Shown: one piece after another, positions 1-32,000 of the stretch
How the letters are laid out: each line of letters opens with the position of its first letter
Position numbering within the stretch: the first letter of the stretch is position 1
Assembly (NCBI GenBank): GCA_029008095.1
Contig: JAQXJB010000025.1
Location: 34,448-66,447 of the forward strand
Source: Clostridiales bacterium
GTDB lineage: Bacteria > Bacillota > Clostridia > Oscillospirales > Oscillospiraceae
Direction of reading: 5' to 3'
DNA length: 32,000 nucleotides
Made by a program: the position numbers and the translations under genes
The notes under the pieces: generated by a model
Seen by the model: the letters and a program-made list of their open reading frames with translations, nothing else
Database searches by the model: none
What the model was told of the DNA's origin: nothing

Positions 1-84
1 TAAATCCCTTTGGGGATTTGTGAAATTTGCTTCGCAAGTGAAATATGGCTTCGCCATGTGAAATGCCTGCGGGCGTGAGGGGGC
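1..84 (+). repeat. GTGAAAT-punctuated hairpin array, copy alpha (left end cut by the window edge)
   Basis: Hairpin AAATCCC/GGGATTT (2-19), GTGAAAT (20-26), hairpin TTGC/GCAA (27-37), GTGAAAT (38-44), hairpin ATGGC/GCCAT (45-57), GTGAAAT (58-64), GTGAGG (75-80). Bases 1-70 are 65/70 identical to 31192-31261. Confidence 0.8.
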
Positions 85-85
85 T

Positions 86-190
86 ATGTCATTCTGAGCC
101 CGCCGCAGGCGGTAGCGAAGAATCTCCGCACCAACGTGACTGCCAACATAAATCCAGCGCCGGAGATTCTTCACTGCGTTCAAAATGACA
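86..190 (+). repeat. ~100-bp TIR hairpin element, copy 1 (orientation A)
   Basis: ATGTCATTCTGAGCCCGCC...GCGAAGAATCTCCGCA...loop with ACTGCCAA...CGGAGATTCTTCAC...TTCAAAATGACA. Aligns with the copies at 5112, 5484 and 19983. Confidence 0.85.
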
Positions 191-260
191 CGGCTTTTAT
201 ATTTGCCCGTAGTGTCGTTTCCGCGAAAAATGTTAAATTTCACAAAAGCGGAAAAAACTC

Positions 261-289
261 TTGCAAAATAAAAACAGTTGTGATATATT
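261..289 (+). promoter_or_regulatory. Putative sigma-A promoter of the rimP-nusA-infB operon
   Basis: TTGCAA (261-266), a 17-nt spacer, then TATATT (284-289). Confidence 0.5.
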
Positions 290-317
290 AACAACGTAGT
301 ATAAGAGGTAAGCTATT

Positions 318-350
318 GGAGTGGGTCGCATGACCCACTCCTTTTGATTG
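318..350 (+). promoter_or_regulatory. Leader stem-loop with T-tract (terminator-like attenuator) upstream of rimP
   Basis: GGAGTGGGTC (318-327), loop GCAT, GACCCACTCC (332-341): a perfect 10-bp stem. It is followed by TTTTGATTG and lies between the putative promoter and the rimP RBS AAAGGAG. Confidence 0.5.
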
Positions 351-373
351 CGCGCCGGAAAAGGAGACTGCAA

Positions 374-832
374 ATGAGCAAAATCACAGAGCTTGTCTGG
401 CAGATGGCGGAGCCGGTGGCTCAGCGCCATGGCTGCACTGTCTGGGACGTTGAGTTCGTCAAGGAGGCGGGCGAGCGCTTCCTCCGCGTTTATATCGACA
501 GCGAGGAGGGCGTGGACATAGACCAGTGCGAGGCCGTCAGCCGCGAGCTGGACCCCATGCTGGACGAGGCCGACCCCATCCCCGAGGCCTATACCTTCGA
601 GGTTTCCTCCGCGGGAGCCGAGCGGGAGCTGAAGCGCCCCGGCGACTTTGAGCGCTTTATGGGCAGCTACGTCGCCGTTAAGCTTTACAGCGCCAAGGGC
701 GGACGCAAGGAGCATCTGGGAACCCTTACAGGCTACTCCGAGGATACCGGCGTAGAGATAGAAGAAAACGGCAAAAAGACCGTTTACGCGAGATCCGAGG
801 TCGCGCAGGTGCGGCTTCGCATAATGTTTTAA
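374..832 (+). CDS. rimP: Ribosome maturation factor RimP
   Basis: ORF 344-832. I prefer the ATG at 374, which sits 6 nt after the RBS AAAGGAG. N-terminus MSKITELV and the motif FEVSSAGAERELKRP are RimP-like. Its position upstream of nusA is canonical. Confidence 0.9.
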   Translation: MSKITELVWQMAEPVAQRHGCTVWDVEFVKEAGERFLRVYIDSEEGVDIDQCEAVSRELDPMLDEADPIPEAYTFEVSSAGAERELKRPGDFERFMGSYVAVKLYSAKGGRKEHLGTLTGYSEDTGVEIEENGKKTVYARSEVAQVRLRIMF

Positions 833-844
833 GGAGAACGGGAC

Positions 845-1987
845 ATGAACAGCGAATTTTTTCTCGCCCTTGAAGAGATAGAACGCGACAAGGGCATCCC
901 CAAGGATTACATGCTTGAACGCATCAATCAGGCGCTTCTTGCCGCCGTGCGCAAGGATAATCCCGCCGTTGCCGACGGCGTTGTGGTCGAGGTGGACGAG
1001 GCCAAGAAGAAAATCGGCATTTACATCGAAAAGACCGTCGTTTCCGAGCCCGAGAACGAACTGGAGATATCTCTGGAGCAGGCCCGCACCATTCGCCCCA
1101 GAGCCGAGATAGGCGACGTTGTCCGCTTCGACGTGGAGACCAAGAAGTTTGGCCGTATCGCCGCTCAGGCCGCGAAGCAGGTCATTATCCAGGGCATCCG
1201 CGAGGCCGAGCGCGGCATGATTTATGAGGAATTCACCTCCCGCGAGCATGAGGTGCTCAGCGGCGTTGTGCACCGCATCGACCCCAAGAACGGCAACGTT
1301 TACATGAAGGTCGCCTCCAAGGGCGACATGACCGAGGCCGTCATGCTGGCCGGCGAGCGAATAAAGGGCGAGGTCATCAACGAGGGCGACCACCTTAAGG
1401 TATATGTCGTTGAGGTGCGCCGCAGCACCCGCGGCCCCCAAATCATCATCTCCCGCACCCATCCCGGCCTGGTCAAGCGTCTTTTCGAGCTGGAGGTTCC
1501 CGAGATTTTCGACGGCACCGTGGAGATAAAGAGTATCGCCCGCGAGGCCGGCAGCCGCACCAAGATAGCCGTTTGGTCCAACGACCCCGAGGTCGACGCC
1601 ATCGGCGCCTGCGTCGGCGCCAAGGGCGCCCGCGTTGACAACGTTGTCGCCGAGCTGGGCGGCGAAAAGATAGACATCGTCAATTACAGCGACAACATAG
1701 AGGAATTTGTTGCCGCCGCCCTCGCTCCCGCCGAGGTCTATTCCGCCACCCTTCTGGAGGACGGCAGAAGCTGCCGCGTCATCGTGCCCGATAACCAGCT
1801 CTCTCTGGCCATCGGCAAGGAGGGCAAGAACGCCCGCCTGGCGGCCAAGCTCACCAACTGCAAGATAGATATCAAGCCCGCCTCCCAGATGATGGAGAGC
1901 GGCTCCATCAAGATAGACCTCTCCAAGCTGGACCTCTCCGAGAAGCCCGCCGAGGAGACGGAAGAAGCCGGGGAGACCGAGGAGTAA
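845..1987 (+). CDS. nusA: Transcription termination/antitermination factor NusA
   Basis: 380 aa. Contains S1/KH-type motifs (SRTHPGLVKRLFELEVPEI, GACVGAKGARV, LAIGKEGKNARLAAKLT). Conserved rimP-nusA-ylxR context. Confidence 0.95.
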   Translation: MNSEFFLALEEIERDKGIPKDYMLERINQALLAAVRKDNPAVADGVVVEVDEAKKKIGIYIEKTVVSEPENELEISLEQARTIRPRAEIGDVVRFDVETKKFGRIAAQAAKQVIIQGIREAERGMIYEEFTSREHEVLSGVVHRIDPKNGNVYMKVASKGDMTEAVMLAGERIKGEVINEGDHLKVYVVEVRRSTRGPQIIISRTHPGLVKRLFELEVPEIFDGTVEIKSIAREAGSRTKIAVWSNDPEVDAIGACVGAKGARVDNVVAELGGEKIDIVNYSDNIEEFVAAALAPAEVYSATLLEDGRSCRVIVPDNQLSLAIGKEGKNARLAAKLTNCKIDIKPASQMMESGSIKIDLSKLDLSEKPAEETEEAGETEE

Positions 1988-2027
1988 GAGCAAATATTAC
2001 CGCGCACGGAACGTAAGGAGGTCAAGC

Positions 2028-2309
2028 ATGGCCGTACAGAAGAAAATACCGATGCGGCAGTGCATGGGCTGCCGCGAAATGAAGCCCAAGCGGGAGCTTA
2101 TCCGCGTTGTTCGCTCGCCCGAGGGCAGCGTTTCGCTGGATTTCAAAGGCAAAGCCCCCGGCCGGGGCGCTTATCTCTGCCCGGATGTTCAGTGCCTGAA
2201 GAAGGCGCGCAAGTCCGGTTCCATCGGCCGAGCGCTGGATACAGAGATACCCGCGGAGATATATGACGAAATGGAGGCCGCAATGGAAAGAGAGGCCGAA
2301 AATGGATAA
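2028..2309 (+). CDS. ylxR: YlxR/DUF448 family RNA-binding protein
   Basis: 93 aa. Contains RQCMGCREMKPKRELIRVV and GRGAYLC, typical of YlxR. RBS AAGGAGG. Located between nusA and the L7Ae-like gene. Confidence 0.85.
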   Translation: MAVQKKIPMRQCMGCREMKPKRELIRVVRSPEGSVSLDFKGKAPGRGAYLCPDVQCLKKARKSGSIGRALDTEIPAEIYDEMEAAMEREAENG

Positions 2310-2685
2310 GGTGCTCAATTTCCTTGGCCTGTGCAAGCGCGCGGGCTCGCTGGTCACCGGCGAGGACGGCGCGCTCGGCGCCGCCCGCTCCGGCGAAGCC
2401 AGACTTGTAATGCTGGCCTCGGACGCGGCGGAAAACACCTCCAAAAAGGCCGGGTTTTACGCCGAGACCTGCGGCGTCATCCTTGTCCGCCTGCCCTATG
2501 ACAAGGACGTACTCGGCGATATGCTGGGCAGAAGAGTCTGCGCCATAATGGCGATAACGGACAAGAATTTCGCAAAATCCTTCCTTGAAAAGCTCAGCTC
2601 AGACTATCCCGGCTATAAGCCGGCGCTGGAGGAGCTTACGGAGAAGCTCAAGTCCCGGAAGGAGCGCCGCGAGAAGCTTCATTAG
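2302..2685 (+). CDS. ylxQ: L7Ae/YlxQ family ribosome-associated RNA-binding protein
   Basis: ORF 2263-2685. The ATG at 2302 ([21 protein letters not shown]) overlaps the ylxR stop (ATGGATAA). Canonical position before infB. Confidence 0.8.
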
Positions 2686-2741
2686 AAGCCGACCTATATA
2701 TCCATATCAGAATTCCAAGCAAATATCGGGGAGGTATGCGC

Positions 2742-5090
2742 ATGATTAAATACAGAGTGCATGAGGTGGCCAAGGACTTCAAGACCACTTCGAAGGTCAT
2801 CACGGAGGTTCTTACCAAGTATGCCACCGCGCCTAAAAATCACATGCAGGTGCTCACTGACCATGAGCTCAATATTATTTTCGACTATCTCACGCTGAAT
2901 AACCAGATCAGCGATATGGCGGAGATATTTGCCGGAGCTGCTCCCGCCGCGAAGGCCGAGACGCCCGCCGCGCAGCCCGCGGAGGCGAAGCCTGCCCAGC
3001 AGCCCAAGCCCCAGCAGGCTCAGCAGCCCAAGCCTCAGCCCGCGCAGCAGCAGGCAAAGCCTCAGCAGCAGGAGAAGCAGGCTCAGCCCGTCCAGCAGCC
3101 CCAGTCCCGCGTGCCCCAGAAGCGCATAATCGATACCAGCGGCGCCACTCTCAACGCCGCCAAGTATGACGAGCGCCTGGATAACTTCGTGCCCGACCGC
3201 CTTGCCAATGCGAAGCAGGGCAAGGAGAAGTTCGCCAAGCGCGGCGGCGATAAGCGCGGCAATATGGCTCAGGGCGCAAAGAAGCGCCAGGAGCAGAAGG
3301 CTCAGATGCAGAAGCTCCAGCTCGAGATAGCCAAAAAGGCGCCCACCAAGGTCTCCATTCCGGACAGCATCAACGTTGGCGAGCTGGCCTCCCGCATGAA
3401 AAAGACTGCCGCCGAGGTTGTGAGAACCCTCATCAAGAACGGCGTTATGGCCTCCATTTCCGATGTTATCGACTTCGACACCGCCGCTATCATTGCCGAG
3501 GAGCTGGGCTGCGTTGTTGAGAAAGAGGTAGTTGTCACCATCGAGGAGCGCCTGATTGACGATTCCGAGGACAAAGCGGAGGATCTGCGTCCCCGTGCTC
3601 CCGTTGTTGTTGTTATGGGTCACGTTGACCACGGTAAGACCTCCCTGCTGGACCGCATCCGCAACGCCCACGTCGCCGACGGCGAGGCCGGCGGCATTAC
3701 CCAGCACATCGGCGCTTATCAGGTGGAGATCAACGGCAAGCCCATCACCTTCCTTGACACTCCCGGCCACGAGGCCTTCACCTCTATGCGCGCCCGCGGC
3801 GCTATGGTCACCGACGTGGCCATTCTGGTGGTAGCTGCCGACGACGGCATTATGCCCCAGACTATCGAGTCCATCAGCCATGCCCGCGCCGCCGATATAC
3901 CCATCATCGTCGCCGTGAACAAGATGGATAAGCCCGGAGCAAACTCCGACCGCATCAAGCAGCAGCTCACCGAGCACGAGCTGGTTTGCGAGGAATGGGG
4001 CGGCGACACCATCGTCTGCGAGATCTCCGCAAAGACCGGCATGGGTGTGGATAACCTGCTGGAAATGGTTGCCCTCTCCGCCGAAATGCGCGAGCTGAAG
4101 GCCAACCCCAACCGTCTTGCCAAGGGTACTGTCATCGAGGCAAGACTGGATAAGGGCCGCGGCCCCATCGCCACCGTCCTCGTCCAGAACGGTACTCTTC
4201 GTTCCGGCGATATCATCATCGCGGGTACTGCCGTAGGCCGTGTCCGCACCATGATAAACGATAAGGGCCAGCGCATCGACAAAGCCGGCCCCTCCGTGCC
4301 CGTGGAGATCACCGGCATGAGCGAAACTCCCGGTGCGGGCGACGTTTTCAACGTTGTTGAGGACGAGCGCATGGCCCGTGAGCTGGTCGAGCAGCGCAAG
4401 GAGGAAAAGAAGAAGAGCACCACCGGCAGCGAACGCAAGGTCTCTCTGGACGATCTCTTTGCCCAGATCAAGGAGGGCGAGCTCAAGGAGCTGGCCATCA
4501 TCGTCAAGGCGGACGTTCAGGGCTCCGCCGAGGCGGTCAAGTCCTCTCTGGAGAAGCTGAGCAACGAAGAGGTGCGCGTGCGCGTCATCCACTCCGCCGT
4601 CGGCGCCATCAACGAGAGCGATATCATGCTCGCCTCCACCTCCAACGCCATCATCGTCGGCTTCAACGTCCGCCCCGATGCCGCCGCCCGTGACAGCGCC
4701 GTCCGCAACAAGGTGGATATGCGCATGTACCGCGTCATTTATGAGTGCATCGAGGAGATCGAGGCTGCTATGAAGGGTATGCTCGCGCCCCAGTTCAAGG
4801 AAGTCCTGCTGGGTCACGCCGAGGTTCGCCAGACCTACAAGGTTTCCAAGATCGGCACCATCGCCGGCTGCTATGTTCAGGACGGCAAAATCATCCGCAA
4901 CGCCTCCGTGCGCCTTGTCCGCGACGGTATCGTCATCCACGAGGGTGAGCTGGCGTCCCTGAAGCGCTTCAAGGACGACGTCAAGGAAGTTGCCAGCGGC
5001 TACGAATGCGGCCTTTCCATCGAGAAGTACAACGATATCAAGGAAGGCGACATCATCGAAGCCTATACAATGGAACAGATAAAGCTGTAA
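2742..5090 (+). CDS. infB: Translation initiation factor IF-2
   Basis: ORF 2736-5090. The ATG at 2742 is 7 nt after GGGGAGG. G-domain motifs [25 protein letters not shown] and NKMD are present. There is a P/Q/A-rich N-terminal linker. Confidence 0.95.
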
Positions 5091-5111
5091 TTTGCGCATA
5101 ACATAAAGAAT

Positions 5112-5216
5112 ATGTCATTCTGAGCCCGCCAACGGCGGAAGCGAAGAATCCCCGCAGTAAAGGAACTGCAAATGTAAACCTTCTGCGGAGATTCTTCACT
5201 TCGTTCAGAATGACAT
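5112..5216 (+). repeat. ~100-bp TIR hairpin element, copy 2 (orientation A)
   Basis: ATGTCATTCTGAGCCCGCCAACGGCGGAAGCGAAGAATCCCCGCAG...ACTGCAAAT...CTGCGGAGATTCTTCACTTCGTTCAGAATGACAT. Flanked by TA on both sides. Confidence 0.9.
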
Positions 5217-5234
5217 ATTTTTATATTTATCTGT

Positions 5235-5457
5235 ATTATCGTTTCTGCTGTAAAAACCGTTTTTGCCCGGCGGAGGCACGCCTCCGCCCTACATACCAAC
5301 GATAAGACTTACGGTATTTCGTAAGGCAGGGCGATTGCATGGGGAGTTAGGAGTTATTGAGCGTAGGGCGAGTACGTTCATCCTTCCGGATATCTCATTC
5401 GGTGGGCGTAGGGCAGGGGCGCGCCCCTGCCGTGCAGTAACAATACGCACAATGTAA
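5235..5457. repeat. REP/BIME-like cluster A
   Basis: Starts with the linker ATTATCGTTTCTGC. Unit GGCGGAGG-CACG-CCTCCGCC-CTAC at 5269-5292 (minus orientation). Unit GTAG-GGCAGGGGCGCGCCCCTGCC at 5408-5431 (plus orientation). Degenerate units at 5321 (GTAAGGCAGGGCG) and 5363 (GTAGGGCGAG). Ends with GTAACAATACGCACAATGTAA. Confidence 0.8.
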
Positions 5458-5483
5458 AAATAAAACATATTAACATAAAGAAT

Positions 5484-5588
5484 ATGTCATTCTGAGCCCG
5501 CCAACGGCGGAAGCGAAGAATCCCCGCAGTAACGGAACTGCCAATGTGAACCTTCTGCGGAGATTCTTCACTTCGTTCAGAATGACAT
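5484..5588 (+). repeat. ~100-bp TIR hairpin element, copy 3 (orientation A)
   Basis: Near-identical to copy 2, including the left flank AACATAAAGAAT and the right flank ATATTTTT. Lies 372 bp downstream of copy 2. Confidence 0.9.
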
Positions 5589-5643
5589 ATTTTTTTATGA
5601 TATCGTAAAAGAAAGGAGGGATAAGCGATCCCTTCATACAAGA

Positions 5644-5707
5644 ATACTCCTTTCCTGATCGGCAGTCCTGTTCCGCTGTCTCTCAGGAAGGGAGTATCTG
5701 TATTTTT
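5644..5707. terminator. Long stem-loop between convergent infB and the S41 peptidase gene (probable bidirectional terminator)
   Basis: ATACTCCTTTCCTGA (5644-5658) pairs with TCAGGAAGGGAGTAT (5683-5697) over 15 bp with one G-T pair. It is followed by CTGTATTTTT on the + strand and lies 17 nt beyond the minus-strand stop at 5724. Confidence 0.6.
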
Positions 5708-5723
5708 GCTTTATGACAGTCCG

Positions 5724-7925
5724 TCAGGGAGTGAATGCCGCCCAATAGAAGCTGTAATCCTTCCCGTTCACGGTGAAGGTCAGTTTCGCATGGCCATCCC
5801 CCACCACGGTCACTTCCACTGTGCCGTCATCCAGCAGCCGATCCCGGATCACACTTTTGTCCGCATTGGTATAGGTGAAGTTGGTGATGGGCTTCCCGTC
5901 CAGCATAGGGATAAGCCGATAGGAGCCCTCCCAGCTGCCAAAGCTTGCACCGGGGTAGATGTCAATGCCCAGCCACTCCAGGGTGAAATTCTCCGGGTCC
6001 TCAGGCACGCACACATCTCCGTCGAACCCCTCCGTCACCCAGATAAAGGGATAGTCTTCGCCGTTATAGTGAATGATAAACGGCGTTTCCCCGTTTCCAA
6101 TCACAGTCACGGCAATGCGCCCGTCCCTGGTCTTCTGGTGATAAAGGATCCCGTCTTTTTCCACCGTATAGGTGAAGTCGGTCACTTTCTGCCCGCCTAC
6201 GAGCACATCGATATCGTACATCCATTTCCATGCGCCAAACCGCTCACCGGGTTTTACCGTAGAGCCTATAAAGCCCAGTGTCAGATCCCCCTTCGGGATC
6301 TCACCGATGGCTGAACTGCTGGCATCGGAGAACCAGCGGAACCGATAATCCACACCGTGAACGGTGACTGTGATGGTCTCATAGCCGCCGCCCACCACCT
6401 GTACCTTGATGCCGTCGTCAGCGGCGCGGCTGTGGGTCAGCACCCCGTTGCTGCTCATGGTATAGGTATAGTCGGTGATGACTTTGCCGTCCAGCATAGG
6501 GTAGAGCACATACTCTCCCTGGCCGCTTCCGCAGGTCTCGCCGGGTCTGACCGCAGCATCGCCGTATTTCAGCGTAACATTCTCATACTTAACGATGGCC
6601 TTCTCAGCGACCTTATCCGCGGCTGCCTGATCGGTGACATTGTAGCGCACCATCATGTTCAGCACGGCCTCCAGGCTGGTGTCAGCGCTGCACCACACAT
6701 CGGGATCATAACCCTTTCGGTCCACGTTTTCCATCACAAAGGGGAAGGTCAGGCTCACGCCGAAGTAGGCGTAAATGCCCGTGTTGGGCAGGGTCACGGA
6801 GATGTTGTTGCCGCAAAGCTGATAGCCGCCGGAATTGGTGCCGATGACGATGGTATTGTCCATGGTCTTCAGGAAGCTGAGCATACTCTCGCCGGAGGAG
6901 GCGCAGCCGTCATCCACCAGCACGATGATGGGGATGTCATTGGGCAGGAATGTGCCTGTCTGTTCGTAGCGCACGAACTGTCCGGCCAGGCCCTCGCCCT
7001 CGTTCCAGGCCGCGGCGCGCAGCTTGCTGTACCGGTTGCCCACCGCCACCGTGTAGCGGGCTTCCTTCCCAATGAAGCTCCGCATCCAGCTCTGGCCATA
7101 GCCGTCATTGCCGCCATGATTGCCCCGCAGGTCAAAGATGATGGCCTTTGCCGTTTGGGCCTCCTTGCCGCTGTTGATAAAGTCCTGCAGATCTATCCCG
7201 TACTCTCCCATGAAGCTGCGCACGGAAATGTACTGGATCCCCTTCGCCTGGAAGCTCTTCACATCCGGGCGGGTCTGGAAGCCGGAATAGGCCTGGCTCT
7301 CCGTCCAGCTCACGGTCTCGCTCCTGGTCTTGCCTGCTTCGTTTTGATAGGCTATGATGCAGCTCTTCACTTCCGTTCTGGGCACCAGAAGCACCGGCGC
7401 ATACACAAGCTCGCCGTCATCCATCAGGGTCAGTTCCACTGTTACCCGGGCATCGGAGATGGTTTTCAGATACCATCTTTCGCCGTTGTCCAGCTTATAA
7501 TAGCCATCTTCGCCTTTGTAGAGGCGCAGATCCTTTACATAAAAATACTCGTAGCGGGTAGAAGATTCATCCGGAGCGGCCCCGAAAATGGCGTGGGCAT
7601 CCCGGGCAAAGCTCAGCTCATCCGCGATCTTCCGCTCCAGGTCGGATACGTTCACGGTACTGAACTGCGCGACCCACTCCTTCACATTCTTTTCCGCAGT
7701 TTCAAACTTGTCCTGGCCGAAATAGTAGTAGGCGCAGTAGGCGGAGTGCAGCATCCGGAAGAACAGATCCACATCGCTCTGCGCCTGTGCACAGCTCACA
7801 GTGGTCTGATGCGCCGACGACTCCAGCAGGGAGCGGATCTCGCCGTCCGTCAGCAAGTCCGCCGTGGCGCTGTCATTTACCGTGTATTTGCTCAGCGTGG
7901 ATGTATCGATGGGCGCGGTCACCAC
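5724..7925 (-). CDS. S41 family (C-terminal processing/tail-specific-like) peptidase with three C-terminal ~95-aa repeats; probably the 3' part of a disrupted gene
   Basis: 733-aa ORF. S41-like motifs IIFDLRGNHGGN and LVDDGCASSGES are present. Three tandem repeats cover aa ~449-730. The frame is open only back to 7967, and an SLH fragment lies upstream in another frame. Confidence 0.8.
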   Translation of the reverse strand: MVTAPIDTSTLSKYTVNDSATADLLTDGEIRSLLESSAHQTTVSCAQAQSDVDLFFRMLHSAYCAYYYFGQDKFETAEKNVKEWVAQFSTVNVSDLERKIADELSFARDAHAIFGAAPDESSTRYEYFYVKDLRLYKGEDGYYKLDNGERWYLKTISDARVTVELTLMDDGELVYAPVLLVPRTEVKSCIIAYQNEAGKTRSETVSWTESQAYSGFQTRPDVKSFQAKGIQYISVRSFMGEYGIDLQDFINSGKEAQTAKAIIFDLRGNHGGNDGYGQSWMRSFIGKEARYTVAVGNRYSKLRAAAWNEGEGLAGQFVRYEQTGTFLPNDIPIIVLVDDGCASSGESMLSFLKTMDNTIVIGTNSGGYQLCGNNISVTLPNTGIYAYFGVSLTFPFVMENVDRKGYDPDVWCSADTSLEAVLNMMVRYNVTDQAAADKVAEKAIVKYENVTLKYGDAAVRPGETCGSGQGEYVLYPMLDGKVITDYTYTMSSNGVLTHSRAADDGIKVQVVGGGYETITVTVHGVDYRFRWFSDASSSAIGEIPKGDLTLGFIGSTVKPGERFGAWKWMYDIDVLVGGQKVTDFTYTVEKDGILYHQKTRDGRIAVTVIGNGETPFIIHYNGEDYPFIWVTEGFDGDVCVPEDPENFTLEWLGIDIYPGASFGSWEGSYRLIPMLDGKPITNFTYTNADKSVIRDRLLDDGTVEVTVVGDGHAKLTFTVNGKDYSFYWAAFTP

Positions 7926-8503
7926 CGCCTCATGCTCCGCGGAGTATTGTAGGAGATGATCGCCAGATCACCGCGAAGGAATTCCCCTTCGCCGGTGTAC
8001 TCGCCCTCAGTCAGACCGATCTTGTCAGACAGCTCCCACGCTGTATCCCATTTGAAATCCCTGTCGCTCTCATACCCCAGTGCGCGCAGAACAAAGGTGA
8101 GATACTGGGAGACCGTGACCAGTTCCTGAGAACCAAACAGCGTATTGCTGATGCCCTCGGTCAGGCCGTTGGCATAGGCGTATCCCACATAGGGCTTGGC
8201 CCAGTTGGGCACATCCGTAAAGGGCGTTGTCCAGGCACCCTTTTGTGCCGCTTCCTCCTTGCCCAGCAGACGCACCAGCATGGTAATGGCCTCCGCACGG
8301 GTGGGTTCACTGCCCAGATTAAACTCAGGCGACCCGTCGTTATGAGTTCCCGTCCCAAGGAACAGGCCCAGATCATAGAGGGCTTCCGCACAGGCCGCCC
8401 CCCTGTCTTCCTAAGCCGTTTGCTCTGCGGCAGACGCCGTCACAGGCAGGACGGAGCATAGCATACAGACGGCAAGAAGCAGAGTTAAGACTCTTTTCAT
8501 CAT
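7919..8503 (-). pseudogene. Signal peptide plus three SLH modules, N-terminal part of the S41 peptidase gene, interrupted by an in-frame TAG and a frameshift
   Basis: ATGATG at 8503 follows the RBS AAAGGATG. The signal peptide is MMKRVLTLLLAVCMLCSVLPVTASA. An in-frame TAG lies at 8411-8413. SLH-like modules follow (PTRAEAITMLVRLLG; FTDVPNWAKPYVGYAYANGL; FLRGDLAIISYN). The frame ends at 7919 and overlaps the S41 frame. Confidence 0.7.
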
Positions 8504-8790
8504 GGCATCATCCTTTATATTCGTTGTTTATCTGCGCGGCACTACACTCTGCCGAGTCATCTCCTGGCGCAGACTGCAGTATTGTCTGTTGCGCTCATCC
8601 CTGAAAAAGGTGAGTGTAAAAAGGGTATAGCAACTTTAATAACATTCTATACGGGCCACCCCATATGCGTACTACGCAAGGAAAAATGACCGGTACTTTC
8701 AAATGTCCGAAACGATTTACGCCACTGCGTTCCGAACAAGGAATTATCTTCTTTGCGCCGCTTTGCGGCTATACACATAATAGAAAATAC

Positions 8791-8822
8791 AAGAGGCGTG
8801 ACTTTTTAAGGCCACGCCTCTT
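8791..8822 (-). terminator. Intrinsic terminator downstream of the MBL-SDR operon
   Basis: AAGAGGCGTG (8791-8800) pairs with CACGCCTCTT (8813-8822). On the minus strand the stem is followed by GTATTTTCTATT. Confidence 0.6.
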
Positions 8823-8887
8823 CAATTGGACCATCTTATGAACACCCTGCAAACGGTGCGGGCCGTGTTGTCATTATCAGGGGAATA

Positions 8888-9682
8888 TCAGCAGCGGAGC
8901 ATGTAGCCGCCGTCAATGACCTGAATGGTGCCGGTGATCTGAGCGGCAGCGGGGGAAGCCAGGAATACAGCCAGAGCGCCGACCTCGATGGGCTCGCCGA
9001 AGCGGCCTGCGACGGTCTGGGTGTTGATGCGGGCCATGTTCTCGGGAGGAATGTGAACGCTCAGCTCGCTGTTGGTGAAGCCGGGAGCGATACCGTTTAC
9101 GCGGATATCGTACTCAGCCAGCTCGCAGGCCATGCAGCGGGTGAAGTGGTTCATGGCAGCCTTGGCGGAGGAATAGGGGCTCATGGGCTGGCCATGGTTT
9201 ACCATGAAGCCGGCGTTGGAGGTGATGTTGATGATGTTGCCGCCCTTGCCTGCGTCGCGCATTCTCTTGGCGACCTCATAGGTCATATGTACGCAGCCGT
9301 TGAGGTCGGTGTTGATGACCTTGTACCAGTCGGTGAGGTTCTCGTCCATGTCCAGGAGGGACTTGGTGCAGGAAACGCCGGCGTTGTTTACAAGGATGTC
9401 AATGTTGCCGAAATCGGCGTAAGCGGCGGCAACAGCGGCGCGGACGCTCTCCATGCTGAGAACATCGCAGGAATAGCTCTTGCAGGTGGTGCCGTAGGGC
9501 TTGAGGGTCTCGAGAGCCTCGGCGGCCTTGGCGGAGTCGCGGCAGAAGATGGCGATGTTAGCGCCGACCTGAGCCATAGCCTGAGCGATACCGAGACCGA
9601 GGCCGCGGTTACCGCCGGTGATGATAACGTTCTTGCCCTTCAGGCAAAAAGCGCCTTCCATTGAAGTAATGGGCTGTATCAT
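8888..9682 (-). CDS. SDR family NAD(P)-dependent oxidoreductase
   Basis: 264 aa. Rossmann motif ITGGNRGLGLGIA, NNAG, and catalytic S...YSSAKAA. RBS GAAAGGAAG. Confidence 0.9.
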   Translation of the reverse strand: MIQPITSMEGAFCLKGKNVIITGGNRGLGLGIAQAMAQVGANIAIFCRDSAKAAEALETLKPYGTTCKSYSCDVLSMESVRAAVAAAYADFGNIDILVNNAGVSCTKSLLDMDENLTDWYKVINTDLNGCVHMTYEVAKRMRDAGKGGNIINITSNAGFMVNHGQPMSPYSSAKAAMNHFTRCMACELAEYDIRVNGIAPGFTNSELSVHIPPENMARINTQTVAGRFGEPIEVGALAVFLASPAAAQITGTIQVIDGGYMLRC

Positions 9683-9725
9683 AATGAAATCTTCCTTTCT
9701 TAAGCTTTATAAAGCGGGGAGAAAA

Positions 9726-10634
9726 TTACTCCTCGTCAGCCCACCAGCGGGGCAGGGGGATACCGTCATCGTCATTCATGTCGCTCCAGCTCCACTCACG
9801 GCCGCCCAGGAACACGCTGGAGTTCATGTCGTTGGAGAGGAAAATAAGAGTAGCCTCGGGGAACTTCATGCACATATCGTAGAAGAACTCCTTGACGTCC
9901 TTGGTCTTTTCCAGCTCGCGCTCGGTCTCGCGGAGGTAGTCCATGGTGAACTTGAAGGCGCGCTCGTCGAGCACCTCGCCCTGTCTTACATGGCCGGGAA
10001 CGACCAGCTGTGCGCCGAACTGGGAGAACTTCTCCAGATCCTTATACCACTTGTAGCGGCCCTTTGCAGAGACCTCGCAGGTGAAGGGGTGAGCGTTGGA
10101 GAAGAGAACGTCAGAGCCGATGAAGGTCTTGATGGAGGGGACCCAGACAACGGTGTTGTACTTCAGGTCGCCCCAGACATGGGGATAAACGATGATCTCC
10201 TCGCCCTCGAGATCGATGATGTTGCTCTCGGGCAGGGGCTCAATGGTGGGCTTCAGGCGGCAGAGGTTGACCTTGCCGATGATGCTTTCCCAATGCTCGG
10301 TCTTGGAGTTGAACTGCTCGTCGATAACGGGGATGTCCTCCGCCATAGCGTAGAGCTTGGCGTTGGGGAAGGCTTCGCCGATGTGGCCGATGCCCCAATA
10401 GTGGTCGGGGTGAGCGTGAGTGGCGAAAACGGCCTTGAGGTTCAGGTTGGTTTCTGCGATCTCGGCGATCACGCGGTAAGCGTTGGAGCGGGTCCACTGG
10501 CAGTCCACCAGAACGCAGTCCTTCTCGCCCATAATAAGGGTGCTGGTTACGCAGAAGCCAAGCTCGTCGGAAATCATTACCTTGACGCTGAGCTTGCTGC
10601 CGGGGAAAGTATAATTGCGAACTTCCATGCTCAT
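9726..10634 (-). CDS. MBL-fold metallo-hydrolase
   Basis: 302 aa. Contains the HxHxDH motif (THAHPDHYWG) and downstream His/Asp ligand candidates (YPHVWGD, GSDVLF, VPGH). RBS AAGAGG. Confidence 0.85.
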   Translation of the reverse strand: MSMEVRNYTFPGSKLSVKVMISDELGFCVTSTLIMGEKDCVLVDCQWTRSNAYRVIAEIAETNLNLKAVFATHAHPDHYWGIGHIGEAFPNAKLYAMAEDIPVIDEQFNSKTEHWESIIGKVNLCRLKPTIEPLPESNIIDLEGEEIIVYPHVWGDLKYNTVVWVPSIKTFIGSDVLFSNAHPFTCEVSAKGRYKWYKDLEKFSQFGAQLVVPGHVRQGEVLDERAFKFTMDYLRETERELEKTKDVKEFFYDMCMKFPEATLIFLSNDMNSSVFLGGREWSWSDMNDDDGIPLPRWWADEE

Positions 10635-10701
10635 TGTACTATACCTCTTTCATATTTTGATTGTAAATTATTGCCTGCAACTATTCATAGTAATTAATTA
10701 T

Positions 10702-10730
10702 AGTATAGCATAGACTTAACGAATTGGCAA
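10702..10730 (-). promoter_or_regulatory. Putative sigma-A promoter of the MBL-SDR operon
   Basis: On the minus strand: TTGCCA (10730-10725), a 17-nt spacer, then TATACT (10707-10702). The surrounding intergenic region is AT-rich. Confidence 0.5.
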
Positions 10731-10767
10731 TAAAAAAGCGCAGGAGATCAGCGGCGGGGATTTAAAA

Positions 10768-11562
10768 TCAGACCAGCTTGGTGGAAAAGCCGCCGTCCAC
10801 CTTGATATCTGCGCCGTTGACGTAATCGGAGGCGCGGGAGGCCAGAAAAACGATAGTGCCCATCAGGTCGGCCAGGGTGCCCCAGCGTCCGGCGGTGATG
10901 CGGCGGGTGATGCGGGCGGTGAAATCATCGTCGGAGGTGACTCCGGCGGTGCAGCCGGTCTCAATGAATCCGGGGCAGACCACGTTGGTCTGAATGTTGT
11001 ACTTGCCCAGCTCGTTGGCGAAGGAACGGGTCAGACCGATGATGCCGTGCTTGGCGGCTATGTAGGAGGGGCAGCGCTCATCGGCGGTGTAGGAAAGGGC
11101 GGAGCCGATGTTGATTATCTTGCCGTGACCCTGCTTTATCATGATCTTCGCCACCTCATGGCCCAGGAAATAAACGGAGTTGAGATTGGTGTTGATAACG
11201 CGCATATAGCCCTCGTCAGGGAAGCTCTCGAAGTCCTCAAAGCAGTTGGTGCCCGCGTTGGTGACGAGGATGTCTATCTTGCCGTAGGCGGCCATGCAGC
11301 CCTCAACTATGGCGTGGATATGCGCCATGTCGGTCAGGTCGCCCTGGATGAATTCCGCCCGGCGTCCCTCGGCCTCAATGAGCGCCTTTACCTCGCTGAT
11401 GTCTCCGCTGCGGTAGGGCAGATAAATATCCGCGCCCGCCTTGGCCAGTGCTGCGGCGTAGCCCATGCCCAGACCCTTGTTGGCGCCGGTGACTATTGCC
11501 ACCTTGCCGTCCAGGCGGAAGTAATCAAGAGAAAAATCCTTAATGAGTTCGATATCAGACAT
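10768..11562 (-). CDS. SDR family oxidoreductase, KduD/gluconate-5-dehydrogenase-like
   Basis: ORF 10768-11604. The ATG at 11562 is 7 nt after GGGAGG. Motifs: VTGANKGLGMGYAAALAKAGADI, TNAG, YIAAKHG. Confidence 0.85.
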   Translation of the reverse strand: MSDIELIKDFSLDYFRLDGKVAIVTGANKGLGMGYAAALAKAGADIYLPYRSGDISEVKALIEAEGRRAEFIQGDLTDMAHIHAIVEGCMAAYGKIDILVTNAGTNCFEDFESFPDEGYMRVINTNLNSVYFLGHEVAKIMIKQGHGKIINIGSALSYTADERCPSYIAAKHGIIGLTRSFANELGKYNIQTNVVCPGFIETGCTAGVTSDDDFTARITRRITAGRWGTLADLMGTIVFLASRASDYVNGADIKVDGGFSTKLV

Positions 11563-11646
11563 TGGTATACCTCCCGAGATTTGTTTATGGGGATATTGTA
11601 TCATAAGGGAGGCCGTTTGGCAACGGGGGCGGATAAATGAAAAACA

Positions 11647-11750
11647 ATGTCATCCTGAACGCAGTGAAGAATCTCCGCAGGCGGTCGACATCGGCTGTCA
11701 AATCAATGCGGAGATTCTTCGCATCCGCCTGGGGCGGGCTCAGAATGACA
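11647..11750 (-). repeat. ~100-bp TIR hairpin element, copy 4 (orientation B)
   Basis: ATGTCATCCTGAACGCAGTGAAGAATCTCCGCAG...TGCGGAGATTCTTCGCATCCGCCTGGGGCGGGCTCAGAATGACA. This is the reverse complement of the orientation-A pattern. Confidence 0.9.
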
Positions 11751-11800
11751 AATCTTTAGGTTTTGCGTTTTAATTGTTATCTGGTACAAGGCTAAAAGTT

Positions 11801-11907
11801 ATGTCATCCTGAACGCAGTGAAGAATCTCCGCAGGTGGTTGACATCGGCAGACCAATCAATGCGGAGATTCTTCGCAACACGCTTTCAGCGCAGCTCAGA
11901 ATGACAT
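11801..11907 (-). repeat. ~100-bp TIR hairpin element, copy 5 (orientation B)
   Basis: Same arms as copy 4. The side hairpin here is CGCT-TTC-AGCG. TA flanks both ends. Confidence 0.9.
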
Positions 11908-11938
11908 ATTTTAGGTTATGCGTATCGCGCCCTTCCAA

Positions 11939-14185
11939 TCATTCCGCGACGACTATGCGGATCTTGCCGCCCTGGTCGGGGCTGCGGTCATAGTAAACGG
12001 TGAGGGTGGAGGAAAAGCGGCGGGCGTCGTCGAGGCTCTCGAACCACTCGCGGGCTGCGCCGTTGTAGCACTGTACGTTATCCGCAACGGGGTAGGTCAC
12101 GCCGTCCACGGTGAGGGTGGTCACGCCGTTCACGGTTCGGAAGGCCGAGCGGCTGACGTCCTTGATGCGGGTGAGGTTCACGGCGGAGATCACGCGCCGT
12201 CCGTCAAGGGAGGCGACAACACCGGCGTAGGAATTATTATTCAGCACGTTCACGGGGTAGCTGTCATAGGTTGCTGCGCCGTCCTTGCCGGTGATAGTGA
12301 GCACGGAGCAGGTATACGAGCCGGTGAATTCATTCCACCTGTTCTCGGTACCGGTAGTGGCCGCACCGTAGGTGTAGCAGTCACCGGTCACGTCGTTGAG
12401 CACCAGCATATCTATGCGGCCCGCGTAGTCCTTGCGGGCATAGAGCACCTTGTCGTAGGATATCTCTTTAGGCAGGGAGGAGAGGGACACGCTGACGGGC
12501 ATGGAGCTTCCCACGCGGTCAAAGACCTTAACGGCGGGGCTGATGGCACATGAGCCATAGGTCATGGCCTCGGTGTCTATCTTTTCGGCCTTGATAGTGT
12601 CCCCAAGGGGGCGGACGGATATTTTTCCGCCGTTAGAGCCGGAGACTACCACCAGCTCGCCCACCAGCGATACGCCGGTGCTGACCGCCTCGCCGCTGAT
12701 GGTCATACCGCCGCGTCCGGCGGACAGCAGCTCAACTGTGATATTGCCGCTGTTCCAGCTTTTTACGATGCCAACGGCGTTGCCGGCAGCGTCAGCGGTG
12801 GCAACAGCGCCGGCCACGCGCATATCGGAGGTGAACAGCAGAGTCATCATGTCGCCCAGCTTAAATTTGGCGAGACTTTCCTGAGCGGAGGGAAGAACCT
12901 CAAAAACCTGACCCAGAAGCTTGATCTTCTCGGGGGAGGCGGTGCCGGGATAGGCGTTTTCATAGCAGCCGGTGAGCTTCACGTCGTTCACGCGGAGCAG
13001 CTTTGCGGCCTTGTCGTACTCTGCCACGTCATAGCGGCGCAGGTCGGAAACGGACGCCTCCGCGCCGTTTTTGTAAATCGTATAGCCCGTGGCGGCCTCA
13101 AGCAGAGAGGTGAAGGGATTCCCCTTCACCTCGTCCATAGCAACGGCCACGTTGTCGTTTGCGGCAGAGGTGGCGTAAAACAGCGCCTCAACGCTGCCCT
13201 TTGCGTCAAAATACACGGTGATATTGCTGCCCACCGGCATATCCAGCCATATGTCGCTCCAGGTCTTTATCTCAGAATCGGTATAGACCACGGTGGCGGG
13301 AGGCACGGAATAGCGCACTCCGTTGGAGTCCTTGAACCAGCTTGCCTCAATGACAGAGGCGGAAACGGTCGTTCGGCTGCCGCCGGTGGGGATGAATACG
13401 ATCAGCTTGCCGCCGTTTACCACCACGGTGCCGCGCTCGCCCACGTAGGAATCGGAGATGTCCACATCGGTCTTATAGGTTCCGGCGGAGGTGAATACGC
13501 CTCCGCTGCTGCCGTCGGCGGCCACGGCGTCGTTATTGAGCAGGATAACGTTCTCGGTGACTGTGCCGAAGCGGGAGAGGAACATGCCGCCGTCTCTGGT
13601 GTCGCACTGGAGCATGGCGCAGAAAAGCTCGGCGGCCTGACCGCGTGTGATGGCGGCATAGGGGTCGATGCTCAGACCCTTGGTGAGGCCGATGCTCTCA
13701 GCGAGGGTCATATAGCCGTCAGGCCACTGCATACTGGTGTCGCTGTCGCTGTAGCCCAGCAGGCGGGAGAGAATGGTGACGGCCTGGGCGAAGGTGATGT
13801 TCTGGTCGGGGGCGAAGAGGCCGTTGCCCATGCCGGAGATGATGGCGTTCTCGCCGGAGGCGGCCAGATTAATGTAGCCCCTCGCCCAGTGGGTGGAGGT
13901 GACGTCGGAGAAGATGGTGCGGCTGCGGTAACTGGGCTCAAGACCCTCCGCGCCCTTCATAATGATCGCCATCTTGCAGAATTGGGCGCGGGTGAGATGA
14001 TCGCCGGGAGCAAATCTGCCGTCCGCAACGCCGTCTACCACGCCCAGAAGGCGCAGAGTTTCCGCGGCCCGGGCAACGTCATGATCGGAGATATCCGTGA
14101 AATATCCGTCAGCCGCCAGCGCCGCCGGCATGGCGGATATAAGGAGCGCCAGCGCCAATATGAGTGCCATTATCTTTCGTTTCAT
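11939..14185 (-). CDS. S-layer homology (SLH) domain-containing cell-surface protein
   Basis: ORF 11939-14272. I prefer the ATG at 14185, after the RBS AAGGGAGGAAAG. Signal peptide MKRKIMALILALALLISAMPAALA. Three N-terminal SLH modules (FTDISDHDVARAAETLRLLGVV, FSDVTSTHWARGYINLAA, WPDGYMTLAESIGL). The remaining ~550 aa are beta-rich with no motif I recognise. Confidence 0.85.
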   Translation of the reverse strand: MKRKIMALILALALLISAMPAALAADGYFTDISDHDVARAAETLRLLGVVDGVADGRFAPGDHLTRAQFCKMAIIMKGAEGLEPSYRSRTIFSDVTSTHWARGYINLAASGENAIISGMGNGLFAPDQNITFAQAVTILSRLLGYSDSDTSMQWPDGYMTLAESIGLTKGLSIDPYAAITRGQAAELFCAMLQCDTRDGGMFLSRFGTVTENVILLNNDAVAADGSSGGVFTSAGTYKTDVDISDSYVGERGTVVVNGGKLIVFIPTGGSRTTVSASVIEASWFKDSNGVRYSVPPATVVYTDSEIKTWSDIWLDMPVGSNITVYFDAKGSVEALFYATSAANDNVAVAMDEVKGNPFTSLLEAATGYTIYKNGAEASVSDLRRYDVAEYDKAAKLLRVNDVKLTGCYENAYPGTASPEKIKLLGQVFEVLPSAQESLAKFKLGDMMTLLFTSDMRVAGAVATADAAGNAVGIVKSWNSGNITVELLSAGRGGMTISGEAVSTGVSLVGELVVVSGSNGGKISVRPLGDTIKAEKIDTEAMTYGSCAISPAVKVFDRVGSSMPVSVSLSSLPKEISYDKVLYARKDYAGRIDMLVLNDVTGDCYTYGAATTGTENRWNEFTGSYTCSVLTITGKDGAATYDSYPVNVLNNNSYAGVVASLDGRRVISAVNLTRIKDVSRSAFRTVNGVTTLTVDGVTYPVADNVQCYNGAAREWFESLDDARRFSSTLTVYYDRSPDQGGKIRIVVAE

Positions 14186-14293
14186 TTTCTTTCCTCCCTT
14201 AATGCCGCAGCGCGGCAATTCATGGCCGAGAGCCAATTCACACAGCCCCGGAAAAGGCGGCGGCAGGCTCAAACGTTTTTATAAAGAATACTG

Positions 14294-15489
14294 TCAGTCC
14301 GCTCTGAGCGCCTCTACAGGCTGGAGGGCGGAGGCTTTTATGGCGGGGTACAGGCCGAAGATGATGCCCAGCACCACGGAAAAGGCCACGGCGCCGATGG
14401 TCATGCCCACGCCGGGCGTGAGCACCGTATCCAGAAGCAGCTTGCCCGCCACAAGGGTTCCCAAAACGCTCACCGCCAATCCCAAAACGCCGCCAACGGC
14501 GCAGATAACGGCAGCCTCAATCAGAAACTGCAGGATGATGGAGGCTCGGGAAGCGCCGATGGCCATGCGTATGCCTATCTCGCGGGTACGCTCGGTTACG
14601 GTGACGAGCATGATGTTCATGATGCCTATGCCGCCGACCAGCAGGGAGATACCGGCGATGCCGCCGACCACAAGACTGAGCATATTGGTCATGCTCTTGT
14701 CCTGCTCCATCGACTCATTCTGGGAGTAGACGGAATAGTAGCCGCGGTCGCTGTCGATAATCCCGGAAAGGAAGGTGTCCAGCATGGTGATGGCCTTGGT
14801 GGTGGCCTCCTTGCTTACGGCCTTGACGGTGAAGCTCTCGAAGATGGTGTTCTTATTGAGCAGGCGGCTCAGACTATATGGCACCACGGCCATATTATCC
14901 ATTGACCAGGCGGAATCCGGGTCCTTGGCGGCGTAAACACCGATGACCTCGAATTTGTAGCCGTCTATATTCACGGTCTCGCCGATGGGGTTGCGGTAGG
15001 GGAAGAGGAACTCCGCCACACGGGCACCCAGAACGATGACCTGATTATAGTTCTTGATGTCCAGATAGGAGATGTCCCTGCCCTTTTCGATGGTAAAACT
15101 ATTGCAGACGGAGTATTGGTCGCTGCCCAGATAGATCTGGGGAGAGCCGTATTCCATATTGGAGGTGCTGTTGGTGCCGTACTTTATTCCGTTCTGCGCC
15201 CAATAGTTGCCCTGAGGCGTAACGCCCACGACCAGATCGGAAAGGCTGAGGCAGTAATCATATAGATCCTGGCTCACATCCTTGCCGCCCCACTGGTAGG
15301 CATAGACGTCTATCTTGTTCGTACCCATGCTCTCATAGTATTCCATCGTCTTTCGGTTCATTCCCTGAACGATGGAGACCATGATGACAACGGCGGCAAC
15401 GCCGATGATGATGCCCAGCATGGTCAGAACGGAGCGGGCCTTTTTGCCCCAGATGGACTTTACGGCCATTTTAAAGCTTTGACTTAAAT

Positions 15490-15493
<4 letters not shown>
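14294..15493 (-). CDS. ABC transporter permease, MacB/FtsX family
   Basis: The N-terminus VNLSQSFKMAVKSIWGKKARSVLTMLGIIIGVAAVV is typical of MacB-type permeases. A large extracytoplasmic domain is followed by a C-terminal FtsX-type TM bundle. I prefer the GTG at 15493, which overlaps the ATPase stop (GTGA) and follows GAGAGGAGG. Confidence 0.85.
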
Positions 15494-16191
<698 letters not shown>

Positions 16192-16195
16192 AGGC

Positions 16196-17851
16196 TCACC
16201 ACCCATTGGAATTACCGCGATTGGTCATATACTGCACGAATACCTCGGTGCCGTCCTCAACGCCCTCGATTATCTCCGCGTTGCTGTTGTCGGAAAGACC
16301 GACGGTGACGGGCACGGCGTAGTAGCCCTCAGGTACCTCGATGCCCAGAGATTCGGTGTCCAGAGCATTATCGGGTCTGCTGTCCGCCTTTATGAAGAGG
16401 CAGGTGCCCTGCTCGGTGTACTTAACGGCCTGGACAGGTACCAGCAGGCAGTTATCGGACTGGGAGGCCAGCAGGCTGTAATCGATATACATACCGGACA
16501 TGAGCGTACCGCTGGGGTTCTCAACGGTTATCACCGCCGGGAAGTAGGAAACGCCGTTTTCGTATTTACCCTCCATGCTCACGGTGCTGACCGTGCCCAT
16601 GAAGTATTCCTGACCGTTTCTGCCGTACTGATAGATATCCACCATCATGCCGGGCTTGACGTAGGAGATGTTCATCTCGTCCACCTGAGCCTCAACGGTC
16701 ATCACGGAGGTATCGGCTATGGAAATGGCGGTAAAGCCGGTCGTGACCTCCTGGCCGGGATAAAGAGCGCAGGAGAGAACCGTGCCGCTCATGGGAGCCA
16801 CGGCCTTGAAGTCATCCAGACGCTGCTGCGCCTCGAGCAGCTTTTCCTCGGCTTCCTTCAGCGTGTTTTTCAGGGTGCTTATCTCGGCGTCGCTGTCCTC
16901 GGCGCCTATCTGCATCAGCAGAGCGCCCTCGTTGACCCGGAGGTAGTTCTTGAGCTTTACGGAAACGATATCGCCGTGGACCTTGGTGACGATGTCAGTC
17001 TTGCGGCTGAACTCAAACTTGCCCGCGTCATAGGGATAGATGGCGCTGCCGTCGCCCGCGGTAAGCTGGGCGGAGGCGGCTGTGCCCTCGGTGAGCGTAC
17101 CGGGATTGGGTACGGAGAGGATGACCTCGAAGAAGCGTCCGCCCTCGGCGGAAACGTAGTCAACGTAGCTTATTTCCTTCACCGTGCCGCTGATCTGGGA
17201 CATGGTAGAGGGCACTGTGACCTTGGCGGACTGGCCCACATATACGCTGTCCTGATAGGCGTAGCTGAAGTAGAGGGTGAGGTTCATGGTGGAATCGTCC
17301 ACCAGCGTGGCGATCTTCACGCCGCTGCCCATATTGTCGCCAACCTGAGCGTCGCTTACGTCCATGAGCTTGCCGGCATAGGGCGCGGTAATGGTGAGAT
17401 TATTATAGTTTTCCAGAAGGGAACTCAACTGCTCCCGGTAGTTATCCACGGTCTCCTGGGCGGCCTCCACGGCCTTCTGCGCCTCGGAGGAATCGATTAT
17501 GTAGAGCGGGTCTCCCTCGTTGACCCAGTCGCCGTCAGCCACAAAGACCTCCTGAACCGTGCCGGAAGAGGAGAGGACGATGGTGGCGGAATCGGCGGGC
17601 TTGGTAACGCCGCTGCCGGTGACCATGCTCTGGATGGAGCCGGTATAGACGATGCCGGTCATGATCTCCTTTTCGCCCTCCTCGTCCTTTTTGAAAAGGC
17701 TATACATTCCGAAGGCGATACCGCCGAGAACGGCAAGGACGATAACGATGGCGATAATTCTCCTGACGATCTTTTTCTTCCTGCGCTTTTTCTTTTTGGG
17801 CGAAGGCTGCTCTGGCTGTACGGCCTGAACGAGGTTTTCCTTAGTATCCAT
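16196..17851 (-). CDS. HlyD/efflux periplasmic-adaptor family protein (long, 551 aa)
   Basis: A Lys/Arg-rich N-terminus is followed by one TM helix (IIAIVIVLAVLGGIAFGMY). Lipoyl/beta-barrel-like segments flank a coiled-coil segment (TLKNTLKEAEEKLLEAQQRLDDF). RBS AAAGGAGAAG. It lies immediately upstream of the ABC ATPase and permease. Confidence 0.8.
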   Translation of the reverse strand: MDTKENLVQAVQPEQPSPKKKKRRKKKIVRRIIAIVIVLAVLGGIAFGMYSLFKKDEEGEKEIMTGIVYTGSIQSMVTGSGVTKPADSATIVLSSSGTVQEVFVADGDWVNEGDPLYIIDSSEAQKAVEAAQETVDNYREQLSSLLENYNNLTITAPYAGKLMDVSDAQVGDNMGSGVKIATLVDDSTMNLTLYFSYAYQDSVYVGQSAKVTVPSTMSQISGTVKEISYVDYVSAEGGRFFEVILSVPNPGTLTEGTAASAQLTAGDGSAIYPYDAGKFEFSRKTDIVTKVHGDIVSVKLKNYLRVNEGALLMQIGAEDSDAEISTLKNTLKEAEEKLLEAQQRLDDFKAVAPMSGTVLSCALYPGQEVTTGFTAISIADTSVMTVEAQVDEMNISYVKPGMMVDIYQYGRNGQEYFMGTVSTVSMEGKYENGVSYFPAVITVENPSGTLMSGMYIDYSLLASQSDNCLLVPVQAVKYTEQGTCLFIKADSRPDNALDTESLGIEVPEGYYAVPVTVGLSDNSNAEIIEGVEDGTEVFVQYMTNRGNSNGW

Positions 17852-18038
17852 TTTTCATCTTCTCCTTTTCCGTAATATGCAATCTTCATACATGCGAAAA
17901 GCGTCCCGCCCCGCCCAAGCAGCCGTCGGTCAAATCGCCGGGTTCGACTCCCGCTGCCTTAAGGGATGGAGGGCTCTCATTTGCAATATAAAATTAGTCT
18001 AAAGCCTGTTTCCACAAAACTGTATCATCCATATTAAT

Positions 18039-18067
18039 ACAGTATCATCGCATGTGGTAAATGTCAA
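18039..18067 (-). promoter_or_regulatory. Putative promoter of the HlyD-ABC operon, with overlapping repeats
   Basis: On the minus strand: TTGACA (18067-18062), a 17-nt spacer, then TACTGT (18044-18039). Direct repeats GTATCATC lie at 18022-18029 and 18042-18049. The inverted repeat ACTGTAT/ATACAGT lies at 18019-18025 and 18037-18043. Confidence 0.4.
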
Positions 18068-18107
18068 GCGGCTTTATACATTTTCTGTTTATTCATAGCT
18101 TCCTTCA

Positions 18108-18704
18108 TTATTCCGGCATTATATCCGAGTGGACAAAAGCATAGAGGAGATTGGCGTAAAGCGCCAGGGCCTCCTGGTCCTCGCTGGTGGAGAAATGGGC
18201 GCAGCAATTCATTTCCTTCTCCACATCATACCAATACAGCAGGGCTTCGCCGCCCTCATTACGATTAAGTGTAGCGATATTGTTGCTGATGCGGACGGAT
18301 TCCCGGCTTTCCCATTCTTTTGTGCCGAAGAGCAGACCGGCCTGGTCCGCGTTTATCATGGAGTCCTTGTGTACGCGGTAGGTGACTGTGAGCCCCTCGG
18401 TGGTGAACCGCATCTCGCCTATGGGCTCGTCCAGCTCATCCTCGCCGATAATGCTCTGGCTAATGTTCTGGGCGGCGTCCACGCCAAAGAAGTATACGCC
18501 GGTCGCGTCATAAACGCCGGCGGCGTCGCTTTCTGCAACGGTGTAGCTTTCAGCAGGGTCGGGCACGGGCTCCTTCGAGGGCGTTGGTACAACATCCTCC
18601 TCCAGACCGGTATCCGGAGCTTCGTCCGCGGGCCGGTTGGGGGCGCAGGCCGTCAGAGAGAGCGCGAGCGCCAAAAACAGAAGAATTGCCGTTATTTTTT
18701 TCAT
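18108..18704 (-). CDS. Lipoprotein of unknown function
   Basis: 198 aa. The signal peptide has a lipobox (LALALSLTAC). A Pro/Glu/Asp-rich linker is followed by a globular domain with no motif I recognise. Confidence 0.75.
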   Translation of the reverse strand: MKKITAILLFLALALSLTACAPNRPADEAPDTGLEEDVVPTPSKEPVPDPAESYTVAESDAAGVYDATGVYFFGVDAAQNISQSIIGEDELDEPIGEMRFTTEGLTVTYRVHKDSMINADQAGLLFGTKEWESRESVRISNNIATLNRNEGGEALLYWYDVEKEMNCCAHFSTSEDQEALALYANLLYAFVHSDIMPE

Positions 18705-18884
18705 ATCCGTATCATTTCCTTACTGCAGAAATTTTGCTCCGCTAATTTACCATATATTTGACGTAAATAACGGCGAAAATGTTTCATACCTGGAAAAAAT
18801 TTTTTTATTATTCGCGTGGGAGAGCGCTTCTCCTGCTGCTTTTATGAACAATCTCTCAATTTTCCTTTTTCCGTTCCAATTCGA

Positions 18885-18913
18885 TTGACCTTGCTGCCGC
18901 TTTTGGGTATAAT
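18885..18913 (+). promoter_or_regulatory. Putative sigma-A promoter upstream of cdsA
   Basis: TTGACC (18885-18890), a 17-nt spacer, then TATAAT (18908-18913). Confidence 0.6.
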
Positions 18914-18990
18914 AACATATTATACTATGCTTTGCGGGTTGTCCCGTAAGGGACGGGCAAAGGGGTATAAAGAGGTTATGGAGGTTCGGT

Positions 18991-19809
18991 ATGAAATCAA
19001 GACTGCTGGTCGCGGCCATCGGAGTGCCGCTTACATTAATCATGCTGGTGCTGCTGCCCGATATAGGCACGGCAATATTCTGCGCGGCTATCTCCTGCGT
19101 CGCGGTGCATGAGATATATTCCGCCGTGGGCGTGACTTCCCTGCCGCCGGTCGTGCTGGGCTGCGTTTCCTCCCTGCTTATCACGGCCCTGGCCTGGTGC
19201 GGCGCGGACGCGTACATAGCCCTGGCCTGGTGCGCTTGCTATGGCATGCTTCTTTTCGCCCTCTGGGTGGCATACTATGAAAAAGAGCGCGTATTCGGCT
19301 TCGCCGGTCTCGGCGCCGGTCTGATGGCGGGGCTAATCATTCCCGGCGGCATGGCGGCTCTGGTGCTTCTCCGCACGGCGGAGCACGGCCGCTTCGCCGT
19401 GCTGCTGCCCATCATCATCGCCTACGCGGGCGACGGCGGCGCGCTTTTCGCGGGAATGCTCTTCGGAAAGCATAAGCTCGCCCCGAGAACCAGCCCCAAA
19501 AAGACCATAGAGGGCGGGCTCGGCGGCCTTGTCGTAGCCGTTGGCCTTTCGCTGGTATACGGCCTTGTCCTCCGCTATGGCTTCGATATAGCGCTCAGCT
19601 TCCCGATGCTGGCGCTCGCCGCCCTTATAACCGGCGTGGTCTCCCAGCTTGGCGACCTCTCCTTCTCCCTCATCAAGCGGGAGTTCGGCGTGAAGGATTA
19701 CGGCAAGCTGCTGCCCGGTCACGGCGGCGCTCTTGACCGCTTCGACAGCACCATCTTTGCAGCCCCGGCGGTGTGTCTGCTTCTGGATGCTCTGAACGTA
19801 ATGCACTGA
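18991..19809 (+). CDS. cdsA: Phosphatidate cytidylyltransferase (CDP-diglyceride synthase)
   Basis: 272 aa and multi-TM. C-terminal signature SQLGDLSFSLIKREFGVKDYGKLLPGHGGALDRFDS. RBS GGAGG. Confidence 0.9.
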   Translation: MKSRLLVAAIGVPLTLIMLVLLPDIGTAIFCAAISCVAVHEIYSAVGVTSLPPVVLGCVSSLLITALAWCGADAYIALAWCACYGMLLFALWVAYYEKERVFGFAGLGAGLMAGLIIPGGMAALVLLRTAEHGRFAVLLPIIIAYAGDGGALFAGMLFGKHKLAPRTSPKKTIEGGLGGLVVAVGLSLVYGLVLRYGFDIALSFPMLALAALITGVVSQLGDLSFSLIKREFGVKDYGKLLPGHGGALDRFDSTIFAAPAVCLLLDALNVMH

Positions 19810-19850
19810 GATAGATGGTGTGGAACCTCAGGTTTGGCAGGTCGATTTTT

Positions 19851-19931
19851 GCTTTCGCTCAGAATCTCCCAACTGACGGAACTGCCTATCTAAATCCAAC
19901 ACGGGAGATTCTTCCCGATGGTCAGAATGAC
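19851..19931 (+). repeat. TIR hairpin element, copy 6 (left terminus missing)
   Basis: GCTTTCGCTCAGAATCTCCC...GGAACTGCCTATCTAAATCC...CGGGAGATTCTTCCCGATGGTCAGAATGAC. Aligns to copy 7 except for the absent ATGTCATTCTGA end. Confidence 0.7.
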
Positions 19932-19982
19932 TTGACTTGGGGCTTTATCCGCAGTAAAGACCAAACGCAAAACCGAAAAACT

Positions 19983-20073
19983 ATGTCATTCTGAGCTTGC
20001 GAAGAATCTCCCATGTAACGTTACTGCCTATCTAAAACCAACCCCGGAGATTCTTCCCGATGGTCAGAATGAC
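19983..20073 (+). repeat. TIR hairpin element, copy 7 (orientation A, short variant)
   Basis: ATGTCATTCTGAGCTTGCGAAGAATCTCCC...TTACTGCCTATC...CCGGAGATTCTTCCCGATGGTCAGAATGAC. Confidence 0.85.
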
Positions 20074-20095
20074 GAGGAGTTTTACCTTAATTAGT

Positions 20096-20263
20096 ATTAT
20101 CGTTTCTGCGGCGGATATCAGAACAGGCGTGCAATGCACGCCCCTACGGTACGATGCCCCGGCGGAGGCACGCCTCCGCCCTACGTTTCATCCATATGCG
20201 TAACGGCAACTTCGTAGGGCAGGGGCGTGCCCCTGCCGTGCGGTAACGCTCCACACGATGTAA
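20096..20263. repeat. REP/BIME-like cluster B
   Basis: Starts with ATTATCGTTTCTGC. Units at 20126-20147 (minus; GGCGTGC-AAT-GCACGCC-CCTAC), 20161-20184 (minus; identical to 5269-5292) and 20214-20237 (plus; GTAG-GGCAGGGGCGTGCCCCTGCC). Ends with GTAACGCTCCACACGATGTAA. Confidence 0.8.
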
Positions 20264-20287
20264 CGACCAAACGCACAAGCCCCCCCT

Positions 20288-20346
20288 CTAACGTTACTGC
20301 CAATCTAACCCCAACACGGGAGATTCTTCCCGATGGTCAGAATGAC
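20288..20346 (+). repeat. TIR hairpin element, copy 8 (right half only)
   Basis: CTAACGTTACTGCCAATCTAACCCCAACACGGGAGATTCTTCCCGATGGTCAGAATGAC. Matches the right halves of copies 6 and 7. Confidence 0.7.
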
Positions 20347-20492
20347 AAAACCGAAAGTCTTGTACCATATAACGACACTATGAAAAAGCCCATCGTCCCG
20401 ACCTGCGGGCAAGCGGCGAGGATGGCAATGATCCTCCATGCGGGGGGATTTTTAATGACTATTTGTGCGGTGCTGCCGCATGGAGGAACGAT

Positions 20493-21638
20493 ATGATAAG
20501 TATACTTGGCAGCAGCGGCTCTATCGGCACGCAGACCATAGAGGTCGCGCAGAAGCTGAATATCGGTGTGGCGGCGTTGGCCGTGGGCAGAAGCATAGAG
20601 CTTGCCGAGAAGCAGGCGCGTATGCTTCACCCGAAGCTCGTAGCCGTATATGACGAGGCCGCGGCAAAAAATCTGAAAACCGCTCTTGCGGATACGGATA
20701 TCCGCGTGGGCGGCGGCATGAGCGCCGTCCTTGAGGCGGCGAGCCTCCCGGAGGCGGAGACCGTGGTTGCGGCAATGTCCGGCTCGGTGGGGCTGATGCC
20801 CGCAATGACCGCTCTTGAAGCGGGCAAGCGCCTTGCCTTCGCCAACAAGGAAACTCTGGTGTGCGCGGGCGAAATCGTGATGAAGAAGGCCGCCGAGACC
20901 GGGGCGGAGATACTCCCCGTGGACTCGGAGCACAGCGCCATTTTTCAGTGCCTTCAGGGCGGCGGCGACGTGAAACGGCTCATAATAACCGCCAGCGGCG
21001 GCCCCTTCCGGGGCAAAAAACGCCCGGAGCTGGAGAACGTCACCCGTGCCGACGCGCTGAAGCACCCCAACTGGAGCATGGGCGCGAAGATAACCGTGGA
21101 CTCGGCGACCCTGATGAACAAGGGCCTTGAATTTATCGAGGCCATGCATCTTTTCGCGGTAAGCCCGGATCATATATCCGTGCTCGTCCATCCCCAGAGT
21201 ATCGTCCACTCAATGGTGGAATTCGCGGACGGCTCGGTCATCGCCCAGATGGGCGCGCCGGACATGAAGCTGCCCATACAGCTCGCCCTCACCTGGCCAC
21301 GGCGTGTGCCCGGCGCGGCGACTCCGCTGGATCTGCGGCTCACAAAGCCCCTCACCTTTGAAGAGCCGGATATGGAGACCTTCCGCGCCCTGCCGCTGGC
21401 GATGGAGCTGGCGCGGCACAGAGGCACGGCGGACTGCTGCGTGATGAACGCGGCAAACGAGGTTGCGGCCTGGGCGTTTCTGGAGGGCCGGATAGGCTTC
21501 CTCGAAATATATGATGTTGTTGAAAAAGTGTGCGGCAGGCTTGCGGGCATGGCAGCCGCCGACCTTTCTGATGTGGCAGCCGCCGACGAGGCGGCAAGGA
21601 GGTATGCCTCGGAATGTATATCATCGTTGCGATCCTGA
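20493..21638 (+). CDS. dxr: 1-deoxy-D-xylulose-5-phosphate reductoisomerase
   Basis: ORF 20463-21638. The ATG at 20493 follows GGAGGA. N-terminus MISILGSSGSIGTQT. Motifs PVDSEHSAIFQCL and NKGLEFIEA are present. Confidence 0.95.
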   Translation: MISILGSSGSIGTQTIEVAQKLNIGVAALAVGRSIELAEKQARMLHPKLVAVYDEAAAKNLKTALADTDIRVGGGMSAVLEAASLPEAETVVAAMSGSVGLMPAMTALEAGKRLAFANKETLVCAGEIVMKKAAETGAEILPVDSEHSAIFQCLQGGGDVKRLIITASGGPFRGKKRPELENVTRADALKHPNWSMGAKITVDSATLMNKGLEFIEAMHLFAVSPDHISVLVHPQSIVHSMVEFADGSVIAQMGAPDMKLPIQLALTWPRRVPGAATPLDLRLTKPLTFEEPDMETFRALPLAMELARHRGTADCCVMNAANEVAAWAFLEGRIGFLEIYDVVEKVCGRLAGMAAADLSDVAAADEAARRYASECISSLRS

Positions 21639-22669
21639 TCTTCGGCGTTCTTATCGCCGTGCATGAGCTGGGTCATTTTCTGGCCGCCAAAAGCGCGGGC
21701 GTTAAGGTAAATGAATTTTCCATAGGAATGGGCCCCGCCCTCTTCAAGAAGCAGGGCGAGGAGACTCTTTATTCTCTGCGGCTGCTGCCCATCGGCGGCT
21801 ACTGCGCCATCGAGGGCGAGAACGGAGAGAGCGAGGACGCGCGGAGCATGGACAAAAAGCCCCTTTTGGCGCGGCTTTACATCCTTTTCGCCGGCTCGTT
21901 TATGAACTTTTTGACGGGCTTTCTCATCGTGCTCGTCATCGTTTCCACCAGCCCCTATTACTCCACCACCCGCATCGACGGCTTCATGGACGGCTTCCCC
22001 CTCCAGGGCGAGGACGGTCTGATGGTGGGCGACAGGATCGTTCAGATAGACGGCCATTCCGTGAATTTGATCAACGAATTTTCCCTCTATATGGACCGCC
22101 GCGCGGACAGCGAGACCGTTGACATGGTCGTAGTCCGGGACGGCGCAAAAGTGCGTCTGGACGATTTTCCGCTGGTCCTGCGGGAATATGAGGATAACGG
22201 CCAGACCGTTACGAAATACGGCCTTTACTTCGGCGTTTCCGAGCAGACCTTTTTCAGCGTTTTCAAGCAGGCCTGGTATAATTCCCTCTATTTTGTGAAG
22301 ATGGTCTGGATGGGTCTTGGCGACCTTGTGACAGGCCGGGCGGCGCTCTCCCAGATGTCCGGCGTGGTGGGCGCGGTCGCCGCCATAGGCGAGGTGGGCG
22401 CAAGCTCCGCCACCGTGGCCGACGGTCTTCTTAACGTATTTTATCTTGGCGCCTTCATCGCGGTGAACCTTTCTGTGATGAATCTGCTGCCCATTCCCGG
22501 CCTTGACGGCGGACATATCTTCACCATGATAGTCGTGGCAGTCATCACCCGTCTCACGGGCCGCAAGCCCAATCCCAAGGTGGAGGCGTATATCCACGGA
22601 GCGGGTCTTGTCCTGCTGCTGGGTCTGATGGCGGTGCTGCTGGTCAGCGACGTGGCGAAGCTGATATAA
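21614..22669 (+). CDS. rseP: Site-2 (M50) zinc metalloprotease RseP/RasP
   Basis: 351 aa. HELGHF zinc motif in TM1, a central PDZ-like segment, and a C-terminal NLLPIPGLDGG motif. Overlaps the dxr end by 25 nt. Confidence 0.9.
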   Translation: MYIIVAILIFGVLIAVHELGHFLAAKSAGVKVNEFSIGMGPALFKKQGEETLYSLRLLPIGGYCAIEGENGESEDARSMDKKPLLARLYILFAGSFMNFLTGFLIVLVIVSTSPYYSTTRIDGFMDGFPLQGEDGLMVGDRIVQIDGHSVNLINEFSLYMDRRADSETVDMVVVRDGAKVRLDDFPLVLREYEDNGQTVTKYGLYFGVSEQTFFSVFKQAWYNSLYFVKMVWMGLGDLVTGRAALSQMSGVVGAVAAIGEVGASSATVADGLLNVFYLGAFIAVNLSVMNLLPIPGLDGGHIFTMIVVAVITRLTGRKPNPKVEAYIHGAGLVLLLGLMAVLLVSDVAKLI

Positions 22670-22702
22670 AAGCGCGCAGCGCATTGAAAGGTCTGATAAA
22701 CC

Positions 22703-23743
22703 ATGACAAAACAGATAATCGCCGGGGGCGTCGCCATAGGCGGCGGCGCGCCGGTAACGATACAGTCCATGTGCAATACGGATACCCGTGACGCGGCGGC
22801 GACCATCGCCCAGATAAAGGCGCTGGCGGCTGCGGGCTGCGAGATCGTGCGCGTGGCCGTGCCGGATATGGAAGCGGCGCGGGCGATAGAGGAAATCAAG
22901 AAGGAATGTCCCCTGCCGCTGGTGGCGGACATACATTTCGACTACCGCCTTGCCGTAGCCGCCGCCGAGCGGGGCGCGGATAAGATACGCATAAACCCCG
23001 GCAACGTTGGCGGGCCCGAGAACGTGAAAAAGGTGGTGGAAGCCTGCCGCTGCCGCTCCTTGCCCATCCGCATCGGCGTGAACGGCGGAAGCCTTGAAAA
23101 GCCCCTGCTGGCGAAATACGGCGGCGCCACCCCGGAGGCCATGCTGGAAAGCGCCCTGGGACACGTCCGCCTGCTGAACGACTTCGGCTTTGACGATATC
23201 TGCCTTTCCCTGAAGGCCTCAAACGTGCCGGACACGGTGGCGGCCTACCGCCTTGCCCGCGAAGCGCTGGACTACCCTCTGCACATCGGTGTGACCGAAG
23301 CGGGCGGCGGCGAGCTTGCCATAGTCAAATCCGCCTGCGGCATCGGTTCCCTGCTCCTTGACGGCATCGGCGATACCATACGGGTCTCCCTCACCGGCGA
23401 CCCTCTGCGGGAGGTGACGGCGGCGAAGGAGATACTCCGGGCCGTTGGCCTGCGCAGCGAGGGCGTGGAGATCGTTTCCTGCCCCACCTGCGGCCGCACC
23501 GAGGTGGAACTGGAGAAAATTCTCGCGGACGTGACCGAGGCGCTGAAGGACTGCAAAAGGAACATCCGCGTGGCCGTGATGGGCTGCGTGGTGAACGGCC
23601 CGGGGGAGGCCCGTGAGGCCGATTACGGCGTGGCCGGCGGCAAGGGCTGCGGCATGCTCTTCCGCAAGGGCGAGATCGTCCGCAAGGTATCCGAGGACGA
23701 AATGGCCTCCGCCCTGGTGAAAATGATAGAAGAGGATACATAA
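22703..23743 (+). CDS. ispG: 4-hydroxy-3-methylbut-2-en-1-yl diphosphate synthase
   Basis: 346 aa. Motifs VTIQSMCNTDT, RINPGN, GVTEAG and the Cys cluster CPTCGR...GCVVNGPGE are present. Confidence 0.95.
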   Translation: MTKQIIAGGVAIGGGAPVTIQSMCNTDTRDAAATIAQIKALAAAGCEIVRVAVPDMEAARAIEEIKKECPLPLVADIHFDYRLAVAAAERGADKIRINPGNVGGPENVKKVVEACRCRSLPIRIGVNGGSLEKPLLAKYGGATPEAMLESALGHVRLLNDFGFDDICLSLKASNVPDTVAAYRLAREALDYPLHIGVTEAGGGELAIVKSACGIGSLLLDGIGDTIRVSLTGDPLREVTAAKEILRAVGLRSEGVEIVSCPTCGRTEVELEKILADVTEALKDCKRNIRVAVMGCVVNGPGEAREADYGVAGGKGCGMLFRKGEIVRKVSEDEMASALVKMIEEDT

Positions 23744-23771
23744 GCTGCTTCACATTTTGCGGAACATTACT

Positions 23772-23799
23772 GCACGGCAGGGGCGCGCCCCTGCCCTGC
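23772..23799 (-). repeat. Single REP-like unit between ispG and polC
   Basis: A perfect 20-nt palindrome GGCAGGGGCGCGCCCCTGCC lies at 23776-23795, followed by CTGC (the reverse complement GCAG replaces GTAG). It belongs to the same stem subfamily as 5408-5431 and 20214-20237. Confidence 0.75.
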
Positions 23800-23880
23800 G
23801 CTCATGAAATGGGCTTGCTCAAAGACGAGCGCAATAGCCCTAAGCACAATAATTCCTGACTATATATACAAGGTGAAAGA

Positions 23881-26800
23881 ATGAACACAAAGGTACCCTT
23901 CAGAGAAATGTTTTCCTGCTGCAATTCGGAGGACGGCTTCTTCTCCATATTGGACAAGGCCAACGTCATCTCCGTTTCCGTGGACAGGAAAACAGCCTCC
24001 ATGCGTCTGAAAATAGAATTTCCCGAAACTCCCGCGCCGGTCATCATCGGTCTCATCGAGGAGGGCGTAGCCCGGGAGCTGGAGATAAACAAGGTAACGG
24101 TGGAGCATTTCATCTCCGCGGACGCGGCGAAGAAGGCTTCGCCCCAGACCAGGCTGCCCCGTATGCTGGTGGGCAAAAAGATAATCGGCCACTCCATACC
24201 CATCTCCGAGCTGACCGTCGAGACCGGCCGCTGCGTCGTCACCGGCGAGGTGTTCGGCACGGAGCTGCGCGAGGTGCGCAACGGCACGGCCAAGATCCTC
24301 GACTTCAACATAACGGACTACACCGGCAGCCTCCGGGTCTCCAAGTTCCTCCGGGGCGAGGAGGACGCGGCCTATGAGGCTATTACCGACGGCATGTATA
24401 TAACCGTGCAGGGCATGGTGAGCTATAACCGCTGGCACGGCGATATCAGCATGGAGCCCGCCGCCGTGCGCCAGGACGAGAAGCCCGTCCGCAAGGACAA
24501 CTACTCCGGCGAGAAGCGCGTTGAGCTGCATCTGCACAGCCGCTATTCCGCCCTTGACGCGCTCACGGACATCGGCGACGTTGTAAAAACCGCCGCGAAA
24601 TGGGGTCATAAGGCCATCGCCCTCACCGACCACGGCGTGGCGCAGGGCTTCCCGGAGCTTTGCAGCGCCGGAAAAAAGAACGGCATCAAGGTCATCTACG
24701 GCGTGGAGGGCTATTACATAAACGATGTGGACGACCGCGTGGTAGTCCACGGCGACGGCGACTTCCCTCTTGAGGGCGAGTTCGTGGCCTTTGATCTGGA
24801 GACCACCGGCCTTTCCCCGGAAAACGACCGCATCACCGAGATAGGCGCGGTCATAATGAAGGACGGCAAGGAGACAGACCGCTTCCAGACCTTCGTTGAC
24901 CCCGGCAGGAGCATCCCCTATGAGGTGACGAAGCTCACGGGCATCCGGGACAGTGACGTAAAGGGCGCGCCCTCCGAGGCCGAGGCTGTAGGCGAGTTCA
25001 TGAAATTCGTGGGCGGGCGTCCCGTTGTGGCGCACAACGCCGATTTCGACACCGCCTTCATTGCCAACGCCTGCGGACGCATGGGCATTGAATATGACCT
25101 GACCAGCCTTGACACGCTGGTGCTGGCTCAGAACCTGCTGCCCGAGCTGAAAAAGTTCACTCTGGACAGCGTGGCGAATTATCTTTCCCTCCCGGACTTC
25201 AACCATCACCGGGCCTCCGACGACGCCCTGACCTGCGGCCTGCTGCTGCCCCATTTCTTCAAGCGCCTGCGGGAGCTGGGCGTAGAGCGGGTGGCCGATA
25301 TCAACGCGGCGATGATACCCCTGCGCAACAAGGGAAACAGCCGCCGCCAGCCAAAGCACATTATCATCCTTGTAAAGGAGCAGAAGGGCATCCGCAACCT
25401 TTACGAGATCATTTCCCGCGCCCATCTGGAGCATTTCAAAAAGTACCCCATCATCCCCAAGAGCCTGCTCATGCGCCTGCGGGACGGCCTTATCATCGGC
25501 TCTGCCTGCGAGGCGGGAGAGATATTCAAGGCCGTTGTCAGCGGCAAGAGCATGCGGGAGCTGAAGCGGCTGGGCGAGTTTTATGATTTCCTTGAAATTC
25601 AGCCCATCTGCAACAACGCCTTCATGGTTCGCAACGGTACCGCCCGGGACGATGAGCAGCTTCGCGACTTCAACCGCCGGGTGGTGGAGCTGGCGGACGA
25701 GCTGGGAAAGCCCGTGGTCGCCACCGGCGACGTGCATTTTCTTGAGCCGGAGCATGAGATATTCCGCCGTATACTCCTTTCCAACAAGTTCTCCGATTCG
25801 GATTACCCTCTGCCCCTCTACCTGAAAACCACCGAGGAAATGATGGAGGAATTCGCCTACCTCGGCCCTCAGAAGTGCTATGACGTGGTCATCGGCAATT
25901 CCAACCTCATCGCGGATATGTGCGATGAGGTAGCGCCCCTGCCTACCGGCCTTTTCGCACCGAAAATCGAAAATTCCGCCGAGGAGCTTCAGAGCCTTGT
26001 TTACGGCAAGGTCAACGCCCTCTACGGCGATAACCCTCCCGAGCTTATCACCAAGCGCCTTGAGACGGAGCTGGGCGGTATCATAGGCCGCGGCTACGAT
26101 GTTATATATATGAGCGCCCAGAAGCTTGTTGCCAAGTCTCTCGCCGCCGGTTATCTGGTGGGCTCCCGAGGCTCCGTGGGCTCGTCCCTCGTGGCCTTCA
26201 TGTCCGGCATAACGGAGGTAAACTCCCTCCCCGCCCATTACCGCTGCCCCAACTGCAAGCACTCGGACTTTGAGGCGGGCAAGGACTACGGCTGCGGCGT
26301 AGACATGCCCGACGCATACTGCCCCGTCTGCGGCACGAAGTACGTCAAGGACGGCTTCGACATACCCTTTGAGACCTTCCTGGGCTTCGCGGGCGACAAG
26401 GTTCCCGATATCGACCTGAACTTCTCCGGCGAATATCAGGCCCGCGCCCATAAGGACACCATCGACCTCTTCGGAGAATCCCACGTTTTCCGCGCGGGCA
26501 CCATCGGCACCATAGCGGAAAAGACGGCCTACGGCTACGTCAAGAAATATCTTGAGGAGCGCGGCATGCGCGTTTCCAAGGTGGAGGAGGACCGTCTCGC
26601 CCGGGGCTTTACCGGCGTCAAGCGCACCACGGGTCAGCATCCCGGCGGCCTGGTGGTCATACCCCAGGATCACGAGATATACGACTTCTGCCCGGTGCAG
26701 CACCCCGCCGACGACCCGGATACCGACATCATCACCACCCATTTTGAATACCACAGCATGGAGAGCAACCTCCTGAAGCTGGACATGCTGGGTCATGATG

Positions 26801-27825
26801 ACCCGACCATGATAAAGTATCTGGAGGAATTCACCGGTGTGGACGCCAAGTCCATCCCTCTGGACGACCCGGAGACCATGCGCCTGTTCATCACTCCGGA
26901 GGCTCTCGGCATCCCCGAGGGCGACCCCATCATCGGCAAGACCGGTTCCATCGCCGTGCCCGAATTCGGCACGAAGTTTACCCGGGAAATGCTGGCCGAC
27001 ACCCAGCCTAAGAAGTTTTCGACTCTGGTTCGCCTTTCCGGCTTCTCCCACGGTACCGACGTATGGCTGGGCAACGCCAAGGACCTTATCACCAGCGGCA
27101 CCGCCTCCGTTGACCAGGCCATCGGCTGCCGTGACGACATTATGATATACCTCATAAGCTGCGGCGTGCCGCCCAAGGACTCCTTCAGCATCATGGAGAA
27201 GGTGCGTAAGGGCAAGGGCCTTTCCACCGAGCACGAGCAGGAAATGCGGGATTACGGCGTGCCGGATTGGTACATTGATTCCTGCAAGAAGATAAAATAC
27301 CTCTTCCCCAAGGCTCACGCCGTGGCCTATGTCACTATGGCCGTGCGTATCGCGTGGTTCAAGGTACACCGTCCCGAGGCCTTTTACTGCGCCTATTTCA
27401 GCGTCCGCGCCCCGGCCTTCGACCTTGAGGTAATGTCCGGCGGAGCGGACAGCATCCGCCGCAAGATAAACGAGATAGAGGCCAAGCAGGACGCGAAGCA
27501 GGCGGAAAAGGATCTGCTCACCGCCCTTGAGGTGGCCTACGAGATGTATCTGCGCGGCATCGAGTTCGCCCCCGTGGACCTTTACCGCAGCGAAGCCACC
27601 AAATTCAAGATAGACGGCCACCGCCTCATCCCGCCCTTTACCGCCATCACCGGCCTCGGTGAATCCGCCGCGCTGGATATCGTGGCGCACCGGGACGAGC
27701 GCTTCCTCTCCATTGAGGAATTTTCCGCCGCCTGCCCCAAGGTATCCAAGACCCACATTGAGCAGCTCAAGGAGGCCGGCGCCTTCGGGGATATCCCCGA
27801 TACCGCCCAGATATCCCTGTTTTGA
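23881..27825 (+). CDS. polC: DNA polymerase III alpha subunit, PolC type
   Basis: 1314 aa. PHP motif VELHLHSRYSALDA, inserted DEDDh exonuclease (FVAFDLETTGLSP, HNADFD, HRASDDA), Zn-finger CPNCKH...CPVCG, and the polymerase core. RBS AAGGTGAAAG. Confidence 0.95.
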   Translation: MNTKVPFREMFSCCNSEDGFFSILDKANVISVSVDRKTASMRLKIEFPETPAPVIIGLIEEGVARELEINKVTVEHFISADAAKKASPQTRLPRMLVGKKIIGHSIPISELTVETGRCVVTGEVFGTELREVRNGTAKILDFNITDYTGSLRVSKFLRGEEDAAYEAITDGMYITVQGMVSYNRWHGDISMEPAAVRQDEKPVRKDNYSGEKRVELHLHSRYSALDALTDIGDVVKTAAKWGHKAIALTDHGVAQGFPELCSAGKKNGIKVIYGVEGYYINDVDDRVVVHGDGDFPLEGEFVAFDLETTGLSPENDRITEIGAVIMKDGKETDRFQTFVDPGRSIPYEVTKLTGIRDSDVKGAPSEAEAVGEFMKFVGGRPVVAHNADFDTAFIANACGRMGIEYDLTSLDTLVLAQNLLPELKKFTLDSVANYLSLPDFNHHRASDDALTCGLLLPHFFKRLRELGVERVADINAAMIPLRNKGNSRRQPKHIIILVKEQKGIRNLYEIISRAHLEHFKKYPIIPKSLLMRLRDGLIIGSACEAGEIFKAVVSGKSMRELKRLGEFYDFLEIQPICNNAFMVRNGTARDDEQLRDFNRRVVELADELGKPVVATGDVHFLEPEHEIFRRILLSNKFSDSDYPLPLYLKTTEEMMEEFAYLGPQKCYDVVIGNSNLIADMCDEVAPLPTGLFAPKIENSAEELQSLVYGKVNALYGDNPPELITKRLETELGGIIGRGYDVIYMSAQKLVAKSLAAGYLVGSRGSVGSSLVAFMSGITEVNSLPAHYRCPNCKHSDFEAGKDYGCGVDMPDAYCPVCGTKYVKDGFDIPFETFLGFAGDKVPDIDLNFSGEYQARAHKDTIDLFGESHVFRAGTIGTIAEKTAYGYVKKYLEERGMRVSKVEEDRLARGFTGVKRTTGQHPGGLVVIPQDHEIYDFCPVQHPADDPDTDIITTHFEYHSMESNLLKLDMLGHDDPTMIKYLEEFTGVDAKSIPLDDPETMRLFITPEALGIPEGDPIIGKTGSIAVPEFGTKFTREMLADTQPKKFSTLVRLSGFSHGTDVWLGNAKDLITSGTASVDQAIGCRDDIMIYLISCGVPPKDSFSIMEKVRKGKGLSTEHEQEMRDYGVPDWYIDSCKKIKYLFPKAHAVAYVTMAVRIAWFKVHRPEAFYCAYFSVRAPAFDLEVMSGGADSIRRKINEIEAKQDAKQAEKDLLTALEVAYEMYLRGIEFAPVDLYRSEATKFKIDGHRLIPPFTAITGLGESAALDIVAHRDERFLSIEEFSAACPKVSKTHIEQLKEAGAFGDIPDTAQISLF

Positions 27826-27857
27826 CCCCTTTCGGGAATTGAATATCCGGCCATTAC

Positions 27858-27892
27858 AGACCCACCGCGGCTCTTGCAGGCGCGGTGGGTCT
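27858..27892 (+). terminator. GC-rich stem-loop downstream of polC (no clear T-tract)
   Basis: AGACCCACCGCG (27858-27869) pairs with CGCGGTGGGTCT (27881-27892) across an 11-nt loop. It is followed by CGGCTTGC, so terminator function is uncertain. Confidence 0.35.
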
Positions 27893-27923
27893 CGGCTTGC
27901 TATACGCACTGCAGCGTAAAGCC

Positions 27924-28027
27924 ATGTCATTCTGACCGAAGGGAAGAATCTCCGCAGTCGGGTTTAGAGTGGCAGTCAAATCAGTGCGGAGATTCTTCGC
28001 ACACGCTTCGCGTGGCTCAGAATGACA
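27924..28027 (-). repeat. ~100-bp TIR hairpin element, copy 9 (orientation B)
   Basis: ATGTCATTCTGACCGAAGGGAAGAATCTCCGCAG...TGGCAGTCAAATCAG...TGCGGAGATTCTTCGCACACGCTTCGCGTGGCTCAGAATGACA. The side hairpin is CACGC-TTC-GCGTG. Confidence 0.9.
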
Positions 28028-28053
28028 AAACTTTAGAGTTTGCGTGTTATACG

Positions 28054-28188
28054 TTACATTCTTCGTGTCATTGCACGGCAGGGACGTGCCCCCCCCTGCA
28101 CGGTAATACGTTTTATCATTACATTGTGCATATTGTTATTGCGTTCCGGCGGGCGACACAATGGTCGCCCCTACGGTGTGATGACGCT
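28054..28188. repeat. REP/BIME-like cluster C (orientation reversed relative to clusters A and B)
   Basis: TTACATT...GCACGGCAGGGACGTGCCCCCCCCTGCAC (a degenerate unit at 28073-28103). A second TTACATTGTGCATATTGTTATTGC follows, then the unit GGGCGAC-ACAATG-GTCGCCC-CTAC at 28151-28174. Confidence 0.7.
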
Positions 28189-28370
28189 CACAGCAAAAAC
28201 GATAATGGGTATAAACGGAAAGAGCAGCACCGTAGGGGCGTGCATCGCACGCCCGGAGTGGAACGATGCCCACAGCAGAAACGATAATGGGTATAAACGG
28301 AAAGAGCAGCACCGTAGGGGCGTGCATCGCACGCCCGGAGTGGAACGATGCCCACAGCAGAAACAATAAT
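28189..28370. repeat. 82-bp tandem repeat (2 full copies plus a partial third), each copy containing a REP-like unit
   Basis: Units 28189-28270 and 28271-28352 are 81/82 identical. Each contains CAGAAACGATAAT (the reverse complement of the ATTATCGTTTCTG linker) and GTAG-GGGCGTGC-ATC-GCACGCCC (28232-28254 and 28314-28336). A third copy starts at 28353 and then diverges. Confidence 0.9.
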
Positions 28371-28389
28371 ACGGTCAAATGAAAAAATT

Positions 28390-28465
28390 ATGTCATTCTG
28401 AACGCCGTGAAGGAGCTTCGCACCCGCCGTTACATTGGCAGTCAAATTACTGTGGGGGCTCTTAT
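28390..28465 (-). repeat. TIR hairpin element, copy 10 (degenerate, right terminus lost)
   Basis: ATGTCATTCTGAACGCCGTGAAGGAGCTTCGCAC...TTGGCAGTCAAATTACTGTGGGGGCTCTT. Aligns to copy 9, but the arms have decayed. Confidence 0.6.
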
Positions 28466-28470
28466 ATGCC

Positions 28471-28495
28471 TGACTTGCAATAAAATTGCAAGTCA
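28471..28495. promoter_or_regulatory. Perfect 10-bp inverted repeat (candidate operator) abutting the -35 of the metallophosphoesterase promoter
   Basis: TGACTTGCAA-TAAAA-TTGCAAGTCA. Confidence 0.4.
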
Positions 28496-28498
28496 CTG

Positions 28499-28527
28499 TT
28501 GCGAAATCGGGGGAAAAGTATTATAAT
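28499..28527 (+). promoter_or_regulatory. Putative sigma-A promoter
   Basis: TTGCGA (28499-28504), a 17-nt spacer, then TATAAT (28522-28527). Confidence 0.55.
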
Positions 28528-28562
28528 AACTACAATTGGCCTGATGTGCCCGACAAAAGGCG

Positions 28563-29168
28563 GTGAGGAAGATAAAGATATTGGCTGTTTCCGACTTTGA
28601 GAGCAAATTCATATGGGATCATTTTGACCCCACGATCTTCAAGGGTACGGATCTTATCATATCCTGCGGCGATTTGAAGGCATCGTACCTGAGCTATCTT
28701 GTTACCATGATCCCCGCGCCGCTTTTCTATGTCCACGGAAACCATGACGCATCGTATCTTCACTGTCCGCCCGAGGGCTGCACGGATATAGACGGCAAGG
28801 TCATTGAATATAAGGGGCTGCGCATCGCCGGTCTCGGCGGCTGCAAGGGTCTGCGCGCCGGCGCGTATCAGTACAGCGATCTGCAGATGTGGAAGCGGGC
28901 GAAAAAGCTGGAGAGCGGCATCAAAAAGCTCAAAGGGCTGGATATTTTCGTGACTCATGCCGCGCCGCTGGACCGCTGCGACGGTGATGATGAGTTCCAC
29001 CGCGGTTTTGAGGCCTTCTGCCACATCAACGATACATATGAGCCCAGGTACCACTTTTTCGGCCATTGCCATCTGAGCGGCTCCCCGGTGAACAACAAGG
29101 CCGTCACCGTCATGGGCGGCACTACCATGGTGAACACGTCCGGCTACCGCATTATTGAAATGGAATAA
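28563..29168 (+). CDS. Metallophosphoesterase (calcineurin-like) family protein
   Basis: 201 aa with a GTG start. Motifs: ILAVSDFE, CGDL, VHGNHD, VTHAAP, FGHCH. Confidence 0.8.
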   Translation: MRKIKILAVSDFESKFIWDHFDPTIFKGTDLIISCGDLKASYLSYLVTMIPAPLFYVHGNHDASYLHCPPEGCTDIDGKVIEYKGLRIAGLGGCKGLRAGAYQYSDLQMWKRAKKLESGIKKLKGLDIFVTHAAPLDRCDGDDEFHRGFEAFCHINDTYEPRYHFFGHCHLSGSPVNNKAVTVMGGTTMVNTSGYRIIEME

Positions 29169-29220
29169 GTCAAACCGTTTTCAGATACATATATAATAAC
29201 ATATTTGGAGGTAACCTAAC

Positions 29221-30324
29221 ATGAAAATCAAAGCAGCAGTAACCCGTGAAGCGGGCCAGCTTCAGTTTGAAACTCTCGAGCTTGCCGCTCCCAAGGCCGG
29301 CGAAGTCCTTGTAAAGATGGTCGCCTGCGGCGTTTGCCACACCGACGCTTCCGCTATGAAGCAGTTCATTCCCGCAAAGCTTCCCATGGTCATGGGCCAT
29401 GAGGGCGTGGGCATCGTTGAAGAGGTCGGTCCCGGCGTAAACTCCCTGAAGGTCGGCGACCATGTTGTTATGAGCTTCCCCTCCTGCGGATGCTGCGGAC
29501 CCTGCGCTGACGGCAAGCCCTATGCCTGCGAAAAGGGCAGCACCCAACTCTTCTTCGGCGGCGCTTACTCCGACGGCACCACCAGACTTACCGACGAGAA
29601 CGGCGCTGAGGTTTCCCCTCTCTTCGGTCAGGGCGCTTTCGCTGACCACTGCATCGTAGAGGCAAGAAACGCCGTTAAGGTAGACCCCGAGGTGGATCTG
29701 AAGGCTCTCTGCTCTCTCGGCTGCGGCGTTCAGACCGGCGCAGGCGCTGTCCTCTGCCGCATGAAGCCTGAGGCAGGCAGCAGCATCGCTATCTTCGGCG
29801 CAGGCGCTGTCGGCCTGAGTGCCGTTATGGCCGCCAAGATCGCCGGCTGCAGCCCCATCATCGTTATCGACCTGGTCGACTCCCGTCTGGAGATGGCCAA
29901 GGAGATGGGCGCTACCCACGTTATCAACGGCAAGGCCTGCGACGACGTTCCCGCAAAGATCAAGGAGATCTGCAGCGGCCGTGGCGCTGACTACGCTCTC
30001 GAGGCCGTTGGTGTGCCCGTTCTTGTTCAGCAGATGCTCCAGTGCCTCGGCGCCGAGGGACTCGGCGTTCTCGTCGGCGTTACCGGCGACGCCATGATCC
30101 CCGTTCAGGCCAACGCATGGCTCATGGATAAGAACGCATCCTTTGCCGGTGCCGTTGAGGGCGCCGCAAATCCCCAGACCTTCATTCCCAAGCTGGTTTC
30201 CTTCTATAAGGAAGGCCGTCTGCCCATCGACATGATGACCAAGTATTATAAGTTCGAGGATATCGAGCAGGCATTCCATGATTCTCACACTGGTGAGGCG
30301 ATCAAGCCCATCCTCGTGTTCTAA
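29221..30324 (+). CDS. Zinc-dependent NAD(P) alcohol dehydrogenase (MDR family, aryl/benzyl-alcohol-dehydrogenase-like)
   Basis: 367 aa. Catalytic zinc motif GVCHTD...GHEGVGIVEEVG, structural-zinc Cys cluster CGCCGPC...C, and Rossmann motif IFGAGAVGLSAV. RBS GGAGG. Confidence 0.9.
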   Translation: MKIKAAVTREAGQLQFETLELAAPKAGEVLVKMVACGVCHTDASAMKQFIPAKLPMVMGHEGVGIVEEVGPGVNSLKVGDHVVMSFPSCGCCGPCADGKPYACEKGSTQLFFGGAYSDGTTRLTDENGAEVSPLFGQGAFADHCIVEARNAVKVDPEVDLKALCSLGCGVQTGAGAVLCRMKPEAGSSIAIFGAGAVGLSAVMAAKIAGCSPIIVIDLVDSRLEMAKEMGATHVINGKACDDVPAKIKEICSGRGADYALEAVGVPVLVQQMLQCLGAEGLGVLVGVTGDAMIPVQANAWLMDKNASFAGAVEGAANPQTFIPKLVSFYKEGRLPIDMMTKYYKFEDIEQAFHDSHTGEAIKPILVF

Positions 30325-30339
30325 TTCAGTGTGATCAAC

Positions 30340-30373
30340 GGGACGCCACATTTGTGGCGTCCCTGCGCTTTTT
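30340..30373 (+). terminator. Intrinsic terminator after the alcohol dehydrogenase gene
   Basis: GGGACGCCACA (30340-30350) pairs with TGTGGCGTCCC (30353-30363). It is followed by TGCGCTTTTT. Confidence 0.75.
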
Positions 30374-30413
30374 AACGTCGATATGCATCGATATTTTTGA
30401 AAGGATGGCTGAT

Positions 30414-31040
30414 ATGAAAGTTCTGCTTATAAACGGAAGTCCCCACGAGAAGGGCTGCACCTATACCGCCCTTGAGGAGGTCGCCGGTGCGCTGCAGGCA
30501 AACGGCGTGGAGACCGAAATCTTCTGGATAGGCAATAAGCCCATCGGAGGCTGTATCGGCTGCGGCGCCTGCTTCAGGGAGAAAAACGGCTGCGTTTTCG
30601 GAGCGGAGGACGGCGTGAACGAGTGTACCGCCAAGCTGAAGGCGGCCGATGGCGTGGTTATCGGCTCTCCGGTGCATTACGCCTCCGCGGGCGGCAATAT
30701 CTGCGCTTTTCTGGATAGAGTGTTCTACTCCAAGAGCAGCTTCGCGGGAAAGCCGGGCGCGGCCGTTGTGAGCTGCCGCCGCGGCGGAGCAAGCGCGGCC
30801 TTTGACCGTCTTAATAAATATTTCACCATTTCCTCCATGCCCATCGTCAGCTCCACCTATTGGAACAGCGTTCACGGCAATACCCCCGAGCAGGTAAAGC
30901 AGGATCTCGAGGGCCTGCAGGTGATGCGCCATCTGGGCAATAATATGGCCTGGCTGCTCAAGTGCATCGAGGCCGGCAAGGAAAAGGGACTCGACGTACC
31001 CGCACCCGAGCCCAGAGTCAGCACGAATTTTATCAGATAA
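30414..31040 (+). CDS. Flavodoxin-like fold NAD(P)H-dependent FMN reductase / iron-sulfur flavoprotein-like
   Basis: ORF 30354-31040. The ATG at 30414 follows AAAGGA. N-terminus MKVLLINGSPHEKGCT, Cys cluster GGCIGCGAC, and the segment VIGSPVHYASAGG. Confidence 0.8.
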   Translation: MKVLLINGSPHEKGCTYTALEEVAGALQANGVETEIFWIGNKPIGGCIGCGACFREKNGCVFGAEDGVNECTAKLKAADGVVIGSPVHYASAGGNICAFLDRVFYSKSSFAGKPGAAVVSCRRGGASAAFDRLNKYFTISSMPIVSSTYWNSVHGNTPEQVKQDLEGLQVMRHLGNNMAWLLKCIEAGKEKGLDVPAPEPRVSTNFIR

Positions 31041-31050
31041 GAAGTAAAAG

Positions 31051-31091
31051 ACCGTCAGCAGGCCGCGTTTGCGCAATGCTGGCGGTTTTTT
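31051..31091 (+). terminator. Intrinsic terminator after the flavodoxin-like gene
   Basis: ACCGTCAGCA (31051-31060) pairs with TGCTGGCGGT (31077-31086), followed by TTTTTTAT. Confidence 0.65.
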
Positions 31092-31159
31092 ATGCCGCGA
31101 TAAAATGTGGCGTGTCGATATGCAGAATATAACGTATAAATCGCAATATAAAAAGATTT

Positions 31160-31178
31160 GTCATTCTGAGCCCGCCGC
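31160..31178 (+). repeat. Truncated left terminus of a TIR hairpin element (copy 11)
   Basis: GTCATTCTGAGCCCGCCGC is identical to the first 19 nt of copy 1 (88-106). The sequence then runs into the hairpin array. Confidence 0.6.
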
Positions 31179-31192
31179 TTTTCAAACGAAAT

Positions 31193-31411
31193 AAATCCCT
31201 TTCGGGATTTGTGAAATTTGCTTCGCAAGTGAAATACGCCTTCGGCGTGTGAAATGCCTGCTTATCGTGAGTGGCGCGCTTCACTTCCATTGTGCCGGGC
31301 ACAATACTTCACGGCGGCGCAGACGCTGCTTCACTTCCCGGCACAGCCGGGATACTTCACAAAAAAGCGTAAAAACATCGAAAGCACTTGCTGCTGCAGG
31401 TGCTTTTTCAC
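31193..31411 (+). repeat. GTGAAAT/CTTCAC-punctuated hairpin array, copy beta (complete); candidate structured ncRNA
   Basis: Three hairpins, each followed by GTGAAAT (31211, 31229, 31249). GTGAGT at 31267. The mirrored motif CTTCAC/ACTTCAC at 31279, 31306, 31329 and 31354 is interleaved with three more hairpins. The array ends in a 9-bp stem (31383-31404) plus TTTT. Confidence 0.75.
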
Positions 31412-31466
31412 TTTATTTCAGCCCGACTGGGAAATGTAAACAATTCATTACATTTTTTCCGGCGGA

Positions 31467-31495
31467 TTGACTTGGACTGGGGAATTGGGTATAAT
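31467..31495 (+). promoter_or_regulatory. Consensus-like sigma-A promoter upstream of the MarR gene
   Basis: TTGACT (31467-31472), a 17-nt spacer, then TATAAT (31490-31495). Confidence 0.6.
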
Positions 31496-31547
31496 AGGAT
31501 AGTACAAAAACGAACAGTTCGTTAAATAACTTTTTTCGAGGCGATCT

Positions 31548-32000
31548 ATGTTGGAAAGCATGATTGACAGCCTGTATATCAACAGGGGCTTATACTATGC
31601 GCTTTTTGTGCCCGTATGCAGCAAATACAAACTGACCATGACGGAGATGCTCGTGCTGCTCTATTTGGCCAAGAATCAGCAGTGCGACACGGCGTCTGGT
31701 ATTGTCGACAGGCTCAAGATCACAAAATCTCACATTTCCGCGTCGGTCCGGGACCTGGAGGAGCGCGGATACTTACAGGGCAGCTATATGGGCCACGACC
31801 GCAGAACGATCCATCTGCGTTTGTGCGACGAGGCCGCAAAGATCGTCCGGGAAGGAAACCAGGTTCAGCAGGAGTATCTCTCGGCGATCAGCCGGGGGTT
31901 TTCCGGGGAGGAGATCAAGACCTTCGGCAGCTATCTTGAGCGGATCAATGCCAACGTGGAGGACTACCTGCAAAACCAGCTACATTTGAAAAGGGGCTGA
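31548..32000 (+). CDS. MarR family transcriptional regulator
   Basis: 150 aa. Winged-HTH segment LTMTEMLVLLYLAKNQQCDTASGIVDRLKITKSHISASVRDLEERGYL...DRRTIHLRL. The stop is at 31998-32000. Confidence 0.85.
   Translation: MLESMIDSLYINRGLYYALFVPVCSKYKLTMTEMLVLLYLAKNQQCDTASGIVDRLKITKSHISASVRDLEERGYLQGSYMGHDRRTIHLRLCDEAAKIVREGNQVQQEYLSAISRGFSGEEIKTFGSYLERINANVEDYLQNQLHLKRG

Follow-up and report, generated by a model that had tools for sequence, protein, structure and literature searches.

The window analysed here is a stretch of 32,000 nucleotides from a Clostridiales bacterium (GCA_029008095.1, JAQXJB010000025.1:34448-66447), and all positions are counted from its first letter. It carries two arrays of short hairpins, which we call alpha and beta. 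Alpha is followed by a MITE-like repeat and the promoter region of rimP, and beta is followed by a second, diverged arm and a terminator-like hairpin. The features are listed below (H, hairpin; R1, our own covariance model). The terms right arm and H0 refer to the two-armed architecture described further on.

1..81, + strand: alpha, Gut-1 array (short-hairpin arm) with its 5' end lost at the window edge; recognised by Rfam, R1 and folding
Alpha units, + strand: H1 2-19; GTGAAAT 20-26; H2 27-37; GTGAAAT 38-44; H3 45-57; GTGAAAT 58-64
65-74, + strand: alpha H4, GCCTGCGGGC, followed by the degenerate linker GTGAGGG at 75-81
87..190, no strand assigned: MITE-like repeat with terminal inverted repeats TGTCATTCTGAGC...GTTCAAAATGACA; abuts and truncates alpha
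195..224, no strand assigned: second repeat module, MITE-associated and outside the array; 80-83% identical to 5219-5248 and 20080-20109
235..298, + strand: rimP promoter region, with the conserved upstream box AAATTTCACAAAAGCGGAAAAAAC and then TTGCAA-17-TATATT
31160..31178, no strand assigned: MITE-end fragment (TGTCATTCTGAGCCCGCCGC), which abuts TTTTCAAACGAAAT of beta and occupies the usual H0 position
31184..31273, + strand: beta, complete Gut-1 array (short-hairpin arm); recognised by Rfam, R1 and folds
Beta units, + strand: ACGAAAT 31186-31192; H1 31193-31210; GTGAAAT 31211-31217; H2 31218-31228; GTGAAAT 31229-31235
Beta units, continued, + strand: H3 31236-31248; GTGAAAT 31249-31255; degraded H4 31256-31266; GTGAGTG 31267-31273
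31279..31360, + strand: diverged right (inverted) arm of beta, found by direct reading; architecture like the right arm of two-armed elements
Hairpins of the beta right arm, + strand: 31289-31305, 31314-31329, 31337-31351
(A)CTTCAC linkers of the beta right arm, + strand: 31279-84, 31306-12, 31329-34, 31354-60
31380..31415, + strand: terminator-like hairpin (31380-31407) and T-run, closing the beta locus

When the window was scanned against Rfam (cmscan), only two matches exceeded a gathering score, and both were to RF01706, the Gut-1 motif. Beta matched at 31184-31260 (+) with 78.1 bits over the full-length model (positions 1-77), and alpha at 1-69 (+) with 62.5 bits over model positions 9-77 (gathering score 50). 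Alpha lacks model positions 1-8 because the window edge cuts its 5' end. R1 gave 92.6 bits for alpha and 98.3 bits for beta. Three consecutive hairpins with GUGAAAU linkers are present in both copies, as seen in the sequence and in the model alignments. Since both copies score above the curated threshold of RF01706, alpha and beta are members of a catalogued hairpin-array family, and finding them is a rediscovery of something already known, which a standard Rfam search annotates and explains. Spurious cmscan matches are excluded because the stems covary (see below). We regard family membership, together with the anatomy, as close to certain.

The Gut-1 RNA motif was described by Weinberg et al. 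(2010, Genome Biol 11:R31, PMC2864571) from 43 copies, all of them in human gut metagenome reads. It was rated 'RNA: Y' on covariation, and host and function were left unassigned. In our literature search for Gut-1/RF01706, this was the sole paper found that names the motif. The family is not limited to the two copies in the window. RF01706 has hundreds of copies in metagenome-assembled genomes (MAGs) of gut Clostridia, and 30 more matches above the gathering score were obtained in 17 of 18 related loci scanned. Carriers are MAGs of Oscillospiraceae, Acutalibacteraceae, Ruminococcus, Christensenellales and Akkermansia from the guts of many animals; Gut-1 hosts can now be assigned to Oscillospiraceae, other Clostridia and Akkermansia.

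The original prediction was built on a comparison of the two copies, and its core is correct and far beyond chance. Alpha 1-70 and beta 31192-31261 align without gaps with 65/70 identity, and the pair was also recovered as repeat family D13. The motif GTGAAAT occurs 11 times in the window compared with 3.1 times expected, a number reached by 0/100 shuffles. The differing alpha positions are 12, 46, 48, 54 and 56. As predicted, four of these five differences form two compensatory double substitutions within one hairpin: ATGGC-TTC-GCCAT (alpha 45-57) reads ACGCC-TTC-GGCGT in beta (31236-31248), so that pair 46/56 changes from T-A to C-G and pair 48/54 from G-C to C-G, and pairing stays intact. 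The fifth difference, at position 12, is indeed a loop change in hairpin 1 (TTTG in alpha, TTTC in beta). The copies had been thought to diverge right after the third GTGAAAT, but homology runs on via GCCTGC...CGTGAG.GG to approximately position 82. The RNA fold of alpha contains four hairpins (z = -3.5).

In a pattern scan of a species-representative genome collection, 120 loci were returned, 73 of them with true hairpin arrays. A phage origin was rejected: of 120 pattern matches in viral contigs, only approximately six are true arrays, and at least four of these are of the same tRNA- or terminator-adjacent type. A CRISPR array was rejected as well: the repeat is 7 nt long (not 23-50), and the 'spacers' are palindromes of 9-20 nt. 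R1 was built from 34 copies and gave 184 matches in 100 loci. In the R1 alignment, which is fitted to the model and contains the best 150 of the 184 matches (148 distinct), 95.4% of cells are paired and 19/19 pairs change on both sides. The covariation score was 0.906, compared with 0.179 for column shuffles (0/500 reached 0.906) and at most 0.092 when partners were slid by 1-3 columns. An alignment-free count agrees with this result: in 198 unique hairpins between exact GTGAAAT linkers, 97% of stem positions are Watson-Crick. The covariation and the Watson-Crick count together bear out the proposal that the stems are selected for pairing and are not neutral spacer. Stem sequence is free, pairing is conserved, and the hairpins are short and G+C-rich.

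At many loci, two arrays in inverted orientation lie approximately 30 nt apart. A second scan, keyed on the right arm, yielded 124 two-armed elements, 101 of them with complete flanks, all from gut Clostridia MAGs. The consensus left half reads H0, ACGAAAT, H1, GTGAAAT-H2-GTGAAAT-H3-GTGAAAT-H4, GTGAGKGG and centre, where H0 is a long hairpin, usually an A-run/stem/T-run terminator. After the centre, the right half reads ATTTCAC-H5-ATTTCAC-H6-ATTTCAC-H7-ATTTCAC, that is, (ATTTCAC-hairpin) three to four times. The RF01706 model covers the left, short-hairpin arm and sometimes also matches the right arm on the other strand. The Rfam motif is therefore usually one arm of a two-armed inverted element. 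Single-arm arrays also occur; in the GTGAAAT sense their last parts are GTTRAGGAAG, a hairpin and an A/U-rich stretch. In Akkermansia, tandem same-sense arrays with a second linker type, CGAGATT, were found. Other linker families, GUGAUAU/AUAUCAC and ATATCGCT/AGCGATAT, are used consistently in both arms. Four canonical linkers are present in 180/282 arrays, most arrays also having a degenerate fifth. The distance between linkers is variable, 9-20 nt, so that they are not phased on the double-stranded DNA helix.

The two arms could in principle pair with each other through their linkers, forming a ladder of four-way junctions. Some such pairing appears in MFE folds, but single-arm and tandem same-sense arrays exist, so inter-arm pairing is not required, and we rejected this model. 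In beta, pairing of the right-arm ACTTCAC with the left linkers would give A·C mismatches on the + strand; for the family, the linkers are too invariant for inter-arm pairing to be judged by covariation. A different kind of pairing is suggested by the centre. In 92/109 elements, with 9 sequence types, the centre is a perfect complement of GAAAT and the 5' strand of H1 taken together; this is the unbiased figure, as alignment A2, from which the H1/centre pair counts come, was selected for that feature. The 5' strand of H1 therefore has two alternative partners, which hints at an alternative fold that a scaffold model does not cover. A search for divergent promoters at the element centre gave no -10/-35 match; the centre is approximately 27 nt long and covaries with H1.

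Both window copies can be placed in this architecture. Beta is identified as a two-armed element with a recognisable but diverged right arm and with a MITE fragment in place of H0. Its right-arm linker ACTTCAC is the reverse complement of GTGAAGT, it is without the canonical centre complement (GGATTTATTTC), and it is so diverged that an R1 search at E<=1e-3 missed it. A terminator follows the right arm, as it does in 47/87 two-armed elements in a crude scan. A search for the orthologue of the beta locus yielded a single close homologue of the flavodoxin-like type, L300 (85%), and this was not syntenic. Alpha ends three bases past GTGAGGGG, where canonical elements go on with GGATTTATTTC-ATTTCAC..., and is identified as an element of the two-armed type that has lost its whole right half at the junction with the MITE.

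The original prediction had placed an element with terminal inverted repeats at 86-190, nested in alpha, and had let the array resume at 235-251. The element is real, but it spans 87-190; at least 11 members of its family, as copies or fragments, lie in the 32-kb window. It is 104 nt long, non-coding and multi-copy, carries the terminal inverted repeats given above, and so qualifies as a MITE; its flanks, GCTA and CGGC, show no clear target-site duplication. The same MITE type also follows the Gut-1 array in another locus (L107). The module at 195-224 belongs to a different repeat, and its relatives at 5219-5248 and 20080-20109 likewise come after MITE copies. The window also holds separate GTAGGG-plus-palindrome repeats.

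As for the resumption of the array, the orthologue of AAATTTCACAAAAGCGG (235-251) is aaatttccacaaaagtggaaaaaac...ttgcaaaa, which lies just upstream of the rimP promoter. Three array-free relatives (L121, L122 and L123, Oscillospiraceae, 88-91% RimP identity) hold the orthologue of 235-298 upstream of rimP. The ATTTCAC at 237-243, previously taken for an array motif, is a chance match, as the orthologues read ATTTCCAC. Since 195-224 is another repeat module and 235-251 is rimP upstream sequence, the array is not continued after the MITE. A cis-regulatory role for rimP-nusA-infB was also considered. The array was found in 0/80 rimP loci (±4 kb), and alpha is therefore not a rimP leader element; the rimP promoter itself lies downstream of alpha. 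At the alpha site, these nearest relatives have neither the array nor this MITE copy. Within the same species, an exact 28-mer scan of metagenome contigs for a MITE-free alpha gave 0 matches, a search by exact RimP returned one 631-nt contig only, and a search by exact NusA returned no record.

One reading is that the whole element is itself a non-autonomous, MITE-like mobile foldback that targets tRNA 3' flanks, its arms being binding sites for a transposase or integrase. Inverted arms with subterminal repeats, multiple copies per genome and a fixed orientation by tRNAs would suit such an origin, as would tandem duplications in three loci (L257, L258 and L004) and the juxtaposition of other MITEs. 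We nevertheless consider it very unlikely. Every stem differs between copies, with compensatory changes, which indicates long residence and not recent transposition, and the H0 hairpin varies from copy to copy. Neither a target-site duplication nor a recombinase or transposase neighbour was found, nor was an empty or filled orthologous site.

The two-armed elements are tied to tRNA genes. In 44/82 elements with enough flank, a same-strand tRNA ends within 65 nt, and 16 amino-acid specificities are represented; an opposite-strand tRNA within 65 nt was found in 0/82. A T-run directly precedes ACGAAAT in 62/82 elements. Such a position between transcription units, right after terminators, would fit a bidirectional insulator or multi-terminator that backs up the strong terminator H0 behind tRNA operons; from whichever side RNA polymerase came in, the far arm would give a series of stable hairpins each followed by AUUUCAC. 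The symmetry of the two arms suits bidirectional action, and a terminator scan flags single units and H1 plus ATTTCGTT on the ATTTCAC strand. As intrinsic terminators, however, single hairpin units were rejected: they are followed by ATTTCAC, which has three T's, or by GTGAAAT, and not by a U-run of about five or more. Only the flanking H0 and the hairpin at 31380-31407 are terminators by this definition. With only three U's in AUUUCAC, with a strict GTG/CAC conservation and further linker families that termination would not need, and with single-arm arrays that point away from the upstream tRNA, an insulator is an unlikely explanation.

Another reading is that the palindromes have no function at all: template-switch (quasipalindrome) correction during replication would transfer a change on one side of a stem to the other, keep the palindromes perfect and so mimic compensatory evolution. 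One-step double changes are a known outcome of template-switch mutation, and the wobble pairs in the arrays are as rare as other mismatches, as this process would predict. It leaves unexplained, however, why the linkers are invariant and the loops strongly polar, why the number of units is constant, why the element keeps one position and orientation behind tRNAs, and why it persists across bacterial families and in Akkermansia. We regard it as highly improbable.

The strand on which the hairpins fold can be approached through their loops. In the GTGAAAT sense, approximately 120 of 198 loops read C-T..C-G (CTTCG 37, CTGCG 27, CTTGCG 12, and others). The complements of these loops, C-GAA-G, C-GCA-G and C-GCAA-G, are GNA triloops and GNRA-type tetraloops. 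Loops of the form C-G..A-G occur in the GTGAAAT sense in only approximately 3/198 hairpins. The H0 terminators served as an internal control: GNRA/UNCG loops were counted 17 times on the tRNA strand versus 2 times on its complement, so the loop bias of the arrays is no genome-wide artefact. Mismatches were counted on the DNA strand with GTGAAAT in the short-hairpin arm; the ratio of G·T to A·C was 3:7 there and 24:8 for the inverted arm. In total, 31:11 favour the ATTTCAC sense, these 42 mismatches coming from related sequences. Loops and mismatches both point to hairpins that seem optimised on the ATTTCAC strand in both arms, which for the annotated arm is opposite to the strand given by Rfam. 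Each DNA strand of a two-armed element would thus carry one 'good' arm.

Whether the folded strand is RNA or DNA is a separate matter. GNA and GNRA loops stabilise both DNA and RNA hairpins, and therefore the loops do not separate the two. In DNA, d(cGNAg) minihairpins have exceptional stability. The same hairpins are obtained whichever strand is folded as a single sequence, and whether as RNA or as DNA. Low wobble was rejected as proof of a role at the DNA level, as the H0 terminators are equally poor in G·T (1.1% versus 0.6-0.8%). No conserved promoter was found for either strand, the element flanks included. Transcription of the arrays on the ATTTCAC strand would have to start at the centre and proceed outward, and the centre has no space for promoters; this counts against the ATTTCAC strand.

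According to the Rfam annotation, Gut-1 would be a stand-alone small RNA in the GUGAAAU sense, with three to four hairpins, that acts in trans, for example as a protein sponge via its linkers. The 'RNA: Y' rating of Weinberg et al. 2010 (PMC2864571) and the strong covariation of the stems agree with this, as do the + strand terminator after the whole element in many elements and the ending of single-arm arrays in the GUGAAAU sense. The H0 terminator, however, abuts the 5' end in those 62/82 elements and leaves no room for a promoter. In this sense, moreover, the UNC/UNNC loops are without known stability, their complements being GNA/GNRA; G·U is rarer than A·C; and the inverted second arm is left unexplained. 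Taken together, we find a GUGAAAU-sense small RNA rather unlikely.

To look for a partner, proteins encoded within 400 nt of 185 arrays were compared. The only recurring family was a 115-aa four-helix-bundle protein, present at 14 loci, which matches PF05635 (23S rRNA intervening-sequence protein) and TIGR02436; among solved structures its nearest relative is 2RLD, whose entry contains five chains. No transposase- or RAYT-like family recurred within this distance. In 13/124 two-armed elements, a PF05635 gene lies approximately 50 nt past the right arm, in the same orientation. An HMM search found 28 PF05635/TIGR02436 genes in 1448 kb of array loci versus 0 in 997 kb of control loci, most of them within approximately 100 nt of an array. 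Such a gene adjoins only approximately 10% of elements, and none is present in the window. This non-random adjacency provides a concrete lead to a binding partner.

PF05635 resembles Avd of the diversity-generating retroelements (DGRs; PMC10053308). In DGRs, target recognition requires a DNA hairpin/cruciform whose GC-rich stem is free in sequence and whose GRNA loop is strand-specific (Guo et al. 2011, PMC3240598). At L042, the one locus read, no reverse transcriptase was found beside the PF05635 gene, which stands alone next to the array, the neighbouring ORFs being unrelated and convergent. On the evidence of this locus, DGR membership was rejected, and the parallel to Avd may serve as a lead and not as a sign of membership.

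The element may instead be a structured repeat that works at the DNA level, similar to the REP/BIME repeats of operon ends, with palindromes that extrude or fold in single-stranded DNA and are bound by a structure-specific protein, PF05635 being a candidate. Several observations would be in line with this. C-GNA-G triloops dominate, the arms are inverted but keep one polarity with respect to the linker, and the element occurs in many copies, with several MAG contigs breaking off at arrays or close to them. It also sits after the terminators of highly transcribed tRNA genes, has the Avd-like PF05635 (PMC10053308) enriched nearby, and finds a precedent in the DGR hairpin, where pairing and not sequence matters and the GRNA loop is strand-specific (PMC3240598). 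On the other hand, no RT was found beside PF05635 in L042, the one locus read; transposase and RAYT-like genes are absent from the recurrent neighbours, and the arrays are without the GTAG box of REPs. Stems of 4-7 bp are short for cruciform extrusion, and a transcribed unit would account just as well for the terminators on both sides. We consider such a DNA-level repeat a real, if doubtful, possibility.

Our best guess, which we hold tentatively, is a single-stranded scaffold that presents the linkers to a binding factor. The linkers are almost invariant while the stems vary, and we take this as a sign that the linkers are the recognition units. The element would act in single-stranded form, either as RNA or as extruded or otherwise single-stranded DNA. 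Its hairpins would be rigid spacers that display four to five identical 7-nt linkers, and these would be bound by a putative sequence-specific, probably oligomeric, factor. The active strand would read ATTTCAC and carry C-GNA-G/C-GNRA-G loops, and for the arm annotated in the window it would be opposite to the Rfam strand. With two inverted arms, one active arm would be available whichever strand is exposed or transcribed. In its most specific version, the element would be a strand-polar, two-armed platform behind tRNA genes whose ATTTCAC arm is bound by an oligomeric protein, with the Avd-like PF05635 four-helix bundle as the candidate. We consider this version improbable; if true, it would provide the first defined nucleic-acid ligand outside DGRs for a large orphan family. 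Blended into one explanation, family, anatomy and scaffold mechanism have, in our view, about an even chance of being right.

Besides the hosts, the description from 2010 is extended by the two-armed architecture, by the link to tRNA 3' ends and by the opposite-strand preference of the loops. What has been catalogued is thus half of an inverted element that is associated with the ends of tRNA genes. If the strand annotated by Rfam is the wrong one, as may be the case, metatranscriptome searches for Gut-1 would be affected. As the family was already catalogued, what this work adds is the extended architecture, the question of the strand and PF05635 as a lead.

Several known systems resemble the arrays in part. 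The REP/BIME of enterobacteria and pseudomonads are also palindromes present in many intergenic copies where transcription units end (3'). Their units often cluster in inverted orientation, with short conserved motifs between them, and their active form is the folded single strand. REP palindromes, however, are conserved in sequence within a genome, and their 5' GTAG is recognised by the RAYT transposase, whereas Gut-1 has free stems and a conserved 7-nt linker, without GTAG and with no RAYT-like neighbour seen. The DGR target hairpin (PMC3240598) shares a GC-rich stem in which pairing and not sequence matters and a strand-specific G..A loop (GRNA), and the parallel extends to Avd through the PF05635/Avd-like gene that adjoins approximately 10% of arrays. 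DGRs differ in having one hairpin of 7-10 bp downstream of the variable repeat, together with a reverse transcriptase and a template repeat, whereas Gut-1 consists of arrays of 4-7 bp hairpins, mostly with triloops, and no RT was seen in the one locus read.

Sponge sRNAs such as CsrB/RsmZ likewise carry many copies of one short motif on a hairpin scaffold. Their GGA motif lies in the hairpin loops, and they have clear promoters and terminators; in Gut-1, by contrast, the motif is the inter-hairpin linker and no promoter is evident. The BOX elements of Streptococcus pneumoniae, boxA-(boxB)n-boxC, are also modular, intergenic and present in many copies, with stable predicted hairpins. They differ in that their modules are conserved in sequence and have no link to tRNAs, and there is no sequence similarity to Gut-1. 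From Gut-1 (RF01706) itself, in contrast, no feature sets the window copies apart: they share with it the order [UGAAAU]-hairpin-GUGAAAU-hairpin-GUGAAAU-hairpin-GUGAAAU, the covarying stems and the habitat in gut microbes.

In Gut-1 elements (Rfam RF01706) with two arms of hairpins, an array with GTGAAAT linkers and an inverted one with ATTTCAC linkers flanking a centre, we found that GAAAT together with the 5' strand of the hairpin H1 has two possible partners. It can pair with the local H1 3' strand or with the element centre, approximately 90 nt away, as exemplified by the following element.

L034 (a locus from a related genome), 207-310: two-armed element with alternative H1 pairing

Covariation was observed across all three segments, with nine sequence types represented. 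Judged from these sequences, the alternatives look like two mutually exclusive folds.

In ~10% of two-armed Gut-1 elements, a gene of the PF05635/TIGR02436 family, encoding an Avd-like four-helix bundle, lies ~50 nt 3' of the right arm, always in the same orientation. Array loci totalling 1448 kb contained 28 such genes; control loci totalling 997 kb contained none.

L042, 1046-1393: PF05635/TIGR02436 gene
L008, L208, L212, L249, L269, L286 and others: further array loci with this gene (28 genes in total)

Arrays with other linkers or layouts were also seen. In an Akkermansia sp. MAG (L004, 2300-3320), a unit of ~440 nt is repeated three times in tandem, and a Gut-1 array scores above the Rfam threshold in all three units. 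In units 1 and 2, the array with GTGAAAT linkers runs straight into another of the same sense, whose linker is (A)CGAGATT; this second array is not evident in unit 3. In L125 (100-480), which comes from a related Clostridia MAG, the region 5' of rimP carries a distinct hairpin array that shares the Gut-1 design but has other linkers: one arm uses ATATCGCT, and the inverted arm uses AGCGATAT(AGC). Weinberg's Gut-1 seed alignment contains the linker variants GUGAUAU/AUAUCAC.

In the window, the rimP leader (299-373) contains a conserved terminator-like hairpin, GGAGTGGGTCGCATGACCCACTCCTTTT (315-344), 3' of the promoter TTGCAA-17-TATATT. Because this hairpin is also present in every related rimP locus read, it may serve as an attenuator of the rimP-nusA-infB operon.

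A MITE-like family is very dense in the window and occupies many intergenic regions. Its members are ~105-120 nt long, with the terminal inverted repeats TGTCATTCTGAGC...GCTCAGAATGACA and an internal inverted repeat, GAAGAATCTCC...GGAGATTCTTC; a module of 30-40 nt often lies alongside. The same type was found in two related MAGs (L107 and L124).

MITE-like copies and fragments in the window
87-190
5111-5230
5483-5600
11640-11765
11794-11920
19861-19947
19966-20073
20276-20362
27924-28042
28390-28463
31160-31178

The window also carries REP-like repeats, in which GTAGGG precedes a G+C-rich palindrome (e.g., CGTAGGGCAGGGGCGCGCCCCTGCC); they occur 5' of rimP in the related loci L121-L123 as well.

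REP-like repeats in the window
5407-5430
20213-20236
23771-23795
28072-28092

REP elements recognised by RAYT transposases consist of GTAG and a palindrome, and the GTAGGG repeats share that form.

Follow-up and report, generated by a model that had tools for sequence, protein, structure and literature searches.

The repeated hairpin found in the intergenic gaps of the window, the 32,000-nt stretch of DNA analysed here, is a back-to-back pair of REP-like modules and belongs with the intergenic repeats of REP type, selfish or structural in nature. The module, about 27 nt long, recurs with hardly any change in at least 17 phyla, and we therefore place the element among the REP-type repeats rather than with the classical miniature transposons or with new RNA genes. 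We consider it likely that this head-to-head dimer of a REP-like palindromic module is a non-autonomous intergenic repeat of the REPIN/NIME type. The sections of DNA on which this reading rests are the window itself, syntenic contigs of related genomes, and module-bearing loci from other phyla.

A first-pass annotation of the window had described seven full and four partial copies, and a repeat finder, direct reading and a ten-copy alignment recovered all of them (Table 1), one partial copy now spanning 20276-20346 where 20288-20346 had been given earlier. Half-sites matching GTCATTCTGA with at most one mismatch number 18 in the window against 1.34 +/- 1.2 expected, a count that none of 100 shuffles reached, and all 18 are confined to the listed copies. 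In support of this, a covariance model built solely from modules of other phyla returned 17 matches in the window (E-values 6e-13 to 2e-5), each at the exact position of a module in the listed copies, with no significant match in the rest of the window. The intergenic location that had been claimed also holds, every copy lying between Pfam-supported genes; there are no tRNAs in the window. The further claim that copies sit at nearly every operon boundary was too broad as worded, since they occupy 6 of about 11 intergenic gaps, but it does describe the longer gaps, 6 of the 7 above 300 nt being occupied.

Table 1. Copies of the element, associated repeats and gene order in the window (module strands in brackets)
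Feature	Position	Strand	Description
X1, full dimer	86-190	+	Upstream of rimP; extended module 87-127 (+), plain module 162-190 (-); ACTGCC in spacer
X2, full dimer	5112-5216	+	Downstream of infB; modules 5113-5153 (+), 5187-5215 (-)
Tail (TTTTATATTTATCNGTATTATCGTTTCTGC)	5217-5251	+	About 35-40 nt, common to four copies
GTAG-headed REP cluster	5252-5470		Between two X copies
X3, full dimer	5484-5588	+	Modules 5485-5525 (+), 5559-5587 (-)
X4, full dimer	11647-11750	-	Between SLH gene and SDR gene, both on - strand; modules 11648-11676 (+), 11710-11750 (-, extended)
X5, full dimer	11801-11907	-	Modules 11802-11830 (+), 11864-11904 (-, extended)
Partial copy	19851-19931	+	Spacer and 3' module 19904-19932 (-) retained; 5' module degenerate
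X6, dimer	19983-20073	+	cdsA/dxr gap; two plain modules 19984-20011 (+), 20046-20074 (-); apical extension absent
Partial copy	20276-20346	+	Spacer and 3' module 20319-20347 (-) retained; 5' module absent; GTAG REP just upstream
X7, full dimer	27924-28027	-	Convergent gap downstream of polC; modules 27925-27953 (+), 27988-28027 (-, extended)
Partial copy	28390-28465	-	Plain module 28391-28419 (+) and spacer retained; second module degenerate
Fragment	31160-31178	+	Initial ~20 nt of extended module (TGTCATTCTGAGCCCGCCGC); ends abruptly just before Gut-1 motif
Gene order, block 1		+	rimP-nusA-ylxR-L7Ae-infB (Pfam)
Gene order, block 2		-	S41/SLH, SDR, MBL, SDR (Pfam)
Gene order, block 3		-	SLH-MacB-ABC-HlyD (Pfam)
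Gene order, block 4		+	cdsA-dxr-rseP-ispG-polC (Pfam)
Gene order, end		- then +	Three unknown genes (-), then marR (+) (Pfam)

The anatomy of the element differs from the three-part hairpin of about 105 nt that had first been drawn. A long hairpin does fold from each full copy on either strand (folding z -4.8 to -9.7), but the unit was misread, being a pair of modules of 27 nt that each fold on their own. The module reads (Y)GTC, AYNCT, GA, then GC-GNA-GC or a longer hairpin, then GA, AGNRT and CTC, as in TGTCATTCTGAGCGAAGCGAAGAATCTC, and it folds into a 5-bp stem, a tandem G·A/A·G step, a 2-bp stem and a capping GNA triloop. Two such modules face each other across a spacer of about 33 nt with their tags pointing outward, and all seven full copies in the window are tags-outside (HH) dimers. 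What had been called the outer and inner stems are thus the two halves of each module. In most window copies one module carries an apical extension where the GNA triloop would be, and this extension is what had been drawn as the side hairpin. The observation that this side hairpin varies yet stays paired was correct (CCGCC/GGCGG, CACGC/GCGTG and GCGCT/AGCGT), and apical inserts of 8-50 nt are found in other phyla as well. The commonest apices are GCGAAGC, GCGCAGC and GCGTAGC, and a covarying form, ACGAAGT, also occurs. Most module ends in the window read TGTC, while the one at 20073 is CGTC and that at 19931 is AGTC. The ACTGCC core highlighted earlier is conserved among the window copies but proved to be lineage-specific, the spacers in other genomes being unrelated; together with a module it occurs three times in JGI metagenomes, and one of these occurrences (L133, beside GTAG REPs) looks homologous.

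Taking a single genome for each species, we scanned for the exact 3' arm (GGAGATTCTTC-N5-8-TCAGRATGAC) and found the exact 3' module in at least 120 genome stretches belonging to at least 17 phyla. Represented among the matches listed are Nitrospirota, Bacteroidota, Chloroflexota, Armatimonadota, Acidobacteriota, Pseudomonadota, Bacillota, Patescibacteria, Cloacimonadota, Planctomycetota, Verrucomicrobiota, Latescibacterota, Gemmatimonadota, Zixibacteria, delta-proteobacterial lineages, Cyanobacteriota and Actinomycetota, and the cultured carriers among the matches listed include Flavobacterium, Pedobacter, Chryseobacterium, Allomuricauda and Anabaena. The module was also present in four viral-contig stretches, and a BLAST search with a full copy gave no match in plasmid and phage collections. 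The 120 listed loci, 836 kb in all, hold 265 modules as compared with 32 in a reversed-sequence control. Some of these modules stand singly and others in tandem or partial arrays, but inverted tags-outside pairs are the commonest arrangement, with 59 tags-outside (HH), 7 tags-inside (TT) and 12 tandem (HT) dimers and a spacer between paired modules of median 24 nt (range 5-111). Crude ORF calls take up 83% of the DNA and leave about 17% as intergenic, yet 77% of the modules fall outside these calls. The occupied gaps are co-directional in 95 cases, convergent in 33 and divergent in 30, near the neutral 2:1:1 and with no depletion of divergent gaps. Copy number is very uneven between genomes, and some genomes carry copies inside ORFs.

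These modules from other phyla allowed us to ask which of the two foldings is conserved. For the covariation set, modules were chosen by GTC, the two GA steps and CTC only, with matches to the search seed excluded, and 39 of the 51 modules so chosen keep all seven pairs intact. The stems among them include ATTCT/AGAAT, ATCCT/AGGAT, ATGCT/AGCAT, ATGTT/AACAT and ACTCT/AGAGT. Across the 42 distinct modules 93.9% of cells are paired and five of the seven pairs show compensatory changes, values reached by none of 500 shuffles and compared with 16-50% in slid controls. Variation is restricted to one or two stem positions, which covary; of the 42 modules 39 have A-U as the first pair and 37 have U-A as the second, and GTC, one of the unpaired features on which the modules had been selected, stands in 42 of 42, preceded by T, C or G. 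The long hairpin behaves differently. Among the 59 tags-outside dimers 39 join different stem variants, and since two thirds of the pairs are mixed in this way it is not the long hairpin that is conserved. Pairing over the same 59 dimers is 98% within modules and 84% between arms, although X4, X5 and one locus from the scan (L010) pair better between arms than within modules. In the window the long helix is nearly invariant, with a compensatory change in 1 of its 32 pairs, sited in the side hairpin, and this near-invariance says nothing for or against selection on the helix. The proposal that the three-part hairpin is a selected structure is therefore not supported, given window pairs that hardly vary and the lower inter-arm pairing across phyla; it is the module hairpin, rather than the 105-nt hairpin, that is conserved across bacteria.

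The self-folding module also bears on the suggestion that the element is a classical MITE, that is, a deleted insertion sequence of the IS630/Tc1 type or another DDE type with 12-nt terminal inverted repeats, moved by cut-and-paste by the full-length IS and leaving TA duplications. A length of about 105 nt, near-perfect terminal inverted repeats, an intergenic and multicopy distribution and an occupancy that varies between related species are all what such an element would show, and TA does stand at both ends of X2, X3 and X5. However, TA precedes just 7 of 18 module ends, and there it belongs to the A-run/T-run extension of the palindrome, so that it is not the target duplication that had been one of the two readings offered. 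The presumed terminal inverted repeat, moreover, is found singly and in tandem arrays in many phyla, folds on its own with covariation, and is often paired with a different module variant. The window contains no transposase by Pfam annotation, as the first-pass annotation had stated, no transposase family recurs in the 836 kb around the modules of the 120 listed loci, and no parental IS with module ends was found in the window or in those 836 kb. Lacking a consistent TA duplication and a recurrent adjoining transposase, and with ends that are independent self-folding modules, the element is very improbable as an IS630/Tc1-type or other DDE-type MITE.

The search for a linked gene was extended beyond transposases by all-against-all clustering of the 2,514 ORFs in the 120 listed loci, in which no gene family was present at more than five loci. 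The families that do recur near modules (SDR, ABC ATPase, Mfd, release factor and LeuRS) are housekeeping ones, and with no recurrent neighbour family the repeat is not tied in cis to any gene. At one locus (L052) inverted module clusters were considered as a REPtron, but the genes they enclose are a Mur ligase and HtrA; housekeeping genes in that position likewise count against the MITE reading.

Comparison with related genomes bears on how the copies arose. The window's Dxr protein matches at 100% identity a Dxr annotated from a 'Clostridiales bacterium' MAG. We used syntenic contigs from relatives whose Dxr is 91% identical (L127 and L128) or 80% identical (L129-L131) to that of the window. 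The cdsA-dxr gap is 27, 20 and 14 nt in syntenic relatives as against 654 nt in the window, and 17-21 kb of the syntenic relatives contain no half-sites of the element, compared with 18 in the window's 32 kb; neither L127 nor L128 gave a significant match to the covariance model. Presence or absence of the element thus differs between related genomes, here species with Dxr 80-91% identical. The closer relative L127 has GTAG REPs after polC, and the more distant L129 carries, in other gaps, a different CGTC-tagged variant (CGTCATTCAGAGG...CCGAAGAATCCCC), so that the superfamily is clade-wide whereas the X subfamily and its insertions are specific to the lineage of the window. At 80-91% identity in Dxr the empty sites do not reveal exact insertion junctions, and loss in the relatives, or growth through duplication alone, may account for the difference in occupancy.

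Within the window the copies form clusters. Identity within a cluster is 97% for 5112/5484 (X3 is a local duplicate of X2, over 128 nt and 372 nt apart), 90% for 11647/11801 (X5 is a tandem duplicate of X4) and 82-89% for 19851/19983/20276, while between clusters it is about 75-80%. Four copies share homology for about 40 nt past their 3' end, so the repeated unit is longer than the hairpin; besides the instance in Table 1, this tail lies at 191-230 and 20074-20112 and, as the reverse complement, at 28354-28389. Three loci share one arrangement, namely X, tail, reverse GTAG REPs, a GTAG REP, AACAATACGCACAATGTAA and X, the repetition of the mosaic lying at 19966-20350 and, reverse-complemented, at 28060-28480. 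The GTAG REPs in these gaps are a separate, coexisting family. Given the resemblance within clusters and the shared mosaic order, there has clearly been local duplication with copying of whole mosaics, and the dimer with its spacer is shown to be the unit that was copied in this genome. The mosaics, which sister species lack, are probably gains of this lineage that then multiplied locally as tandem duplicates of 82-97% identity. This finding accounts for intergenic gaps that are 10-30 times the length of those in sister species. Annotators should treat the hairpins and the GTAG REPs, and probably the Gut-1 matches too, as repeat mosaics and not as genes.

A different reading of the hairpins is that they are a functional structured RNA, a bidirectional terminator, a stabiliser of mRNA 3' ends or an operon insulator, that has spread through its usefulness. 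In its favour, both strands give hairpins of very high stability, most copies have an A-run on the 5' side and a T-run on the 3' side, and in the window the copies follow genes or lie between them, with one orientation to transcription prevailing. E. coli REPs, for instance, stabilise transcripts and act in termination. The orientation bias, however, amounts to about five independent loci and is not reproduced across phyla, where divergent gaps are not depleted either. No Rfam family matches any copy at the gathering score (Rfam 15), and even at E<=10 there are only chance-level hits to CRISPR-DR25 (E 2.1) and Pospi_RY (E 7.1). The terminator scan reported no full X hairpin and no copy scored as a terminator in its consensus; weak matches inside X copies fall on sub-stems at 19902-19917 and 20044-20060, on the - strand. 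Three copies in sense orientation lie between cdsA and dxr, genes that are presumably co-transcribed in relatives, where the gap is 14-27 nt; strong termination at that place would do harm, and the element is therefore probably not a strong terminator in that orientation. Departures from pairing in the modules are 6 of G·T type and 7 of A·C type, and with wobble departures equal for both strands neither strand looks like a selected RNA; the long helix, whose pairs hardly vary in the window, offers no covariation there. We also asked whether CUGA...GAAG might be a hammerhead or a K-turn and rejected both on sequence, position 8 being C rather than G and a 3-nt bulge being absent. An RNA role as terminator or stabiliser is possible, but we regard a structured RNA that spread for its function as an unlikely explanation of the element.

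The near-identity of the 27-nt module in at least 17 phyla exceeds what is seen in ordinary REP families, and it could be the mark of a conserved host factor. A widespread protein, such as a nucleoid, topoisomerase, replication-restart or RNA-processing factor, would then read the module as DNA or RNA, and the copies would be domesticated genome-architecture signals. Such a factor would be in keeping with the preservation, in those phyla, of a sequence that includes the unpaired tag, the tandem G·A step and the tail, with the restriction of variation to one or two covarying stem positions, and with the lack of a linked transposase at the 120 listed loci; the REPs of E. coli bind gyrase, IHF and Pol I. 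Yet the closest relatives are without the element at syntenic sites, copy number is hugely uneven and some genomes have intra-ORF copies. The patchy distribution argues against an essential shared function, and patchiness was used in the same way by Di Nocera et al. 2013 (PMC3733652). We give this reading only a small chance.

Under the preferred reading, a REPIN/NIME-type repeat, a trans-acting enzyme whose gene lies elsewhere would recognise the modules as single-stranded DNA hairpins, and a RAYT/IS200-like HUH nuclease or similar enzyme is a candidate for it. Further spread may have come from local duplication and from recombination between copies, and any influence on transcripts, for example protection of 3' ends or weak termination, would be secondary to having a stable hairpin between genes. 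The transposition step is purely what we infer, because our searches found no mobilising enzyme and none is known for CGTC-type REPs (PMC3733652). A broader proposal, which we consider doubtful, is that the module is a pan-bacterial signal read as a single-stranded hairpin by a widespread enzyme or host factor. If true, the module would be the recognition unit of a new mobilisation system unlinked to its transposase, or of a genome-architecture system, and it would answer how CGTC-type REPs spread. A near-fixed 27-nt variant with covariation and no linked gene in any case offers a search image for the mobilising enzyme or host factor, and the same search image flags spurious small ORFs that arise from repeats in MAG annotations.

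The sequence of the module apex has a precedent in DNA chemistry. The heptamer d(GCGNAGC) forms an extraordinarily stable DNA mini-hairpin, and flanking 5'-Y-GA-R-3' steps are the context that stabilises tandem sheared G·A pairs. That literature deals with a physicochemical motif and not with a genomic repeat family; it may be relevant to recognition here. Apices of the form GCGNAGC also cap the GTAG REPs of enterobacteria.

Several known repeat systems share features with the element. Bacterial miniature elements with terminal inverted repeats (Correia elements, RUP and IS630-derived MITEs) are similar in size, inverted ends, intergenic location and multicopy state. They differ in having target-site duplications and a parental IS with matching ends, neither of which was seen for the element in the sequences examined, and their ends are not free-standing self-folding units as the module is. 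REPINs are closer in design, consisting of two inverted REP units with a spacer, about 100 nt in all and forming a long hairpin, and as in REPINs the whole doublet including its spacer is the unit copied within the genome. The tag of REPINs is GT[AG]G, whereas that of the module is YGTC, and REPINs have a cognate RAYT gene flanked by repeats, whereas no flanking Y1 transposase was found at the 120 listed loci. The supplements of the HUH-classification paper likewise contained no such repeat beside Y1 transposases. The NIMEs of Neisseria (units bounded by dRS3) and the BIMEs of E. coli resemble the arrangement in the window in being ordered intergenic mosaics of several families with small palindromes at their borders, although the organism, the module sequence and the partner repeats, here GTAG REPs and Gut-1, are not the same.

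The closest resemblance is to the CGTC-tagged REP superfamily defined by Di Nocera, De Gregorio & Rocco 2013 (PMC3733652), with which we compared the module by its published description. CGTC REPs have a CGTC, TGTC or CCTC tag, an 8-9 bp stem that starts with A-T and then T-A, a loop of 4-5 nt and a 3-nt tail of consensus CCA; they form mostly tags-outside dimers, with tandem and tags-inside ones rare, include intragenic copies and have no dedicated transposase (PMC3733652). The paper names five phyla, Firmicutes not among them, and counts Neisseria dRS3 and Rickettsia RPE-4 and RPE-6 as members of the superfamily, the Neisseria units lying within mosaics (PMC3733652). Measured against that description, the module shares the unpaired CGTC/TGTC tag directly before an A-T, T-A stem start, a length of about 25-30 nt, tags-outside dimers, a mosaic setting, the lack of a dedicated transposase, occurrence in many phyla, and an intergenic location with occasional in-frame intragenic copies.

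Unlike the CGTC REPs so described, whose stem runs for 8-9 continuous bp, the module interrupts its stem with the tandem G·A step, 5 bp lying before it and 2 bp after it, and in place of the published loop of 4-5 nt it has a GNA triloop or an apical hairpin of 8-50 nt, so that its stem and loop fall outside the published definition. It too ends in a conserved unpaired 3-nt tail, but one of CTC or CCC and not the consensus CCA. Including the G·A steps brings the stem to 9 positions, and the mismatch in the stem may therefore be partly one of description. The peptide signatures of the module variant are absent from the list of intragenic copies in the same paper (PMC3733652), and a full-text search of 8 million papers for the module sequence and its encoded peptides returned nothing relevant, unrelated primer matches at most. 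The family is nevertheless not new in kind, as the tag, the dimer arrangement and the missing transposase are already seen in the CGTC-tagged superfamily. Judged by that description, the element resembles the CGTC superfamily and works like a REPIN/NIME unit, in a variant not demonstrably described before. The best fit is accordingly a REPIN/NIME-like dimer that resembles the CGTC-tagged REP superfamily, in a form distinguished by its tandem G·A step and GNA loop.

The intergenic gaps of the window that carry X, the ~105-nt repeat built of two inverted 27-nt modules around a spacer, are also occupied by canonical REPs headed by GTAG (for instance, CGTAGGGCAGGGGCGCGCCCCTGCC and CCGTAGGGGCGTGCATCGCACGCCC), and these REPs imply a putative RAYT-type system in the source genome. 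Such REPs are also found in L127, a syntenic contig of a related species (18350-18445). In the window, each copy of an 82-nt tandem repeat contains a GTAG REP together with a copy of the motif (ACAGCAGAAACGATAAT...) from the X tail, the ~35-40 nt that follow four copies of X. At X2 (5112-5216, + strand), the 3' end of the repeat and this tail jointly make up a promoter-like site at 5210-5239 (ATGACA-18 nt-TATTAT, 10/12 matches), which may be an outward-reading promoter borne by the repeat.

The two matches to Gut-1 RNA (RF01706) share 93% identity, and both are directly adjoined by a copy or fragment of X. Because these near-identical sequences lie beside X and each is made up of three short hairpins with GTGAAAT after every one, Gut-1 looks like another tagged-palindrome repeat within the intergenic mosaic rather than a single-copy sRNA gene. 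Just beyond the second match, at 31262-31370, are four further small hairpins with (A/C)TTCAC after each. The similarity of this tag to the reverse complement of GTGAA, the tag of Gut-1, points to a putative inverted arrangement on a larger scale.

Features of the window and of module-bearing loci in other genomes
Feature	Position	Strand	Remark
Gut-1 RNA (RF01706)	1-69; 31184-31260		62.5 and 78.1 bits
GTAG-headed REPs	5266-5292; 5407-5435; 20127-20184; 20213-20241; 23771-23800; 28078-28103; 28147-28175; 28230-28257; 28312-28339		canonical
82-nt tandem repeat	28176-28339		two copies, 93% identical
S41 peptidase ORF	5724-7925	-	
SLH-domain ORF	7919-8281	-	
~150-nt Latescibacterota/Gemmatimonadota element	L030 4190-4360; L047 230-400; L118 1310-1480, 1860-2030; L042; L095		

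Among the genes of the window, the S41 peptidase and SLH-domain ORFs abut in different frames and could be a single frameshifted gene or an assembly error. In L127 (Dxr 91% identical), a nucleotidyltransferase gene (NTP_transf_2/NTase_sub_bind; 12635-13291) is inserted between rseP and ispG, with no counterpart in the window or in L128, another syntenic contig.

In other genomes, the module also occurs within larger or coding contexts. Latescibacterota and Gemmatimonadota genomes have in common a conserved element of ~150 nt, longer than the module, which ends in one module followed by GACATGCTTTGCAATAGCCATCG and may represent a structured RNA or the end of a mobile element into which the module has been incorporated. 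One Planctomycetaceae MAG (L023, L029, L072, L078, L104) contains a heterodimer in at least five copies, each with an ATCCT module, a 9-nt spacer and then an ATTCT module enclosed by a larger palindrome (...CCAAGTTTGGCTGGCTGAC...AACTTGG), a composite repeat around the same module as that of X. Finally, a Bacteroidales MAG (L093, about 2040-2150) carries a module in frame within a lipoprotein-like ORF, directly after the signal peptide (...CNKNSEILRSAQNDNNVQ...), which is an RPE-like intragenic insertion.

Follow-up and report, generated by a model that had tools for sequence, protein, structure and literature searches.

What are the short GC-rich hairpins, each led by a GTAG tetranucleotide, that recur between the genes of a Clostridiales bacterium, and what keeps them there? 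The stretch of DNA that we analyzed (GCA_029008095.1, JAQXJB010000025.1:34448-66447; 32,000 nt, hereafter the window) had been the subject of a preliminary description made from the sequence alone, which recognized about ten such units and likened them to REP and BIME elements. To our knowledge, work on REPs and RAYT enzymes has been confined almost entirely to Proteobacteria. The locus raises the question of whether its repeats belong to a REP-RAYT type of system or merely resemble one.

Host and gene context

The following genes were identified in the window by Pfam scans.

845-1987, plus strand: nusA
2736-5090, plus strand: infB
18991-23743, plus strand: cdsA-dxr-rseP-ispG
23881-27825, plus strand: polC, encoding a PolC-type DNA polymerase III
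Minus strand: an SLH-domain protein and a MacB/HlyD-type exporter

PolC and the gene order nusA/infB/cdsA-dxr-rseP-ispG/polC are hallmarks of Firmicutes. The G+C content of the window is ~57%, and the closest relatives among the matches listed were two Oscillospiraceae MAGs, RGIG6375 (JAFXFT01, sheep rectum) and SRP315200_co1_518 (CAYYLZ01), which are 79-88% identical to the window in nucleotide sequence over these genes. The host of the window is an Oscillospiraceae-like Firmicute.

REP units of the window

The repeat units, with the basis for each, are as follows.

5269-5292, minus strand: C-type REP unit, stem CGGAGG, GTAGGGCGGAGGCGTGCCTCCGCC; DNA hairpin of -9.9 kcal/mol, between the convergent infB and S41 peptidase genes
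5408-5431, plus strand: C-type REP unit, stem CAGGGG, GTAGGGCAGGGGCGCGCCCCTGCC followed by GTGC; pattern match and DNA folding
20125-20147, minus strand: type III REP unit, GTAGGGGCGTGCATTGCACGCC(T); pattern match and DNA folding
20161-20184, minus strand: C-type REP unit, stem CGGAGG, GTAGGGCGGAGGCGTGCCTCCGCC; 24 of 24 positions identical to 5269-5292
20214-20237, plus strand: C-type REP unit, stem CAGGGG, loop GT; pattern match
20161-20237, no strand assigned: REPIN-like dimer of the TT type (GTAG inside), its two C-type arms unlike in stem and separated by a 29-nt spacer
23776-23799, minus strand: C-type hairpin, stem CAGGGG, in which the tag has changed to GCAG; GTGC on the other side; between ispG and polC
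28073-28103, plus strand: degenerate C-type copy (repeat family D18), GCAC in place of GTAG, stem broken by extra C's
28151-28174, minus strand: REP unit of variant IIIb, GTAGGGGCGACCATTGTGTCGCCC; pattern match and DNA folding
28232-28254, plus strand: type III REP unit, GTAGGGGCGTGCATCGCACGCCC; pattern match and DNA folding
28314-28336, plus strand: type III REP unit (repeat family D11), in the second copy of an 82-nt tandem duplication (28176-28257 and 28258-28339)

All 10 REP units are intergenic and lie downstream of infB and of polC and in the cdsA-dxr and ispG-polC spacers. A unit is built of GTAG and a hairpin of ~20 nt, with a foot of GGC/GCC in the C-type and of GGG/CCC in type III; stems are 7-9 bp, loops are 2-6 nt, and DNA folding gave -8.1 to -13.3 kcal/mol. 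Every unit of the preliminary description was recovered in place, and the identity that it had reported between 5269-5292 and 20161-20184 was borne out. Its division of the units into three subfamilies stood for the third and had to be given up for the other two, which follow one C-type consensus, GTAGGGC-N-G-N-GGCG-Y-GCC-N-C-N-GCC, and differ at two base pairs, both of them compensated. Within this type, the plus-strand units at 5408-5431 and 20214-20237 read GTAGGGCAGGGGCG[C/T]GCCCCTGCC, then GTGC. Type III forms a second family, GTAGGGGCGTGC-ATY-GCACGCCC, with the variant GTAGGGGCGAC-CATTGT-GTCGCCC; its units at 20125-20147 (minus), 28232-28254 (plus) and 28314-28336 (plus) read GTAGGGGCGTGCAT[T/C]GCACGCC. 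Neither consensus pattern was matched in 100 shuffles of the window.

The GTAG tag and stem pairing

We took a census of hairpins with a perfect stem of at least 7 bp and a G+C content of at least 55%, and read the tetramer at each foot. GTAG lay directly 5' at one foot in 7 of the 27 window hairpins, where ~0.1 would be expected from its background of 0.0019 per position over 54 flanks (Poisson P ~2e-11). An eighth hairpin carried it at a 1-nt offset, none had it at both feet, and every other flanking tetramer occurred at most three times. Base composition, which the preliminary description had named as a possible source of the association, thus falls far short of explaining how common GTAG is beside these hairpins. 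The tag was likewise found at one foot in the relatives' loci (72/153 hairpins in RGIG6375, 22/63 in CAYYLZ and 23/83 in other Clostridia), and in each group of loci GTAG ranked first among the flanking tetramers.

Stem covariation was examined in 254 exact matches to a pattern that leaves both variable stem pairs free. Both pairs were Watson-Crick in 174 of them, whereas 2000 shuffles of the 3' partners gave 26 on average and at most 44; since the 254 copies are related by descent, this comparison is not to be read as a probability. Seven complementary stem variants were found (CTGAGG, CGGGGG, CAGGGG, CGGAGG, CCGGGG, CCGCGG and CCGAGG). The occurrence of seven compensated variants of one hairpin shows that pairing is what is conserved.

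Dimers and mosaics

In the Clostridia loci, 23 dimers with GTAG inside had spacers of 27-29 nt, the class to which the window dimer at 20161-20237 belongs, and 15 dimers with GTAG outside had spacers of 35-37 nt. The arms differed in stem in 39 of 40 dimers, and identical arms were seen in 0 of the 23 GTAG-inside dimers, compared to 27% by random pairing (P=8e-4). Folded as single-stranded DNA, the dimer of the window makes a single long, imperfect hairpin (-27.4 kcal/mol, z -3.7). The units at 5269-5292 and 5408-5431 also form a GTAG-inside pair, with an atypical spacer of 115 nt.

Dimer spacers are ~61% identical in pairwise comparison, and whole dimers have been inserted in both orientations; because the spacers are recognizably related and the dimers occur whole in either orientation, the dimer behaves as a unit. 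The arms have stayed perfect while the spacers diverged to this extent, which fits old insertions under selection as well as ongoing spread.

Larger arrays were also observed. Four-unit mosaics of ~190 nt, arranged (+)(-)(-)(+), were found in the relatives (locus L015 among them) at the intergenic sites that hold the window clusters after infB and between cdsA and dxr. In E. coli BIMEs, the defining grammar is a REP type that alternates with orientation. The arrays described here show alternating orientation, REP types that differ by orientation and linkers of conserved length.

Rfam, in gathering and E-value modes, returned nothing for the REPs or for the second repeat family described below; a match to mir-3180 over the window dimer (E 0.39) was dismissed as chance. 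The GTAG-inside dimer pattern gave 0 matches in viral contigs and 0 in a metagenome scan.

A second repeat family

The window also holds a hairpin family of ~100 nt that is not a REP, referred to as family 2.

5114-5214, plus strand: family-2 copy, GTCATTCTGA..GAAGAATCYCCGCAG..loop ACTGCCA..TAAACC..CTGCGGAGATTCTTC..TCAGAATGAC
~88-189, 5486-5586, 11649-11749, 11803-11905 and 19861-19931 (partial): further family-2 copies
~19985-20073, 20276-20346 (partial), 27926-28026 and 28392-28490: further family-2 copies

Family 2 lies beside REPs in three of the four REP-bearing intergenic regions of the window. It also occurs without a REP, at 11605-11938 and 88-189, and the REP at 23776-23799 occurs without family 2. 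The tie between the two families that had been proposed earlier therefore holds in the sense of shared intergenic mosaics and fails in the sense of a fixed composite, since each is also found alone. Linker modules recur next to units, namely TATTATCGTTTCTGC and, after the GTGC flank, GTAACAATACGCACAATGTAA. The region 5099-5598 has a 372-nt period, with family-2 copies at both ends.

Distribution in relatives and in other phyla

One genome per species was scanned with the C-type pattern, leaving its five variable positions free, and matches were obtained in at least 102 blocks. Among the matches listed, 45 blocks (~300 kb) came from 11 Clostridia MAGs, comprising Oscillospiraceae of sheep, buffalo and roe-deer gut, Faecousia, Candidatus Lawsonibacter pullicola and other Eubacteriales/Clostridiales. 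The remaining matches listed were mainly from Aggregatilineales and other Chloroflexota, a Duncaniella MAG (Bacteroidota) and Terriglobia (Acidobacteriota), and a metagenome scan added 120 further loci with the same taxonomic spread. A few of the genome-scan matches, which lie inside genes of very GC-rich genomes, are likely due to chance. The same C-type core is thus present in four phyla: Firmicutes, Chloroflexota, Bacteroidota and Acidobacteriota.

A more general search (GTAG, then 0-1 nt, then a perfect stem of 7 bp or longer), run on blocks that had been selected for their REPs, counted 80 units over 142 kb from RGIG6375 and 23 over 95 kb from CAYYLZ. It also revealed a further stem family in the relatives, GTAGGGAAYRGKC..GMCYRTTCC, which is absent from the C-type search pattern and hence free of ascertainment. 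In these relatives, at 79-88% identity, units occupy the same sites as in the window, after infB and between cdsA and dxr. Other sites differ. In the spacer between the SDR and SLH genes, the window has two family-2 hairpins and CAYYLZ combines a single family-2 copy with a GTGG-tagged hairpin and a C-type REP; in the ispG-polC spacer, RGIG6375 lacks the window's REP at 23776-23799 and has a different array of small hairpins instead. From species to species, orthologous sites differ in the repeats that they hold, an indirect sign of turnover. REP units are also found at the ends of contigs in these MAGs (L014, L095, L101, L070 and L055).

The REP core and RAYT genes outside the Clostridia

RAYT genes were sought in six-frame ORFs by use of a motif regular expression and an E. 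coli TnpA_REP query identical to PDB 4ER8. The first 102 loci of the genome scan yielded none, and 3 of the 120 metagenome loci contained one (L108, L147 and L201). Locus L108, of 1007 bp and 44.5% G+C, contains a 185-aa RAYT ORF with the motifs NHMH, WQDSFHDHII and YVDTNP. A REP, GTAGGGCTGAGGCGTGCCTCAGCC, lies 9 bp beyond the 3' end of this gene, two GTAGGGATGAGGC(C/G)TGCCTCATCC units lie upstream, and another REP is placed in frame inside the gene, where it encodes VGMRRASS. L108 is a textbook REPtron. In L147 and L201, 'double foot' units (GTAG...CTAC) were found inside the RAYT genes.

The L108 and L147 proteins matched NCBIfam NF047646 (REP-associated tyrosine transposase) with E values of 3e-17 and 2e-15, respectively, and with scores under its 80-bit equivalog cut-off because an insert splits the match; the Pfam Y1_Tnp match was marginal. 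A search with the L108 protein yielded 7264 relatives. Among the best 120, those with names were Chloroflexota/Anaerolineae proteins called 'RayT' or 'transposase', and many had REP-encoded inserts after the HuH motif (VGLRRASA, VGTRHASSL, ..RPY, ..VPT). Two further cases were observed. The L224 RAYT (P0004), on contig JBGAHG010000020.1 of the Aggregatilineales MAG_AAO_H125.28, is followed by a REP 19 nt after the gene, and this MAG (JBGAHG01) is also the source of the C-type REP loci L035, L038 and L090. In L227, REPs lie on both sides of the RAYT gene and inside it.

The RAYTs near the C-type core, in all five of these loci, are of the group 4 or subclass 2.4 type. REPs of subclass 2.4 have been described with a foot of three G-C pairs, with 'double foot' forms and with insertions inside tnpA_REP (PMC6006769), and all three features were seen here. 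Because the same core flanks RAYT genes in other phyla, sequence comparison indicates that the window repeats are homologous to RAYT-served REPs and not convergent with them. The preliminary description had left the choice between an analogous REP-RAYT-type system and a convergent one; the kinship with REP-RAYT systems is upheld by the shared core, and convergence is not. Its REP/BIME reading likewise agrees with the GTAG foot, GC-rich stem, compensatory variants, extragenic location and alternating dimers that we observed.

Search for a RAYT gene in the Clostridia

The lack of a RAYT gene in the window, which had been noted earlier, was confirmed by ORF and homology screens: phmmer with E. 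coli TnpA_REP, a RAYT HMM, tblastn and a motif regular expression found no RAYT-like ORF in the 32 kb. The screens were extended to the 45 blocks of the 11 Clostridia MAGs (~300 kb, perhaps a tenth of each fragmented MAG), using phmmer, the motif regular expression, an HMM built on 120 RAYTs, tblastn run from 329 RAYT queries and an examination of the ORFs that separate REP clusters. These blocks yielded neither a RAYT ORF nor a fragment of one, and the genes between REP clusters, in REPtron-like gaps, were ordinary genes only.

Protein-level searches gave a similar result. A probe composed of conserved RAYT motifs, with variable positions masked, and of Oscillospiraceae REP peptides in sense and antisense frames was run with no positive control and returned only generic RAYTs, none of them matching, among the best 120 of 3548. 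The search with the L147 protein returned only Bacteroidales-type gut proteins with REP inserts of their own (VETWRAASLQ, VETGRAPSL) and no Clostridial candidate. Several matches were rejected: a phmmer match in L075, from a comparison of E. coli TnpA_REP and ISHp608 TnpA with all ORFs of the first 102 loci, was spurious and out of frame; weak tblastn matches in L065 and L148 were to a response regulator; and the sole Firmicute match of a plasmid tblastn with RAYT was a truncated transposase in a Monoglobus methyltransferase locus that has no REPs.

The proportion of REP-bearing metagenome blocks with a RAYT is ~1-3% (3/120), and at this rate 0 of 45 Clostridia blocks is unsurprising even if the gene exists. 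Moreover, RAYT genes typically lie on ~1-kb contigs, which are dropped by binning. With a small fraction of each MAG covered, blocks drawn from the first 102 of a longer set of matches, RAYT contigs of ~1 kb left unbinned and REPs at contig ends, the failure to find a RAYT in the Clostridia lineage is weak negative evidence. We consider the chances even that a RAYT serves these REPs in this lineage today.

Comparison with known systems

The GTAG REP superfamily was described by Di Nocera, De Gregorio and Rocco in 2013 (PMC3733652) from Proteobacteria, Cyanobacteria, Chloroflexi and PVC, with no Firmicutes. The window units share with it the unpaired tag at one end (GTAG, or GTRG, in the superfamily), a GC-rich stem of 6-13 bp closed by a short loop, division into subfamilies through complementary changes in the stem, families common to distant phyla, the occurrence as singletons, as head-head or tail-tail dimers 20-100 bp apart and as clusters, and the placement between unidirectional and convergent genes. 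The superfamily comprises 24 families (PMC3733652), and the present core was compared with it by general description. GTAG REPs usually exceed 100 copies per genome. No Firmicute GTAG REPs are reported in the portions searched of Nunvar et al. 2010 and RepRanger 2025, and a literature search for the exact REP sequences as strings returned nothing relevant.

The proteins associated with the core elsewhere have the NH[IFV]H, WQ and Y..NNP-type motifs of group 4 (Bertels et al. 2017) or subclass 2.4 (Quentin et al. 2018) RAYTs; in the Oscillospiraceae lineage, by contrast with such REPtrons, only the REP half was observed. Group 4 occurs in 17 classes and is common in Cyanobacteria, Chlorobia and Caldilineae (Bertels et al. 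2017), as well as in Bacteroidetes, and not in Clostridia (Bertels et al. 2017; Quentin et al. 2018). For Clostridia, Bertels et al. 2017 mention only group 1, which is not REP-associated. Class 2 RAYTs are sparse outside Cyanobacteria, Bacteroidetes and Proteobacteria, and Clostridia are named only for the IS200-type subclass 1.1 (Quentin et al. 2018).

Like the BIMEs of E. coli, with their Y and Z REPs, the arrays alternate in orientation, have stem types set by orientation and have linkers conserved in length and sequence; however, the window units differ from them in stem sequence and linker motifs and fold into simple hairpins that have no bulge. Host proteins (IHF, DNA gyrase and Pol I) bind to BIMEs. 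As in the REPINs of Pseudomonas fluorescens (Bertels and Rainey 2011), two inverted REPs and a spacer act as a unit that forms a long hairpin and occurs in both orientations. Three differences from REPINs were noted: the arms of GTAG-inside dimers are never identical here, giving a mismatched long hairpin; the spacers have diverged far beyond those of young REPIN populations; and the window and 45 blocks yielded no single-copy RAYT, the gene by which a REPIN-RAYT pair is defined. The hairpins recognized by TnpA_IS200 of the IS200/IS605 family, a class common in Clostridia, resemble the units in that a hairpin and a short guide or cleavage tetranucleotide are read on single-stranded DNA by a Y1 HUH enzyme. 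Those hairpins, however, are paired at IS ends with tnpA and/or tnpB and have no GTAG foot, an arrangement of which none was seen here.

Proposed mechanism and alternatives

It is very probable that the repeats are genuine GTAG REPs, homologous to the REPs of group-4 RAYTs. The fuller statement, that they are REPs of the GTAG superfamily, arranged in BIME- and REPIN-like mosaics in an Oscillospiraceae-type Firmicute and generated by a RAYT-type mechanism, we regard as likely. The mechanism is modelled on E. coli TnpA_REP biochemistry and structure and on IS200/IS605, as presented in PMC3479197, PMC8266576 and PMC6006769. At the replication fork, a Y1/HUH enzyme (RAYT) would bind single-stranded DNA, recognizing the folded hairpin and, as a guide, its unpaired GTAG; the predicted substrate of a group-4 RAYT is single-stranded DNA with GTAGGGCAGGGGCGTGCCCCTGCC. 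The enzyme would cut and rejoin nearby, so that units and two-arm dimers would be copied or moved into intergenic DNA, mostly downstream of genes. Resident hairpins would then stay paired through compensatory stem changes, and those downstream of genes probably stabilize or process transcripts, as 3' stabilizers.

An unlikely alternative is that these are relic or domesticated REPs, whose RAYT was lost long ago after entry into the Oscillospiraceae and whose hairpins are kept for host uses, e.g., to protect the 3' ends of mRNA, to bind proteins or to structure the chromosome, with change occurring only by point mutation and compensatory repair, duplication and recombination. Such a history would agree with the lack of a RAYT in the Clostridia sequence searched (window and 45 blocks), with the use of the same intergenic sites in species that are only 79-88% identical, with stems that are perfect and compensated around spacers of ~61% identity, and with the presence of units in local tandem duplications (28176-28339, and 5099-5598 with its 372-nt period). 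However, identical 24-mers stand at unlinked loci in one genome, repeat content turns over at orthologous sites between species, and the RAYT search spanned a small part of fragmented MAGs, from which ~1-kb RAYT contigs are expected to be missing. We are similarly doubtful of a group-4-type REP/BIME population in gut and rumen Oscillospiraceae that persists and diversifies without a cognate RAYT, either kept by the host or moved by a different enzyme; the compensatory stem variants, the nearly constant difference between dimer arms and the conservation at orthologous sites would be its marks. Such a population would probably have been acquired by horizontal transfer, because the 24-nt core is also present in Chloroflexota, Bacteroidota and Acidobacteriota.

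The GTAG hairpins might also be internal modules of a larger, non-autonomous composite element, together with the 100-nt GTCATTCTGA family and linkers, that is moved by another transposase or by recombination, GTAG being incidental. The presence of family-2 copies in 3/4 of the REP-bearing intergenic regions of the window, the linker modules that recur beside units and the resemblance of 5099-5598 to a 372-nt unit with family 2 at both ends are what this account has in its favor; it is nevertheless very improbable, given that each family occurs alone (family 2 at 11605-11938 and 88-189, the REP at 23776-23799), that the REP mosaics of the relatives have other neighbors, and that other phyla carry the REP core next to RAYT genes and without family 2. 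There is hardly any likelihood that the units originated where they stand, as intrinsic terminators or operator-like palindromes, and are alike through base composition only. All units do lie downstream of genes, and GC-rich hairpins are terminator-like, but ordinary intrinsic terminators were ruled out by the absence of T tails from every unit and of any call by a terminator scan. Origin in place would also have to contend with identical 24-mers at different loci and no shuffle matches, the one-sided GTAG tag (P ~2e-11), insertion in both orientations with dimers of fixed spacing, and the occurrence of one sequence in four phyla.

Implications

We rate the repeats as a REP/BIME system of ordinary kind in a host phylum, the Firmicutes, that goes unmentioned in the broad surveys consulted. 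A specialist would not be surprised by the grammar, and the useful additions are the Firmicute host, the identity of the core across phyla and the rule that dimer arms differ. The identification of dense BIME-like mosaics in common gut and rumen Clostridia widens the host range of the REP system. The breakage of MAGs at REPs is also explained, with the consequence that intergenic content and the RAYT are systematically lost from bins. If the lineage is truly without a RAYT, it would serve as a natural experiment on whether host function by itself suffices to maintain REPs. Finally, the presence of one REP core in at least four phyla argues for horizontal spread of REP-RAYT systems.

Duplications and linker modules beside the REPs

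Local tandem duplications were found to carry repeats at two places in the window, and conserved linker modules were observed to recur in the window beside the GTAG-tagged REP hairpins.

5099-5598: tandem duplication with a 372-nt period around the REP pair that follows infB; its 128-nt ends share 97% identity
28176-28339: tandem duplication, 82-nt unit present twice (93%), whereby a type III REP is doubled
5233-5248, 20095-20109 and 195-224; inverted at 28196-28215 and 28278-28297: linker module TATTATCGTTTCTGC, before the REP cluster
5432-5460 and 20238-20262; inverted at 28104-28142: linker module GTGC-GTAAC..CACAATGTAA, after the CAGGGG unit

The TATTATCGTTTCTGC module was also present, inverted, at approximately 7020-7045 of another collected locus, L015. 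Several MAG contigs start with REP units in their first few bases (contig ends in L014, L055, L070, L095 and L101) and, therefore, assembly of these Oscillospiraceae from short reads is interrupted at the repeats. Within infB itself, the N-terminal region (window 2959-3312) contains a Pro/Gln/Ala-rich repeat with a 24-nt period, which is an ordinary low-complexity linker.

A second hairpin repeat

The co-resident family 2 repeat is a hairpin of approximately 100 nt, with an outer stem of GTCATTCTGA/TCAGAATGAC, an inner stem of GAAGAATCTCCGCAG/CTGCGGAGATTCTTC, an asymmetric side hairpin and the conserved loop motif ACTGCCA..TAAACC. It was found in both orientations, often with a T-rich run adjoining its right end.

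Approximately 88-189, 5114-5214, 5486-5586, 11649-11749, 11803-11905, 19861-19931, 19985-20073, 20276-20346, 27926-28026 and 28392-28490: family 2 copies
31160-31180: family 2 half copy

The inner stem differs by compensatory changes in the copies of loci L015 and L002 (GAAGCATCCCCCG/CGGGGGATTCCTC). Comparison of family 2 with Rfam gave no match.

REP units within RAYT genes

REP units were located inside genes for the REP-associated transposase RAYT in three metagenome loci and one genome context (L227).

L108, 345-368
L147, 288-315
L201, 78-105
L227, 4283-4306

Peptides encoded by REP inserts in these and the collected RAYT proteins (P0001-P0329) include VGMRRASS, VGLRRASA, VGTRHASSL and VETWRAASLQ, and many of the collected homologues contain two or three such inserts. 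The L201 contig, from a metagenome and very GC-rich, has a Cas4-like ORF and a CRISPR-like array with the repeat CCTCAATCGCTCCTCTGAGGCATCGAAAG after its RAYT gene (420-1455).

Gut-1 RNA in the intergenic mosaics

To our knowledge, Gut-1 RNA was previously known solely from human gut metagenomes, with no assigned host. Rfam matches to Gut-1 (RF01706) were obtained at window 1-69 and 31184-31260 and at 6829-6904 of locus L034, with scores of 62-78 bits, which clearly exceed the gathering score of 50. Gut-1 is built of three small hairpins with GTGAAAT between them; the L034 copy is immediately preceded by a stop codon and followed by a terminator and REPs. Downstream of the second window copy lies a further run of small hairpins:

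31262-31370: small-hairpin run with (A/C)TTCAC(T) separators

These separators approximate the reverse complement of GTGAAAT, and the Gut-1 copy and this run may form a larger symmetric arrangement overall. The ispG|polC spacer, which holds a REP in the window, instead contains a small-hairpin array with CATGAATTG between the hairpins in the related sheep rectum MAG RGIG6375 (L001, approximately 380-520). This is another repeat composed of a constant word plus hairpin, and its grammar resembles that of Gut-1. In the Oscillospiraceae genomes that gave these Rfam matches, Gut-1 is a further module of the intergenic mosaics.

Follow-up and report, generated by a model that had tools for sequence, protein, structure and literature searches.

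The window (the whole stretch of DNA analysed here, 32,000 nt) ends close to an array of short hairpins. A sequence-only reading had proposed it as either a novel structured RNA or a scaffold for protein binding, and the question was which kind of element it represents. By comparison with Rfam models, homologous arrays from other genomes and orthologous loci, the feature was identified with high confidence as a copy, rearranged and in part decayed, of a conserved composite element that has Gut-1 as its left arm. When this identification and an RNA-platform mechanism were taken as one statement, the combined claim was considered slightly better than even.

Layout of the array and its match to Gut-1

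The mirror-symmetric arrangement of hairpins described earlier was found in the window as reported. GTGAAAT is located at 31211, 31229 and 31249, the hairpins between the copies are near-perfect (left-half stems AAATCCC/GGGATTT, TTGC/GCAA and ACGCC/GGCGT), and CTTCAC follows on the + strand at 31279, 31307, 31329 and 31355. In the entire window, GTGAAAT occurs 11 times against 3.1 expected and GTGAAG 33 times against 13.0 expected, values that were not reached in any of 100 shuffles; six of the 11 GTGAAAT fall within the two Gut-1 copies. Folding of the array as RNA gave -91.6 kcal/mol for the + strand (z = -6.2) and -83.7 kcal/mol for the - strand (z = -3.5).

A cmscan search of Rfam, one of the checks suggested with the earlier reading, matched Gut-1 (RF01706) twice. 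The arm at 31184-31260 (+) scored 78.1 bits (gathering score 50; E = 2.7e-14) over the full model (positions 1-77 of 77). It comprises the hairpins P1 (31193-31210), P2 (31218-31228) and P3 (31236-31248), three hairpins with compensatory variation between invariant GUGAAAU. The second match (62.5 bits) is an arm cut by the window start (1-69, +); the two copies are nearly identical and differ by two compensatory pairs in P3. The claim of a structured element was upheld, and that of novelty was lost for the left half. Gut-1 and the window arm share three hairpins separated by GUGAAAU with UGAAAU in front, and the relatives of the window element, like Gut-1, come from gut-bacterial sources. In the main text and the Gut-1 supplement passages of the discovery paper, Gut-1 is described from human-gut metagenomes only and classed as a small RNA (Weinberg et al., 2010; PMC2864571). 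Literature searches returned no Gut-1 work beyond that paper, nothing on GTGAAAT hairpin repeats and little on IVP proteins.

The element starts at CGAAAT (31187) and not at 31160, as had been assumed. The preceding segment (31159-31178, +) is the solo left end TGTCATTCTGAGCCCGCCGC of an unrelated TIR repeat of about 100 nt, which lies outside the Gut-1 family and sits where canonical elements carry an A-tract, the P0 hairpin and a T-tract. Homology of this repeat with the array through the shared motif CTTCACTTC had been suggested; it was ruled out by other TIR copies, which read CTTCACTGC, CTTCGC or CTTCCC at that position. The shared motif is coincidental, and the only real relation between the TIR repeat and Gut-1 is physical adjacency or insertion. 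The conserved 5' lead TTTTCAAACGAAAT (31179-31192, +), delimited by alignment and covariation, contains the first, truncated heptamer CGAAAT (31187-31192), which in canonical elements pairs, together with the next 6-7 nt, with the centre segment.

To the right of the third hairpin, a decayed P4 and a degenerate fifth heptamer (GCCTGCTTATC GTGAGTG) occupy 31256-31273 (+). They are followed at 31273-31288 (+) by the centre segment GGCGCGCTTC and a damaged heptamer, where relatives read GGCACGCTTC and ACTTCAC. This first right-arm heptamer has lost one base (ACTTC-C vs. ACTTCAC in relatives); according to the grammar of the family, the CTTCAC previously read as a heptamer at 31279 is the end of the centre segment joined to it. 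The centre of relatives pairs with 5' GAAGCGTGCC; that of the window copy has no partner, and only 4 nt of complementarity are present where the closing helix is expected. The partner arm (31289-31360, +) is a Gut-1-like array on the - strand, recognised by module-wise alignment with 26 dyads and with orthologous GTGAAG-type dyads. On the + strand it consists of the hairpins P5 (31289-31305), P6 (31313-31327, imperfect) and P7 (31335-31353) and the heptamers ACTTCAC (31306-31312), GCTTCAC (31328-31334) and ACTTCAC (31354-31360). An A-rich tail AAAAAAGCGTAAAAACATC (31361-31379, +) includes AAAAGCG (31362-31368), which is able to pair with CGCTTTT (31176-31182), and has a homologue after the first window copy at about 237-262. 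In that first copy, a complete TIR repeat (88-189) occupies the expected place of the partner arm, and the last heptamer with its tail (ATTTCAC AAAAGCG) survives at 237-250.

The terminator proposed for the right-hand end proved to be real. The terminator scan returned a G+C-rich hairpin of 12 pairs at 31380-31407 with a 4-nt loop, a 3' stem arm ending in TTTT (GGTGCTTTT) and TCACTTTATT next to it, followed by a T-run, as is characteristic of intrinsic terminators. By similarity to P0 of L067, L111 and L056, the feature at 31380-31411 (+) is a homologue of the P0 hairpin that precedes other elements; in relatives, such a hairpin has the beginning of a further, truncated element behind it (TTTTTTCAATGA). 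As noted before, no sigma-70-like promoter was detected upstream of the element in the window; the only one of the region (31467-31495) belongs to marR.

Several other classes of array were considered and rejected. CRISPR-DR models gave sub-threshold matches only (17.9 and 17.8 bits, with gathering scores of 37 and 42), the repeated unit has 7 nt and not 25-40 nt, and the putative spacers are palindromes of 11-18 nt. Type III toxin-antitoxin arrays of the ToxI kind consist of near-identical 34-36-nt tandem repeats with a terminator and a toxin gene; the units found here differ in sequence and length (18-28 nt), and no conserved toxin gene is located downstream, the genes nearby being diverse except for IVP. 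The 7-mers flanking attC hairpins of integrons are inverted, and heptamers of the window type are direct. A segment invertible between copies of an 11-nt inverted repeat was rejected with 0 of 84 arrays all-direct, and a coding region because the heptamer spacings are not multiples of 3.

Gut-1 as one arm of a convergent dyad

A pattern search for homologues, also proposed earlier, yielded many in which hairpins and heptamers are co-conserved. Among 84 palindrome-spaced GTGAAAT arrays in other genomes, 37 are convergent dyads of the same grammar and no real divergent dyad was found, so the mirror arrangement is a conserved property of the family. Another 46 are single arms with no complement within their own array cluster; for one or more of them (at least L080), an inverted array lies about 110 nt downstream. 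The dyad class was defined in this analysis, with a partner arm recognised by a heptamer spacing of 22-28 nt, three hairpins and convergent orientation; positions 31283-31360 of the window hold three hairpins and complement heptamers convergent with the Gut-1 arm.

In metagenome-assembled genomes (MAGs) of gut Clostridia, Gut-1 is usually the left arm of a dyad element of ~190-215 nt. The canonical element starts with (CCA-G) A-tract, P0 hairpin and T-tract, P0 resembling a bidirectional terminator, and continues with CAACGAAAT. The left arm reads CGAAAT, P1, GTGAAAT, P2, GTGAAAT, P3, GTGAAAT, P4, GTGAG. The centre repeats the 3' arm of P1, adds ATTTC and closes the Gut-1 arm with the 5' end by a helix of 10-12 bp, and the right arm reads ATTTCAC, P5, ATTTCAC, P6, ATTTCAC, P7, ATTTCAC. 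The Rfam model matched the left arm in 18 of 19 dyad-bearing loci scanned, missing the ATGAAAT-type left arm of L273, and also matched the opposite-strand partner arm in five of the 19 (50-54 bits); the GTGAAG-type dyad of L397 was missed. The main text of PMC2864571, the Gut-1 passages of its supplement and the Rfam model contain no closing helix, inverted partner arm or P0, no tRNA or tmRNA position, no IVP link, and neither the ATGAAAT nor the GTGAAG subfamily. The left arm is thus already known, and the larger two-armed element, which is without description in the literature searched, appears with its context and subfamilies to be new relative to that literature.

A closing helix without mismatches over 10-12 nt is present in 25 of 26 dyads, with 8-11 doubly changed sequences per pair; mismatched combinations of 5' end and centre average 5.3 nt. 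Heptamers are homogeneous within an element and form three subfamilies, GTGAAAT/ATTTCAC, ATGAAAT/ATTTCAT and GTGAAGY/RCTTCAC. The type changes in both arms together, and in the GTGAAG subfamily the closing helix changes too (GAAAT:ATTTC to GAAGC:GCTTC). These patterns of variation suggest that the heptamers are functional units. Single heptamer variants (ATTTCAT, ACTTCAC, ATGAAAT) gave mixed signals on strand or register.

The sequence-only reading had envisaged a ladder, in which left and right heptamers of one transcript pair and the resulting 7-bp helices alternate with opposed hairpins as stacked four-way junctions. The heptamers of the two arms are indeed exact complements in canonical dyads and change together in the three subfamilies. 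Either strand gives the same layout 5'-(GUGAAAU)n...(AUUUCAC)n-3', which would explain why only convergent dyads occur, and some inter-arm pairing was seen in single-sequence folds of L035. The concerted change is, however, also expected if one protein simply reads both arms, each on its own strand. Moreover, the sole long-range helix with independent covariation, formed by the 5' end (GAAAT+X) and the centre (X'+ATTTC), encloses the left heptamers, and nested heptamer pairing is therefore incompatible with it unless a pseudoknot is formed. Position-specific variants in L029, L273 and L397 are out of nested register, and the single-armed arrays mentioned above likewise speak against a ladder. 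In the window copy, where the closing helix is absent, every heptamer pair would have an A-C mismatch on the + strand. The ladder has no specific support from these data and was regarded as unlikely.

Across the family, Watson-Crick pairs were found at 1345 of 1432 stem positions in about 164 distinct hairpins. G-U pairs are not in excess over A-C (16 vs. 21), which is unusual for a constraint acting on RNA only; this balance gave no strand signal. The TTC-like loops remarked on earlier turned out to be a strong, strand-specific trait of the family. In heptamer-sense orientation, TTC was counted 32 times and GAA twice, TGC 26 times and GCA once.

The main rival explanation, which was considered a real though rather doubtful possibility, places the element among the modular, palindromic repeats of intergenic DNA such as REP/BIME, BOX or MITE, acting at the DNA level. 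The element would be spread or homogenised by duplication and gene conversion and would supply the terminator P0 at gene 3' ends. Its carriers would tolerate it or draw slight benefit from it as a terminator, insulator, supercoil sink or recombination hot spot, and it would have no dedicated RNA product or protein partner. Consistent with this explanation, copy pairs in L035 and L067 define a multicopy unit with sharp boundaries and unrelated flanks, about 99% identical within the genome from the A-tract of P0 to the last heptamer and containing no promoter of its own. The two-fold symmetry, the stems without G-U/A-C asymmetry, the recurrence of the hairpin module ATGGCTTCGCCAT seven times in different slots and genomes, the existence of copies that are truncated, chimeric or missing internal parts (L241 and the two window copies) and the intermingling with a second repeat family, the TIR elements, point in the same direction. 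The unit ends in these pairs (AAAAAAGCAC... and ...ATTTCACT) are, however, not inverted repeats, and no target-site duplication was present. No transposase, RAYT or integrase is consistently near the dyads, the flanking ORFs that were read being diverse; only one of them was scanned against Pfam, and it is an integrase. The contexts with an integrase (one) or a serine recombinase (two) are accounted for by ordinary islands that had integrated at the ends of tRNA genes. The canonical element gave no blastn match in reference phage and plasmid collections. A scan of IMG/VR returned mostly chance or tandem-repeat matches and only 7 real arrays; the element is therefore not virus-enriched. Loop strand bias, covarying closing helix and concerted heptamers indicate that selection acts on the heptamers and on a single strand in folded form, and the fixed orientation to tRNA genes and the invariant association with one IVP subfamily, described below, also argue against a mere DNA repeat.

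REP/BIME of enterobacteria and BOX of Streptococcus pneumoniae are multicopy, modular, palindrome-rich intergenic units at gene 3' ends, with variable module number, alternating orientations, mosaic or truncated copies and a strong predicted RNA fold. The Gut-1 dyad is like them in its multicopy modular palindromes, its mosaic copies and its location at gene 3' ends. In REP/BIME and BOX the palindromes are conserved and the linkers vary, whereas the dyad has invariant linkers, the heptamers, and palindromes whose variation is compensated. The dyad further differs in its fixed tRNA orientation, its link to one protein gene and the missing association with RAYT or transposase.

tRNA genes, the IVP gene and candidate mechanisms

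In 18 of 35 dyads, the element starts 1-2 nt past the CCA end of a co-oriented tRNA gene, and the orientation is constant (18/18). Genes for tmRNA also serve as upstream hosts in gut Clostridia. In six of the 35, an IVP gene is located 11-60 nt downstream, the product of which belongs to a 115-aa subfamily of 23S_rRNA_IVP (Avd-like) proteins, small four-helix bundles. An independent sample starting from five IVP proteins gave a full dyad directly upstream in every distinct context (at least six). Neither window copy has an adjacent IVP gene. At L074 and L259, the last heptamer and the IVP start codon are separated only by a Shine-Dalgarno stretch (15-22 nt), and the only + strand promoter found at L259 is the 12/12 tRNA promoter. 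Among IVP-linked copies, a conserved promoter (TTGACT or TTTAAC, N17, TGnTATAAT) has its -35 box directly next to the last heptamer. One IVP protein adjoins an ATGAAAT-type dyad and shows no clear specificity-switching residue change (n = 1).

The reading tentatively preferred on the basis of sequence comparison, and judged less likely than not, is an RNA hairpin array that presents the heptamers to a protein, with the IVP product as best candidate. In this view, strongly expressed tRNA or tmRNA genes carry the element in their 3' flank, and transcription running past P0 would yield it in the Gut-1 sense as a single-stranded hairpin array, most likely of RNA. Its variable, very stable hairpins would hold the invariant heptamers single-stranded and so offer a multivalent platform to a binder that recognises their sequence. 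For this role, the pentameric-type four-helix-bundle 23S_rRNA_IVP (Avd-like) protein encoded just downstream would be the best candidate. The element may serve the IVP gene as leader or regulatory partner, and solo copies may be decoys or relics. Iterated protein-binding sites, the alternative offered in the earlier reading, are viable. Several points weigh against the mechanism. P0 looks like an efficient terminator, so that sense read-through may be rare, and each arm is 'sense' on its own strand, so that a single transcript sees one arm as antisense. In addition, the intragenomic unit lacks a promoter, the stems show no G-U excess, and an adjacent IVP gene is missing from 29 of the 35 dyads.

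In CsrB and RsmZ, small RNAs that sequester proteins, a scaffold of variable hairpins carries many copies of one short, invariant motif in single-stranded form. The dyad shares this repeat-motif design suited to multivalent binding, as a mechanistic analogy only. Its motif is a different one and lies between the hairpins and not in loops, its binder is a candidate only, no dedicated promoter was found, and its second arm carries the complement of its own motif. The 23S rRNA intervening sequences with an IVP gene (PF05635) are a further parallel: a gene for a small four-helix bundle lies beside a highly expressed stable-RNA gene, extensive hairpins precede it, and expression seems to depend on the stable-RNA promoter. 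In contrast to these, the dyad-IVP pair has tRNA or tmRNA hosts and is placed downstream of them, not inside an rRNA helix, and nothing comparable to the heptamer-punctuated array has been described from rRNA intervening sequences. At L269, repeats of another kind flank a different IVP gene.

A more far-reaching proposal, which should be taken as speculative, is that dyad and 115-aa IVP protein form one module riding on tRNA and tmRNA genes of gut Clostridia, with a pentamer binding five heptamer-like sites per arm on read-through RNA. The IVP homologue PDB 2RLD has five identical chains; the protein would be pentameric in the same way, and the five sites would be CGAAAT, three GTGAAAT and GTGAGNG. 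If true, the orphan Gut-1 RNA and the IVP/Avd-like family would both gain a partner and a function, possibly autoregulation, RNA protection or cassette mobility. More generally, hairpin arrays punctuated by heptamers would form a new class of scaffolds for protein recognition, each array having its own heptamer (GTGAAAT, ATGAAAT or GTGAAG, or CGAGATT in Akkermansia).

A further candidate is a small RNA from the opposite strand, on which the partner arm reads GUGAAAU. Its start would lie at or close to the outer heptamers, similar in sequence to an extended -10 box (TGAAATAAT), and its end at P0 as a bidirectional terminator shared with the convergent tRNA gene. P0 is flanked by an A-tract and a T-tract and would be able to terminate both strands, the partner arms share the loop bias on that strand, and L259 and L249 have the promoter-like GTGAAA-N16-18-(TG)AATAAT there. 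These matches are, however, weak (9/12) and made of the conserved heptamers themselves, and the needed spacing of 18-20 nt is present in only about five of 26 dyads. The last heptamer of IVP-linked copies is directly followed by a strong + strand promoter or a Shine-Dalgarno stretch, which points to use of the sense strand, and to the right of the window element lies a + strand terminator, not a promoter. An opposite-strand product was considered improbable, more so than the ladder.

Least probable of the explanations considered is a double-stranded operator or centromere-like array, in which the heptamers are iterated sites of a DNA-binding protein that controls an adjacent promoter or organises DNA. 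GTGAAAT is presumably similar to one half of parS (GTGAAAC) and to one half of the Noc site (GGGAAAT). The heptamers stand in dyad symmetry, and the last one abuts the -35 box in IVP-linked copies; many copies, however, have no adjacent promoter. The heptamer spacing of 16-28 bp leaves the sites without helical phasing, and binding to duplex DNA would leave covarying palindromes with strand-biased loops unexplained.

The copy upstream of marR

Orthologous loci were reached by a homology search for MarR, followed by the 96%-identical protein. These loci carry tRNA-Arg, P0 and a complete GTGAAG-type dyad; tRNA-Arg and P0 are present at L397, L402 and L403. Compared with L398 and L397, the window matches base for base (near-identically) from GCCTGCTTATCGTG rightwards and is different leftwards, and its right half aligns with the orthologous GTGAAG-type dyads. 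The heptamers are of two types, GTGAAAT on the left and (A/G)CTTCAC, that is the GTGAAG type, on the right. Since the match extends only rightwards and the heptamer types are mixed, the window copy is a chimera, with the recombination junction between GTGAAAT-type left and GTGAAG-type right at about 31255/31256. Judging from the alignments, a GTGAAG-type dyad lost its tRNA, P0 and left arm to a GTGAAAT-type left arm like that of the first window copy; close relatives retain that dyad intact at the orthologous marR locus. The pairing of GTGAAAT with ACTTCAC in 6 of 7 positions, on which the ladder had been built, was thus not designed; it joins two subfamilies, and the orthologous loci are of the GTGAAG type in both arms. 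Either the mixed heptamers render this copy non-functional, or matching is not required.

A pattern search of metagenomes with ACTTCAC..CTTCACTTC..ACTTCAC gave no locus with palindromic spacers among 120; the CTTCAC-type matches were dominated by low-complexity CTTCAC tandem repeats, apparently in eukaryotic DNA.

The window copy has a TIR end in place of P0, no tRNA (none was found in the window by the Rfam scan), a broken closing helix and one damaged heptamer. Although it still folds and has a terminator at its end, it is probably a relic. Between strains, the region upstream of marR is hypervariable, a further point in favour of a DNA-level repeat; the window locus is a decayed mosaic at this spot and probably not a working gene. 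For the window FMN reductase (two start codons) and the window MarR, no identical protein is on record. The practical message of the locus itself is modest. Gut-1, in Rfam since 2010, gains a context as one arm of a dyad with a covarying closing helix, a position at tRNA and tmRNA genes and concerted subfamilies, and with the 23S_rRNA_IVP/Avd-like protein two orphan entities become a directly testable pair. For annotation, it matters that the Rfam model misses the whole GTGAAG subfamily and that chimeric recombinants exist.

Identity of the array upstream of marR

The layout of heptamers and hairpins described in the sequence-only reading was borne out when the positions were re-read in the sequence. 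GTGAAAT is found at 31211, 31229 and 31249, with near-perfect short hairpins between the copies, and CTTCAC at 31279, 31307, 31329 and 31355. The terminator proposed for the end of the array was recovered 3' of it as a terminator-like hairpin of 12 pairs (31380-31407) followed by a T-run. The window contained 11 copies of GTGAAAT where 3.1 were expected, a count reached by no shuffle, and 6 of these copies fell in two clusters (20-64 and 31211-31255); GTGAAG was enriched as well (33 against 13 expected). A promoter scan of the region revealed no sigma-70-type promoter upstream of the array, in agreement with the earlier reading, the sole one (31467-31495) serving marR. RNA folding of the window element gave -91.6 kcal/mol for the plus strand (z = -6.2) and -83.7 kcal/mol for the minus strand (z = -3.5).

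Scanning of the whole window with Rfam 15 resulted in two matches, both to Gut-1 (RF01706) on the plus strand: 31184-31260 (full model, 78.1 bits at a gathering score of 50) and 1-69, termed copy 1 (62.5 bits, truncated at the window start). The left half of the array, which as a whole had been put forward as a candidate novel structured RNA or protein-binding scaffold, is thus a member of a known family. Weinberg et al. (2010; PMC2864571), who discovered Gut-1, say of its occurrence only that it is in human-gut metagenomes; they give 43 sequences and consider it probably a small RNA. No later work on Gut-1 was found in the literature searched, from which the dyad architecture, the heptamer subfamilies, the position at tRNA/tmRNA genes and the link to IVP described below are absent.

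Architecture and conservation of the dyads

Homologues were collected with a pattern of three GTGAAAT at gaps of 8-20 nt, using one genome per species. At least 120 loci were obtained, mostly from MAGs of gut Clostridia, Oscillospirales and Christensenellales. Only arrays with palindromic inter-heptamer segments were retained, leaving 84 among the matches listed, in which heptamers and hairpins were co-conserved. These comprised 46 single arms and 37 dyads, i.e. elements in which a Gut-1 arm faces an inverted partner arm. All 37 dyads among the matches listed were convergent (GTGAAAT copies first, then ATTTCAC copies), so the mirror symmetry noticed in the window is a conserved trait of the family. 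The sole apparent divergent dyad among the 84 arrays was rejected as a chance heptamer.

Read from the Gut-1 arm, the dyad consensus begins with (CCA-G), an A-tract, hairpin P0 and a T-tract, which is separated from P1 by CAACGAAAT. The arm continues as P1, GTGAAAT, P2, GTGAAAT, P3, GTGAAAT, P4 and GTGAG/GGG. The centre consists of the 3'-arm sequence of P1 plus ATTTC, and the partner arm reads ATTTCAC, P5, ATTTCAC, P6, ATTTCAC, P7, ATTTCAC and T. Heptamers are spaced by 16-22 nt in the Gut-1 arm and by 24-25 nt in the partner arm. The Rfam model matched the left arm in 18 of 19 scanned dyad-bearing loci, the exception being the ATGAAAT-type left arm of L273; the GTGAAG-type subfamily escapes the model. 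In 5 of the 19 the partner arm was matched too, on the opposite strand (50-54 bits), and the dyad can therefore be described as two Gut-1-like arrays facing each other.

About 164 distinct hairpins were found in the family, the hairpin form being conserved while the sequence differs. Stem positions comprised 1345 Watson-Crick, 16 G-T, 21 A-C and 50 other combinations, and the G-U excess that would mark an RNA strand was not found in the stems. Loops were strand-specific in the GTGAAAT sense (TTC 32 versus GAA 2, TGC 26 versus GCA 1, TAC 8 versus 1, TTT 9 versus 1), and by this bias each arm of a dyad is 'sense' on its own strand. A small RNA made from the opposite strand is considered less likely. 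The partner arm does offer, on its own strand, a promoter-like GTGAAA, N16-18, (TG)AATAAT (minus strand, L259:1149-1178 and L249:1420-1447), but these matches are weak (9 of 12) and made of the heptamers themselves. Followed by AAT, the heptamer looks like an extended -10 box.

In 25 of 26 dyads the 5' GAAAT plus a segment X was perfectly complementary to the centre segment over 10-12 nt, X taking at least five forms (AAATCC, TCGCC, TTGCCC, CCACCC, TCGTTCC). Mismatched combinations of 5' and centre segments gave a mean of 5.3 nt and a maximum of 9. RNAalifold picked this closing helix together with P5-P7, with 8-15 doubly changed sequences per variable pair. The earlier suggestion that left and right heptamers pair into a ladder of stacked four-way junctions is compatible with the complementarity of the arms, but register-specific covariation is missing and the ladder is in topological conflict with the closing helix, the one proven long-range helix.

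The heptamer type was uniform within an element and differed between subfamilies. ATGAAAT occurs with ATTTCAT in L028:75-250, L273, L274 and L276, and GTGAAGY with RCTTCAC in L397, L398, L400 and L402-L404; L120 has one lone arm of the latter type. Dyads of the GTGAAG subfamily have a switched closing helix as well, from GAAAT:ATTTC to GAAGC:GCTTC. Because the type changes in concert across both arms, the heptamers are under constraint; this concerted change fits equally well with inter-arm pairing and with a single factor that recognises both arms. Hairpin arrays punctuated by GTGAAAT were also seen in Akkermansia MAGs (L004:2314-2540, 2753-2980, 3250-3330; also L010 and L066). The L004 arrays are followed by direct-orientation hairpins punctuated by another heptamer, CGAGATT. 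Heptamer-punctuated hairpin arrays seem to form a wider class spanning phyla.

Genomic setting and the IVP gene

Two genomes each carried two element copies of about 99% identity. Since this identity starts at the P0 A-tract and stops one base past the last heptamer, with unrelated flanks, the element is a discrete multicopy unit without a promoter of its own. It had no match in reference phage and plasmid collections and was rare in IMG/VR. The dyad started 1-2 nt past the CCA end of a tRNA gene in 18 of 35 cases, involving many different tRNAs, and the Gut-1 arm was always tRNA-proximal and co-oriented. Flanking protein genes were diverse, apart from a 115-aa gene encoding a 23S_rRNA_IVP four-helix-bundle protein (PF05635, E = 3e-25), located 11-60 nt to the right of the dyad and co-oriented in 6 of 35 dyads; two single arrays also adjoin this gene.

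An independent sample was started from the IVP protein, of which thousands of close homologues exist in gut metagenomes (identity of 84% or more among the 120 listed). Five homologues were followed to their genomic contexts, and a full dyad was present directly upstream in every distinct one (at least 6). P0 preceded these dyads, together with the 3' end of a tRNA or tmRNA or with a short piece left of such an end next to island genes (e.g. serine recombinases). No heptamer array was found near other IVP subfamilies (L269:188-544, L401). The gap between the last heptamer and the IVP gene contained either a conserved promoter (TTGACT or TTTAAC, N17, TGnTATAAT) with its -35 box directly against the heptamer or, in L074 and L259, a ribosome-binding site only. 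In the latter case the IVP gene would be expressible only by Gut-1-sense read-through of P0 and the dyad; in L259, a perfect tRNA promoter is the sole plus-strand promoter. The elements are predicted to be transcribed, at least in part, in the Gut-1 sense.

The main rival explanation, a REP/BIME- or BOX-like DNA repeat without a dedicated product, draws support from the lack of an own promoter, the two-fold symmetry, the missing G-U excess, the shuffled modules and the many copies that are truncated or chimeric. Several features argue for selection acting on a folded single strand, and on the heptamers as units of recognition: the bias of the loops, the covariation in the closing helix, the heptamer subfamilies that change in concert, the constant orientation downstream of stable-RNA genes and the unvarying place before one IVP subfamily. 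A duplex-DNA operator is considered less likely. We favour a platform of RNA hairpins that would present the heptamers to a protein, the IVP protein being the obvious candidate binder, while giving this reading roughly a third of the probability. The PDB homologue of IVP, 2RLD, comprises five identical chains.

The IVP gene and a second gene overlap in several loci, the latter varying between them (orf183, DMP19 or a 78-aa ORF). At L259:888-2290, a cassette of P0, dyad, IVP and orf183 lies between two tRNA-Arg(acg) genes of identical score. A second element copy downstream of IVP (L241:1880-1990) carries a precise internal deletion fusing the third GTGAAAT to the last ATTTCAC, and retains the same outward-facing promoter, now before a tRNA_edit (YbaK-like) gene. 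At L269:100-620, smpB and the tmRNA gene enclose a different IVP gene (118 aa), which has short inverted repeats of the AATGCGTAATT type on its flanks instead of a heptamer array.

Origin of the window copies and neighbouring repeats

Orthologous loci were found via proteins 96% identical to the window MarR, and the region upstream of marR differed between strains. L397, L402 and L403 carry tRNA-Arg(ccg), P0 and a complete GTGAAG-type dyad, followed by a second P0-type terminator, the truncated start of another element and the marR promoter. The same dyad is present without the tRNA in L398 and L400; L399 has a phage-type gene (phage T4 endonuclease-IV-like) and the second terminator only, and in L401, L405 and L406 the place is taken by a frameshifted IVP gene from another subfamily. 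The 700 nt upstream of marR in L397-L406 (orthologous to window 30900-31547) are a strain-variable hot spot.

Beginning at GCCTGCTTATCGTG (31256) and continuing to the right, the window aligned near-identically with these loci across the partner arm, A-rich tail, terminator and marR promoter. Left of this point, GTGAAAT-type modules that match copy 1, preceded by the solo end of an unrelated repeat (TIR repeat), stand in place of the GTGAAG-type modules, P0 and tRNA. The window element is therefore a recombinant of two heptamer subfamilies. Its closing helix is lost (4 nt of complementarity left), the first right-arm heptamer is one base short (ACTTC-C versus ACTTCAC), P4 and P6 are imperfect, and left and right heptamers no longer match, all of which are attributed to the recombination. 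Its identity as a member of a Gut-1-based dyad family, chimeric and decayed, is secure. The window copy is probably a relic, and the interesting part is the family-level lead. Copy 1 is damaged as well, with a complete TIR repeat (88-189) in place of the partner arm, of which the last heptamer and tail remain (about 237-262).

Between the Gut-1 arms at 1-69 and 31192-31260, the only differences are one loop base and, in hairpin 3, two pair changes that compensate fully (ATGGC/GCCAT versus ACGCC/GGCGT). Both versions of the hairpin recur in other genomes and slots, which suggests that they arose through module exchange, not point mutation. The gene downstream of copy 1 (374-830 onward) reads by eye from its translation like a rimP-type gene, presumably the head of a rimP-nusA-infB region.

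The TIR repeat is about 100 nt long and bounded by TGTCATTCTGAGC...GCTCAGAATGACA, and its long arms are imperfectly complementary. At least 7 complete copies (88-189, 5114-5214, 5486-5586, 11649-11749, 11803-11905, 19985-20073, 27926-28026) and 4 solo ends (near 19922, 20337, 28392 and 31160) were found in the 32 kb, with 18 end matches versus 1.3 expected; no Rfam family matched it at gathering score. Gut-1 copy 1 carries one of these repeats as an insertion, and a solo end adjoins the second Gut-1 copy (31184-31260). An 82-bp tandem repeat (28189-28370; 2.2 copies, 98% matches) is located within the repeat-rich spacer between two TIR-repeat ends.
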